From Okamejei kenojei (Eukaryota), in the NCBI GenBank assembly GCA_035221665.1, contig CM069160.1, forward strand, positions 4,650,001 through 4,714,000: a DNA stretch of 64,000 bases, in the 5' to 3' direction. Shown here piece by piece: positions 1-64,000 of the stretch. The notes beneath the pieces were generated by a model. It made no database searches. It was not told the origin of the DNA and worked only from the letters and a program-made list of their open reading frames with translations. The position numbers were made by a program, and so were the translations under genes. How positions within the stretch are numbered: position 1 is the stretch's first letter; each line of letters opens with the position of its first letter.

Positions 1-41
1 CACAAAGTCTTACTCTATCTATAATTGAAACCATTTAATTT

Positions 42-1045
42 GGTGATCTTAGAGAGCTTTCTAAAATCATGAGGGCGATTGATCTGGATTTATTTTACCC
101 AGGGTAGGGTAATCAAGAACCAGCAAAACCATGTTTAAGCAGTTCAATGCTAATTTTTTAGGTGTCGGAGCTGTCAAACAGGGGCGTCACCAGATTTTGC
201 TGCAGCGGGGGGGGGGGGGGGGGGGGGGAGCAAGATAGTCTCCCTGGAGGGTCAAACAAGATTATAGCCTATCACTACATCCCAGTGTATAGCTAGTACA
301 TTAAAACATATAACACTTAATTTAATACTGACAAAATATTGCACGGTTGCACTCACTAATTATCATGAAATATCATTCTGAAGCAAGTAAAGAAAAAGAC
401 GATTGTCATGTATTTTTACAGAGGTGCTGGCAAGATACCGACTCGCCCTGACTATCCCACAGCTCTGGGCCTTCACACACACACTCACTCACACACTCAC
501 CCTCACACCCACTCAGCTACACACCCACCAGGGTTATAGGCTCAGCACCAGGCCCACAACCACAAACGATGCACACATCACATGGTCTGACTCAGCTGCA
601 TCCTAGTGCTCCCCCCTCCTACAGGGAACCTCAGTAGTGATGGGTCTTCCCCTTACCCCTCTTTTAATCAGTTTACCCCGACCACACATCCGCTAGTTAT
701 AATTCGACGCTGTTTATTATTTTCTTTAACAGAGGTGCCAGATCGGTGCCCCGGTGAGCTCCGGCAGCACTGCACCCCTGGGTTTAAGGTGAGGAGGAAG
801 ATTTAGTAGGAACCCAAGAGGCAACCTTTTCTACTAAGAGGTTACTGGGTGTATGGAATGAGCTGCCAGAGAAGGTAGAATAACAACATTGAAAAGACAC
901 TTGGACAGATACATGGATAGAACATGTTGAGAGGAAAGTGGGCCAAACATTGGCAAATGTGACTAGCCTAAATGTAACATCTTGTTCAGCTTGGAGCATT
1001 AGGCTGAAGTACCTGCTTCGGTGCTATATGGCTCTATGACTCTTT
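42..1045 (+). mobile_element. CR1/HER1-type LINE 3' fragment, split by the insertion at 140-780
   Basis: Typical CR1 3' sequence (aatcaagaaccag...gtttaag|gtgag...tggaatgagctgccaga) continues across the 140-780 insert. Confidence 0.75.
140..780. mobile_element. Non-autonomous hAT-like DNA transposon (MITE)
   Basis: Starts CAG and ends CTG with imperfect TIRs; flanked by tgtttaag (132-139) and ggtttaag (781-788), a 7/8 match 8-bp TSD; interrupts a CR1. Confidence 0.6.
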
Positions 1046-1734
1046 GTTAGATGATCATAAACATGGCAAATGGAGTTTAATAATGGAAAATATGGTGCTC
1101 ACACACTCTGGTAAGAGCAATTAAAAGGAAGCTATTATCTAAATGGAGTGAGATTGCAAATGAGTGGAGTACAAGAGATTCAAGTGCTTAAAGTGCAAAA
1201 GAAAAGCCAGCAGGTGGATGCAGCATACAACGCAGAAGGTGATTAGCATATTGGCATTCAAAGGTAGGTTACTATTGTAATTATGGGACATGATGTTGCT
1301 AAGGACATATCAGGAGCAGTGTGCACAGGTTGGTCCTCAGATTTAAGAAAGGATATATTAATATTGGATATCACCCAGAAGAGATTTCTGGAATAAGCAA
1401 GTGTTGCCTAACCGTGAATGGCTGAAATCACTGATTCAGTGATCAGTGTCCCTTGTAGATGACAAGAAACAGTTAACCTTATGAATGTATTAAAGAGGCA
1501 TGATAGGGTGGTGAATTGATGGATCGTGTGTGGATATATTCTAAAAGAACAGGGAATTGTGTCTTATGTGGAATAAGCACAGTAAAGGGGTTGAGGCCTC
1601 AGTCATATCAGCTGTTATCAAAATTAATTGCTAGACAGCTCTAATTTGTACAAATGCAGGGCAGTCTATTGAGAATTTCTGTCATGTTTGATAAACATAA
1701 TTTAACTCTTCCAATTTTTTTTCAGTTCCTGCAT

Positions 1735-1740
1735 TTTAAT
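1735..1740 (-). terminator. Candidate poly(A) signal (ATTAAA) of the class I-like gene
   Basis: ATTAAA on the minus strand about 35 nt after the predicted stop at 1774. Confidence 0.35.
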
Positions 1741-1773
1741 CACATCCATGAAATCTTTCTACTCAGCGTTTGG

Positions 1774-1814
1774 TTAGCAGTGCACGTTCTGGTTTGGTTG
1801 AATATTTTGATAAT
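1774..1814 (-). CDS. Cytoplasmic-tail exon of the class I-like gene: (D)YQNIQPNQNVHC* in phase 1
   Basis: Good acceptor (aatttccctcctcag|at tat caa aat att); YxxPhi motif; downstream of the TM exon. The phase-1 join needs one extra A in the TM exon's A6 run. Confidence 0.6.
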
Positions 1815-1944
1815 CTGAGGAGGGAAATTATATATTAGAGAACTAAGAAATGGCAGAGAACAGAACTCAGAAAGATGCAACTTGTTTATTCGCTTTAACT
1901 GTTGATCCATCCCACATAACATCCACCTTCCAGATATAATGGTA

Positions 1945-2190
1945 CAGGGCCAGACACCCGGATTTGATCCTGACTACGGGTGATGTCTGTACGGAATTTG
2001 TACCTTCTCCCTGTGACTGCATAGGTTTTCTCCAGGTGCTCCAGTTTCCTCCCACATTCCAAAGACAGACGTGCAGGTATGTAGGTTATTGACTTGTGTC
2101 CCTATATTATGTGGGTGATCGTTGGTTGGTGCGGACTCAGTGGGCCGAAATGTCTGTTTCAATGCTCTCTCTCTAAACTAAACAAAAAAC
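1945..2190 (+). mobile_element. HE1-type tRNA-derived SINE (5'-truncated)
   Basis: gatttgatcctgactacggg...ctccagtttcctcccacattccaaagac...gggccgaa...ctctaaactaaac. Confidence 0.8.
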
Positions 2191-2249
2191 TCAATGCTCC
2201 TTCAAATAGTTTTGTCCACACAAGTTCTACGTTTCCAACTTTCGCTTCC

Positions 2250-2445
2250 TCACTAGGGTCAAATTACAGAGACCAATTAATCCATAAACCCTGGCATCTT
2301 TGGTATGTGTGTGGAAACTGGAGTACAGTGGAAACCCATGCGGTCATGGGGAAAACATGCAAACTTCACACAGCCGACAACCGAGGTTAGGATTGAACTG
2401 ATGTCTCTGACGCTCTGAGGCAGCAGCTCTATCAGCTGCGCCACT
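2250..2445 (-). mobile_element. HE1-type SINE
   Basis: Reverse-strand SINE head (gtggcgcagctgatagagctgctgcctcagagcg) and body. Confidence 0.7.
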
Positions 2446-2959
2446 CATGTTCAGCACAAACGTTGTTGGACGACGGACCTGTTCCTCTATTACAGGGGCA
2501 TTCCCATGCACCGTAGAATTCAGCGAACTGAGCAACATTGGGTCACTGGAAGTATTCCCTGCCTGACGATCAGATCACATTGAAATGCCTCCAGATCAGT
2601 CGGACAGACACCAGTTAGGCAGCATCTGCCTGCAAATGATTCATGTCCCTCCAACCCCTGCATCTCCATGCACCCAGGAAGGTGCACACCAAACGCCACC
2701 ATCCCTGGCAGTGCTTCTCAGGCACACACCACATAGAGTGTAATAAAAACTTGCCCTTTTTTTAAAACTGCAGCTTCTACCCTGTACTGAATATAATGCA
2801 ATAAGTTAAATGTCATAGTAGGCATTTAGTTAATTGGGATAATTTTAGTCAATTGGGAGGTGTGATTGCAAATCCTATACAATATCATAAACCAAGTAAA
2901 ATGTGACAAAGTCAAAATGGCCCGGCACAAAGAACAGAATATTCATGAACATCGATAAC

Positions 2960-3520
2960 ATGTCAAGGTACTGAATAAAACAGTTGGGATGTTCTGCTAC
3001 AGTTGTACAAGATTCTGGTGCGGCCGCATATGGAGTATTGCGTTAAGTGTTGGTCACTCCACTATCGGAAGGATGTCATTAACAGGGCTTGAGATTCAGG
3101 GAGAGGATGGGCACGCTTGGACTTTATTCTTTGGCATCCAAGTGGCTGACGGGTGATCATATAGAGGTTTATAAAATCAAGGGGAACAGATAGATTGAAT
3201 GCATGGAATGTTTTAACCAGCCTTGTGTAATCAAGAACCAGAGGACTTAGGTTTAAGGTGAGAAGGAAACGAGTTATTCGGAACCATAGGAAGTGGAAAT
3301 ATGGAACATTCCAGGGGAAGGAGTCGAGGCAGGTATTAAAAAAGCATTTAGAACACACTTGGACAGGTACAAGTATAGTTTAATTGACCACTGTAAATTG
3401 CCCCTAGTAGGTGGGTGACTGGATGAGAAGGTGCAATAAGACAGAATTCATGAGAACAGGTGGTTGGTGGTTCGCATGGACTCAGTGGGCCAAAGGGACT
3501 GCTTGTATGCTGTACCTTTC
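2960..3520 (+). mobile_element. CR1-type LINE 3' fragment followed by a SINE tail
   Basis: LLQLYKILVRPHMEYC-like coding remnant, then the CR1 3' region. Confidence 0.7.
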
Positions 3521-3763
3521 GGATGATATCTCTAGGATTTGGTGCAGTGAATCCATAATGCCTACCTATTTATGTGACTCTGAATTCACAATTTTCAAAT
3601 ATCTGATTATCAAAAACATTTAACAACAGCACAAAGGCTAGTTGACAGTGGTGACTGGCGAGGCATTTCAGGTGTAGCTGCTGCCTTACCCTACTTGAGA
3701 TCAATCATTTCTTCAAGCCCAATACATTATTAGCAACAGTGCATTACAGTGTTTCCATCTTAC

Positions 3764-3873
3764 CTCTCCTCTTTTTTCTCTCCACCAAACAATAACTGCC
3801 AAGACAATAGCCAGTAATATCAGCACACACACGGCAATAAGGCCTATGTGCCTGTCTTTCTTCCTATTTCCTT
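3764..3873 (-). CDS. Connecting peptide and transmembrane exon of the class I-like gene
   Basis: ttatttttcag| (E)GNRKKDRHIGLIAVCVLILLAIVLAVIVWWREKRGE |gtaaga; long hydrophobic stretch plus basic stop-transfer residues; in frame with the 3' end of the alpha3 exon. Confidence 0.85.
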
Positions 3874-3957
3874 CTGAAAAATAAGAATGCATCATTTTTT
3901 ACAAATCAATTGTTAAGCTGTGCATCTAAATAGATTGGCACTGTCTGAAGACTTCAG

Positions 3958-4052
3958 GATGAAGAAGGGTCTCGACCCGAAATGCCACCTATTCCTTTTC
4001 TCCAGAGATGCTACCTGACCGCTGAGTTACTCCAGCATTTTGTGTCTATCTT
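3958..4052 (+). mobile_element. Short Penelope terminal-repeat derivative
   Basis: gaagaagggtctcgacccgaaa...ctccagagatgct...ctgagttactccagcattttgtgtctatc, same family as the 3' end of the Penelope at 30901. Confidence 0.75.
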
Positions 4053-4453
4053 TGGCGCTTTTCAAGGTATATAAATATGTTGTTTTGAATCATGGAGTTC
4101 TGCAGCATGGCAAAGGGACAATATCTGTTCTGTACAACTGTATGATCTATGGGACCATCACAGCCACAACTTAATTCAAGAAAGAAGGCGAAATGAAAGC
4201 AGAAAGCTTTAACCCTATATCACCGAACATCTGTTTTGGGGAAAATGCTGGATTCCTTTCAGTAATGGCAGAACATTTAATAATAACAAAATAATAAAGT
4301 GCATTAACAGGGCATTAATGGGAAAATTCTAGAAAGAAAGAGATGCAGATACTGATTTACACAAAAGCTTTAGTTTAGTTTATTGTCACGAGTATTGAGG
4401 TACAGTGAAAGGCTTTTGTTACGTGTTAACCAGTCAGTGGAAAGAATATACAT

Positions 4454-4608
4454 GATAGACACAAAATGCTGGAGTAACTCAGCGGAATAGCAACATCTCT
4501 GGCGAACATGTACTCAGTCAGAAGGATTGTGACCCGAAACATCAGCTATTCCTTTTCTCCAGAGATGCTGCCTGACCAGCTGAGTTATTCCAGCAATGTG
4601 TGTCCATC
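4454..4608. mobile_element. Fold-back (inverted) Penelope terminal-repeat mini-element
   Basis: Left arm gatagacacaaaatgctggagtaactcagc... is the reverse complement of right arm ...gctgagttattccagcaatgtgtgtccatc. Confidence 0.75.
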
Positions 4609-5068
4609 TATCTCCCTACACATGGACAGTTGACATTTCGTTTTGGGACCCTTCTTCAAATTTTGTTTGAGAAATTGATTAGAATTCTTTGAAAATGCAA
4701 CAGGAACCCGCAGACAATGTATATTCGAGCAGCAGTAGTTTGCAGGTGTGCACAGCCTAAAATTCAAAAACAAAATGATGGAAAAGCAGAATAGGTAACA
4801 AAATTGGAATGAGAAACAAAATAAATACAATATATTTGCACGGGTTATTGATAGGGGACGATCAGCCATGATCACAATGAATGACGGTGCTGGCTCGAAG
4901 GGCAGAATGGCCTCCTCCTGCACCTATTTTCTATGTTTCTATGTTTCTAAAATGTAGAGGTCCAAGCGTCGTGAACAAATCAATGTTTTTTTAAGATATA
5001 AACTGTTTCGGCACACTCGCGTTTAGTAAGGACTTGCGCAACGTTCCTGCCATTGTAATCGGGCACAC

Positions 5069-5160
5069 AAGAAGGGTCTCGACCCGAAACGTCGCCTATC
5101 TCCTTCGCTCCTTAGATGCTGCTGCACCCGCTGAGTTTCTCCAGCCTTTTGTGTACCCCC
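5069..5160 (+). mobile_element. Penelope terminal-repeat derivative with hammerhead-like core
   Basis: aagaagggtctcgacccgaaacgtcgcctat...; near-identical to 7755-7847. Confidence 0.8.
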
Positions 5161-5789
5161 AGTTGACTGACAAAAGTCACTGACAGCACGTCGCATCCTT
5201 AGATTAACTTTCCGAACCCTGTCATGAATGGGAAAAAACATGATAGTCCCAGCTCCCCTGACGAGGGGTTCTAGCAATAAGTGGCCTGACCACCAGATGT
5301 CGCCAGAATATCTGGAGTTTCATAAGATATCTGATCAAGTGATGCAAAGGCACATGGCTTATGACATTGGGGGTAATAATTAGCATGAATGGAAAAACAA
5401 TTAAGAGCAAGCAGAGAGTTGTCTTAAAGGAGTGTTCAGGTTGGGGAAACGGCAACTGCAGGTTGGGAATCAATGCACGAAAGTGAACTACTTATCGTTG
5501 GCATTAAGAGCAGGTGAAGGGACTGATGGTGCTGTAGCCTAGATTGCTGATGATAGATAGATAGGTTGGAAATTAAGTTTCGGAGTATGTCAACAGTCTT
5601 CAGAGTGAAACATCAGATTCCTTAGTTGTGCATTGTTCGAGGGAATCTTCAAAAGTGAGCATTTGTGTAGGTTAGTGCAGCATACTGGAATCAAATTGGT
5701 ACGATCACTGTTTGTCCGGCAGTTATATTTTTCGTTGCAGAAGCTGTAACTTGCGTCACAGAACTTACTTCATTAGGTTTCGTTTTAAT

Positions 5790-6500
5790 TAATGCCAGAT
5801 GTTTCAAGATACAGTGAAAAGGTTTTTTTTGCATGCTATCCAAACAAAATTAGATACTATACATAAATAAAAAAACTCAAAAACAATAGATAGAGCAAAG
5901 AGGAGGATACAGAGTACAGAATATAGTTCTCAACATTGTATCGCAATCAGTTCCACAGACAATATTCAATGTGTTATGAGGTTGAGGTGAATCGGGCATT
6001 AAACATACATTCTGGAAGGACACTTCCGAAGCCTGATAACAGATGGAAAGGGGGTGTTCCTGAGTCAGGCAGTGCATATTTTTAACTTTCTGTACCTATT
6101 GCCTGATGGGAGCAGGAAGGAGGAATGACCGGGGTGGGATAAGGCTCGTTTTTCCAAGGCAACCAGGTGTAGATTGAGTCAATAGTAGGAAGTCTGGCCT
6201 GTGTGATGATCTTTAACTCTGTGTATATTCTTGCAGTCTTGGGCAGTGCAGTTCCCAAATCAAGATGTGATGCAACTCACAACATGCTTTCTCAAGCGGC
6301 ATCTATAGATGTTTGCTGGAGTCACCAGAGACATGATGAATATTCCCAGTCTCCTGAGGAAGTAGATGTGCCGGTGTGCCTCCTTGGCTATGTGGTCAGT
6401 CCATGACAGAATATTGGATATATTCATGCCAAGGAACATGAAGCTCTCAATCATTTGCACTTCAGACCACTGATTCGGATTGGGGCATGTGCTCCCCCAG
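5790..6500 (-). mobile_element. Rex1/Babar-type LINE 3' fragment
   Basis: ORF 6260-6460: IESFMFLGMNISNILSWTDHIAKEAHRHIYFLRRL...IYRC, typical of the Rex1 RT C-terminus. Confidence 0.75.
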
Positions 6501-6817
6501 TGCCTTGCTGTTAATCACATCATGAGGAAAGATTATTTTTTTTATTTAAACGTACCTTTCATGGATTTCAGTTTCCACCACTGAGAATCCCAAATACTCC
6601 TTCCTTGTATCAGTTATTTATTTACTTTTGATAAATTTTCTGTTGACAAAGTCTTCTGCTCAAGTGGAGAGTGGGTGCTGATTACGTGATTGCTTAGAGC
6701 AACACCACTAAACAAATAAAGTTTAAGCATCTTGGAATATGGGATGTAGTCACAATGATTAAAATGGAAACAACAGAAGATAATGATTATCTACTAAATA
6801 ATATTTAATGTTCTTAC

Positions 6818-7083
6818 CCCAGATGATGGTCTTCCCACCGGGCAGGCTGCTGTGATCGACATGACAGGCATACTGTTTCCCATCATACGGATCATACTCA
6901 AGGACAGACTTAAATGATATGTTCCATCGTTGTTGGGTATGACCCCAGAAGATTTGGTCTCAGAGACATGTTGACCATTCTGCAACCAGCTGACATTGAT
7001 AGCCGGTGGGTAAAACCCAAACACAGTGCAGTACAGGACTGAATGATCATCAGGGCGGGCAGCGAGAGTGACCTCAGGGGAAA
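6818..7083 (-). CDS. MHC class I-like alpha3 (C1-set Ig) exon; 1-bp deletion near 6902 as assembled
   Basis: ttgtag| VSPEVTLAARPDDHSVLYCTVFGFYPPAINVSWLQNG...PNNDGTYHLSLS[frameshift]EYDPYDGKQYACHVDHSSLPGGKTIIW |gtaaga; CxxxGFYP, W, DGTY and YxCxVxHxSL motifs; exon is 266 nt versus 267 needed. Confidence 0.92.
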
Positions 7084-7129
7084 CTACAAGACAGTAAGTT
7101 GGTTATTTTCACCTTCAGTAAAACTTGCA

Positions 7130-7600
7130 GTCACTCACCAAAAATATTATTCAGTCTACTACAACCACCAAGTTACTGTCCTCATCTGCCCCATTTTGCC
7201 TCTTTCATCACCATCAACAAACCACGTGGTTTAATAAGGGATCGCACGCTCCCTGTTAAGGACAGTACACAAGAAAGTTTGAAAGCACGTACCATTAAAT
7301 TCAGGAACAGCTTCTTCCCCACTGTTATTGGACTACTGAATGATTCTCATGTAAGATAAGGTGTTGTCCTGATCTTCCAACCAATCTCATTGTGATCCTT
7401 GCAACTCTTTTTGATCTGCACCTTCTCTGTAACTGTAATGCTATGACATTGTAATTCTGCACTCTGAATATTGTTCTCTTTGCACTGTTCTACCTGTGGA
7501 TGGCTTGATTGCACATGTGTAGTATGATATGATTGGATAACACACAGGCAAACTTTAGACTATATCTCAGTTCATGTGACATCAATAAACTAATACCAAC
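7130..7600 (+). mobile_element. Rex1/Babar-type LINE 3' end
   Basis: SLKARTIKFRNSFFPTVIGLLN followed by the family 3' UTR and aataaac tail. Confidence 0.7.
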
Positions 7601-7754
7601 GGCAAATCTTTTCACTGCGGCACATTATTGATTATAATAAATAATTGAATGTTACAAAATGAGGGCCAATTGGGGAGGGGACAAGCTTAAATTGGCAGTA
7701 TTTTCACTCTTCTTCAATAAGAGATGAAAGGGACCAGTCATTGTATTAAAAATT

Positions 7755-7847
7755 CTGAGAAGGGTCTCGACCGAAACGTCGCCTATCTCCTTCGCTCCTT
7801 AGATGCTGCTGCACCCGCTGAGTTTCTCCAGCCTTTTGTGTACCCCC
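7755..7847 (+). mobile_element. Penelope terminal-repeat derivative with hammerhead-like core
   Basis: ctgagaagggtctcgaccgaaacgtcgcctat...; near-identical to 5069-5160. Confidence 0.8.
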
Positions 7848-8504
7848 ATTGTTTATAAATTCTCTTTTGCGGGAGTGTGGTCCATTCTCGCTGGCACTCT
7901 CAACCCCAGAGATTTGTGAAGACATAATCATTGGAAGTATTTAATGTGGCGGTCGATAAACGTTTGAAAGATTGCAGAATTCAGTGCAATGAGGAACTGC
8001 ACCGAACAGGAGTTGAGGCCCGAGGAAGGTCCAGCCATGGACATATTGAATGGTGGGCAGGTTTCAGGATCAAATGGCTTTACTCGGAAACTTGATAACC
8101 GAGGAGAAAATCAGGCTTCTGAATGATCATTCCGTCAGCTAGGGTACTGTCCAATTGACCACTACTTACTCCATTATAGACAGTGACTTTGTTTATGGAA
8201 CTATGTACAAGGAACTGTAGATGCTGGTTTAAACCGCAGATCTACACAAAATGCGAGCGTAACTCAATGGGTCAAGGCTAGCATCTTGGAAGAAGGAATG
8301 TGTCACGTTTCATGTTGAAACCCTTCTCATGGAAACTAGTGTGCACTACATTGCTGAGAACTATATGCGCACTGTAACATCCCCTTTACTCGACCTACAG
8401 TACCTTGAGTTTGACTTGATCAGATATATGCATGTTGTTATCATCATCCAATTGGATAGCATGCAAAACAAAGCTTTACACTGTTCCTCAGGACATGGGC
8501 AGCA

Positions 8505-8885
8505 CATGCACAGCGGGAAAGAGTTGCCTGCCTTTACAGTACCACAGACCAAGTTCAATCCCTGACAATGGTACTGGTCTAATGGAGTTCAGATATTCTT
8601 CTCCATTATTTTTGAGGAGGTGTGTTGGTGGGGGTGTGTCAGGGTGCTGGCGGGGGGGGGGGTGGGTGGGGTGTGTTAGGTTGAGTTAGTTTTGGGTTTT
8701 GGTTGGGGAGGGATAATGCGCCGGCTGCTCCATTCAGGCACATGCAAAGACGTGCAGGTATGTAAAGATTTTGGGCTGTCTGTAAGTGTCCTAGTGTGTA
8801 GGAATTTGAACTAATGTTGGGGTGTCTCGTTATCAGCACAGTTCAGTGGGCAAAAGGCCTATTTCCAAGCTGTACCTTCTAAAAT
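8505..8885 (+). mobile_element. Degenerate HE1-type SINE
   Basis: gcacagcgggaaagagttgcctgcctttacag...caaagacgtgcaggtatgt...gggcaaaaggcctatttcc. Confidence 0.65.
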
Positions 8886-10639
8886 AAAGTGACAATAATA
8901 ATCCTAAACATACCCCTTGCTAACTGTATATTAGTGCAAATCATCGGTGGGCTTTGCCCACAGGATCTCTCCCTCTACCTCTTCCCTCTCCCCTCTCCTC
9001 TCCCTCTCCTCTTCCCCCGGCAGAGTTTACTAATAAATAAATAGGGATTCTAACCACTAAGCGAAGTTGATCATCTTCGCACACGATCTCCTTGTTGTTG
9101 TTGGAACTAAGTGCAAGCCTGCTCTTAACTGGTGTAGCAGAACTGTTTATGTGTGACAAGTCATGAAAAAAAGTGTAAAAAGGTTAAAAAAAACACAAGT
9201 GAATTAACATGTTGAAAGAACAATGAGACTGTACAAATGTAGTGCACTACGGCACTGTTCCAGTGACGAGGTCCGAGCACAATCTTGAAACAGAAAAAAC
9301 TTAAACTGAAGCAGGTGACTCTACTTTCAACCATCCAGTGCTGTTATACACTGCCTTGCATGAGAAAATGGAAATTGGTTTTTCCTTGGGGCATAAAAAC
9401 AGACTTTTTCAAGAGACTTGGGAAGTTGCAAGCTAGTCCTGGAATTGGTGGATCTCTGCGAGCTGTCCAACGAGAACGTATTGTACTTTATGTACCGGAT
9501 GACTTGACTGGAGAGAATGCCGAAAAACATTCACTGCAGATAAGACACAAAAGGCTGGAGTAACTCACGGGACAAGGCAGCGCTCTGGAGAGAAGGGATG
9601 GGTGTCCAGCAATCTGCTGTTTCCATCCAAACCATTTTCACTGCATCTCTGCATTCAAGAAACCTAAACAGAGTGTTTAAAATACAGCACATACTTTAGC
9701 TATATGCATGGAGGTCAGGCTGTTTGTGATTTTGCAGGTGATAACGTAAATAATTTAAAAAAAAACACAAAAACGGGCAGGGTAACAGTGGCTCAGGCAG
9801 CATCGAAAGACAGGTTTACGTAAGTTACACTACGGATCCTTCTTCGTGCTTCTTGCATTCTGTTCTGTCTGAAACGTCAAACTTAACTGTTGAAATGACC
9901 AGTTCCGTTATCGACAGGGAATGCAACTCGTTGAATGTGGAATTTAGTATTGAAAGTTGCAAACCATGTCCAGGCAGAACGGATTTGTTGGTCCTCAAGG
10001 TTACTTTCAGCCTTGCTATCCTAGTGTAGTAGGTAAAGATGGATGGATAGTGGTGGGGGTCAAATGGAGAATTAAAGTGGCAGGAAATTGTGAATCTTAG
10101 AAAGTCCCATGGAGTGATAGGCGGGTTCTCCAGAAAGCAGCCATTCAACTTTGTTTTTCTATTGAATTCTACAATGTGGAAATTACAACATAAATACCAA
10201 ATGCAGTCTAATTTGACTGAAGTGCAAGTGTTTTCAAATGGTTTCACATTGAAGAACTGCCTGGGGCTATGGTCAAGGGAAGGGAAGAGGAGAAATGGAG
10301 AGGATGTTTGCATGCACCAAGACAGGAAAGTAAAGGAAAGTTGTGGGGATAGTAGAGCAGACCAAGGAGCAAACAGGGAATACTGGACATTTCAAAAACA
10401 TAGAATGGCGACACACAGAGCAGGAGGATGGTGGAAGAAATTGATTGACTAATTGAATCAGATTTAAACTGGAGCGAGGAATATTCACCATGCATATTCC
10501 TCCATGGAGAGTGGAAAACGTATCCCTGCCACTCGCCATTGAGAATATACATGACCATAGTACAGTAACAGTCACCAGAACAGGAGTTCAGCCTGTAATT
10601 GTCCATGTCGAACAGAATACCAAGTTAATACTAAGGCAA

Positions 10640-10945
10640 CACAGAAGCACAGTGAAAGAGTGGCTGTCCCATTACAGCATTAGAGACACGGGTTTGATCC
10701 TGACTCGAGTGCTGCCTGGACAAACAGTGGTTGTATGGGCTCTCTGTCTTCCTGTGGGTTTTCTCTGGGGGCCTCGGGGCGGTACTGCTTCCAAATACAA
10801 AAGGCATGCAGGTTAATTGCTTTTGTAAATGTTTCCCCTTGCTTGTAGACAGAAATAGTGAATGGGCAATTGCTGGTCATGCAGCACTCAGTGGCCCCAG
10901 GCGGTCCTGTTTCCATACACTATCTCTAAAACTAAATCAAAACTA
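10640..10945 (+). mobile_element. HE1-type SINE
   Basis: agagacacgggtttgatcctgac...ctctaaaactaaatcaaaac tail. Confidence 0.7.
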
Positions 10946-11149
10946 ATCTCCACTACTGATGTGATCCATAGCCGTGTATTCGCTGCATCTCCCGAGCCTT
11001 CCCAAGCCTTCTTAAGCACCATTATCAGGTCCCTCTAACCACCAACTCCTGGTACGAATTCTAGTACCACTCTCTCTGTGCAAAAAACAACTGACCGCAC
11101 ATCTCGTGTAATATGTTGCCCGTCGAAGCTAACGCTATGCTCTATAGAG

Positions 11150-11870
11150 AGTGTGATTGAGATGCAATCGTATTAGGGCGGTCAAACGTGGTCAAGAAAA
11201 TCCACGGTGAACTAATAGGAAGACATCAATTTACCACTTTCTCCCGGTCATAACAGGGATGTAATCTGAGTTCTAGAAGGCACCGGATCAAGCCCATATT
11301 GGAGAATTGTAGCAATTATGGCACCATATCCCCCCCCGGCGGGGGCCCCGGGGGGGGGGTGGGGGGGCTGAGGGAGGATGTGCGGCTCTGAGAGGTCCAG
11401 AGGAGGTGACAAGATTGATCCCAGGAATGAGTGGTTAACATATGATGAGCATTTTGATGCAGTTAACCCGTACCGTTCGCTGATTGTAGAAGAATAAGGA
11501 GGGACCTCATTGAACAACCATACCAAATAAGTGAACGGCTGGATAGAGAGGATGTCTCCACTGGTGGGAGAGTCTACGACATGGAGGTAATTGTCTCAAT
11601 ATTAAAGGACATTCTTTGGTGAAAGAAGATGAGGAGGAATATATATTGTCCAGAGGGTGGTGATTCTGTGAATTATTGGCCACAGAAGGCTTTGGAATCG
11701 TCAAGTGGATATTTATTTTTAAGGCATAGATGGAGTCTTGATTATATCAAGTCAGGGGTATGGGAGAAGCTGGAGAATGGAGTTAGGGGGAAGATAGATC
11801 AGCCATGATTGAAATGCGGAGTAGTCCTGATGGCCCGAATGTTCTAATGCTGGCACCCATCACTTAGGAC
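11150..11870 (+). mobile_element. Noisy CR1-type LINE 3' fragment
   Basis: Recognisable CR1 3' sequence (gggacctcattgaa..., gatcagccatgattgaa) with many indels. Confidence 0.6.
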
Positions 11871-12193
11871 CTTATGACTCTGTTGGTTTCCTCCCCATGT
11901 GATCCAGTTGTGGGTTCCAGATAACCGAAAAACGAGCCAGTGAGCTAGTCGACATTGCAAATTATCCGTAGTGACTGATGACACGGAAATCCGAGGGTGC
12001 TGAGTGCAAGTGTGAGAGAGAGAGAGCTGTGGAACAGTCCGTCGACATTGCATGAAAACTAGCCCTAGACCAATGGCCGAATTACCTTTCCCTCTGTCAT
12101 GATTGGTCAGAGATAATATTACCACTTGCCTCAAAAACAGGAAATATTACTAATGCCTACCACACAAAACAACATCCTTTGTTCTGAACTCAC

Positions 12194-12476
12194 CTTCTCT
12201 GGTCAGGTATGTCCTTTCCAATTCTAGTATGTATGCCATCAGAATCCACACAGTCCAGTGTCTAACAACTCTTGAAATAACGGTTCCATTGTTTCCAGTG
12301 CTTGTCCATTTCTCTTTTGAAGGGCTTCAGCTATTGGGTCTGGCACCGTCCACTTAGTTTGGTCTTTATCAAAACTCAATGCATCTCTTCCATCAAAAGC
12401 CAACTTCAATATCCCTACTTGGGAACTGTGATCGCTCACCTCACAACCAACTGTCCCGTGAACATAGACTGATAAT
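12194..12476 (-). CDS. MHC class I-like alpha2 exon, CD1-like; about 4 surplus bases as assembled
   Basis: ttttcgttcag|...YVHGTVGCEVSDHSSQVGILKLAFDGRDALSFDKDQTKWTVPDPIAEALQKRNGQALETMEPLFQELLDT[frameshift]DCVD[frameshift]LMAYILELERTYLTRE g|gtgagt; GCE, A(F)DGxDxxSF, W and the second Cys are present. Confidence 0.88.
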
Positions 12477-12569
12477 CTGAACGAAAAAAACAAAATCATT
12501 ATTTGATTCATGGTGATGACTGGGGTCATGTCTAACACCAGGTCCAATTCATGAATAATGTCACAAGTA

Positions 12570-13075
12570 GGCAAGGGTCACCGGACAGACCCCTGCAGAA
12601 CCCTAACTTGTCACTGGAACTAACAGCTGGCATATTCGGCCCTTCCATGCAACGGAGAGACCATATTATGAGTACGGTGTGAGCATGGACTTCACACCAC
12701 AACTGTCCAAGTCTCTCGATGGTACCTACATCCGAATGCTCCAATATTCAAAATGTCCATTGGAGGGGAACTCTCATCCACCAACACCCTGCTCTTGGGG
12801 AGACTCCACCTCTGACCGAGAGATCACGTTAAGCAGGAGAGGGCTCGCAGTCAACTGGCTCCGCCACCAATAAATGCCAGCAAACAAGGTTTGCTGTAGG
12901 GGACCCACCCATGGAAGACGAGACCTGGGTCGGCCAATCACGATGATGCCTGAAGATGGTGTAGGAAGACCCAACTGTAGAATAAAAGAGACTTGCCACT
13001 AGCATGGAAGACGAGATGTGTGTTGCTCCGTCATCGTGCCAGTCAAAAACCACATGGCACTATGTTTTCGACGAT
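12570..13075 (+). mobile_element. RTE-group (RTE-X-like) LINE 3' fragment
   Basis: LSKSLDGTYIRML...RRGLAVNWLRH...PTHGRRDLGRPITM remnants. Confidence 0.55.
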
Positions 13076-13231
13076 TATTATGATTATTATTAGTATTATC
13101 CATCATCATCCACACACCCCTCTGTCCTGGGGATTTATCCACATTTCCCTTCAAGTGACGCCAACATCTCCTTCTTGCTTAACTTCCAAAGTGCACCCTG
13201 CATGTTACATTCTCCACAGTGATTCTCCAGT

Positions 13232-14010
13232 TAAGAAAGAACTGCAGATGTTAAAGCAAAGTAGATCACTAAATACTGGAGTAACCAGCGGATCAGGCAG
13301 CGTCGCTCGATAGAAGGAAGGGGCGTCGTGTTTTGGTCGAGGAACCCGTCTTCAGACTGATGTTAGGGAGAGGACAAAAAATAAGAGTGTAGGCGGAGAC
13401 ATAAGACTGGTGAGGGAGAAGTGGGAAGGGGAGGGGACGGAAGAGAAATCAAGGCGATCGAAAGTTAGAGACGTCAATGTTTCATACCGCTGGAGTGTAG
13501 ACTGCCCACGAAATTTGAGGGTCCTGTTCCTCCAATTTGTGCGCTGGGGCCCTCACGCTGACAACTGGAGAGAGGCCCGGAACAGAAACATCAGATTGGA
13601 AATGGGAAGGGAGTTGAAGTGCGAACCACTGAGGGAGATCAGGGAGGATAAGATGGACTGAAGCGAGTGTTCAACAAAATGATCGCCGAGCCTGCGCTTG
13701 GTCTCGTCGATGTAACAGAAGATGAGCAACGGAATACAGCGGATACACTAATGAAAGTTGGAGGAGCAAGTGAACAGCTGCCTCACCTTCTGGAAGGCTT
13801 TGGGTCCATTGGATGTATCGAGGTCGGGACCTAAAGGAACGGTTGTTGCATCTCTACGGAATGGAGGAAAAAGTGTCTGGGGAGGGGGTGGTTTTGGGGT
13901 GCGAAGGACGAGTTGACCCAGGGAATGTTCGGAGGGACGATCTCTGCGAAAGCAGAAAGGGTGAGATGGGAAGATGTCGGATCCTGTTGCAGGTGGCGAA
14001 AATGTTGGAA
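13232..14010 (-). mobile_element. Penelope-like element 3' fragment (GIY-YIG region plus terminal repeat)
   Basis: Colinear with 30901-31650; noisy sequence. Confidence 0.75.
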
Positions 14011-14384
14011 GGATTATATGCTACTTATAATTAAAAGTCCTTGCTTTTCTGCGGGGGGGGGGGGGGCAATGGGCGTTCTTGGTGAAACAAATGCAAAAGT
14101 AGGGGAGGGAGGAAACTTTTTCTAATCTCTTTTACCTCGATGTAGATGAGACCATTTTTATTTTTTCCGTATCTATCTCCGTCCACACTGAAGCCTAACA
14201 GCGAGGTGTTGGCGCCTTTGCTTTGCATTTTTGTAGTGTGACTGTAATGTAATCGGAATTTCATTGCACTTAAGTTTACATTGACGCAAGAAGCTGACCT
14301 TGAACATTGGAAAAAGATGAGGGATTTTCGTATTCTGACTCGCACAAGCCAATTTGTGGGCCTCTATTGGCCCCTTTATTTTAA

Positions 14385-14735
14385 GCTTTAGAGATACAAG
14401 CGCAGAAACAGGCCCGTCAGCCACACTAAGGTCAGGGGGGGGGGGGGGGGGGAGGTGGTGTGGGGGGGGGGGGGGGGGGGGGGACGGGGGGGGGGGTGGG
14501 GGGGGGGGGTTTTATTCTAAGCCGATTTACCTAAAAACTTTAGAGTGGTCTTTGGAGTGTGGGAGGAAACCAACCGAAATCCGCGTAGAAAAACCCCCGT
14601 AGTCCAAGGGAGAACGTACAAACTCCTTACAGACAGAGCAATCCGTAGTCATGATAGGAACGGAGCGGGTCTCCAACGCTGGCAGGTGCTGCAAGGCGAG
14701 CAACTCCTCCATAGGCTGTGCCAACTGTGCCACCC
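14385..14735 (-). mobile_element. HE1-type SINE containing poly-G noise
   Basis: tttagagatacaagcgcagaaacaggccc...ggagtgtgggaggaaacc...gggagaacgtacaaactcc. Confidence 0.7.
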
Positions 14736-14932
14736 TCGTAATCACACACTTGAGTTATTCCTCTCTTGGGTAGATAGGTTATAGTGATATGGATTTCTTT
14801 ACATTCCTCAAAGCTCCTGCCATGATTTTCCATCCTCCTGAACCTTACATGCACTTTCTTTTTTTTTTTTGTGTGTTCCTTACTAATTAAACTTTAAAAA
14901 AACCTTTTGGTTATGCAAGCTTCAATTCTTAC

Positions 14933-15224
14933 CATTTCTTTCCTTTGCCATTTCATCCTTTCCTCAACACTGGAACTGGGTAATAAATCACTCATACATA
15001 ATCATGGGGAGTCTCGGTAACAAGGACATTGTAACCCGGGCACGCAACATCTGCATGTCCCATTTCCCCCCCTGGTGCTTATAATGCAGAATACTTCCTA
15101 GTTTCAATGGGATTTTTCTGTTGCTGCCAATAATATAAACACCTATTGCCACCATGCATGAAGTCAACAACTAATTTCAAGAAAACTTAAACGAGCAAAA
15201 GACGCCAGACGCTGTGACTATCAC
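14933..15224 (-). CDS. Probable MHC class I-like alpha1 exon, heavily corrupted
   Basis: Begins GDSHSVWRL (compare GSHS-L-Y); internal YY..SNRKIP and WDMQMLRAR remnants; ends at donor atg|gtaaga; size and position fit alpha1, but the acceptor is unclear and the frame is broken. Confidence 0.5.
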
Positions 15225-15789
15225 CTCTCTCTCCGGTGCAAAAGGAATTGTGACATTTTGGTGGCAGGTGTGAAGGAGAGTCGCAACCGTAGAAACATCA
15301 ACCTCTATTCCCCTTTCCGCACACCCTCGAGACACTTACTCCCCTTCTGGTTTTGTGTGAAATTTTATCGACTTGCTGCTTGGGCCGGTGGATTTGTAGT
15401 CAACAGGCTTTGCGCTCACGTGATTGACCAGCTTTTTGTGTTAATGCTTAGATCGGTTTGTTCAATCAAGCATCTACAGGTTCCTGTCCTAAAATTTAAC
15501 GAAAGGACACGAAACTGTTGGGTAACTCAAAAGCCGGGTCAGGGCAGCATCTCTGGATAGTGGCACAGGCGCCACAATCACTTTCGGTGCCCATATTTTG
15601 CTTGCCATACGTTTACCCCTCCTAGGAAACTGTTTCCTTAGTTAACCTGTTTCAGTGTCACCTGAAATCGCTCCCCTGGTATACCCGTCCATGGCCAATT
15701 GTGAAATAAAGACGTGGGCAGTCAACAGGTTAAAAGGTGTGGACAGAGTGTGGGGACTTCAGTGCAAAGTCTTGATCCACAAAGACCCG

Positions 15790-15885
15790 GTGAGGGGCGG
15801 GGGGCGCGCGCGGAGTATGGCGCGCGCGCCCTGTTCGGGCGCTCGAGCGCCGCTGGGAGCGCGCCGGGGGCGCCAGGGCGTCAGT
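15790..15885. promoter_or_regulatory. GC/CpG-rich patch with GC-box, candidate promoter
   Basis: ggggcggggggcgcgcgcgg... about 0.6 kb upstream of the alpha1 exon, in otherwise CpG-poor DNA; lies in a low-quality region. Confidence 0.3.
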
Positions 15886-16639
15886 GGATTCATTTTCCCC
15901 CACCTCCCCGCCATAGGTCATTCCGAACCCAAGCAACCAAGTTTGAAAGCGGCCGAAGGTGCACCATCCCTCGGTTCAGCCAGCCCGCCACCCTGCCGCG
16001 TGCTGTGGGTCGGATGGATTGCGGCGATGTGGGACAATGTTCATACACAGCCGTTGATGTGGGATGGACTTCTGCTGCTAGGGTGGATGTAGGCCACCCC
16101 TGTTTAAAAGCAGCTTTTTTGCAAACAAAAAGTGGTTTTGTGCCCTCGGCCAACGAAGCCCTCTGCGCTAAGCTGGCCCTTTTTTGGTGGTCCCTCTAAA
16201 ACCCAAGTCGCCCTCTGCAAAAAAGCTCTCGGTCAGCTATGAAATGAACAATGCCTTGGGCGTGTGAAAGAGGTGACATTCTGCTAGTATAAATCTTACC
16301 TTTTATTTTCTCCACATAGACCTTTTCTTATCACCATTCATCACCCCGGAGCACCCTCCCCAGTAGTGACGACTTGCAGGGGTTCGGGGCTTTCGGGGAG
16401 GCCCCGACCACGGGGGCAACATGGGGGAACATCAGGGGAAGAGACTGACTTTGGTGCATTCGGGGGGGGGGGGGGGCCCTCACAGTGAGGGAAAATTTTG
16501 AGCGGCTGTAGCGGGGGAGTTTTATGTTGAATCCTAGTCTACGCGCATGTTGTGTTCTTTATTCTAATGTATGCGGCTGTATGGTGATAGTTAATTACAG
16601 CTTGCAATTGGCACTACGGACACATAAATGCAGCTTATC

Positions 16640-17020
16640 TTATCACAAAATTCTAAAAGGGACTGGTACAATGCTAAGATCAGAAAAATGTTCCCAATGT
16701 TGGGCGAGTCCAGAACCAGGGGCCACACTCTCAAATGCAGGGGAGTTCATTTAAGACCGAGGTGAGTCTAAAAAACGTTTTCAACCTAGTGTTGAGAATT
16801 TTTGGAATTCCCTGCCACCGAGGGACAGTGGAGGCCAATTCAATACACTGATGGATTCATAAGAGAAGAGTTAGATAGAGCTCTAGGGAGCAAGTGGAGT
16901 CCACGGGATATGGGAGAAGGCAGGCACGGGTTTATTGATCAGCCATGATCACACTGAATGGCGGCGCGGCTGGCTCGAAGGGCGAATGGCCACCTCGTGC
17001 AACCTATTTTTCTAATGTAT
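16640..17020 (+). mobile_element. CR1-type LINE 3' end
   Basis: gagtccagaaccaggggccacac...gatcagccatgatcac...ggctcgaagggcgaatggc. Confidence 0.75.
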
Positions 17021-17098
17021 CTTTGGTTATATTACTTCACTACATACGACTAGCATCACGACCGACTTACAACCGGAGTCGACCAGACCTACGACTAT

Positions 17099-17598
17099 NN
17101 NNNNNNNNNNNNNNNNNNNNNNNNNNNNNNNNNNNNNNNNNNNNNNNNNNNNNNNNNNNNNNNNNNNNNNNNNNNNNNNNNNNNNNNNNNNNNNNNNNNN
17201 NNNNNNNNNNNNNNNNNNNNNNNNNNNNNNNNNNNNNNNNNNNNNNNNNNNNNNNNNNNNNNNNNNNNNNNNNNNNNNNNNNNNNNNNNNNNNNNNNNNN
17301 NNNNNNNNNNNNNNNNNNNNNNNNNNNNNNNNNNNNNNNNNNNNNNNNNNNNNNNNNNNNNNNNNNNNNNNNNNNNNNNNNNNNNNNNNNNNNNNNNNNN
17401 NNNNNNNNNNNNNNNNNNNNNNNNNNNNNNNNNNNNNNNNNNNNNNNNNNNNNNNNNNNNNNNNNNNNNNNNNNNNNNNNNNNNNNNNNNNNNNNNNNNN
17501 NNNNNNNNNNNNNNNNNNNNNNNNNNNNNNNNNNNNNNNNNNNNNNNNNNNNNNNNNNNNNNNNNNNNNNNNNNNNNNNNNNNNNNNNNNNNNNNNNN
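17099..17598. other. Assembly gap (500 N)
   Basis: Run of N. Confidence 1.
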
Positions 17599-17984
17599 AT
17601 TGAGTATACGTGTCAGAGACCACAATGCAGGATTTTTTAGCTCTTGGTTTAGACCTCATTTGGAGTATTGTGTGCAGTTCTGACACTGCAGATAAGAGTA
17701 TTGTAGAAGCCTCTTGGAGAGGCCTCTAATACATAGCGAGGTGATTGGTACTGGAATGCACGACCAAGGGTGGTGGTGATGGATGCAGGTCTAGTACTGG
17801 TGTTTATGGGCTTTTTGACATGCTATGTCATGGTCACATGCAGGAGATGAGATTAGTCTATCTTGGCATCATATTTCGCACAGACATTGTGGGCCAAAGG
17901 GCTGCTCTGTATTGTGCTGCGCTGTTCTGTGAGTGCGGACATTTAGCCAGAATTGCTAAAGGAGAGAATGGCAACAAAGTGTAG

Positions 17985-18350
17985 GAAAGGAACTGCAGAT
18001 GCTAGTTTTAAACAAAGATAGTTTGATTTTCTCTATTAAAGTGTAACCTTGCCCCTTTCCCTCTTTCGCAATCCCTCCCCTTTCCCAGAACTCCGACCAA
18101 TTTGACTGTTCCTGATTACATTTTACTCTGTTTTGCTTTGTGTTACCTTCTCCTTAGCTAACAATGATCTGTTCTACCATGTTCATTGTCACTTCACCCC
18201 TTTGTTGTCTCGTTCTCAAACCTTACACTTCTTATTCTCGTATCGCCCTCTCCCCTGCCTTCAATCAGTCTCGACCGAAAACATCACCCATTCTAATTCC
18301 AGAGATGCTGCCTCACCCACTGAGATTACTCCAGCATTGTGTGTCTCATC
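17985..18350. mobile_element. Penelope 3' UTR and terminal repeat with a short inverted arm
   Basis: aaggaactgcagatgct... at left; cagtctcgaccgaaaacatcaccc...gagattactccagcattgtgtgtc at right. Confidence 0.65.
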
Positions 18351-18719
18351 AATTGTGACTAAGTACCCTGGTGCGTTAAATGGAACAGGGAAATTCAGCA
18401 AATACTGTGGAAAATTGAATGCATCAGGATCTTCCAGATAGTCAGAACGTGAAATTATAGATGGTTCACTGCACCAAAAAACCTTTTCCGCATAGATTGG
18501 AGCTTCAATTTTAACACTTGTTTTTTCTGTTCATTATACCATTGAAACTTGGGACATAGCACAGGAACAGACCTGCAACCCACAATCTCACAGTGAATAT
18601 GATTCCAGCTAAACTATCGCTTCAGTCTGTACTGATCCATATCCTCCATTCCCTGAATATCCATGCCTATCTAAAAAGCCACGTAAATGCTGCTATTTTA
18701 TCGACATGCCACCCCCACC

Positions 18720-21700
18720 TTAGACGGCACCTTTACTTGCTCGGGACATAGAGCGGTGGAGACGCCGCCCAGGGAGCGGGACGCCCCTCCAAGACAATGT
18801 AGTGAAGGTGCAATTGGTTTTGGATGATATTGATGAAGAAAATCGTTCGCAGCAGGATACCTCGAAATTTGAAGGAGACAAGTTCAGTATATTTTGACAT
18901 TACCGGATGGAGGTTGCCAGAAAAGAGGTTGTTTACAGACACAAGAAGATATCTTAAGAATATAAAAAACTGAGGTTTGGACTGATGTTACCCTGCAATA
19001 TGGAGACTCCACCTACGACAATGCAAGGATACTTCTTTTCACCAAGCATACCAAAGAGGCCTTTAAATTTGCAAAGAAACATGAGACATTGAGATACTGA
19101 GAAACATCGAGAGCGGAGAGTGACAAAGAGGATTAATACTTAACACTTAAATATACGCCTGATGTTATTGGATTTGGTCTTTACTGGTGTTAAGAAATTG
19201 AATTTTAAATTACTATACTCAAGGACTGTCTTGAATTTCTAGAATGAAATTGGGTAGTTATCTTGTATTGTTATATATTATTTTATATTGTAGTACTATT
19301 ATTACTAATCACTTACTAATCTTAATTACTAATTATATTAATTTAATTAACTGATCAGTCAGAATTAGCTAAAGGGATGATTATTAAGTTGATGAAAATA
19401 TAAAATGGAGGTTTATCATTGATATTTAATACTATTTGACTAATCGCGGACTAATTCTTTGGTTATATGAGGACTTATATGTTTTCTTACTTTGAGATAT
19501 TATATTATTCCACTACNNNNNNNNNNNNNNNNNNNNNNNNNNNNNNNNNNNNNNNNNNNNNNNNNNNNNNNNNNNNNNNNNNNNNNNNNNNNNNNNNNNN
19601 NNNNNNNNNNNNNNNNNNNNNNNNNNNNNNNNNNNNNNNNNNNNNNNTGAAATTGAAGCTTTTCTTTTAAGGAAAGTACGGAGCTAGTAATATTTTTTTT
19701 TTACCAAAAGCTACGGAAGACCTTAGATGTCTAGCCACATTAGGGTGGCTTATTACTAACTGCACTGATTGTAGATGTAGTTTTTTTCTTTCTTTTACAC
19801 TTTACTAATTTAACAATCTCTTATCTTTTCTATTTTATATTATATTATAATCATTATAATCGTTATTTTGAATGGAATTATAAGTATTATTTAAGGAGAT
19901 ATGACCGAGAAGAAAACCTACAAGATCTAAAACTCATCTATCTGAGGTTAGGAGGTAAAGGTATGGTTTAACGTGCTGAATCATCTGCTCTATTATAGAC
20001 CACCTTAATCATAAGATGCAAGACGTAAAAGTGAAAACTGGGGGTGAAGGAATTACATTCTGTAGTTGGAATGTTAAGGGAATTAATGAACCCATCAAGA
20101 GAGGCAAAGTATTAGCTCATTTAAAATCGCTTAAAACAGATATAATTTTCCTCCAAGAGACTCACCTTAAAAAGGAAGCACAACATAGACTGAAAACAAA
20201 ATGGATTGCTCAAACGTATCATTCCTCATTCACACATAAATCTAGAGGGGTTGCAATTTTAATCCGTAAAGGTATACCTTTCAAACATATATCAACTATA
20301 GAAGATATTGATGGTAGATATATTGTAGTAGTAGGCAAATTATACTCAAAAAAAAAACGTTATACTCAAAAAAAGTTACTCTCCTTAATGTATATGGACC
20401 AAAATTTTGATAGCCCATTGTTCTTCAAGAGAATACTTAATACTATACCGGAATGCACACAAATAGTTTAATAATTGGTAGAGACTTAAATTGTACACTA
20501 GATTCTTATTTAGACAGATCATCAACTCAAAGAAAATCAAAATCTCCGTAAAGTGAATTTTTAAACTCATATATTAACACTACCAACATTAAGGATGTCT
20601 GGAGAAATGAAAAATCCAAACCGGACGAGAATATTCATTTTACTCACCTGTGCATAAAATATTCAAGGATAGACTATTTCTTAGTAGATTCTAAACTTAT
20701 TCCATTTACCTACAAATCGCAATATCATAATATTATAATTTTGGACCATGCTCCATTAACGTTTATGATTAAACTAAACGAAATGGACAAGAAACAGACA
20801 CAATGGGAGACTTAATCCGCAAATTTTTAAATGAAAAAGGTATGTTGTGAATATCTTGTAAAACAGATTAATATGTTTTTCGAGGTCAATGACCAGCCTG
20901 AAATTTCTGCTTCCCTTCTCTGGGAAACAGTTAAAGCGTTTATACGAGTGGCATTAATATCCTCCCAGGCATTTCTTAATAAAGAGAATAGGGCTAAACA
21001 ACAGACATTGGAAATGGAAATAAGGCAATTAGACATAGAAAAAGCAGGAGCACCTTCATTGGCAAAACATAATAAAATTGCAGCACTGAAATATAAGTTA
21101 AATAAAATATACTCTGACCAAGTAATAAAACTTTATCAACACACAAAACAATTACATTTTGAATTCGGTGATAAACCTCAAAAACTATTAGCACGTCAGC
21201 TATGTAAATTGGACGGGGAAAAAACGATTCATAAAATTAGATCAGATAAGGGAGAAATACTAACACTCCCTAAAGTTTTTAATGACAGATTTTCACAATA
21301 CTATCAATATCTTTATTCAACTAAAGTGACAGAACAATCAACAGGAATGGAAGCATTTTTACAGAAATGTAACCTTAAAGGTTTAGATTTGCAAGAGCAA
21401 GAACTATTAGATGCTGAAATAACGATAAAAGATATCGAACAGTCAATTAGATCTTTAAAAAATGGAAAGGCCACAGGCCCTGATGGCCTAAGCCATTTTA
21501 TGATCTTATTTCTCCACGCTTATAAACATTGTATGAACACGTTTATACTCAACAGAAACTCCCGGAAACTTTAAACAAATCTACAATAATACTTATTCCC
21601 AAAACTGATAAGGATCTGGAAGACCCGGCTTCATATAGAGCAATAGCTCTTTTAAATCCTGATCAGAAAAATATTAAACTAAAATCCTATCCATTAGATT

Positions 21701-24170
21701 GAGCTTAGTGATTAACAAATTAATACACCCCCAACCAAACTGGTTTTATCCCCAAAATGTCACTCATTTTACAATCTGAGACGATTATTTAATATTTATA
21801 TACTCAAATAGAATTGCTTAATGCAGATCTAGCAATTATTTTGCTAGATGCTGAAAAAAAAGTCTTTGATCAGGTAGATGGTCATATTTATTTTCGGTGA
21901 TGGAAAAATTTCAATTGGGAGACAAGTACTGTACATGGGTTAAACTTTTTTTACTCTAACCCAACAGCTAGAATACTAACAAACCAAAATGTTATCAACT
22001 AAATTTAATCTTTCTAGAGGTTGTAGACAAGGATGCCCGCTATCTCCATTATTATTCGCTTTAGCAATTGAACACACTCGCAGAAAGTGTCAGATCTCAT
22101 CCAGAAATACATGGGTATAATACAAGAGACACGATAAATACAATCTCTTTATGATGTTATTAATATATATTACAAAGCCAGAAATTAGTATTACAAATTT
22201 ATTAAATCTAATAACTTAATTTGGTCAGTTTTCAGGAAATAGAATTAATTGGAATAAAAGCGAAATCATGCCAATAAATGGAACTCAATTTAATACACTA
22301 CAACAATCACCTTTCAAAAATAGTTGAGGTAAAATTTAAATATTTAGGTATTTATGTAACTAAGACGTATACTTCTTTATTTAAATCAACTTTTCCACCT
22401 TTACTGAATAAATTAAACAAGGAATATTCAATATTGGAAAACACTTCCCATTTCAATGTTCGGTTAGAATTAATGCTATAAAAATTATCTTTTTGCCGCA
22501 ATTATTGTACTTATTCCAGTCAATCCCGACATACATTCCAAAATATATATATTTTTTAAAGTAGACTCTACTGTTACAAGTTTCTTCTGGGATTATAAGA
22601 ATCATAGAATAAGTAAAAAACATTTATGTAAATCAAACATTAATGGAGGTATAGCTCTACCAAATTTTGTTTTATTTTTGGGCAGTCCATATTAAAAAAC
22701 ATGAATTTTTGGCTGGAAGAAATGGATCAACAACCAGACTGGTTAAGGATGGAAAAGGAGGACTGTTTACCTTTTGAAATCTGTTCGATTATATTTGCAC
22801 CGACAACATTGCACAAAAAGACCTATAGGAAAACCTTTAATATATAGTGGTACACGAATCTGGAAACAATTTAAAAAGGCTTTAAAACTGGATAATATGT
22901 CACTCTGTCTCCCTATTGTAAACAATCCTTATTCAAATCTTCCCATGCTGGATAAAGGTTTCACACAATGGAAAAATTATGGAAATCAAAAAGATGGAAC
23001 ATCTTTATAAGAAAGGCACTTTTCTTTTATTTCAGGAATTACAAAAGATTTTATGGTTTACACTCAAATATTTTGTTTGATATCTACAACTCAGAGATTA
23101 GTTAAATCAAATACACAAGATTATAGGAATTAGGGAACCACAAATCCTTGATGAATGTTTGAATAAGCATCCTAATACAGAAAATAACTAACAACTTATA
23201 TTTATAATATCCTTTTAGATAGCGAGGTACCATCGACGGAATCACATAGACATACATGGGAAAATTAATTAAGCCAACCCATAATGAAAGATATTTGGGA
23301 CAAAGGTTTAGAATATATACATCAATGCTCGTTAAATGCCAGACATGCTTTAATACAATTTAAAGTATTACATAGATTACATTACTCAAAAGTTAAACTG
23401 AATAGAATCTTTCCACATGTCTCTCCTATCTGCGATAAATGTCAGCATCTAGAGGCTAACTTAACACATACTTTTTCAAATTGTATAAAAATTAAACATT
23501 TCTGGATTGAGATTTTTAGAATAACTTCTGAAGTTATTAATACTAAACTGGATCCGGACTCAAAACTAATAATACTTGGAATATCAGAACAAAGTTTAAC
23601 ACTTACAACAAGCCAAAGAAATGTCCTAGATTACAGTATAATAATCGGGAAGAAATTAATATTAAAATTTTGGAAAGGCCCTATAACCCCCACAATTAAA
23701 ATGTGGATTATGGAAATGTCGGACACCCTACACCTGGAAAGAATCAGATTTGCCTTAATGGACAAACAAGAACTCTTCGTTAGAATATGGTCTTCTTTCA
23801 TTGATTACTTAAAAGGGTAGATTGGTTCGGCAGAGGAACCTAACTGAAACTTGGACTCAGGATCAGATGAAAAGTTATACTCTATATTCCTTGATCTTAT
23901 CTCCAATGATGTATTAATGGTAAATTATTCCATTCCTTATGATTTATTTTTGATTTTTTTTCTCTTTTTTTTCTCTCTCTCTTTTTTTATTACTCTTAAT
24001 CTATTAAAAAAACTATTAGAGGCGGAATGATTCAATTGATAATATTAATAATGTATGATTGATGTACACGAAATATTTTACCATAATATGTGTTTGCCAA
24101 TTTATTGCTTACCTCTAATAAAAATATATTTAAAAAAAAAACACAAAAAAACAAACTAAACTAAACTAAA
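18720..24170 (+). mobile_element. L1-clade LINE: ORF1 3' end, AT-rich spacer, frameshifted ORF2, poly(A)
   Basis: ORF2 from 20016: APE endonuclease (SWNVKGIN, FLQETH, SRGVAILI), KATGPDG, RT RQGCPLSP near 22025, C-terminal CDKC-H-C knuckle in ORF 23284-23820; AATAAA at 24117 and A-rich tail. Confidence 0.93.
19517..19647. other. Assembly gap (131 N)
   Basis: Run of N. Confidence 1.
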
Positions 24171-24400
24171 GAGAAAACAGATAATGTTTCAGATCTGCGA
24201 CCTGTGTTCTGAACTGAGCAAAAAGGAAACAGAATCTTGTAACATTTTCCACTTTTATTTTAGATATCCAGCATCTGCAGTTTCTTTTTACATTTTCATT
24301 TACTGTGCATGAATGTATATTGACCAACCACTGAATGTGTCAAAATGTTTGATTTGCAAATTGCATGGATTTACCATCCAGATTTATTTTTCCTCTTCAG

Positions 24401-24924
24401 TCCCAATCAAACTGAAGCTGAATCCGGACACTGCACATCCAAGACTCATCCTCTCCAGTGACCTGACAGCCATAAGACTCGGTGCTAAACAGAAGGTCCC
24501 TGACAAACCAGAGCGATTTGTGCAGTGGCACGGTGTCCTGGCATCTCAGGGCTTCAAAACTGGGAGCCACTACTGGGAGGTCGACGTCGGAAAGAACACC
24601 ATGTGGAGTGTGGGAGTGGTAAAAGCATCGGTACTGAGGAAAGCGGAGTTCACACCGGAACCAAAATCCGGTGCCTGGGTATTGTGGCGGCTGGGAGAGG
24701 AATATACCACAATGTCTTCCCCACGTACTGCCCTCCCTGTTCTAGTCAAACCCCAGAGATTGGGCATCCACCTGAACTATGAGGCTGGCCAGGTGACACT
24801 ATACAATGCCGATGACATGTCACATATGTACACTTTCAGGGACAAATTCACTGAGAAACTCTATCCTTTCTTCTTAACGGGTTGCAACATTGATTCATTA
24901 CAAATAGTCCACTTGCATATATAG
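24401..24924 (+). CDS. Terminal PRY/SPRY (B30.2) exon of a TRIM-like (or butyrophilin-like) gene
   Basis: tttttcctcttcag| phase 1 PIKLKLNPDTAHPRLILS...PERF...GSHYWEVDV...WSVGV...RLGIHLNYEAGQVTLYN...EKLYPFF...*; open frame; ATTAAA at 25111; upstream exons not found. Confidence 0.93.
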
Positions 24925-25174
24925 GTTTACTTCGTGAACGTGCGGCCAACCTTTATGGGGAAACATTGATAAGAGTCCAACACTGATAAGTCGTTCCAAC
25001 ATTGTCTCTACCTGTAAACTGCTATTAATAGTGTTTAACTCCATTTGTAGATATTTATATCCCCATCTGCTAAAATTCCTGAGTCAAACATCTCTATCAC
25101 ATTGTTATGCATTAAAATTTCCCTCACTGCCCATCTTTTTGGCCAATGAACGCTGAGCTTACCCATCTTCTTTT

Positions 25175-27870
25175 GTGGCCAGAAGACCTCGGGTGACGGA
25201 GGATGTGAAGGAAATCCACGTTCGGCAGGAAATGGTGTTGGGTAGACTGTTGGGATTGAAGTCTGATAGATCTCCTGGGCCTGATGGTCTGCACCCCACC
25301 GTACTTAAGGAAGTGGCTCTAGAAATTATGGATGCATTGGTTCTTCTTCTTGGTTACTTGGTCCTCCAAAATATTCCAACTGGAATTTAAACTGGAGGTG
25401 GTGAAAGGAGGGGTTTAGGGGTTTAGCCAGAGAGGGTTATTGGGAAGAAAGTGCCACTTTAAATTTAGTTGCATCTGGCTGGGCAACCATGGTTTGGTGG
25501 AGATTATTCCATGCTTTAATAGTGCGTGGGAAGAACGAATTGCTGTATACATCTGTCTTTGTGGCTGGGAGCACAAATTGGATCGAATGCCCTCGTCTGC
25601 TCCTAATTGGTTTAGGGTTGGTGTAAGTCTTGTGATCTTTGTCTTAGCTGACCATTTAACATTTTGTAAAAAACAGGTCAAACGGTGAGCTTCATGTCTG
25701 TCTTGGAGAGGTTTCCACCCCAGAGAATTCAGAAGTTTGGTGACACTCGCTTCTCTCTCGTAGGTGTTAGTAACAATTCGACACGCTCGATGGATGAAAT
25801 GTTTTTATCTGTGTATGGGTCCCCAAGCTGCAACTGCGTAGTCCAGATGAGGTCTAACGAGGGTGAAATACAGCTTCTCCTTGACAGAAGCTGAACAATG
25901 ATGGAAGTTGCGCCTCAGGAAGTTTAGGACACCTGTTGCTTTCGCTGTTGCATGATGAGTGTGACCAATCCAACGTAGATCATTCTGCAATTTGATGCCA
26001 AGATACTTGGTTTGTTTGGATTCTTCAAGGGTGACACCAAGTATGTTGTAAGATGTGACGCCTGGATTCCTCTTTCTGGTGACATGCATGGTTTCACATT
26101 TGGAAGGGTTGAACAGCATGCCCCATTGTTGTGACCACTCAACCATTGTACTGAGATCCTTTAGGAGAGCATCTTCATCATCAGCTGACTTAATTGAACG
26201 GTACAGCAATCATCAGCGAATAGTCTGGTCGTACTTGCGACTTTTTCATGGATGTCATTGATGTAAAGCAGAAATAGGTGTGGGCCAAGTACTGTGCCCT
26301 GGGGTGATCCCACTCAACACTGGGTGCCAATTGGAGCTCTTTCCGTTCACACACACACACACACACACACACACTGAAGACGTTTTGTCATTGGTGATCA
26401 TTTTCCAATGTTCTATAGACCCAGGATTAGTTCCTGTGGATTGGAGGGCAGCTAATGATAGCCCACTTTATAAGAATGGAGGGAGAGAGAAAACATGGAA
26501 TTAAAGACCAGTTAGCCTCACATTGGAGGTGGGAAGATGCTGGAGTCAATTATAAAAGATGAAATAGCTGCACATTTGGATAGCAATAATAGGATTGGTC
26601 CGAGTCAGCATGGATTTACTAAGGGGAAATCATGCTTGACTAACCTGGAATTATTTGAGGATGTAACTAGGAAAATGGACAAGGGGGAGACAATGTATGT
26701 GGTGTACCTGGACTTTCAGAAAGCCTTCGATAAGGTCCCACATAGGAGATTAGTGGGCAAAAGTTAGAGCACATGGTAATGGGGGTAAGGTACTGACATG
26801 GATAGAGAAGTGGTCGGCAGACAGGAAACAAAGAGTAGGGATTAACGGGTCCCTTTCAGAATGGCAGGCAGTGACTAGTGGGGTACCGCAAAGCTCGGTG
26901 CTGGGACTGCAGTTATTTACAATATACTCAATGATTTAGATGAAGGGATTAGCAGATGCCACAAAGCTGGGTGGCAGTGTGAACTGTGAGGAGGATGCTA
27001 TGAGGATGCAAGGTGGACAAGTTGGGTGAGTGGGCAGATGAATGACAGATGCAGTTTAATGTGGATGCATTTGAGAATATCCACTTTGGAGGCAAGAACA
27101 GGAAAGCAGATTATGTTATCTGAATGGTGTCAAGTTAGGAAAAGGGGAAGTACAACGTGATCTGGGTGATCATCAGTCTGTGAAAGTAAGCATGCAGGCA
27201 CAGTGGGCAATGAAGAAAGCGAATAGCATGTTGGCCTTCATAACAAGAGGACTTGATTACAGGAGCAAAGAGGTCCTTCTGCAGTTCTACCGAACCCTAG
27301 TGAGACCACACCTGGAATATTGTGTGCAGTTTTGGTCTCCAAATTTGAGGAAGGACATTTTTGCTACTGCTATTGAGGGAGTGCAGTGTAGGTTCACGAG
27401 GTTAATTCCCGGGATGGCGGGACAGTCATATGTTGAATCAATGGAGCGACTGGGCTTGTAACAACTGGAATTGCGAAGGATGAGAGGGGATCTTATTGAA
27501 ACATATAAGATTATTAAGGGATTGGACATGCTAGAGGCAGGAAACATGTTCCCGTCGTTGGGGGAGTCCAGAACCAGGGCCCACAGTTTAAGAATGGGTA
27601 GGCCATTTAGAATGGAGATGAAGAAATATTTTTCTCAACCAGAGAGTTGTGAATCTATGGAATTCTCTGCCTCAGAAGGTGGTGTAGGCCAGTTCTCTGG
27701 ATGCTTTAATGAGAGAGTTAGATAGAGCTCGTAAAGATAGCAGATTCAAGGGATATGGCGAGAAGGCAGGAACGGGTACTGATTTTGGATGATCAGCCAT
27801 TATCACAGTGATGGTGGTGCTGGGTCGAAGGGTCGAATGGCCTACTCCTGCACCTATTGTCTGTTGTTCC
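25175..27870 (+). mobile_element. CR1/HER1-type LINE (RT and 3' end), interrupted at 25342-26388
   Basis: SPGPDGLHP, QHGFTKGKSCLTNL, YLDFQKAFDKVPH, LVRPHLEYCVQFWSP and the canonical 3' tail. Confidence 0.92.
25342..26388 (-). mobile_element. Daphne/L2/CR1-group LINE 3' fragment of a different family, nested in CR1
   Basis: [20 protein letters not shown]...FADD; FNPSKC; KYLGI; LVRPHLDYA; NSFFPRTIKAWN; (aga)n tail; TSD cattggt (25335-25341 and 26389-26395). Confidence 0.8.
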
Positions 27871-28199
27871 TATTTTTATCAACTTAAATACACACGAAAT
27901 TCTGGAATGCTGATAAATGATCAGCAAATCTATCGGCTTCAAAGCCAATTATAATAAGTTAACGTGAAGGAGACTTCACAGGCTAGTTAGAAGAAGACTT
28001 TGAAGCCACTTATAAAAAGTGAATGTAAAGAAGACTTTTAGAACGTCTGATATTGAGGTTACTGTGTTATTAAGCGTGTGTGTACGGGTGATCACAAGTC
28101 GGCATGAACTCTATGGGCCGCAGGGCCTGTTTCCATGCTGTATCATTCAATTGAATAAATCATCTGCAACTTAGTCTAGGTTTTGTCCCAATGAATCAC

Positions 28200-28468
28200 T
28201 GGCGGCACAGTGGCGCAGCGGTAGTGTTGCTGCTTTACAGCGCCGGAGAGCCGAGTGCAATCCTGACTACAGGCGCTCACTGTCTGGAGTTTATACATTC
28301 TCCCCGTGACCGCATGGATGCTCCAGTTTCCTTCCACATCTCAATGACATGCAGGTTTGTAGGTTTATTGGCCTCTAAATTGTCCCTAGTGTGTAGGATA
28401 GAACTAGTGTATGGGTGATGGTGATCGGCATGGACTGTTTACACGTTGTATCTCTAAACTAATCTAAT
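28200..28468 (+). mobile_element. HE1-type SINE, near full length
   Basis: ggcggcacagtggcgcagcggtag (Pol III A box) ... tatctctaaactaatct tail. Confidence 0.85.
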
Positions 28469-28844
28469 TATATTTCTCTATATTTCATTTGTAAATTTAG
28501 AGTTCATTCTGATAACCTGCCAATGTCCTCTTTAAACTGGTTACAAAATCCTCCTCATAGTTTAGCATATGAATTGCAAAGGAAGGCTTTGAAATTTGAC
28601 ATGAGCTAATAAATCTCCAAATTAATTTCTTCTTTGCGTTTGCTCATGTTATCCAATTTGGTGACTGAGGTGCAAAATTAACTGAGAATCTTGCCTAGTA
28701 ACTATTTCATTTGTCATTCAAAAAAACCTATGTCTGCATGTGAAGGAACAATACATCAATAGAACGTAAACTATGAACAGATTTATCAATAACTGCGTAA
28801 TATTAGTTGCATTCGTTGCTTTCAAGTTTGGTAACAATCGTTTT

Positions 28845-29830
28845 AGATATAGAAACATAGAAAATAGGTGCAGGAGGAGGCCATTTGGCCCTTCAAGCCT
28901 GCACCGTCTTTCATTTTGATCATGGCTGATCATCCACAATCAGTAAACCGTGCCTGCCTTCTCCCCATATCCCTTGGTTCTGCTAGCCCCCTGGAGCTCT
29001 ATCTAACTCTCTTTCAAATGTGTCCAGTGAATTGGCCTCTACTGCCTTCTGTGGCAGAGAATTCCACATATTCACAACTCTCTGGGTGAAAACGTGTTTT
29101 TCTCAGCTCAGTTTTAAATGGCCTCCCCTTTATTCTTGGACTGTGGCCCCGGGTTCTGGGCTCCCCCATCATTGGGAATTTTCCTGCATCTAGCTTGTCC
29201 AGTCCTTTTATAATTTAATACATTTCTATAAGATCCCATCTTATCCTTCTAAATTCCAATGAATACAAGCCCGCTCTTTCCAGTCTTTCCTCATATGATA
29301 GTCCCGCCATCCTGGGGATTAACCTCGTGAATCTACGCTACACTGCTTCAATAGCAAGGATGTCCTTCCTCAAATTGGGAGATAGAAACTGCACACAATC
29401 CATCAGATGTGGTCTCACCAGAGTCTGTACAACTGCAGAAGGACCTCTTCACTCCTATACTCCAATCCTCTCATTATGAAGGCCAACATGCCATTGGCTT
29501 TCTTCACTGCCTGCTGTACCTGCATGTTTACTTTCAGTGACTGGTGTACAATGATACCCAGGTCTCGTTGCACTTCCCTTTTTCCTAATCTGACACCATT
29601 GACATAATATTCTGTCTCCTTGATCTTGCCGCCAAAGTGAATAACCTATCATTTATCTACATAATACTGCATCTGCCATGCATCTGCGCACTCACTCAAC
29701 CTGTCCAAGTTACCCTGCAACCTCCTAACGTCCTATTCGCAGTTCACACTGCCACCCAGCTTTGTGTCATCTGCAAATTTGCTAGTGTTACTTTTAATCC
29801 CATCATCTAAATCATTAATATATATTGTAT
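28845..29830 (-). mobile_element. CR1-type LINE, 3' 1 kb
   Basis: atagaaacatagaaaataggtgcaggaggaggccat tail; colinear with 26930-27870. Confidence 0.9.
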
Positions 29831-30539
29831 AAATCAATTAATCCAAAATAAATGCTTTAGAACTGCCTCTTCCAATTCAATTTTATTAAATAATGGCTTG
29901 CAATAATTAGTTGTTTCTTCTTTACTTTGATTTAACTATAAATAAAATGTATAAATAATCGTTTCTTCACATCCATAACCCAAGTGTTGATTTATTTCAT
30001 TTCTGTTACCGCGCAAATAAAGGTCAACAAAACTGCAGGTTTAAGCTAATTAAATAGTTACTATGCAAACCAGTTTTTATTTTATTTTTATTTTGACAGA
30101 GCTTATATTTCTGCCCTTTTTCAAAATTATTGTTAATGTGTGAAGTATTTTTCATGGCTTGCTGTTAAATTCAAAATCAGATCCTGATTACAGACAATAT
30201 ACAAATTAGTGGTGACTGTGTGGGTTTGCTCCGGTGCTCCGGTTTCTTCAAATATCCTAAAGACATGCCGTTTGTAGGTTAATAAAATTGTCCCTATTGC
30301 GAAAGTGAAGATAACATACAGGTAGTGTAATTGATTGTTGGCATGCGCACAGTGGGCTAAAGAGACTGCCTCCATGCTGTAACTGTGCAATAAATCAATT
30401 AACAGCCCACTTAGGTGAGCAGTGGCTGGTGAAAAACAAGGAGAATATAACGAATTATATTCGAATACAGCGATTATATAACGATTCATTAAATGTGTTG
30501 ATGTAGTGACCTGCTCCTCATTCTCCATAAACAGAAGGT

Positions 30540-30900
30540 CAAGAGTCAAGACATTGTCATATGTCCCAGATAGGACAATGAAATTCTTACTTGCAGCAGC
30601 ACAACAGAATGTAAACATAGTACATTGTAAATCATAAAATAAACGAGAGCGAAAAAATATTCAGTGTGTGTAGATATACACATACTCATAAATACACATA
30701 TATATATATATATATAGATCATTCGTAGATATATGTACACAAAAAAACAATACTAGTGCAACAATAACAATAATAGTCTCTGTAGTTCAGAGCTTATTTG
30801 AGGTTGTAATGTTTAATATCGAATGGCTGCAGGGAGTAGCTATTCCTGGACGTTGCAGTTTTCAGGCTCCTGTACCATCTTCCGGATGGCAGAGGTGAAA
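30540..30900 (-). mobile_element. Rex1-type LINE 3' tail
   Basis: gtcaagagtcaagacattgtcatatgtccc...gaaattcttacttgcagcagcacaacag...ttttcaggctcctgtacc. Confidence 0.6.
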
Positions 30901-33480
30901 TTCAGCGGGTGAGGCAGCATCTATGGAGCAAAGGAAATAGGCAACGATACAGGCCGAAACCCTTCTTCAGACTGATGTAGGGTGTGGGGGGGGGAGGGGG
31001 GGGGGGCTGGGGAGCAGGGAGAGGAAAGGAGAAAGGAAGAGGAGGAGCCAGAGGGCTGAGGGAGAGCTGAGAATGGGAGGGAGGAGACAGCAAGGGTACC
31101 GGAAATTGGAGAGGTCAATGTTCACGAGCTAGGGTGCAAATAGGCGCTGCTCCTCCAATTTCTGGTGGTGCTGACTCTGGCCATGGAGGAGGCCCAGGAC
31201 TGAAAGGTCGGATTCGGAATGGGAGGGGGAGTTGAAGTACTGAGCAACAGGGACATCAGGTTGGTTAATGCTGACCGAGCTGAGGTATTCGGCGAAATGA
31301 TCACCAAGCCTACGCTAGGTCTCACGATGTAGATCAGCTGACATCTAGAGCAGCGGATGCAATAGATGAGGTTGGAGATGGTGCAGGTGTACCTCTGTCG
31401 CACCTGGAATGACTGCTTGGGTCCTTAAATGGAGTCGAGGGGGGAGGTAAAGCGGCAAGTGTAGCATCTCTTGCGGTTGCAAGGGAAAGTGCCCGGGGAG
31501 GGGTTTGTGCGGGAGGAAATGGAAAAATTGACCGTGGAGTTATGGACGGGAGCGGTCTTTGCGAAAAGCAGATGGGGGGGGGGGGGGATGGGAAGATGTG
31601 GCGAGTGGTGGGGTCACGTTGGAGGTGGTGAAATTGATGAAGGACTATTGGTTGTATGTGACGGCTAGTGGGGTGAAAGGTGAGGACTAGGGAGACTCTG
31701 CCCTTGTTACGAGTGGGGAGATGGGGGAGAGAGAGCAGTGTTACGTGGTATTGAAGAGAGCCTCGTCTATAGTAGCGGAGGGGAACCCCCGTTCCCTGAA
31801 AAATGAGGACATTTCCGATGCCCTGGTGTGGAACACCTCATCCTGGGAGCAGATGCGACATAGATGGGGGAATTGGGAGTAGGGGATGGAGTCCTTACAG
31901 GAAGCTGGGTGGCAAGAAGTGTAGTCTAGATCGCCATGGGAGTCAGTGGGCTTATAGTGGATGACAGTCAGAAGTCTGATCACCTGCGATGGAGATAGTG
32001 AGGCCAAGAAATGGTAGGGAAGTGTCGGAAATGTCCAGGTGTATTTGAGTGCTGGATAGAAGTTAGTGGTGAATTGGATGGAAGTCAGTGAGTTGTGAGT
32101 GGGAGCAGGAGGTGGCACCAAAGCAATCGTCGATGTAGCAGAGGTAGAGGTCCGGATGAGGTCGGGCTTTGAGATGCTCTTGGTGGGGGATGGAGGGTGT
32201 AGAGTGACTGGACGTCCATGGTGAAGATGAGGGGATGGGGGGCCTAGAGAACGGAATTCCTGGAGACGACAGAGAGGGTCTGAGGTGTCTTCAACATAAG
32301 TCGGGAGGGATTTTAACAGGTGGGATAGGATATAGTCGAGGAAAGTGGAAATAAGTTCGGTAGGGCACGAACAGGCAGCGACAATGGGTCTACCAGGACG
32401 TCAGGTTTGTGGATTTTGGGGAGAAGGTACAATCGAGCCGTGCGGGGCTGGGGAACGATGAGGTTGGAGGCTTGGGGGCAGGGAACCGGATTGGATGAAG
32501 TCAGCGATTGTGCAAGAGATAGTGGCCTGGTGCTCGTCTGTGGGGTCAAGGTCCAGGGATAATAGGAGGAGGTGTCGGAGATTTGGCGCGTGGCCTCAGC
32601 TTTGTAGAGATCAATGGCCAGTCTACACGGCACCTCCCTTGACGGCGGGTTTTGATAACTCAGTGTTGCGGAGTGAGTCGATGGCTGTACATTCAGGGGG
32701 GAGAGATTGGGGAGAGACAGGGAGTGGAGAAGTTTGAGGCGGTTTGATGTCCTGCCGGCAGTTTTGAATATAAAGGTCTAATGCCGGATGATGGCCATGA
32801 GGAGGAGGGGGGGGGGGGTGGGGCGTTCCAAGCGGAAGGGTCCGTTGGAGATGGAAAAAGGGATCATCAACAGGGGGCGAGGACTCCTTCCCATGGAAGA
32901 ACTCGGTGAGAAGCGGACGGTGACGGTAGAAGAGCTCCAAGTCATGGTGGCGCGTTACTCATTGAGGTGATGGAGGGGTACAAAGGTAAGGCCTCTGCTG
33001 AGTACAGGCCATTCGGTGTCAGAGAGGGGGAGGTCAGGGGGGATGGTGAACACATGTTGGGGGTTGGGGCCGGAGGAAGGCAGGTGAATGGACTGAGGCC
33101 AAGGCGATATCTGGTGGGGGGGTGGTGGGTGGTCAGAGAGGACTGTAGTGTGGGGTATGAGGACTGTAGTGTGGGTGGGGAAGAGCTGGTGTCACATGGT
33201 TTGAATCGGATGGGGGAAGACCCAGTAGAACAGCCACTGAGGTGAGCTGGGTTGGTGTAACTAGCACTAGGACCCAGTGCAGTCAAAACTGAGGGAGTGG
33301 GAATCTGCAGCATGGAAGCTTCAGGCCTGGTGCGGAGTCCAGGCTGCAGGTAAGGCGACAGCTGCGGGCAGCTGGAGGGCGGTGGTGTGGCGAGGGCCGA
33401 TGGAATCGATGGTGGGAATCCACGGGGAGTAAAGTCCTGGTCAACGGGCGGAGCGTGGGAGCTCCCAGTGGGAAGATGGT
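30901..33480 (-). mobile_element. Penelope-like retroelement, degenerate, with an internal RT deletion
   Basis: VFTIPPDLPLSD..LSRGLTFVP; KPAVKGGAV; YLLPKIHKP; MDVQSLYT; YIDD at 32126-32137; YKPTDSH; GIY-YIG-type NLIYCIRCSRCQLIYI; terminal repeat at 30901-30985. Confidence 0.9.
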
Positions 33481-33609
33481 CGGTGGGGCGGCGCCCCACC
33501 CCTCCATACCCCTCCATGCCTTGCATATCCATGTGCCCATCTAAAAGCCTCTTAAACGCTACAATCATCTCTCTGCCTACACCAATCACCGGATGAACCA
33601 CCAGGTTCT

Positions 33610-33905
33610 TTGTTATATATATGTGTTAAATGTATGTTGTTGGTGTTCTTAACATGTTTTATGTGGGGGCCGGGAGCTTTTTCCAATCTCTTACCTCTGC
33701 GGAGATGCGATTTATTTTCCATATCGTATCTCCGTCTACACTGCGGCCTAACAGCGAGATTTGGCGGCCTCTACTGGAGACCGACCTCGAGAGTTCCACC
33801 GCGGGTGTCTGGGGACTTTAACATGATGGAGCTCGCCGTCCCTGGTTAGAAACTGACTTCGGCAACTCCAAGCCGCAGGAGCATCAACCGCCCCGACGCT
33901 GTTGC
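33610..33905 (+). repeat. Unclassified interspersed repeat; second copy at about 14100-14225
   Basis: Shared aatctctt..acctc...tatctccgtc(t/c)acactg..gcctaacagcgag..ttggcg. Confidence 0.6.
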
Positions 33906-35499
33906 TTCATGGCCCAATGACTTTAGTGCATGTAGCACCTCTGGCCCTTTGATGACAAGGCTCGATAAAGTTGGAGTGTGTAAGGTGAATGTTAAATTTA
34001 CAGGAGTTCTGAATGATAGCGTAAACCAGGGATGTGACACAGTGTCACATGTCAGCCAGAGGTTGCATTAAATCAATAACTTAGAGTCATAGAGTGACAT
34101 AGCGTGGAAGCAGACCCTTCAGCCAACTTGCCGGCCAACATGTCCCTGCTGAACTAGTTCCACCTGCCTCCATTTGGCCCTTGCAGCATTCGTGTTGATA
34201 CAGAGTGCAGCACAGGAACAGGCCCTTCAGCCCAACATGTAAACTCACAACTAATCCCATCAGTCTTCACATCGTCCATATCCCACTATTCTCTGCCTGT
34301 GTATGTCTCCCTGCAAGTACCTCTGAAATCCCCAGGCACCTATTACTGTGTAAAAATTAATCTCACAAATCTCCTTTAAACTTCCCATATCCCAACTTAA
34401 AAGTAGGGCTCTATTATTCTGAAGAAAAAAGACCATACCATCTATCATATCTCGACCTCTCATAATTGTATGTATTTCCATCAGGTCTTGCCCCAGCCTC
34501 GAACGTCCCAGAGAAAACAATCCAAATTTGTCTAACCTTGTGATGAAAATATCAAAGACTAGAAAGCATAGCTTAAAGGTAGGAGGGGCAAAATTAAAAG
34601 GTAATGTTCAGCGCAAAGTCGTTCTACACAGACAGCGACGGGTGTCTGGAATGTACTGCTCGGGGTGGTGGTTGAGGCAGATACGATAGAGGCATTTAAG
34701 AGGCTTTCGATACACACTGCTCTATGCAGGGATTGCAGGGACATGGGTCACGTGCGGAAGAGGTTAGTTTAATTTGGCATCATGCTGGGCGTGGATATTG
34801 TGGGCCGAAGGGTCTGTATCAGTGCTGTACTGTTGTTATTTATCCTAATAAACCTATTCTGCATCCTCTCCAATATCTTCACATTCTCCTGTACCGTGTT
34901 GAGCAGAACTGCAAACAATACCCAAAATGTGGCCTAACCGCACTTTTCACATGTTCTCACTTTATTTTAACACTTTAAAGTTTACAGATCTGCTTGCAGG
35001 GTGCATCATTTTGTAAAATTAAATCATATGCTGATATTATCCGTGTCAGTCCTTGTGTGAAAGAACATGCATAATAAGTGCCTTGGGATTGAATTCAGTA
35101 TTAGTTCGGGATATGCTAAGAATAAAAAGATTTTAATTTTGGTGGTCATGCCCGTTATTTGACATGTATTTATTTTACATGTACATTTTGTGTGCCTTTT
35201 TTGAGATGCTTGAGTATATTTGACTCTTAAAGTGCTTCCTGAGTCTAATATTATTGCCAGATTATTCTATGTCACCCATTATTCAACACTAATGAAGGAA
35301 CATCACAGAACAGTGTAAAAGCACTAGGGTTATAGCAGTGAGTGGTTTTACATGTATCTGATAGTAAGGGCCTGCTTTAGGGTAGAATTTAAAAGATTCT
35401 TTAATGATCATTAAATGGAGAGTCATTCGAGAGACCAGTACCACACTTAGCAGGAGATTGGGCAAGTGGTGGAAATGTCAATTGGGAACACTTTGACAT

Positions 35500-37490
35500 A
35501 CAAAAATTTGCCAGAAATGCAGCCTACCAGAGGACTGGGGGAAATTCAGCGTCCAGCAGAGGAGGACAAAGGGCTTAAATAGGAAAGGGAAAATAGATAT
35601 GAAAGAAAGCTGGCAGGGAACATTAAAAACTGACTGCAAAAGGTTGTATAGATATGTGAAGAGAAAAAGATTAGTTAAAACAAATGTAGGTCCCTCTGCA
35701 GTCAGAAACTGGTGAATTGATCATGGGGAACAAGGACATGGCAGACTAATTGAATAACTACTTTGGTTCTGTCTTCACTAAAGAAAACATATATAATCTG
35801 CCGGAATAGCAGGGGGACCGGGGGTCAAATGAGATGGAGGAACTGAGTGAAATCTAGGTTAGCCGGGAAGTGGTGTTAGATAAATTGAATGGATTAAAGG
35901 CCGATAAATCCCAGGGCCAGATAGACTGCATCCCAGAGTGCTTTAAGGAAGTAGCCCCAGAAATAGTTGGTGCATTAGTGATAATTTTTCAAACACTTTT
36001 GATTCTGGAGTAGTTCTGAGGATTGAAGGGTAGGTAAACTAACCCCATTTTTTTAAAAGGTAGGGAGAGAGAAAACGGGGAATTACAGCAGTTAGTCTAA
36101 CATCGGTAGTGGGGATAATGCTAGAGTCAGTTATTAAAGATGGGATAGCAGCACATTTGGAAATAGTGAAATCATTGGCCAAAGTCAGCATGGATTTATA
36201 AAAGGTAAATCATGTCTGACGAATCCTATAGAATTTTTCGAGGATGTAACTAGTAGAGTGGATAGGGGAGAACCCATGGATGTATTATATCTGCACTTTC
36301 AGAAGGCTTTCGACAAGGTCCCACATAAGAGATTAGTATGCAAACTTTAAAGCACACGGTATTGGGGGTTCAGTATGATGTGGATAGAGAACTAGCTGGC
36401 AGTCAGGAAGCAAAGAGTAGGAGTAAATGGGTCCTTTTCAGAATGGCAGGCAGTAAATAGTGGGGTACCGCGAGTCTCAGTGCTGGGACCCCAAACTATT
36501 TACAATATATATTAATGATCTGCATGAGGGAATTGAATGCAACATCTCTAAGTTTGCGGATGACATGAAGGCTGGGGGCAATGTTAGCTATGAGGAGGAT
36601 GCCAGGAGGCTGCAACGTGACTTGGATATGTTGGGTGAGTGGGCAAATGCATGGCAGATGCAGTATAATGTGGATAAATGTGAGGTTATCCACTTTGGTG
36701 GCAAAGACAGGAGGGTAGACTATTATCTGAATGGGTGGCCGATTAGGAAAAGGGGAGATTCAACTAGACCAGGGTGTCATGTACACTAGTCATTTAAAGT
36801 AGGCATGCAGATGCAGCAGGCAGTGAAGAAAGCGAATGGTATGTCAGCATTCATAGCAAAAGCATAACGATATGAGTATAAGAGCAGGGAGGGTCTACTG
36901 CAGTTGTACAGGGTCTTAGTGAGGCCACACCCGGAGTATTGCGTGCAGTTTTGGTCTCCTAATCTGAGGAAAGACATTCTTGCGATATGTACAGAGGAAG
37001 GTTCACCAGACTGATTCCTGGGATGGCAGGACTTTCTTATGAAGAAAGACTGGATTAGACTCGGCTTGTACTCGCTGGAATTTAGAAGATTTAGGGGGAT
37101 CATGTAGAGACTTACAAAATTCTTAAGGGGTTGGACAGGCTAGATGCAGGAAGATTGTTCCCGATGTTGGGGAAGTCCAGAACAAGGGGTCGCAGTTTAA
37201 GGATAAGGGGGAAGTCTTTTAGGACCGAGATGGAAAAATCATTTTTCACACAGAGAGTGGGTGAATCTGTGGAATTCTCTGCCAAAGAAGGTAGTTGAGG
37301 CCAGTTCATTGGCTATATTTAAGAGGGAGTTGGATGTGGCCCTTGTGGCTAAAACGGATCAAGGGGTATGGAGAGAAGGCATGGGTACGGATACTAAGTT
37401 GGATGATCAGCCATGATCATATGCAATGGCGGTGCAGGCTCGAAGGGCCGAAGCGCCTACTCTGCACCTATTTTATATGTTTCTATGTTT
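35500..37490 (+). mobile_element. CR1/HER1-type LINE, about 2 kb, 5'-truncated
   Basis: QHGFIKGKSCLTN; FQKAFDKVPH; FTIYINDL...KFADD; NVDKCEVIHFG; 3' tail tatgtttctatgtttc. Confidence 0.92.
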
Positions 37491-37959
37491 CAAACAATGA
37501 CCACAATCTGTATGATTAAAGATGGTTATCAGAAAGGAAAAGTGTGGTTTTCGAATTCATGTCCTGAATTGAGAGGGAGCTGATTTCGATTGAATCAGAT
37601 ATAACGGTGAATATAAATTGATCTATCCCAGGTTTTATGGGAAGCAAAGGAAGATATTACTAGAGCTGTTACTCTGACTGGGGCATTAACGGAGTACTGC
37701 AAGGGGCAACGGAGCATTGTTGCATTATATACAATAAATGACTTGGATGTGAACGTTGGCGGACCTACTGACGGCACGGGAATTGGTGGCTACTGGACAG
37801 TGAAAGAGAATATGGGAGAATAGAAAGGTACGTGGATCAGCTGCTAAGTTGAGAGGAGCACTGGCAGATAGAATTTCATCAGGACATAAGAGAGTATCAA
37901 TTTTGGGATGGACAAATAGAACAAATGGCAGCAATGACATGGATGAAAGGGCAGTAGAT

Positions 37960-38270
37960 AGAGAAGTGTGAAAACGCACCCTCCACATTCAGGGGCCGTT
38001 TTTCCCAACTGTTATCACGCAGTGAATCATCCTGCCACAACCAGAGAGCAGTCCTGAACTACTATCTACCTCATTGGTGACCCTCAGACTATCTTTGATC
38101 GGACATTATTGGATTTACCTTGCATTAAACGTTGCTCCCTTATCATGTATCTGTAAACATAAATGGTTCGTTTGTAATCATGTATTGTCTTTCCACTGAC
38201 TGGTTAGCATGCAACAAAAGCTTTTCACTGTACCTCGATACACGTGACAATAAACTGAACTGAACTGAAC
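37960..38270 (+). mobile_element. Rex1-type LINE 3' end
   Basis: gaagtgtgaaaacgcaccctccacattcagg...cacgtgacaataaactgaactgaactgaac. Confidence 0.75.
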
Positions 38271-38719
38271 AGTGTTGTTTTGCTGGCAGATTTTAAGGAG
38301 ACTGGATTACGAAGTGATTTCTCACGATTTTACCCGATTGCATACGGCAGTCTGTGTGGGTAGAAATGGGGGAAGAGCTGGAGTGTAATTTGAGAAATGG
38401 AGCTGAATTAATTGTTTCAGATGACTGCATTGCTGGAAAGGATGGGACCAGTGCAGGGTCATTAAGCAAAACTCCCATGTGCTCGGAGGAAGGTTCCACG
38501 CTGTAGAGGGGGGATATAACGTATTTAGAAGGGTGATGTGATCGCAGGAAACCTACTTTGAAAAAATATTAAAAGGGAAGAATAAGAAATTGCACGGACA
38601 AATAGCACTACAAGTTGGCAGGACTCGAGTAAGAGAAGGGATATCATGGTCAGAGGCGAACTTCAACTGGAGTATGAAATTACAACAAGTGTAGCTTGTA
38701 TTTAATTGCCTTTAATTCC

Positions 38720-39700
38720 AACTTCTCCTGGACCACCCATATTGAAGCAACTACCAAGAAGTGCACCAACGCCTCTACTTCTTAGAAGGTGTAGGACGTT
38801 TGGCATGTTCTCTACAACTCTCAACAACTTCTACAGATGCATCATAGAACGCATTTTATCAGGATGCGTCACAGCTTGGTCTGATAAAAGCTCCATCCAA
38901 CACCGCAAGAAATTGCAGTGAATTGTGAACGCAGCCCAGATCATCACACAAACCAACCCCACCTATTGACTCCATTTGTACCTCACACTGCCTCAGCAAG
39001 GCCAGCAGCATAATGAAGGATCAGTTGCACCTGGCCACGCCTTCTTCTCCCCTCTACCCTCTCCCATCGGGCAAAAGGTGTAGAAGTGTGAAAACGCACA
39101 CCTTCATATTCAGGGACAGTTTCTTCATGCTATTGTCAGGAAACTGCATAATCCTACCACGATCAGAGAGCAGGGCTGAACTACTATCTACCACTTCGGC
39201 GACTCTCGGATTATCCTTGATAGGATTTTGCTGGCTTTACCTTGCACTAAACGTTGTTCCATTATCATATATCGTGGCGGTAAGGTCGAGGATGAGGGTC
39301 CAGACTAAGAACGATCCAACCTACAAGACCTCAACGGCGGACCCGGCGGACGAAGTTATCTTGAAATCAACGGCTGTGAAGGCGGATGAAAGCTGCAAAC
39401 AGATCCATCAGCTCCAGTCATCTTGGTTCCCTTGCATTGGAATGTGTTGATTGATTTGTGAAGGACCGTGTGCTTCTTGGAGGTGCAACATCGAGCACAC
39501 GTTAAACAGACACACACACAGGCGTCTTCGTTCTGTGAGCTGCAAAGCCAGGATCGGATTCATAAGCCACCCGAGAGTCCATAAAAACAACAGAAACGTA
39601 GACCATCATCCTCGACCTCGAGGGATAGGCACGACGACAGATCGTGTATCTCTACACTGTAATGGTTGGATTCATGTATTGTCTTTCTGCTGACTGGACA
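38720..39700 (+). mobile_element. Rex1-type LINE 3' fragment, interrupted by an RTE piece
   Basis: FGMFSTTLNNFYRCIIERILSGCVTAW; RSVKTHTFIFRDSFF. Confidence 0.8.
39272..39642 (+). mobile_element. RTE (BovB-like) LINE 3' end
   Basis: C-terminal CKARIGFISHPRVHK and short 3' tail (atcctcgacctcgagggatag...acgacgac). Confidence 0.55.
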
Positions 39701-39892
39701 GAACTGAATTATCATTAGACCTGGCTAAAACGGTAAACGAACTGGTGACAAATGTTCCCGTGTACGACACGTTGCTGTAAGATAGAGCGGGGTAACATGG
39801 GTGGATGGAACTGGGGCTGAGTGAGGAGTGAGCTGTGACGCCGCAGAGATAGGATGTTCCGTGATGGTAGAAAATCCCATCTATTCAGACAT

Positions 39893-40090
39893 AGGGGCGG
39901 CACAATCGCGCAGCTGGTAGAACTGCTGCCTCACAGCACCAGAGACCATGGGTTCGATCTTGACCTCGGGTGCTATCTGTGTGGAGTTTGCATGGTCTTT
40001 ATGTGACCACAAGGGTTTTGTAGGGTGAACCGGGTCCCTCCCACATCCCAAACACGTGCATATTTGAGGTTAATTGGCCTCTGTATAATG
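39893..40090 (+). mobile_element. HE1-type SINE, 5' part
   Basis: ggggcggcacaatcgcgcagctggtag; B box gggttcgatc. Confidence 0.8.
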
Positions 40091-40349
40091 TGCAGAGAGT
40101 TGCTGCGAAAGTGGAAAAACAAAGCTAAGGCCAAAGAACAATTTCCCTCACACTCTGACAACCCTAATCAGCCCTTGTTTTTCCAACTGCTGGGAGATCT
40201 TTGCTCTCGGAATCCTTTCCAATCACTCTCTCATCACCTTTGTGGATCACTGGCCGTTAGTTCCCAGGTTTCTCCGTATAGACCCTCTAGAATAAATGCA
40301 CAACTTCCCAATATTCTGGTATTTCACCCATGGCTGGGAACCGCTCTGG

Positions 40350-40545
40350 TTTAAGCTTCCCAAGTGAAATATCAGATGTTGTTCCGCTAATTTGCTTGTT
40401 ACCTCACTCTGACAGTGGAGGAGCCCCAAGACAGAGAGGTCTGTATGGGAATGGGAAGTGGAGTTAAAATGTTTGGAGATCGGGAGATCGCGGACTGATT
40501 GCAAGTTTCCAAGGCGGACTGATTGCAAGTTATCTTCCCTTGGCA
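40350..40545 (-). mobile_element. Penelope GIY-YIG C-terminal fragment
   Basis: ISKHFNSTSHSHTDLSVLGLLHCQSEVTSKLAEQHLIFHLGSL. Confidence 0.8.
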
Positions 40546-40546
40546 C

Positions 40547-40581
<35 letters not shown>

Positions 40582-40593
40582 GAGAGTGAGAGA

Positions 40594-40632
<39 letters not shown>
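40547..40632. repeat. (GA)n microsatellite
   Basis: Direct inspection. Confidence 0.95.
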
Positions 40633-40633
<1 letters not shown>

Positions 40634-41205
40634 GAAAGTCCCGGTGGGAGGTCTCTCTACAACGGTGTCTTCCCCTTTACGTTGGGTACCTGGAGTGGGA
40701 GTTTTGCACAGAGCCTTGGCGTGTAGTAAACTTTTGAGTCGGTTCACGGGCTCGCTGCCGCCTGTATTTTCAGCGGCGAGGTAGAGACCGTGTTACACGT
40801 GTATATGGAGTGTGTGAGGTTGCAGCCCCTTTACGAATATCTGAAGGGGTTGCTCCTGAAATTCTGGTTGCATTTTAGTCCCACAATCCTGGTGTTTGGG
40901 CACAAGGCAGGGAGTGGGAATGGCCGATCGGGGGGGGGGGGGGTGGGGATATGCCTGTCGGTTTTGCTCCTGGGCTGGCCAAGATGGCCCACGTCACGGG
41001 TCCAGGGCAGCGGGCGGTCGATGGCGCAGTCCATGGAGGACGGAACACGCGGTTGTCCACGGGGACTCTGGAGGCCTTCTGTGAACGCTCGGTACCGCAG
41101 GGGTCGAGGGCATTGTCAATATTGATTGCACCATTATTTATAATGGACTGCTTGATGTATTGTAACCATTGAACATTTGCAATTGCTGAATAAAATCCCT
41201 AGAAA
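40633..41205 (+). mobile_element. Tx1-clade L1 3' fragment within a GA repeat
   Basis: Zinc-knuckle region ETVLHVYMECVRLQPLYEYLKGLLLKFWLHFSPTILVFGH; LEAFCERSVPQG; AATAAA, then GA repeat. Confidence 0.7.
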
Positions 41206-41209
41206 GGAA

Positions 41210-41246
<37 letters not shown>

Positions 41247-41261
41247 GAGAGAGACAGAGAG
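41206..41261. repeat. (GA)n microsatellite
   Basis: Direct inspection. Confidence 0.95.
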
Positions 41262-42624
41262 AATGTGTTGTGTATATATGTGCACATGTAGATTTGTCTT
41301 TGTATGTGTGAACAAACGTTCATATAGTCATGTTCGCACGTGTTTGTGTACATTCCTGTACGTGTATCTGTCAGTGGTATTTATGTGCAGATTCGTGTCA
41401 GTGTGTATGCATGTAACTTCATGGGGCTGTGTGTGTAGACACGTGTTTGTGAGTGAGTGTGTGTATGTGCATGTGTTCATGTGCGTGATGCTCAGGCACT
41501 GGACACTGGAAGACTTTAATGTGCATCGGGAAGAAATGGTGTCACATAAAATTATTTATATTAGAAATTGTGATCAGGCTACTAAATGCAAAGAAAATAT
41601 ATACAGTGCACCAGTTGCCGGAACACCTTTAACAGCCGAGACTATGAAGCACTTTACTCAGTCATCATGAACGACACCGGATTACAAGGAGACAGACAGA
41701 ACTGTAGATACAGGAATCTTGAACAAAAAAAAGTGCTGGAGGAAATCAGCGAGTCAGGCAGCATCTGCAGAGGGAGGACAGTACTTTCGAATACGAATCT
41801 TTTACTGAAAAAATGTGCCAGAGTGTTTTTATTGTCACATGTGGAAACGCACAGTAAAATTCGTTTTCTTACATACAGTCCAGTCCAGTATTACCATAAC
41901 TAAGCACATCCTGGATCAAGTCAAGTCAAGTCAAGAGAGTCTATTGTCATGTGTCCCAGAGGAGGACAATGAAATTCTTGCTTGCTGCAGCACAACGGAA
42001 TATTGTAAGCATAATAAAGAACAGAACAGTTCAAATACAGTTCAGAAGCATGTCTAAATAAATTGTACACTGATCCCGCATGAAAGAAGTGCCATGTTAT
42101 GGCGCCATTTTCAAAGTCCAGTCCGCTCTAGTTATTATGAGCGGTGCCCGATCCAGGCGAGCCCCAGGCTGCTGCGAGCCTCCAGCCATCGGCGTCGAGG
42201 ATGCGATATCCCTCTCCTCGCCCGTCCACCTCCCTGCAGACAACGATCCGCCGGATCCTACGACCGCTACCCGGCTCGGCGGCTTCCTGCCCTAGGCCGC
42301 TGCATGCTGGCAGCTTCTGCCGCGCTCCCAGAATGGATTACATGGGATGTAAATCAAAAAGACATGGGGCTCGTTTTTCAGATTCAGTGCGTTTTAATTC
42401 CAACAGCATTGTATTCTACAACGGAGTAAACTTTATGTAAATATTACTCTATGCCAATATTTCTTTTTCACTACAGAACACAATTCCTAAACATGGTGGG
42501 TTCCAGGTAAACAAGATGTACGGGATATTAATGTTTCCTTTTGATTAGAGTATAAGAAAGAGGAGGTCGCACTTGACTGGTTTAGAACGGGAGCGAGGCG
42601 CGTGATAGTGAATACGAAAATACC

Positions 42625-43365
42625 AGTTTAGTTTGCGATAGTCACGTGTGCAGAGGTACCGTGAAAACCTTGTTTTGCTTGCAATCCAGTCAGTGAAATG
42701 ACTATACATCGTTACAACCAAGTCGTCAAAAGTCTACAGATACAGGATGAAGGGAATAACGTTTAATGAAAGATAAAGTCCGGTAAAGTCCAATTAAAGA
42801 TGGTCCGGGGGACTTCTATGAGGTAGGTGGTGGGTCAGGATCGCTCTGCAGGAGGATGGTTTGTTTATCTCATAACAGCTGGAAAGAAACTGTCCGTGAG
42901 TCTGGAGGTGAGCGTGTTCATACTTCTGTACCTCTTGCGCAATGGGAGCGGGGAGAAGAGCGCGTGATCGGAGTGCGACACGTCCTTCATCATAATTGGT
43001 GTCCTTGCGAGGCAGCGTGAAGCATAAATGGAGTCAATGGAAAGTAAGGTGTTTAGCGGGTTGGTCTGGGCAACGTCCACAGCTCTCGGCAATGTCTTGT
43101 CATAGATGGAGCTGTTCCATCAACGCCTTGATGCTTCCTGTGAACATGCTGTCCGAGGTGTATCTGTAGACGTCGGCGAGGAGTCGTTTGGTATGCTTTC
43201 TTGGACATTACTTGGATATGTTTAGTCCAGGGCAAATAGTTGGCGATATTTACTCCTCAGAACCTGACTCATCAACTGTCTCCACAACGACGCCGTCAAT
43301 GCATACTAGACGCGTGCCTGGTCTGTACAGCGCCTCGCTCTCTGAAGTCGATAACAGGTTTTGAT
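42625..43365 (-). mobile_element. Rex1-type LINE 3' fragment
   Basis: SHSDHALFSPLPLRKRYRSMNTLTSRLTDSFFPAVMR. Confidence 0.8.
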
Positions 43366-43742
43366 TCGGCACATTGCTAAGCAATAAGAATGTCTTCAAC
43401 GCAGGTTATAGAGGAGGGATGAGGGATATTCCAGCGGGCATGGTACTCAGACACATCTGTTCCGCAGACGACCTGTTGCGGAATCGGTAGGTTAGCGGGT
43501 AAATGAAGTACGGGGCATGTCTCTACTGACTAATATATGAAATATATTTAACAATTATATGAACGGAACTGAGACGAGTTATCGGCGCAGGTTAAAACAA
43601 GAGTCAGCAGGTGACAATAACGAGATAAAGGGCTCTGATTCTGTGATGCCGTGTTCATTGAGTCATTTTCTGTTGAAATGAGGAGCAGCGTTTGTGTGAA
43701 GGAATAGGGACAACGGCGAACTTATAGTCGCCAGCTCTAGTG

Positions 43743-44645
43743 TTACATCCGCACCAGTTTCAAGAGATTACTCAAAAACCGGGTTACATGGCTAATCGCG
43801 TTCTTCACCTCCTCTCTGAATTTTTTCTGTGTCATTCCGTAGATACACGTGTTGGCGCAGGAGTTGACATAGATAAGTAGGACACCCACCTCATTGGCGA
43901 TATATGAGGGACTCGTATGATTTCCATCGGCGGGACTGACAGTGACTCGAGTGCAGACGAAGGTCACAGTTTCCGTTGTCCACAGCAGTATATAGACGCC
44001 GGACACAGTGAAGAGTAAAACGATGGATTTACGCCGATTCTCCGCCTCAGTGTCATTGCCTTCCAGCCCTTTCAGCCGCCGGCGGACCCTGCTGGCCGCT
44101 ACGATGTTCTTGACCGTCAATCCGTTAAAGAATAGGATTAGAAGGAAAGGGAGGAATGAGAGAGAGACGCTACACATCCAGGAGAACATGATCCACCAGA
44201 TGGAGGTCAGATAGGCGGCTTTGGGCCAGCACCCCCAGTTCACATTGTCCTTGGTGAAGCGCGGCTCGTACATGAACAAAAAGGGGATGTACTTTATGCA
44301 GCTCAGCGCACACATGGACACAATGACTGTGACGGCCGTCCTATCCGTGCAATATGTGAGTCTCAGCTTCGGGCAGCAAATGCTGACAAAACGGTCAAAG
44401 GTGAAAAGACACGGTTAACCAGACGGAGTAGTCCAGGGTGACGATCCGCAGGTAAACGTCGGACGGACACACTGCGCTGAGGGAGAGGAAAGAGTTCGGG
44501 TTGTAGTAACCGTAGATTCCTTGCAGCAACACGTGGAAGATGATCACCAGCAGACCGGACATTGCCATCGCCAACATGTAACGCGTGATTCCTTTGGTGA
44601 GACCACACTTTCCCCGGCACAGGATCGCAGCCGTCAGTACGTTCG
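43743..44645 (-). CDS. GPR139/GPR142-like class A GPCR, gene A, exon 2; 1-bp insertion at 44404-44407 (pseudogene or sequencing error)
   Basis: cttcctccag| ANVLTAAILCRGKCGLTKGITRYMLAMA...DYSVWLTVSF[frameshift]TFDRFVSICC...LPFLLILFFNGLTV...NRRKSIVLLFTVSG...NSCANTCIYGMTQKKFREE...*. Confidence 0.9.
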
Positions 44646-44854
44646 CTGGAGGAAGCACAGAACACTTCGATATAATTATATAAAACAGAGCAACCAATTA
44701 ATAGAACACAAAGTTTCTGCGTTCAGTGCGATGCCATCAATTCAGATGAATCGCGGAGGCAACTAAAAATTAAAGACAATTCGTTCATTAGTGAAAGGAA
44801 TGCAAAAAACATCATCACGTGTTGCTATTGTACTTGCGTTTCGCTTGGTTGTAT

Positions 44855-45185
44855 TTGTTTAGTTTAGTTGAGAGGTACAGCGCGGAAACAGGCCCTTCGG
44901 CCTACCGTGACCGCGCCCACCAGTGGTCCCCGCATATCAACACAATCCTACACACAATAAGCACATCGTTTCACATTTACCAAGCCAATTAACCTACATA
45001 CCTGTCCGCCTGTGGAGTGCGGGAGGAAACCAAAGATCTCGGACAAAATCCACGTGGTCACGGGGAGAACGTACAAACTCGGTACAGCAGGCGTAGTCGG
45101 AATCGACCCCAGATCGTCGGCGCTGTGAGGCAGTAACTGAGGCAGCGCTGTGAGGCAGCAACTCTACCGCTGCGCCACCGCGCCC
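44855..45185 (-). mobile_element. HE1-type SINE, full length, in the GPCR A intron
   Basis: gggcgcggtggcgcagcggtagagttgctgcctcacagcg...ctctcaactaaactaaac on the minus strand. Confidence 0.88.
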
Positions 45186-45939
45186 GCCCCCTACTATTTG
45201 TGTACAGTATTATATGCTCTGTTTGGATAGCGCGCAAAACAATGCTTTTTTTTCTGTATTTTGGTACAGGTGACAATAGTAAACCTTAGCAAACCTAAAC
45301 ATACCCACTGACCTACTCTCCAAATAACTGCAGAACAAGCCTACGTTGGATGCTTGTCGCTAATATCACCTGGCGCCATTCACAGCATGTTGTGCACCAA
45401 CATACCAATGGACTTCTCATGAAAGGATATCGAGCTGACACAATGAAAGTGTTTCTTTGTCCACGGAAGGAGTCTGCCCCAGTACCTGACCCAGACAGAA
45501 TCAGTGTCTACAGTATGGTGCTTCTTGTTGGTAAAAGAGCGGCACACTGGCCACAGCTAGTAGAGGTGCTGCCGCACAGCGCCAGAGACACGGGAGTACA
45601 TGTGAAAGTGAGATGACATAAAAACAGTGTGAATGGGCGATTGATGATCAGTGTGGCCACAGTGGGTCGATGCTGTATCTCGAAAACTAAACTACAATTA
45701 TGATTACGCCTAGTTATTGGTTACCGGTTACATGGCGACTCAAAATGATCAGTATAATGGAGTGTGGGTGTTAGAAACCGAAATTTCTATACAATTATTG
45801 GTGACAATATTTAGTTGGCAGCATCTGTGAAGATAGAGAGGCGGGATTTAATATTTCAGGAAGATATTTATTACGCGGACCTCGAACGAGAAGAAGGAGT
45901 GTTGGTGGGAACACTGATGTGTGCATTATGGCGAGGACT

Positions 45940-46253
45940 CCTTGTGGCGAGGAATCCTTAGAATGGGAGAGAAAATGGGAAGATGCCGAGTGAGAAAAAT
46001 AACTTGCTGAATGGGAACAAATGGCGAATCTTTGCACACAGGGCGAGGAAGAGCGAAAAAAGCGAGAAATGCAGACAGAAAGATAGGATAAGGGGGAGAG
46101 AGTAGAAAGAGAAATGGGAGAGATAGTGAGAAAAAAGAGACGAGCGGCAAAATAGATATAGAGGAAGACTGGGAGAAGCAGGGATAGGAAAGAGGAAGGC
46201 AAAAAGTGACGGAGAGAAACACATAGTAAGAAAGAAAGGTAGATAGATAGATA

Positions 46254-46338
<85 letters not shown>

Positions 46339-46530
46339 ATAACTGAATGTTTATATAGAGATAGGCTGAGAGAGATAAACAGACAGAAAGGAAAGCAGAG
46401 AAAAAGTGACGGAGAGAGGGCCGAGATAGAAAAGAGCGATAGGGAAAGTCAGGTAGAAAGATAGAAAGATATGGAGAATTAAGCATACGGAGAGAGAGTG
46501 GAAGAAACACTGGGGATACGAGGCAGAAAG
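45940..46530. repeat. Polypurine low-complexity tract with a long (GA)n run (46256-46332)
   Basis: Direct inspection. Confidence 0.9.
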
Positions 46531-46591
46531 GTAAATCATCGGGAACATTGGGACTGGGCAGCAACGCGTTGATCAACGTGACCGGACTTAC

Positions 46592-46661
46592 CAGGGAAGC
46601 CAAACGCCGCCAGAATTGGATAAGAAACCTCCTTCACGTACAGAATCAGAGCCCGCCCCAT
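46592..46661 (-). CDS. GPCR gene A, exon 1 (MGRALILYVKEVSYPILAAFGFP)
   Basis: 70-nt coding exon with cct g|gtaagt donor; phase 1 matches exon 2; YPILAxxGxP is shared with gene B. Confidence 0.88.
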
Positions 46662-46731
46662 TGTGGAAGAGTCGCAGTGTCGACAGCGAACCCGGGGACA
46701 CGATGGAGCAAGGAGCGCGGCTGAGATACCC

Positions 46732-46739
46732 ATTTATAT
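46732..46739 (-). promoter_or_regulatory. TATA box of GPCR gene A
   Basis: gaTATAAAtg about 70 nt upstream of the ATG. Confidence 0.5.
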
Positions 46740-46959
46740 CCCCGTCAATCCTCAGTGGATTTCAGGAGTAAACGTTCAATGGCGTTAATCACAAGCTCTT
46801 GAACAAACAACTTTTCACCCCCTGATAAATTAACTAATTCTAATCATCTCTCGGTGGAGGATTGCTTGGTGTGGAAAACAATGTAGGGGGGGGGGGGGGG
46901 GGGCTCTTCTCGCCCGTCCCTTGAACCAAGGATCAATGTGACATTTTCCTCGGACATTT

Positions 46960-47510
46960 TCGAGAATCGGAAATCCGATATATGATCCTGGGTAGCTTAC
47001 AACCCACGGGGGTGAACATTGATGTCGTCAATTTTAGTGACCACCCCACACTCGCCCCCATACCTCACCCCACCTTTCCCCTCGCGTGCCCGTGCCCCCT
47101 ACCCTGGTGCGCACCCATTTCTCCCTCTCTCCCTCCTTTCCTCCTCCCCATCCCCTTGCACATATATTCCTCCTTCTGGACTTCCTCCTCCATCACTCCG
47201 ATCCACTCCTTATTGGACACCTTTTGTTCTCCTTGTCTCCCTTTTGTCTCATTTTGAGATCCTTTGTTCCCACTACCTTCATCTGCTTTCAACCGTAGCC
47301 TTTGTGTACACATCTGACACTCAAATCCTCCCGTCACCTTTATCCACCTATCCCTTGTCAAGCGTTGTCCCTCCGCTCGCACCCCGGACCGCTACAGTAG
47401 CGGCTATACTCCAGCATTCTGCCCTTCCCCATTCCACTATAATCTGAAGAAAGGTTCGACCTGAAGCGACTCAGACCGGTTCCATCCACAGATGCCGCCT
47501 GACACGTCCT
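46960..47510 (+). mobile_element. Penelope 3' fragment
   Basis: ILGSLQPTGVNID, pyrimidine-rich UTR, ctgaagaaaggttcgacctgaa terminal motif. Confidence 0.7.
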
Positions 47511-47683
47511 CAGCACATCGTGGTCAACACATGATGCTGAGGGCGTGAGACAGCTTAATTCGATGGTCCCTTTGGAAACATAGAAACGTAGCAACATAGA
47601 AAATAGGTGCAAAGTAGGCCATTCGGCCCTTCGAGCTAGCACCGCCATTCAATATGTTCATGGCTGATCATCTAAAATCAGTA

Positions 47684-49477
47684 GGTAAAAAAAAATGCTG
47701 GAGAAATTCAGCGGGTGCGGCAGCATCTATGGAGCGAAGGAAATAGGCAACGTTTCGGACCGAAACGTTGCCTATTCCCTTCGCTCGTTACAGTGGCTTG
47801 CAAAAGTTTTCATACCCCTTGAACTTTTCCACATTTTGTCACGTTACAACCACAAACGTAAATGTATTTTATTGGGATTTTATGTGATAGACCAACACAA
47901 AGTGGTGCATAATTGTGAAGTGGAAGGAAAATAATACATGGTTTCCAAATTTTTTTACAAATAAAATACTAAAAGGTGTGGCGTGCAAATGTATTCTGCC
48001 CCCCTGAGTCAATACTTTGTAGAACCACCCTCGCTGCAATTACAGCTGCATGTCTTCTGTGGTATGTCTCTACCTGCTTTGCACATCTAGAGACTGAATG
48101 TTTTGCCCATTCTTCTTTGCAAAATAGCTCAAGCTCAGTCAGATTGGATGGAGAGCATCTGTGAACAGCAATTTTCAAGTCTTGCCAGAGATTCTCAATT
48201 GGATTTAGGTCTGGACGTTGACTGGGCCATTTTAACACATGAATATGCTTTGATCTGAACCATTCCATTGTAGCTCTGGCTGTATGGTTAGGGTCGTTGG
48301 CCTACTGGAAGGCAAGCCTCCGCCCCTGTCTCAAGTCTTTTGTAGACTCTAACAGGTTTTCTTCCAAGATTGTCCTGTGTTTGGCTCCATCCATCTTCCC
48401 ATCAACTCTGACCAGCTTCCCTGTCCCTGCTGAAGAAAAGCATCCCCACGGCATGATGCTGCCACCACCATGTTTCACAGTGGGGATGGTGTGTTCAGGG
48501 TGATGTGCAGTGTTAGTTTTCCGACACACATAGCGTTTTGCATTTAGGCCAAAAAACCTCAATTTTGTTCTCATCAGACCAGAGCACCTTCCTCCACATG
48601 TTTGCGGTTTGTCCCCCACATGGCTTGTGGCAAACTGCAAACGGGGCTTCTTATGGCTTAGTTTCAACAATGGCTTTCTTCTTCCCACTCTTCCATAAGG
48701 GCCCTATTTGTGGAGTGCACGACTAATTAGTTGTCCTGTGGACAGATTCTCCCACCTGAGCTGTGGATCTCTGCAGCTCCTCCAGAGTTACATGGGCCCC
48801 TTGGCTGCTTTTCTGATCAATGCTCTCCTTGCCCGGCCTGTCAGTTTAGGCAGACGGCCGTGTCTTGGCAGGTTGCAGTTGTGCCATACCCTTTCCATTT
48901 TCGGATGATGGATTGAACAGTGCTTCATGAGATGTTCAAAGCTTGGGTATTTTTTTTATAACCTAACCCTGCTTTAAACTTTATCCTGACCTGTTCTGGT
49001 GTGTTCCTTGGGCTTCATGATGCTGTTTGTTCACTAATGATCTCTAACAAACCTCTGAGGCCTTCGCAGAACAGCTGTATTGATACTGAGATTAGATTAC
49101 ACACATGTGGACTCTATTTACTAATTAGGTGACTTCTGAAGGCAATTGGTTTCACTGGATTGTATTTAGGGGTGTCAGAGTAAAGGGGGCTGAATACATT
49201 TGCACGCCACTCTTTTCAGTTTTTTATTTGTAAAAAAAATGGAAAACCATGTATCATTTTCCTTCCACTTCACAGTTATGAGTCATTTTGTGTTGGTCCA
49301 TCACATAAAATCCCAATAACATACATTTACGTTTGTGGTTGTAACGTGACAAAATGTGGAAAAGTTCAAGGGGTATGAAAACTTTTGCAAGCCACTGTAG
49401 ATGTTGCCACACCCGCTGAGTTTATCCAGCATTTTTCTCTACTTTCGATTTTCCAGCATCTGCAGCTCCTTCTTAAA
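47684..49477. mobile_element. Fold-back Penelope mini-element, split by the Tc1
   Basis: Palindromic centre ataggcaacgtttcggaccgaaacgttgcctat; TSD catctaaaat(c/a)agta at 47669-47683 and 49478-49492. Confidence 0.8.
47791..49397 (-). mobile_element. Full-length Tc1-family DNA transposon with disrupted transposase (about 48009-49018)
   Basis: TA flanks; TIRs over 200 bp starting cagtggcttgcaaaagt; TVKHGGGSIMPWGCFS and WPSQRPDLNPIENLW motifs; 1607 bp. Confidence 0.96.
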
Positions 49478-50849
49478 CATCTAAAATAAGTATCCCATTC
49501 TGGCGTTGTCCCCCAATATCGTTTGATTCCCAAAGAGCTAAATCTAACTCTATCTTGAAGACATCCAATTAATTGGCCTCCACTGCCTTCCGTGGCAGAT
49601 AAATCTACAGACTCAACATTCTCTGGGTGAAAAAGTTTTCTGCATCTCAGCCCTAAATGGCTTATTCCTTATTCTTAAACGGTGACCCCTGGTTCTGGAC
49701 TCCCCCAACATCGGGAACATTTTTCCAACATTTACCCTGTCCAAGCTTCTAAGAATTGCATATGATTCCTTAAGATCGCCTCTCCTTCTACTAAACTACA
49801 GCGAAAACAAGCCCCGTCGACCCATTCTTTCATATTACGTCAGTCCCGCCATCCCTAGAATTAACGTGGTAACGCTATGCTGCAGCCCCTCAATAACAAT
49901 AATGTCCTTCTTCACATAAGGAGCCCAAAATTGCACACAATACTCCAGGTGCAGTCTCACCCTGGCCCTGTACAACATCATTAGGACCTCCTTGCTCTTA
50001 AACTCAAATCTTTTCGCAATGAAGACCAACATGTCATTGGCTTTCTCCACTGCCTGCTGTACCTGCATGCTTACTTTCAGAGACTGATGTACAAGCATAC
50101 CAAGGTCTCGTTGCACCACTCCCCCTTCTCCTAATGTGATATAATTCAGGTAATAATCTGCCTTCCTTTTATTGCCACCCCCCCCCCCCCCCCCCCCCCA
50201 CCCAAAGTGGATAGATAACCTCACATTTATGCACATTATATTGCATCTGCTATGTTTCTGCCCACTCACCCAACCTATCCAAGTTATCCCGCAGCCTCAT
50301 AGCATCCTCCTCGCAGCTCACACTGCCACCTAACTTTGTGTCATTCGCAAAGTTAGTAATGTTACATTTAATTCCCACGTCTAAATAGGTAATGTATATT
50401 GTAAACCACAAGGGTCCCCGCACTGAGCCTTGCGGCACCCCACTAGTCACTACCAGGCATTCTGAAAGGGACCCTTTAATTCTTATTCTTTGCTTCCTTT
50501 TTTGCTTGCCAACCAGTTTTCTATCCACGTCAATACACTAGCCCCCAAAACATGTGCTCTCATTTTGCACACTAATCTCTCGTGTGGGACATTCTCAAAG
50601 GCTTTTTGAAAATCCAGATACACCTCATCCACTGGCTATCCATTATCCATTCTACCATCAAAAAAAATTCCAAAAGATTAGTTAAGCATGATTACCCCTT
50701 CATAAATCCATGCTGACTTCCCGATCCCCTCACTGCTTTCTAAATGCGATGCTATAACCTCTTTAATAATCAACTCCACCGCTTCCCACTGCCAATGTAA
50801 GGCTAAGTAGTCTATAATTCCCCGTTTTCTCTCTCCCTTATTTCTTAAA

Positions 50850-52735
50850 AAGTGAATGAATGAAAGAATATAGAATGAATGAATGAAAGAATGAATACGT
50901 TTATTGGCCAAATATTCACATACAAGGAATTTGCCTTTGTGCTCCACCCACAAGTGACAGTTAGGAATGACACATAAAACATTAAGCATTAGTAATAAAA
51001 CATTATCGATTACAACAATAGATCGCAAAGAGTAGGAGTAAACGGGTCATTTTCAGAATGGCAGGCAGTGACTAGTGGGGTACCGCAAGGCTCAGTCCTG
51101 GGACCCCAGCTATTTACAATATATATTAATGATCTGGATGAGGGAATTGAATGCAACAAGTTTGTGGATGACACGAAGCTGGGGGGCAGTGTTAGCTGTG
51201 AGGAGGATGCTAGGAGGCTGTGTAAGGTGACTTGGATCGGGATAGGAGATTGGCGAAGTGGGCAAATGCATGGCAGATGCAGTATAATGTGGATAAATTG
51301 TGAGGTTATCCATCATTTTGGCGGCAAAAACGGAGGGTAGACTATTATTGAATGGTGGCCGATTAGGAAGAAGAGTGGAAATGCAACGAGACCTGGGTGT
51401 CATGGTACACCAGTCATTTTGAAAGTAGGCATGCAATAAGGAAAAAGCAGCAGGCTGTGAAGAAAGCGAATGGTATGTTGGCATTAGCATAGCAAAAGGA
51501 TTGAGTGTGTGCTCAAGACGCATGTGGTGACTTGTTTAGTGTTTTCTACTGCGTAGTCGCCTGTACCTGGGAAATCATTCGGCTGGTATTGAGGCCACAG
51601 TCGCCTCGGCTCACTGATGTATATTGCGTACGACAATGGTCTCCTAATCTGAGAAAGACCATTCTTGCTCCCATAGAGGGAGTCACAGTTCAGAGAAGGT
51701 TCACCACCATTCGTCCTCAACTGATTGACATCTCCCGGTACACACACGATGGCAGGACTTCCATATAGAGGAAAACTCAAGACTGGGATAGTACTCTCGC
51801 TGGAATTAGGAGATTGTCGTCGGGAGATCTTCTAGAGACTTACAAATTTCTTAAGGGTCCCCTTAGGACTACCAAGGCTAGATGCAGGAAGATGTGTTCC
51901 GATGTTGGGGAACTGCAGAACAAGGGGTCACAGTTATAAGGATAAGGGGAAAGTCTTTCTAGGACCGAGATGAGATTAGTCCATTTTTTTTCACACACTC
52001 TAGACCGTGGTGAGTCTGTGGATTCTCTGCCACCAGAAGGTCGTTGAGGCCAGGTTAATTGGATATATTTAAGAGGAGGGAGGTTAGATGTGGCCCTTGT
52101 GGCTAAAGGGATCGGCGGGGTATGGAGAGAAGGCAGGTACAGGATACTGGAGAGTTGGATGATCCATCCATGATCATACTTGAATGGCGGTGCAGGCTCG
52201 AAGGGCCGAATGGCCTCTCCTGCACTTATTTTCTATGATTCTATGATTCTACACATGTGAATTAAGTAAAATACCTGAGCAAAAGGAGGTCTGCAGATAT
52301 TTTGATTATTGAATAGAGTCTACCTACTAGTGGAAAAAAGGCTGTTTTATGTCTGAATGTGGGCAGCATTGGGACAGTCCGGAGTCGCCTTCCAGAGGGA
52401 AGTGTATTCAAAGAGTTTGTGGCCAGGGTGAGAGGGGTCAGAGATTATGTTACTCGCTCGCTTCCTGGCCCTTTGCAGTGTACATTTTGTCAATGGGGGG
52501 GAAGTTGGTTGCAGCCATAATAACCTTATCAGTGATCGGACGATTCGCTGCAGCAGCCTTCCGGATGTCGTGCTTGAGGCTGCGCCAAATCAGGTCATTG
52601 ATGGAGAAGGTGTGAACAGACTCTACGATGGCCGTGCAGAATTGAACCATTATTGCCAGTGGCCTTGATTGTGCTTCCTCAGCATACCGCAGGAAGTACA
52701 TCATCTGTTGTGCCTTTTTTGAAAAGTGGAGTGCA
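50850..52735 (-). mobile_element. Rex1-type LINE 3' fragment split by the CR1 at 51025-52250
   Basis: KKAQQMMYFLR...VQFCTAIVES; (attc)n tail at 50850-50895. Confidence 0.65.
51025..52250 (+). mobile_element. CR1-type LINE, noisy
   Basis: TSGVPQGSVLGPQLFTIYINDLDEGIEC.KFVDDTKLGG; 3' tail ttctatgattctatgattcta. Confidence 0.9.
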
Positions 52736-53006
52736 TTGGCTACCCGCCCGATCCACAGGAACTGATCCAGAGTCGAGACCCATCGTAGCATGAACACACA
52801 AGTACATTCCATAAATATTACAATAAAACGTTACAGAAGTTAAGATTGATATTACTTCTGTGCATCGGAATGGGTATTGTGACAAACGAGATGACGTGAC
52901 CTTTAGTTATCGGGTTGAGTAGACAATGTTAGACATCTTAGCCGGCTGACGTTTCAGATCTCTCATGCACACATTATTCGCGGTAATTCAAGAGTTAAAT
53001 TAATTC

Positions 53007-53021
53007 GCGCCACCTAGTGGC
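53007..53021 (-). promoter_or_regulatory. CTCF-like binding motif
   Basis: Minus strand GCCACTAGGTGGCGC matches the CTCF core CCACYAGRKGGCGC; lies in a non-repeat island. Confidence 0.55.
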
Positions 53022-53239
53022 ATCGAGGAAGTGTTGGAGCACCAACAGACACAGTTTCGCTAGAATTTGGAAATGACAAATGAATCTGATTAAGTTGCAA
53101 GGCGGCCGGGATAATTGTTAGCTCCGTCTCCTTTCCCACTGGGTGTAGCCTGCTTTGGCACCTTTTATATCAGATTTTTATTAGTTTCAGATTTCATATT
53201 TACCGCATCTCCTAACTTTTATTTTCACCCAACATCCAT

Positions 53240-56200
53240 AGAAAACATAGATAAATAGGTGCTGGAGGAGGCATTCGGCCCCTGTAGCCAGCATCGCTTT
53301 TCATTTCACTCAGATTACAGCACGGAAACCGGCCCTCTCGCCCTGTCCAGTCCGTGCCGACCATTTGCTTTGCCACTAGTCCCATCTACCTGCACTCAGG
53401 ACCATACCCCCTCCTTTCCCTTCCCCATCCATATACTATCCACTTTACTTTTAAATGTTAAAATCGATCCGGCATCTACTGACCTCCAACCACTCTCTGC
53501 TGGAAAGTCATTTCCACACAGCCACCACCCTCTGAGTAAAGAAGAAGTTCCCCCTCACGTTACCCCTAAATTCTGTCCCTTAATTCTCATGTCATGCCTC
53601 TTGTTTGAATCTACCCTGCCCTCAATGGGAAAAGTCTTATCCACGTCAACTCTCTCTTATCCCTTTCATCATTTTAAATACCTCAATCAAGTCCCCCCTT
53701 AACCTTCTGCGCTCCAAAGTATAAAGACCTAACTTGTTCAACCTTTCTCTGTAACATAGTTGATGGAAACCAGGCAACATTCTAGTAAATCTCTGTACTC
53801 TCTCTTATTTTGTTGACATCCTTCTATAATTAGGCGACAAAATTGTACACCATACTCCCAGAGTTGGTTTACCAATGCTTGTAAAAATTTTACATTACTT
53901 CCCTACTCCTATATTCAGATGCTCTGATGTATAAAGTGCTCAGCACAGCACAACCAAAGGCTTTCTTTACCACCCTAGTACATGCGATTTCCACCCCCCC
54001 CCCCCCCCCCCCCCCTTCAGGGAACTTGCACAGTTATTCCTAGATCTCTCTGTTCCACCAGCATTCCTCAATTCCTACCATTCGCATTTACCATGTACGT
54101 CCTATTTTGATTTGTCCTGCCAAGATGTAGCACTTCACACTTTAGAAGCATTTTTAAACATTAAAATTGACTCCATCTGCCATTCTTTCAGCCCACTTTC
54201 CAAATGGCCCAAATTCTCTCTGTAGACGTTGAAATATCTACGTCATTATCCACAAAACCACCTATCTTAGTATCATCTGCATACTTACTTACCAATTTTC
54301 CACCCCATCACGTGTCAGATCGATGGATGTACATGACAAACAACAGTGGACCCACACAGACCCTGAGGCACCCACTGGTCACCGGCTTCCAACCTGACAA
54401 ACAGCCATTCCACATTACTCTCTGACATCTCCCATTCAGCCACTGTTGAATTCCATCTTGCTACTCCGCCATTAACAACCAAAGATTGAACCTTCTTTTT
54501 TAACCAACTTCCATGGGGAACCTTGTCAAAGGCCTTACTGAAATCCATTAGACAAACATCATCCACTGCTTTCCCTCATCAATTTACCTAGTAACCGCTT
54601 CATTTTTTTTCAAGAAGGTTTGTCAACATGACCTTCCAGGCCAAAATCCATGTTGGACTGTCCTGATCAGACCCTGTTTATCCAGAGTGCTTATATTATT
54701 ATCTCTAAGTATCTTTCCATTAATTTGCTCCACCACTGACGACAAACTTAACAGGTCTATAATTGCGTAGGTTTATTCTTTGAACCCTTTTTAAACAATT
54801 GGCGTGGAACAACATGCGCAGTACCGCCAGAATCCTCCGGCACTATTCCCGTTTCTAATGACATTTGAAATATTTCTGTCATAGTTCCTGCAATTTCTAC
54901 ACTAACTTCCCTCAATGTCCTAGGGAATATCCTGTCAGGACCTGGAGACTTATCCCTTGATTCCACTAGCTCCTAGAGCTCTATCCAACTCTCTCTTAAC
55001 TCCATCCAGTGATTTGGCCTCCACTGCCCTCTGTGGCAGGGAATTCCGCAAATTCACAACCCTCTGGGTGAAAACGGTTTTTCTCGCCTCAGTCTTAAAT
55101 GGCCTCCCCTTTATTCTAAGACTGTGGCCCCTGGTTCGAGACTCACCCAAAATTGGGAACATTTTTCCTGCATCTAGCTTGTCCAGTCCTTTTATAATTG
55201 TATATGTCTCTATAAGATCCTCCCTCATCCTTCTAAACTCCAGTGAATATAAGCCTAGTCGTTTCAATCTTTCCTCATATGACAGATCCCAGGGAGCAAT
55301 CTCGTGAACCTACGCGCGCTGCACTGCCTCAATCTACAAGGATGTCCTTCCTCAAAATTAGGAGACCAACTGTACACAATACTCCAGATGTGGTCCAACA
55401 AGGCCCTATACAACTGCAGAAGAACCTCTTTACTCCAGTACAGAAATCCTCTTGTTATGAAGGCCAACATTCCATTAGCTTTCTAACATTCCATTAGTTT
55501 CTCCGGCTCGTAATCACCTATCTGTGTAATTAGAAACTAATTGCACTTTATTCTTGCCTCAATACAATCAATTCGCTCTCTAGATTCAACCACGCACTAA
55601 GGACATCACTAATGCCTGTTAATTTATAATCCGCATAGTATTGTGTGTACAGTTTTGGTCCCCTAATTTTTGATGGAAGGACATTCTTGCTATTGAGGGA
55701 GTGCAGCGTAGGTTTCCAAGGTTAATTCCCGGGATGGCGGGACTGTCATATGTTGAGAGGATGGAGCAGCTGAGGTTGTACATCTGGAGTTTTAGAGGTT
55801 GAAAGGGGATCTAATTGAAACATTTAAGATTGTTAGGGCTTGGACACGCTAGAGGCAGGAAACGTGTTCCCGATGTAGGGGTATGAGTCCAGAACCAGGG
55901 CCACAGTTTAAGAATAAGGAGTACGCCATTAAGAAAGGAGGACGAGGAAACACTTTTTTCTCACCGAGAGAGTGGTGATGAGTCTGTGGAATTTTTCTGC
56001 CTCGGAGGGCGGTGGAGGCAGTGTGTTCTGGATGCTTTAAAGAGAGAGATGATAGGGCTCTTAAAAATAGCGGAGTCAATGTGGATATGGGGAGAGGGCA
56101 GGAACGAGGTACTGATTGGGGATGATCAGCCATGATCACATTGAAATGGCGGTGCTGGCTCGAACGGCAAAATGGCCTACTCCTGCACCTATTGTCATTC
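53240..56200. mobile_element. Cluster of CR1-type fragments (minus 53240-54950, minus 54950-55490, plus 55635-56200)
   Basis: MDFSKAFDKVPHG; DKSPGPDRIFPRTL; RLGLYSLEFRRMREDLIETY. Confidence 0.85.
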
Positions 56201-57259
56201 TCTAGGATGTGAGGGACGGACGGAAGCGAAACTCCAGGGTAAACCCACGCATTCACATGGAGAACAGGCAACTTAATGGGGAAACACAGTCGGAGGCTCT
56301 GGATCGAAACACGGGTCGCCCCCGTTGCACTTCACCGTGTGTGATGAAAATAACTTAGTCATGCAGCTCGACTAGCTCACAAATATTACCGTCGCTTCTA
56401 TCCGTGGCATCTGCTGCTTATGCAAACACTGAACTGTTGTCGTGCTATCTGTATCCACGACCACCTCAAACAATGCATCCAGGATTTGCGCATTATACCC
56501 TGCCTGAAAATATTATCCTCTAAAAACACCCTTTTTTTAAATGTCCCACACCTCACTTATAAAAACAGTTATCCCTAGGTAATTGACATCTCTCTGTCCT
56601 CTGACACGTCTGTTCAGAACCCCCCCCCACCCCGCCCGTTCCAATTTTTTACATAGGTCTAAAGAGCCTCGCCCAGCATAATCCCCCCCACCCCCCACAC
56701 TGTAAAGAAACGCCGCGCTGCTTATCCACCTCCCCTCATAGACGAGATAATCCACCCTAGGCAAACATCTTGTTTAAAGCACCAAAACAACATCTTTATC
56801 AGCGTGGCGACCAGAATGCGCACGGAATTCCACCTGCGGCCTACCCCACGTGTTATATTTTGCTCCACCCCACTTCCATTCATATTCTGCGATCTTCGGT
56901 GGCATCAATGGTGTGATGATAGACGCTGCTGTTTTGCTCTGCTCCCGAAGAAATGCTTTAAAGAGCTAAAATACGAGTTGGAAGACGGTGTTGGTTTGGG
57001 AGTTCTAAAATTAACTACCGGAGCTGTTATTTAATTGTGTGTTATCAGAAATCCTGCTGATAACGGAGAATAACGGCAGTTTTGAATGATAAAAAGGGAA
57101 ACCTCGCCAGAAGCTGCAAAAGCTGTTGCAAGACCTGTTACAAGAGCCTACTTGAAAAAACTCCTCAATCCCCTCAAATATCAGCTGTGGAAGTTCAGAA
57201 GAAGAATCTGACTCTCGAAATCCTTCTACAGAAATGACTTCAATGGCGGAACAAAGGGG

Positions 57260-60200
57260 GACAATATGGACACGAAATTAATTCCAGATATCATATATTC
57301 TAAATATCATATTAGTATTATTTCTGATCACTCCCCGTTAACTTTTTCTTTAAAATTAGTAGGAATGCCTGATAAAAAATCGTTCTGGAGGTTTAACCCC
57401 CAAATCTTAAACAACTCACAAGACCTGCACATATTTAAAAGAGCAGATGACATTCTTCTTTGAGACAAATGATTTTTACACCAGACACTTCACCTTCTTA
57501 TTAAGGCATTTTATTAGAGGAACCATAATTTCATATCAAGCTTTCCAAAATAAAAAGAGAATATCTTTAACACTGAACAATTGTAGTTAGAGCAAGAAAT
57601 TAGACAATTATATTTAGAAAAAATGCCAAAGAAACCAACTATAGTTAAACATAATGAAGATAACAATACGAACTAAAATTAATTAATACAATTTTTATCG
57701 GCCAAAATAATAGATTATTTCAAATTACAAAACAAGAAAACTTCGAATTTGGTGATAAACCACATAAACTCTTAGTTAGACGCCAAACTGAAAAAATGGG
57801 AAACAGAAAATACAATTACTAAAATTTAAATCAGACAAAGGGGAATCATTAAACACTACTAAAGATATTAATAAAAGATTTGCTTCAATTTTACCAAATT
57901 TATATACATCGAAAACCTCTGCAAATAATATTCAAATTACAAAATTTCTTAGATAATTGTAATCTTCCAAACTTAAATATGGTGGAACAAGAGGAATTAG
58001 GGGTTCAGATTACACTTCAGCAGGAAATAGAAGAAACAATAAATGTGTTGAAGAATGGCAAAACGCCAAGACCAGATGGCTTAAAAAAAAACTAGTAATG
58101 AATTCTCCAAACGATTATACGAGATCATTTCTCCACGTCTTTCTTCGCCTGCAAAGATTTATTATACACACTTAAGCACACACCTTACCGCCCCGAGAAA
58201 ATCAATTCTAATCTTACCAGAAACACTAACTGAGTCATAAAAAACTTTTACTTATACCCTGAAAAGGATGAAGATCTAGAAGACCAAGGCTCATATAGAG
58301 CCATAGCACTCCTAAATACAGATAAAAATAATATTACCAAAAAAAAAAAAAAAAAGACCCTAGCGAGAAGATTGAGTAAATTGTTAGCAAACTAATAAAA
58401 AACCCGGACCAAACGGGGTCTCTACCAAAGAGATACTCATTTAACAATTGAGGCGGGGGAGCGTGGGGGGCGGGGAGGCGGCTGTTTAATATAATGTACT
58501 CTCACATAATACTGAAGAAGAAGACCTACGCAAGCAATTATTTCATTGGATGCAGAAAAATCTTTTGATCAAGTAGTATCAAAGTAGTGCAAAAAATTAA
58601 TATTGAAGATAACTGTATCTCATGGGTAAAATTGTTAAATGGATAAGCCGATGGCAAGAATACGGACTAATAAAAAAAAAAAAAAAATATTGTCCCCCCT
58701 GCTCCCGAAGTTCCAATTAGCAAGGGGCAATAGACAGGGTGCGCATTATCGCCCCTGCTATTTGCCACTAGTGATAGAGCCTTTAGCAGAAAGTATATAA
58801 GAAGTCATCCGCGAATATTCATGGATATAATACCAAACACTCAAATAATAAATTCATTATATGCAGACGACATATTTTTATATATTAAATTAGCAAATTA
58901 GCAGCTTACAATAGAGGAATTTGGTTCTTTTCAGGATATAGAAACCCAACCCCCAACTCTGGAACAAAAGAAATGATGACGATAAAACCTCAAGACCAAC
59001 ACATCTGTTGAAATTCCCTTTTAGAATTGCAACAGAAAAATTTAAGTATTTGGGCATCCAAATTACTAGGAAATTAAATTATTACTCAACGCAAACTATA
59101 TGCGTTATTAACAATATTAATTGTTTGGGTTGATTACATTTGGAAAACACTGCCGATGTCCTTAATAGGCAGAATAAATGCGATAAAAATGATCGTTCTT
59201 ACCACAAATACTGTACCTATTTCAATCAATACCAATATACTAACCAAAAACATTATTTAAAAAACTAGATTCTGATATTACAAACTTCATTTGGGACTAT
59301 AAATTCACACAGATATCACAGAAAGCACCTGTGTAAATCTAAAGGATCAGGGGGACTGACACTCCCTAACTTATTGTATTACTATTGGGCAGTGAATATT
59401 AAAAATATAATCTACTTGTTGGTCAGTTTCTGCCCAACAGGTAGATTGGATAAGAATGAAGTAAGAGGACTGTTCCCCTTACAATATAGGAGCGATCCTT
59501 CTTTCCCCGACGAAACTGAACAATTAGATATATAAGAAGATCCAACAGTTTCATAGGAATTCGGAAGCAAATAAAATTAACTTTAAAATCAAGAAATGTA
59601 TCGCTTCTTTCTCCAATAGCTAATAACCCTTCTTTCAAACCATCAATTATTGATAAAACGTTTATCCATTGGGAAATAATAGGAATTGGAATGATGGGGA
59701 GATATGATATTAAATGGGAAAATCTTTATCATTCCATCAATTACAACTAAATATAATTTGAAAAGTAATCAATATTTTAAATATCTTCAATTCAAGATTA
59801 TTTTGAAAAATATATATACAAGGGGCCCCCCCCCGGGATATCAAACTCTAACCCCAGATTTATTAGAGGTAATGAATGAATAGAAAGCGCAGAATCAAGC
59901 AATTTAATATCATATCTATATAATATAATTCTAAATATAGAAACAACAACGACAGTAGCAATTAGAAGGGACTAGGAAACAAGCGTTGATTGATAAAAAT
60001 TCCGAACGGACAGATGGGGGAAAAACATTTTATTATATGTACATAAATGTTCGATTAATGTAAGATATAACATAATTCAATTGAAAATTTTGCATACATG
60101 ATATTACTCGAGAACTAGACTGAATAAAACATTTCCAAATGTTTCCCCCATCTGTGATAAATGTCTACTCAAAATGCCACTATAGCACATTCCTTTGTCT

Positions 60201-60930
60201 CTTGTATAAAACCGCATAAAATTTTGGAACGAGATTTTTGGAACTTTTACAAAACTATTTTTAACACAAATTTGAACCCCAATACAGAACTGATTATCTT
60301 TGGATCAATGGAAGAGGGAAGTAAAATTAACTATGTTCCAAGAAGTCTTCTTATTTACGTTTTTAATACCAGCAAAAAATTATACTAAAATTCTGGAAAA
60401 ACGCACCACGCCAACTGTTCAAAATGTGGATTTCAAATATGTCGGAAACGCTACATCTTGAAGAAATGAGATTCCTCTACTAGGCAAAGTAGACCAAATC
60501 TTAAATACTTGGTCTCCTTTTATCAACTTTTTACAGAGCATATTGTTGCAACATAACACAACCTTAGAAATTAAATGGATCGCAGAAACCGGGTGGGCTT
60601 GATGGATGGGGAAAAATACGAAATAGGTATATCTCTCCTAAAATGTTCTCTTTTCTCTTTCTTTTTTCTCTTTTCTTTTTTCAATCTCATTCGCTTCTTA
60701 TCTCTGTTTTTCGCCTCTCTCGCTATCTATTTCTACTCTCTTGTCTATCTAACTCGTCACTCTTTATTTTCCTTTTTCTATCATTGCTCTTTTATTATTA
60801 AATTTAAAATAAGAAGTTGTACAAGAACGGTAACGTGTATGTATGTATCAGGTACTTAGGTACCACATTATTGTACTTACTTCTAACGAAAATAAATAAA
60901 TACATAATTAATAAAATAAAATTTAAAAAA
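57260..60930 (+). mobile_element. Second L1-clade LINE (ORF2 from late endonuclease to poly(A)), many indels
   Basis: ISDHSPL..WRFNPQIL; KNGKTPRPDG; colinear with 20690-24150; A-rich tail 60888-60930. Confidence 0.9.
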
Positions 60931-61251
60931 TGAAAGTAAGAAAATGGGGATTGATAAAAACTCTGCACTCCGGTTCACGGCTCAGTGTCTGCGCAGCGCA
61001 ACAGTGAGCCCGGATCTGCCCAGAGTAATCCTGTTTATTGCAGTCACTCGTATCAATGACCGTGCGCGGACCTGACTGTTCATTCAAATGGAATGAACTG
61101 GCGATGTTTGTGAGTTGGAGTGTGCGGAACTGTGATGTAATTTGAGGTCCCAGTGGAGACCATGACGGATAAATCAGGCTGCACCGTGAATCTCTTCAGT
61201 GCGGCAGCTGTACCTTTGCCATAACGAGATCTTCCTCCCATGCATAATAAA

Positions 61252-61321
61252 ATGCAGGGAAAAGAGGCGGCTGATGCGACCATTATTTGCTACCCGATTC
61301 TTGCAATTATCGGTATCCCAG
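61252..61321 (+). CDS. GPCR gene B, exon 1 (MQGKEAADATIICYPILAIIGIP); alternative in-frame ATG at 61240
   Basis: 70-nt coding exon with cca g|gtgagt donor; phase 1. Confidence 0.88.
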
Positions 61322-61580
61322 GTGAGTTATTTTGTTGCCACCTCCGTCGCTTTACTTCTGATTATCTCTTTCCGGAGTATCTACTCTTTTCAGTTTCAGT
61401 CTAGTTTCTTGTCACGTATAGCGAGGTGCAGTGAAAGCCTTTCTTGCGTGTTAACCAGTCAGCGGAACGTCAATGCATGATTACAGCCGAGCCATCCACA
61501 GTGAACAAATACCCGATACAGATAATAACGTGAATAACGTTTAGTGCAAGATAAAGTCGAGTAAAGTCCGATCAAAGATA

Positions 61581-61836
61581 TGTAGAGGGAGGAACTACAG
61601 AATGGCTGGTTTAAACCGAAGGTGGTGTCAGACTCGAAAAGCTGAAGTAAATCGGCGGGTCAGGCAGCATCTGTGGAGAAAAGGAATAGGTGACGCTTTC
61701 GGCTCGAGACCCTTCTTCAGACTAAGACTCAGGGGGGGGGGGGGGGGGGGGGAATGGAACGAGAGATATAGACGGTATTTGGGACAAATGAATTGAAGGA
61801 ATGCCTATTCATTTTCTCCAGAGAAGTTGTGTGTTT
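61581..61836 (-). mobile_element. Penelope mini-element in a Rex1 tail, GPCR B intron
   Basis: TSD gatcaaagata (61570-61580 and 61837-61847); minus-strand CTGAAGAagggtctcgagccGAAAgcgtc at 61692-61720. Confidence 0.75.
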
Positions 61837-62114
61837 GATCAAAGATAGTCCGAGGATCTCCAATGAGGTAGAAAGTAGATATGAAGCTGCAACCCGAATC
61901 TTCGACCCAATGCCCGATCGATGAAGGCAATTGGCCAGTTGAATATCCCACATCGTTCCCCTTCACACAGCCAATGATGTCGGCCCTGCAATATTGACTG
62001 CACCACTTACAATGTTCCCGGTTCGGTTATTCCCAGCGTTCCCGTGACCAGAGACACGTTCTCGATGCTGGGGGGTTCTCTCTGGTCATGACCTGTCTTG
62101 TCATCTTGTTACAG

Positions 62115-63016
62115 CAAACGTTCTCTCTCTCGTGGTCCTGTCCCGGGGAATGTGCGGCCTCTCCAAAGTGGTCATCCGTTACATGCTAACTATGGCAGTC
62201 GCAGACACAATGGTCTGTATATTTAATGTCACCGTGGGGAACGTCCTCAGGTATCATTTTCCGGATTCATTCCTGGCATACACCTGTACGTGTCGCCTTA
62301 CATCCTTTATACAAATATCCTGCGTACAATTCTCCGTCTGGTCCACAGTGTCATTCACAGTCGACCGCTTCTTCGCCATTTGTTGCCAGAAATTAAAATC
62401 AAAATACTGCACCGAGAGAACCGCCGCAGTGATTCTAACGACAGTGTGTTTGTGCAGCTTTTTGATCCATATTCCAGTTTATTTTCGGAATGAGCCCAGC
62501 TATATTGCCGGTGATATACGATGGGGCTGCCAGACAGTTGCAGAATATGCTACATCGACCGCATGGAAGACGTACAAATGGGTCTCCAAACTTTTGGTAC
62601 CACTGCTGCCACTGCCGCTGGTACTGCTGTTAAATTCACTGACCGTCGGGCACATTGTACAGGTCAGTCGAATTCGCAGCGCCCTGAAGCGCCGCGTGGA
62701 CGGTAATATCTGTGATCCCGAGATCAGAAACCGGAGGACTTCAATCATTCTGTTATTTGCTATCTCGGGGAGCTTCACTGCGCTGTGGACTCCAGTTATG
62801 ATACTCGACTTGTGTTTCGAAGTCACGCAGAGTTTTGCGGTCAACGCCCCAAGGTCCCTTTATCTTGCGATTAGAATAGCGCTTCTGCTAATGTATTTGA
62901 GTTCCTGTACAAACACTTGTATTTATGCTCTTGTCCAGAGGAGGTTCCGGGAGGATGCGAAGAAAGTGATAGCATATCCATTTATTATTATTGTCCGGTT
63001 TTTAAAAATAAATTAG
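62115..63016 (+). CDS. GPR139/GPR142-like class A GPCR, gene B, exon 2; intact 323-aa protein with exon 1
   Basis: cttgttacag| ANVLSLVVLSRGMCGLSKVVIRYMLTMAVAD...SVWSTVSFTVDRFFAICC...NSLTV...NRRTSIILLFAISG...SSCTNTCIYALVQRRFRE...*; seven hydrophobic segments; 70+902=972 nt. Confidence 0.93.
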
Positions 63017-63084
63017 ACCGTTGAATCGAAGCTTGTTGCCTGATCTCTTGCATTACCTGCCATTTAACTGCCCTTCCCTTTTCC

Positions 63085-63722
63085 ATACCGACGTATCTGT
63101 CCTTGGCCATAGGAGAGAGGCCACACACAAACTGGCGAAGCAGAACCTTATATTCTGCTGAGTTAGCCTAGTACACAACGGTATGAAGATTGATGTATAG
63201 CAAGGAACTGCAGATGCGCGTTCAAACCGAAGATAGGCACAAAATGCTGAAACAACTCAGCGGGACAGGCAGCATCTCTGGAGAGAAAGATTGGGGAACA
63301 TCACCCATTCCTTCCCTCCAGAGATGCAGCCTGTCCCGCCGAGTTACTCCAGCATTTTGTGTCTTTCGGTATGAAGATTGAATATCCCAATTTTAAATAG
63401 TATCACCCTGTCGTTCATGTGCCCCTAACCCGATACGGCACCCGTTCTTCCCAATATCCCCCCACTCCCTGTCCACTTCCATCAACATCCCTCCCTCTGG
63501 CTTCACATTTCACTCCTTCTCTTTCCACATCCAACAGAATTTTGTCTCATTTTCACCTTTAGCCGTTTTCATTATTTTCAACCATCAGCCAATCACCCTT
63601 CCCCTCACCCGAATCCACGTAATACTGGCGTTGGGAGGAACTGCAGAAGCTAGTTTCTAAGGAAGATAGACACAAAGTGCTGGAGTAACTCAGCGGGTCA
63701 GGCAACATCTCTGAAGAAAAAC
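63085..63722. mobile_element. Penelope 3' fragment containing a fold-back mini-element (63194-63366)
   Basis: KLAKQNLIF..GMKIEYPNF remnant; inverted arms; TSD cggtatgaagattga (63179-63193 and 63367-63381). Confidence 0.75.
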
Positions 63723-64000
63723 ATATAGAAACATAGACATAGAAAACATAGAAATTAGGTGCAGGAGCAGGCCATTCGGCCCTTCGAGCCTGCACCGCCA
63801 TTCAATATGATCATCCAACTCAGTATCCTGCACCTGCCTTCTCTCCATACCCCCTGATCCCTTCAGCCACAAGGGCCACATCCAACTCCCTCTTAAATAT
63901 GGCCAACGAACTGGCCTCAACTACCTTCTGTGGCAGAGAATTCCACAGATTCACCACTCTCTGTGTGAAAAACGATTTTCTCATCTCGGTCCTAAAAGAC
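63722..64000 (-). mobile_element. CR1-type LINE 3' end, running off the window
   Basis: catagaaacatag...ggtgcaggagcaggccattcggcccttcgagcctgcaccgcc. Confidence 0.9.

Follow-up and report, generated by a model that had tools for sequence, protein, structure and literature searches.

The 64,000-nt window of Okamejei kenojei DNA that we analyzed harbors four supported exons of an MHC class I heavy chain (alpha2, alpha3, transmembrane and tail), which are colinear on the minus strand. The alpha2 exon (12194-12468, 275 nt) matched Pfam MHC_I (E 4.9e-7) and the family profile (E 1.3e-21). The alpha3 exon (6818-7083, 266 nt), an Ig C1-set domain, matched Pfam C1-set (E 2.3e-12), and its two frame pieces were recovered by the family profile with E 5e-31 and 2.5e-15. 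The connecting-peptide and transmembrane (TM) exon (3764-3873, 110 nt; family profile E 7e-21) is followed by the cytoplasmic tail exon (1774-1814), which reads DYQNIQPNQNVHC-stop (family profile E 6e-4). The exons and frame pieces were analyzed one by one. The splice sites of the supported exons are all canonical (7/7), and the domain cysteines are retained. A 500-nt run of N (17099-17598) lies upstream of alpha2, 4.6 kb from the gene, and may mark an assembly gap nearby, although such runs can also be deliberate masking.

By sequence comparison, the locus is a copy of UGA, an elasmobranch non-classical MHC class I lineage, and is neither UFA nor a new lineage. The best PDB sequence match of alpha2 was 9CH4_A (E 9e-7), from an entry released in March 2026 under the title ‘Crystal structure of shark nonclassical MHC class I, UGA’, and the skate homologue P0032 matched 9CH4 with E 1e-114. 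The classical shark chain 6LUP gave a far weaker alpha2 match (E 2e-3) than UGA. The locus is not a classical UAA gene; the UGA family is without T143 and Y159. Family profiles matched alpha2, alpha3, TM and tail alike, and the closest database proteins were P0003, P0030 and P0040. The UGA family is annotated by NCBI in skates, rays and sharks. Its intact members, such as XP_032898133.1 (Amblyraja radiata), XP_055521885.1 (Leucoraja erinacea) and the shark chain of 9CH4, are heavy chains of ~335-340 aa with a conserved YxxPhi tail, and further skate members include XP_078272153.1 and nine more from Rhinoraja longicauda. The corresponding UGA exons are homologous to and colinear with those of the locus, whose tail exon encodes the DYQNI of the family but, as assembled, out of phase with the TM exon. 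The locus further differs from UGA in that invariant alpha2 residues are altered, roughly ten breaks interrupt the frame, and the leader and alpha1 are missing from the assembled sequence.

The exons differ in how far they have moved from other skate members. In the alpha3 tree the copy fell within the skate clade (support 100/99) on a terminal branch of 0.011, whereas the alpha2 branch was long (0.71), leaving the position of alpha2 in its tree unsettled; both trees were built without named UFA, UDA and UEA reference sequences. The first 48 codons of alpha2 are 70-74% identical to skate UGA, and alpha2 shows only ~75% identity to every skate member, with 12 of 47 residues changed, whereas alpha3 is 91-97% identical, with 6 of 88 changed. 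Alpha3, TM and tail together show 85-97% identity to skate members and are near-ancestral for skates. The alpha2 of this copy is unusually diverged, and the changes in its in-frame half include five at positions that are invariant or nearly so in 15 family members (Q117H, F120V, Y142D, L151T and H156P).

As assembled, the locus cannot encode a heavy chain. The alpha2, alpha3 and TM exons measure 275, 266 and 110 nt compared to 270, 267 and 108 nt in the UGA family; all three lengths of the locus are 2 mod 3. The first 48 codons of alpha2 (12326-12469) form one uninterrupted frame, followed in the last ~135 nt by ~8 frame switches in a cluster at 12197-12326 on the minus strand, as placed by frameshift-aware alignment to P0030 and P0040. 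The breaks comprise a +1 at ~12322-12325, a likely +1/-1 pair at ~12303-12318 by which the KEKW codons become KREM, a -1 at ~12269 with a +1 at ~12256 (for which the alternative is an in-frame TAG at 12262-12264), and a -1 at ~12239, a +1 at ~12226 and a +1 at 12213. A TGA at 12242-12244 closes the open alpha2 frame. In alpha3 one nucleotide is missing at ~6912-6913, where the locus reads TYH|KSV and the family TYHLKSV. The TM exon, whose length change sits within the AGAGAAAAAAGAGG stretch, ends in phase 0 (GAG|GTAAGA) compared to phase 1 in the family. The tail exon reads (D)YQNIQPNQNVHC-stop in the family phase and IIKIFNQTRTCTANQTLSRKISWM-stop (1740-1814) in the phase set by the assembled TM exon, and the YxxPhi motif (YQNI) is therefore absent from the predicted product. 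Altogether ~10 breaks, nearly all of 1 nt, were counted over alpha2, alpha3 and the TM/tail phase, and their source may be the assembly and not the gene. The other coding sequence of the window shows a single frame break in ~2,400 nt. A GPCR (62132-63016) and a PRY/SPRY exon (24313-24924) are intact, and a neighboring, otherwise intact GPCR ORF carries a single extra T in a T-run. The coding sequence of this genome seems to carry clustered 1-nt indels, which mislead any frame-based reading.

The initial annotation had described five colinear exons, and the four listed above stand. The fifth, a putative alpha1 at 14930-15224 on the minus strand, lies in pieces across three frames, and its similarity to class I alpha1 did not exceed chance. 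Pieces of the proposed exon gave no Pfam MHC_I match at E<=10, and tblastn with five alpha1 domains gave no match there. Family profiles run over six frames of the whole window reached at best E>=5 for alpha1 and E 1.8 for the 25-column leader. Frameshift-tolerant alignment of alpha1 to positions 1-24000 of the minus strand scored 32-40, and shuffled sequence averaged 33-39; the positive control, alpha2, scored 108 against 29 ± 5. The intron between alpha2 and alpha3 contains two faint alpha1-like fragments on the minus strand (9699-9749 and 9314-9382), with nothing between them, that were judged to be chance. The ‘SDYQ’ just ahead of alpha2, which resembles the C-terminal end of alpha1, is simply the splice acceptor. 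Any leader and alpha1 exons that the gene has could sit in the N run at 17099-17598 or farther away.

The proposal that the locus is CD1-like had rested on two alpha2 motifs and on lost peptide anchors. The first motif, AFDGRDALSF, is present at ~12380-12409, but AFDG.D..SF is general to class I and also occurs in the chicken YF1 and MR1 matches. The second, FQELLDTDC, spans a frame break, and the open frame gives FQELLDTGLCGF-stop. The out-of-frame stretch ALQKRNGQALETMEPLFQELLDTGLCG had no match in any family member, whereas reading the other frame gives PFKREMDKHWKQWNRYFKS, with 60% identity to the skate proteins, indicating that the reported losses T143L, K146R and W147N come from the shifted frame. 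The family frame matches the UGA consensus, and when it is followed the DNA still shows the codons for K146 and W147. In the UGA family alignment Y7, Y59, K146, W147 and Y171 are conserved, and at positions 143 and 159 the family has F and L, unlike classical class I. CD1 is not known to have the five residues that the UGA family keeps.

The locus is class I and non-classical, as the initial annotation had it, but the evidence specific to CD1 fails. Like CD1, the tail exon codes for a YxxPhi endosomal sorting motif (YQNI), here out of the TM phase, and the UGA family tail resembles that of CD1b; we found no specific sequence relationship to CD1, the lipid-presenting class I-like molecules of mammals, birds and reptiles. 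The top 60 PDB sequence matches included no CD1 chain, either for alpha2 or for the intact skate homologue, and in sequence CD1 is no nearer than MR1, chicken YF1, ZAG and classical class I. When folds were compared, the two chicken chains CD1-1 (Z 17.1) and CD1-2 (Z 16.4) tied with ZAG, YF1, BF2 and FcRn, below UGA at Z 20.0; the AF2 prediction for the intact skate protein was poor (pLDDT 65, with alpha1 <50) and served only to retrieve entry titles. The next-best PDB matches of alpha2 were chicken YF1*7.1 and MR1 (E 2e-6 to 4e-6), both of them non-classical class I molecules whose ligands are small or hydrophobic. YF1*7.1, of the Rfp-Y class I type, presents lipids and N-acylated amino acids. 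Both are much farther away than UGA and belong to other lineages and taxa, with YF1 at 30% identity in the structural alignment. UFA and UGA are the two elasmobranch lineages already called CD1-like (PMC10751288; PMC12562908); their lipid binding is stated as a personal communication (PMC12562908), and intact UGA members have been reported to bind CD1d-type lipids. The suggestion that the locus might belong to a proposed CD1-like shark lineage was therefore close, the lineage being UGA and not UFA or a new one. Since UFA and UGA have been described in reviews as lipid binders of CD1 type, the idea of an ancient lipid-presentation system is not new and the locus adds nothing to it. We consider it very improbable that the locus represents a new CD1-like or CD1-orthologous lineage with a CD1d-resembling alpha2 that lost its peptide anchors. 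The CD1b-like family tail and the reported lipid binding agree with such a lineage, but the ‘CD1d-like’ text is out of frame, CD1 is missing from both sets of best matches, and UGA is already named, described as CD1-like and solved in structure, and so the locus is no new lipid-presenting system. Our results carry little weight for the original CD1 claim and are mainly corrective, in the assignment to UGA, the out-of-frame origin of the ‘lost anchor’ case and the absence of alpha1. This assembly gives no basis for treating the locus as a working gene.

Two readings compete most closely over the cause of the breaks. We prefer, as an evenly balanced judgment, that assembly consensus errors were laid over a real, divergent UGA paralogue, and hold decay to a true UGA pseudogene or gene fragment to be a lesser though substantial possibility. 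A pseudogene would be a duplicate that lost constraint and gathered substitutions at invariant sites and small indels in alpha2, its leader and alpha1 being lost or cut off and its 3’ half held similar to functional neighbors by gene conversion. The off-family exon lengths and out-of-phase tail, the TGA that ends the open alpha2 frame, the undetectable alpha1 and leader, the altered invariant residues and the contrast between the alpha2 and alpha3 branches would all fit decay. The databases searched held no matching protein or transcript-derived ORF for this copy, the remaining coding ORFs of the window are intact, and pseudogenes are common in class I clusters. The ratio of indels to substitutions, at ~1:4 overall and ~8:13 in the C-terminal half of alpha2, is nevertheless far above that usual for vertebrate pseudogenes (roughly 1:10). 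Nearly all breaks are of 1 nt, among them three +1/-1 pairs 10-13 nt apart, and the frame-corrected path has no nonsense codon. The canonical splice sites, the cysteines and the position of the tail stop are all kept, and the extra T in the neighboring GPCR is a similar break in an otherwise intact gene; these points argue for assembly noise over decay, and the N run upstream is a possible gap close to the gene.

The assembly-error reading must still accommodate 8 breaks crowded into 135 nt when the adjoining 144 nt have none, a concentration that is extreme even for a noisy assembly; the other coding sequence of the window has its one break in ~2,400 nt. Alpha2 is unique sequence that short-read polishing should have cleaned, relaxed constraint would also fit the five altered residues, and alpha1 and the leader were not found in the window. 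No protein like this copy was found in a 5.8-billion-sequence collection, which also counts against a real gene; the search made with the 76-aa alpha2 piece covered only proteins of 42-133 aa, and its null result says little. A third explanation, that a diverged alpha2 and a near-ancestral alpha3, TM and tail from different copies or haplotypes were mis-joined near a gap, would account for the sharp contrast in changed residues between alpha2 and alpha3. The 8 kb upstream contain two N runs, and the skate family is multi-copy. We regard such a chimera as improbable, as the exons are colinear on a single strand, their splice sites are canonical and their introns of plausible size, no junction was seen, and uneven divergence of alpha1/alpha2 relative to alpha3/TM is normal among class I paralogues.

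The locus is a paralogous UGA copy with a strongly diverged alpha2 and near-ancestral alpha3, TM and tail. If the breaks are assembly errors, its product would, by analogy with other UGA molecules, pair with beta2-microglobulin, be sorted to endosomes by YQNI and bind a hydrophobic ligand. We place slightly short of an even chance the specific proposal of an intact skate UGA paralogue whose alpha2 is ~25% off all other skate UGA, several family-invariant residues included, while alpha3, TM and the YQNI tail are conserved, all breaks being assembly errors. If true, it would suggest that ligand specificity has diversified among the several UGA copies of a skate cluster, in contrast to the picture in the literature of UGA as single- or low-copy.

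The surroundings of the locus agree with a skate-type cluster in which UGA genes alternate with genes for GPR139-like receptors. In skates UGA seems to be multi-copy, since a single Rhinoraja chromosome has at least 10 proteins annotated. The supplements of PMC10751288 mention neither UFA, skate accessions nor GPR139. The window holds two GPR139-like genes, which match the GPR139-like neighbors of the UGA locus of Leucoraja, and the Leucoraja gene models include a UGA class I gene fused to GPR139.

Four heavy-chain exons of MHC class I lie in order on the minus strand: alpha2 at 12194-12468 (acceptor TTATCAG/, donor G/GTGAGT), alpha3 at 6818-7083 (acceptor TTGTAG/, donor G/GTAAGA), a connecting-peptide/transmembrane (TM) exon at 3764-3873, and a short tail exon at 1774-1814 that translates as DYQNIQPNQNVHC followed by a stop. 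Exons and their frame pieces were analyzed one at a time. In Pfam, the alpha2 piece matched MHC_I (E 4.9e-7) and alpha3 matched C1-set (E 2.3e-12). Profiles of UGA, an elasmobranch non-classical class I family, matched alpha2 (E 1e-21), the TM exon (E 7e-21), the tail (E 6e-4) and alpha3, the last in two frame pieces (E 5e-31 and 2.5e-15), and matched nothing else in the 64 kb. This is a genuine class I locus of an already known lineage, and it is not translatable as assembled.

We assigned this copy to UGA because PDB 9CH4, whose entry title in the fold search reads ‘Crystal structure of shark nonclassical MHC CLASS I, UGA’ (released 2026-03-18), was the best match both to alpha2 and to an intact Leucoraja homologue. 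The alpha2 piece matched 9CH4_A (E 9e-7) ahead of chicken YF1*7.1, MR1 and ZAG; the intact Leucoraja protein matched 9CH4 with E 1e-114, followed by MR1 and chicken BF2 at about 1e-48. No CD1 chain occurred among the 60 best solved-structure matches of either query. In the fold search, whose query was a poor model of the Amblyraja protein (pLDDT 65), 9CH4 reached Z 20.0, and with that same poor model chicken CD1-1 (Z 17.1) and CD1-2 (Z 16.4) were tied with ZAG, YF1, BF2 and FcRn. Exhaustive searching with HMMER retrieved proteins from skates and sharks; NCBI names them ‘class I histocompatibility antigen, F10 alpha chain-like’ or ‘MR1-like’, and they include Amblyraja radiata XP_032898133.1, Leucoraja erinacea XP_055521885.1 and proteins of Rhinoraja longicauda, Pristis, Hemitrygon, Mobula and many sharks. 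The suggestion of the initial annotation that the gene might represent a new lineage is therefore superseded by the match to 9CH4 and its title. The idea of a CD1-like elasmobranch class I is likewise already covered by the literature: UFA was mentioned in 2023 as a CD1-like lineage within the class Ib cluster (PMC10751288), and in 2025 both UFA and UGA were stated to be CD1-like, with CD1d-like lipids (as in human CD1d) suggested by a crystal structure and mass spectrometry in a personal communication (PMC12562908).

The exons measure 275, 266 and 110 nt (alpha2, alpha3 and TM), compared to 270, 267 and 108 nt in the family, as derived from intact proteins. From its acceptor, alpha2 is open for 76 codons up to a TGA at 12242-12244, 48 nt ahead of the donor, and past PDPIAE the open frame is no longer the ancestral one: it reads ALQKRNGQALETMEPLFQELLDTGLCG, which has no counterpart in any family member, and the next frame reads PFKREMDKHWKQWNRYFKS, whose family counterpart is PFKEKWDKNEKMNRYFKS. 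With the Amblyraja and Rhinoraja proteins as guides, the best path across the final 135 nt switches frame at about 12322-12325, 12269, 12256, 12239, 12226 and 12213, successively restoring LLDT, DCVDS, WHTY, RIGK and TYLTRE; a single-frame path over 12256-12269 crosses a TAG at 12262-12264. Alpha3 is one nucleotide short at about 6912. The tail exon encoding YQNI requires phase 1, but the TM exon closes in phase 0, so the tail would read IIKIFNQT...

The key residues of the argument for CD1 came from an out-of-frame reading. The lost peptide anchors (T143L, K146R, W147N) and the CD1d-like ‘FQELLDTDC’ were all taken from the shifted alpha2 frame, and AFDG.D..SF, also offered as a CD1d likeness, is a general class I motif found in the chicken YF1 matches as well. 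The alpha2 DNA still shows the codons of the family KEKW (K146 and W147 by HLA numbering), and in our reading KEKW became KREM through one extra A and one missing G. Y7, Y59, K146, W147 and Y171 are retained in the UGA family, which departs from classical class I in having F at 143 and L at 159.

The copy is 91-97% identical to skate UGA in alpha3 and 86-94% in TM, compared to 70-74% in the first half of alpha2. Its tail is 85-92% identical to those of Amblyraja and Leucoraja and 69-77% to that of Rhinoraja (DYQTI); a YxxPhi motif is kept family-wide, as DYQNI/DYQTI in skates, DYE.I in stingrays and.YN.V in sharks. In the alpha3 tree the copy fell within the skate clade (support 100/99) and its terminal branch measured 0.011; the alpha2 tree gave it a branch of 0.71 and no resolved placement.

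We consider the chances even that an intact, divergent UGA paralogue lies behind a noisy consensus. A true pseudogene or fragment is a plausible explanation, though we would give it less than an even chance. The breaks in the second half of alpha2 are extremely dense (about 8 per 135 nt, against 0 in the adjoining 144 nt), and the in-frame half carries Q117H, F120V, Y142D, L151T and H156P at residues invariant or nearly so among 15 family members. Decay would also agree with the missing alpha1, with databases that, as searched, hold no protein like this copy, and with unbroken ORFs elsewhere in the window (GPCR, 62132-63016; PRY/SPRY exon, 24313-24924). However, of the roughly 10 events that break the frame nearly all involve a single nucleotide, three +1/-1 pairs are spaced just 10-13 nt apart, and the corrected path holds no nonsense substitution, while all seven splice sites and the stop position are retained, as are the four domain cysteines. 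By typical ratios, indels are far too numerous relative to substitutions for ordinary pseudogene decay, and a neighboring minus-strand GPR139-like gene is itself unbroken but for one extra T. A chimeric join or other causes are unlikely.

The initial annotation had described five colinear exons; four of them stand, but four separate tests found no alpha1, either at the proposed site (5’ end at 15224) or elsewhere. That stretch is spread over three frames, and its pieces gave no MHC_I match in Pfam at E<=10. Five alpha1 domains used as tblastn queries found no match, and frameshift-tolerant protein-to-DNA alignment scored 32-40, against a shuffled-query mean of 33-39; the same alignment scored 108 against 29 ± 5 on the broken half of alpha2, the positive control. 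Across the remaining minus strand (1-24000), no score exceeded the shuffles. An N run of 500 (17099-17598) starts 4.6 kb upstream of alpha2 and may contain the leader and alpha1. A second run, of 131 bases (19517-19647), also lies on the upstream side of the four exons.

The intron directly past alpha3 (6762-6817, minus strand) translates as GKNIKYYLVDNHYLLLFPF, which closely resembles GKNVKYSFIDNHYLLLFPF, the read-through C-terminus of the Leucoraja model P0033, indicating that skate copies share conserved intron sequence. The introns flanking alpha3 also carry two minus-strand copies of a repeat (5026-5319 and 7749-7940) with the common ORF text GGTQKAGETQRVQQHLRSEGDRRRFG, probably an interspersed element since Pfam found no match in them.

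Two GPR139-like genes lie in the window. The main coding exon of one (43791-44649, minus strand; about 285 codons) is intact save an extra T in the T-run GTGTCTTTTCACC at about 44405, which shifts the frame within the conserved FTFDRF motif and reflects either an indel of the assembly or inactivation that happened very recently. The second (62132-63016, plus strand; a further piece lies upstream at about 61285-61323) has an intact 294-aa ORF (7tm_1, E 2e-20) that shares 41% identity with Leucoraja ‘probable GPR139’ XP_055521888.1. An intact plus-strand ORF of 203 aa (24313-24924), located between the receptors and the class I copy, carries PRY and SPRY (B30.2) domains (E 5e-18 and 9e-22) and probably represents the final exon of a TRIM-like or butyrophilin-like gene. 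Fragments of LINE-type endonuclease/reverse transcriptase-like ORFs occur at 20016-23820 (plus), 25805-26209 (minus) and 49835-50269 (minus); Pfam gave no match on the one tested.

The NCBI models of Leucoraja erinacea LOC129716032 (isoforms P0003, P0028, P0029, P0031 and P0042) fuse UGA exons to a downstream GPR139, with MHC_I and 7tm_1 in one protein. These are probably read-through or mis-modelled fusions, and they place the UGA and GPR139 families adjacent on one strand. Rhinoraja longicauda has at least 10 distinct annotated UGA-type proteins on one 41.5-Mb chromosome (P0040, P0054-P0062; XP_078272016 to XP_078272546), nine of them with the DYQTI tail. In skates the lineage thus appears to be multi-copy and expanded, although a 2025 review gives UGA as single- or low-copy. 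Leucoraja erinacea also has another class I gene of much greater divergence (P0026, XP_055486430.1, ‘MR1-like, partial’), which neighbors P0033 in accession number and lies on the same 127-kb contig, which also carries a UGA copy; it is a candidate for UFA, the other CD1-like lineage.
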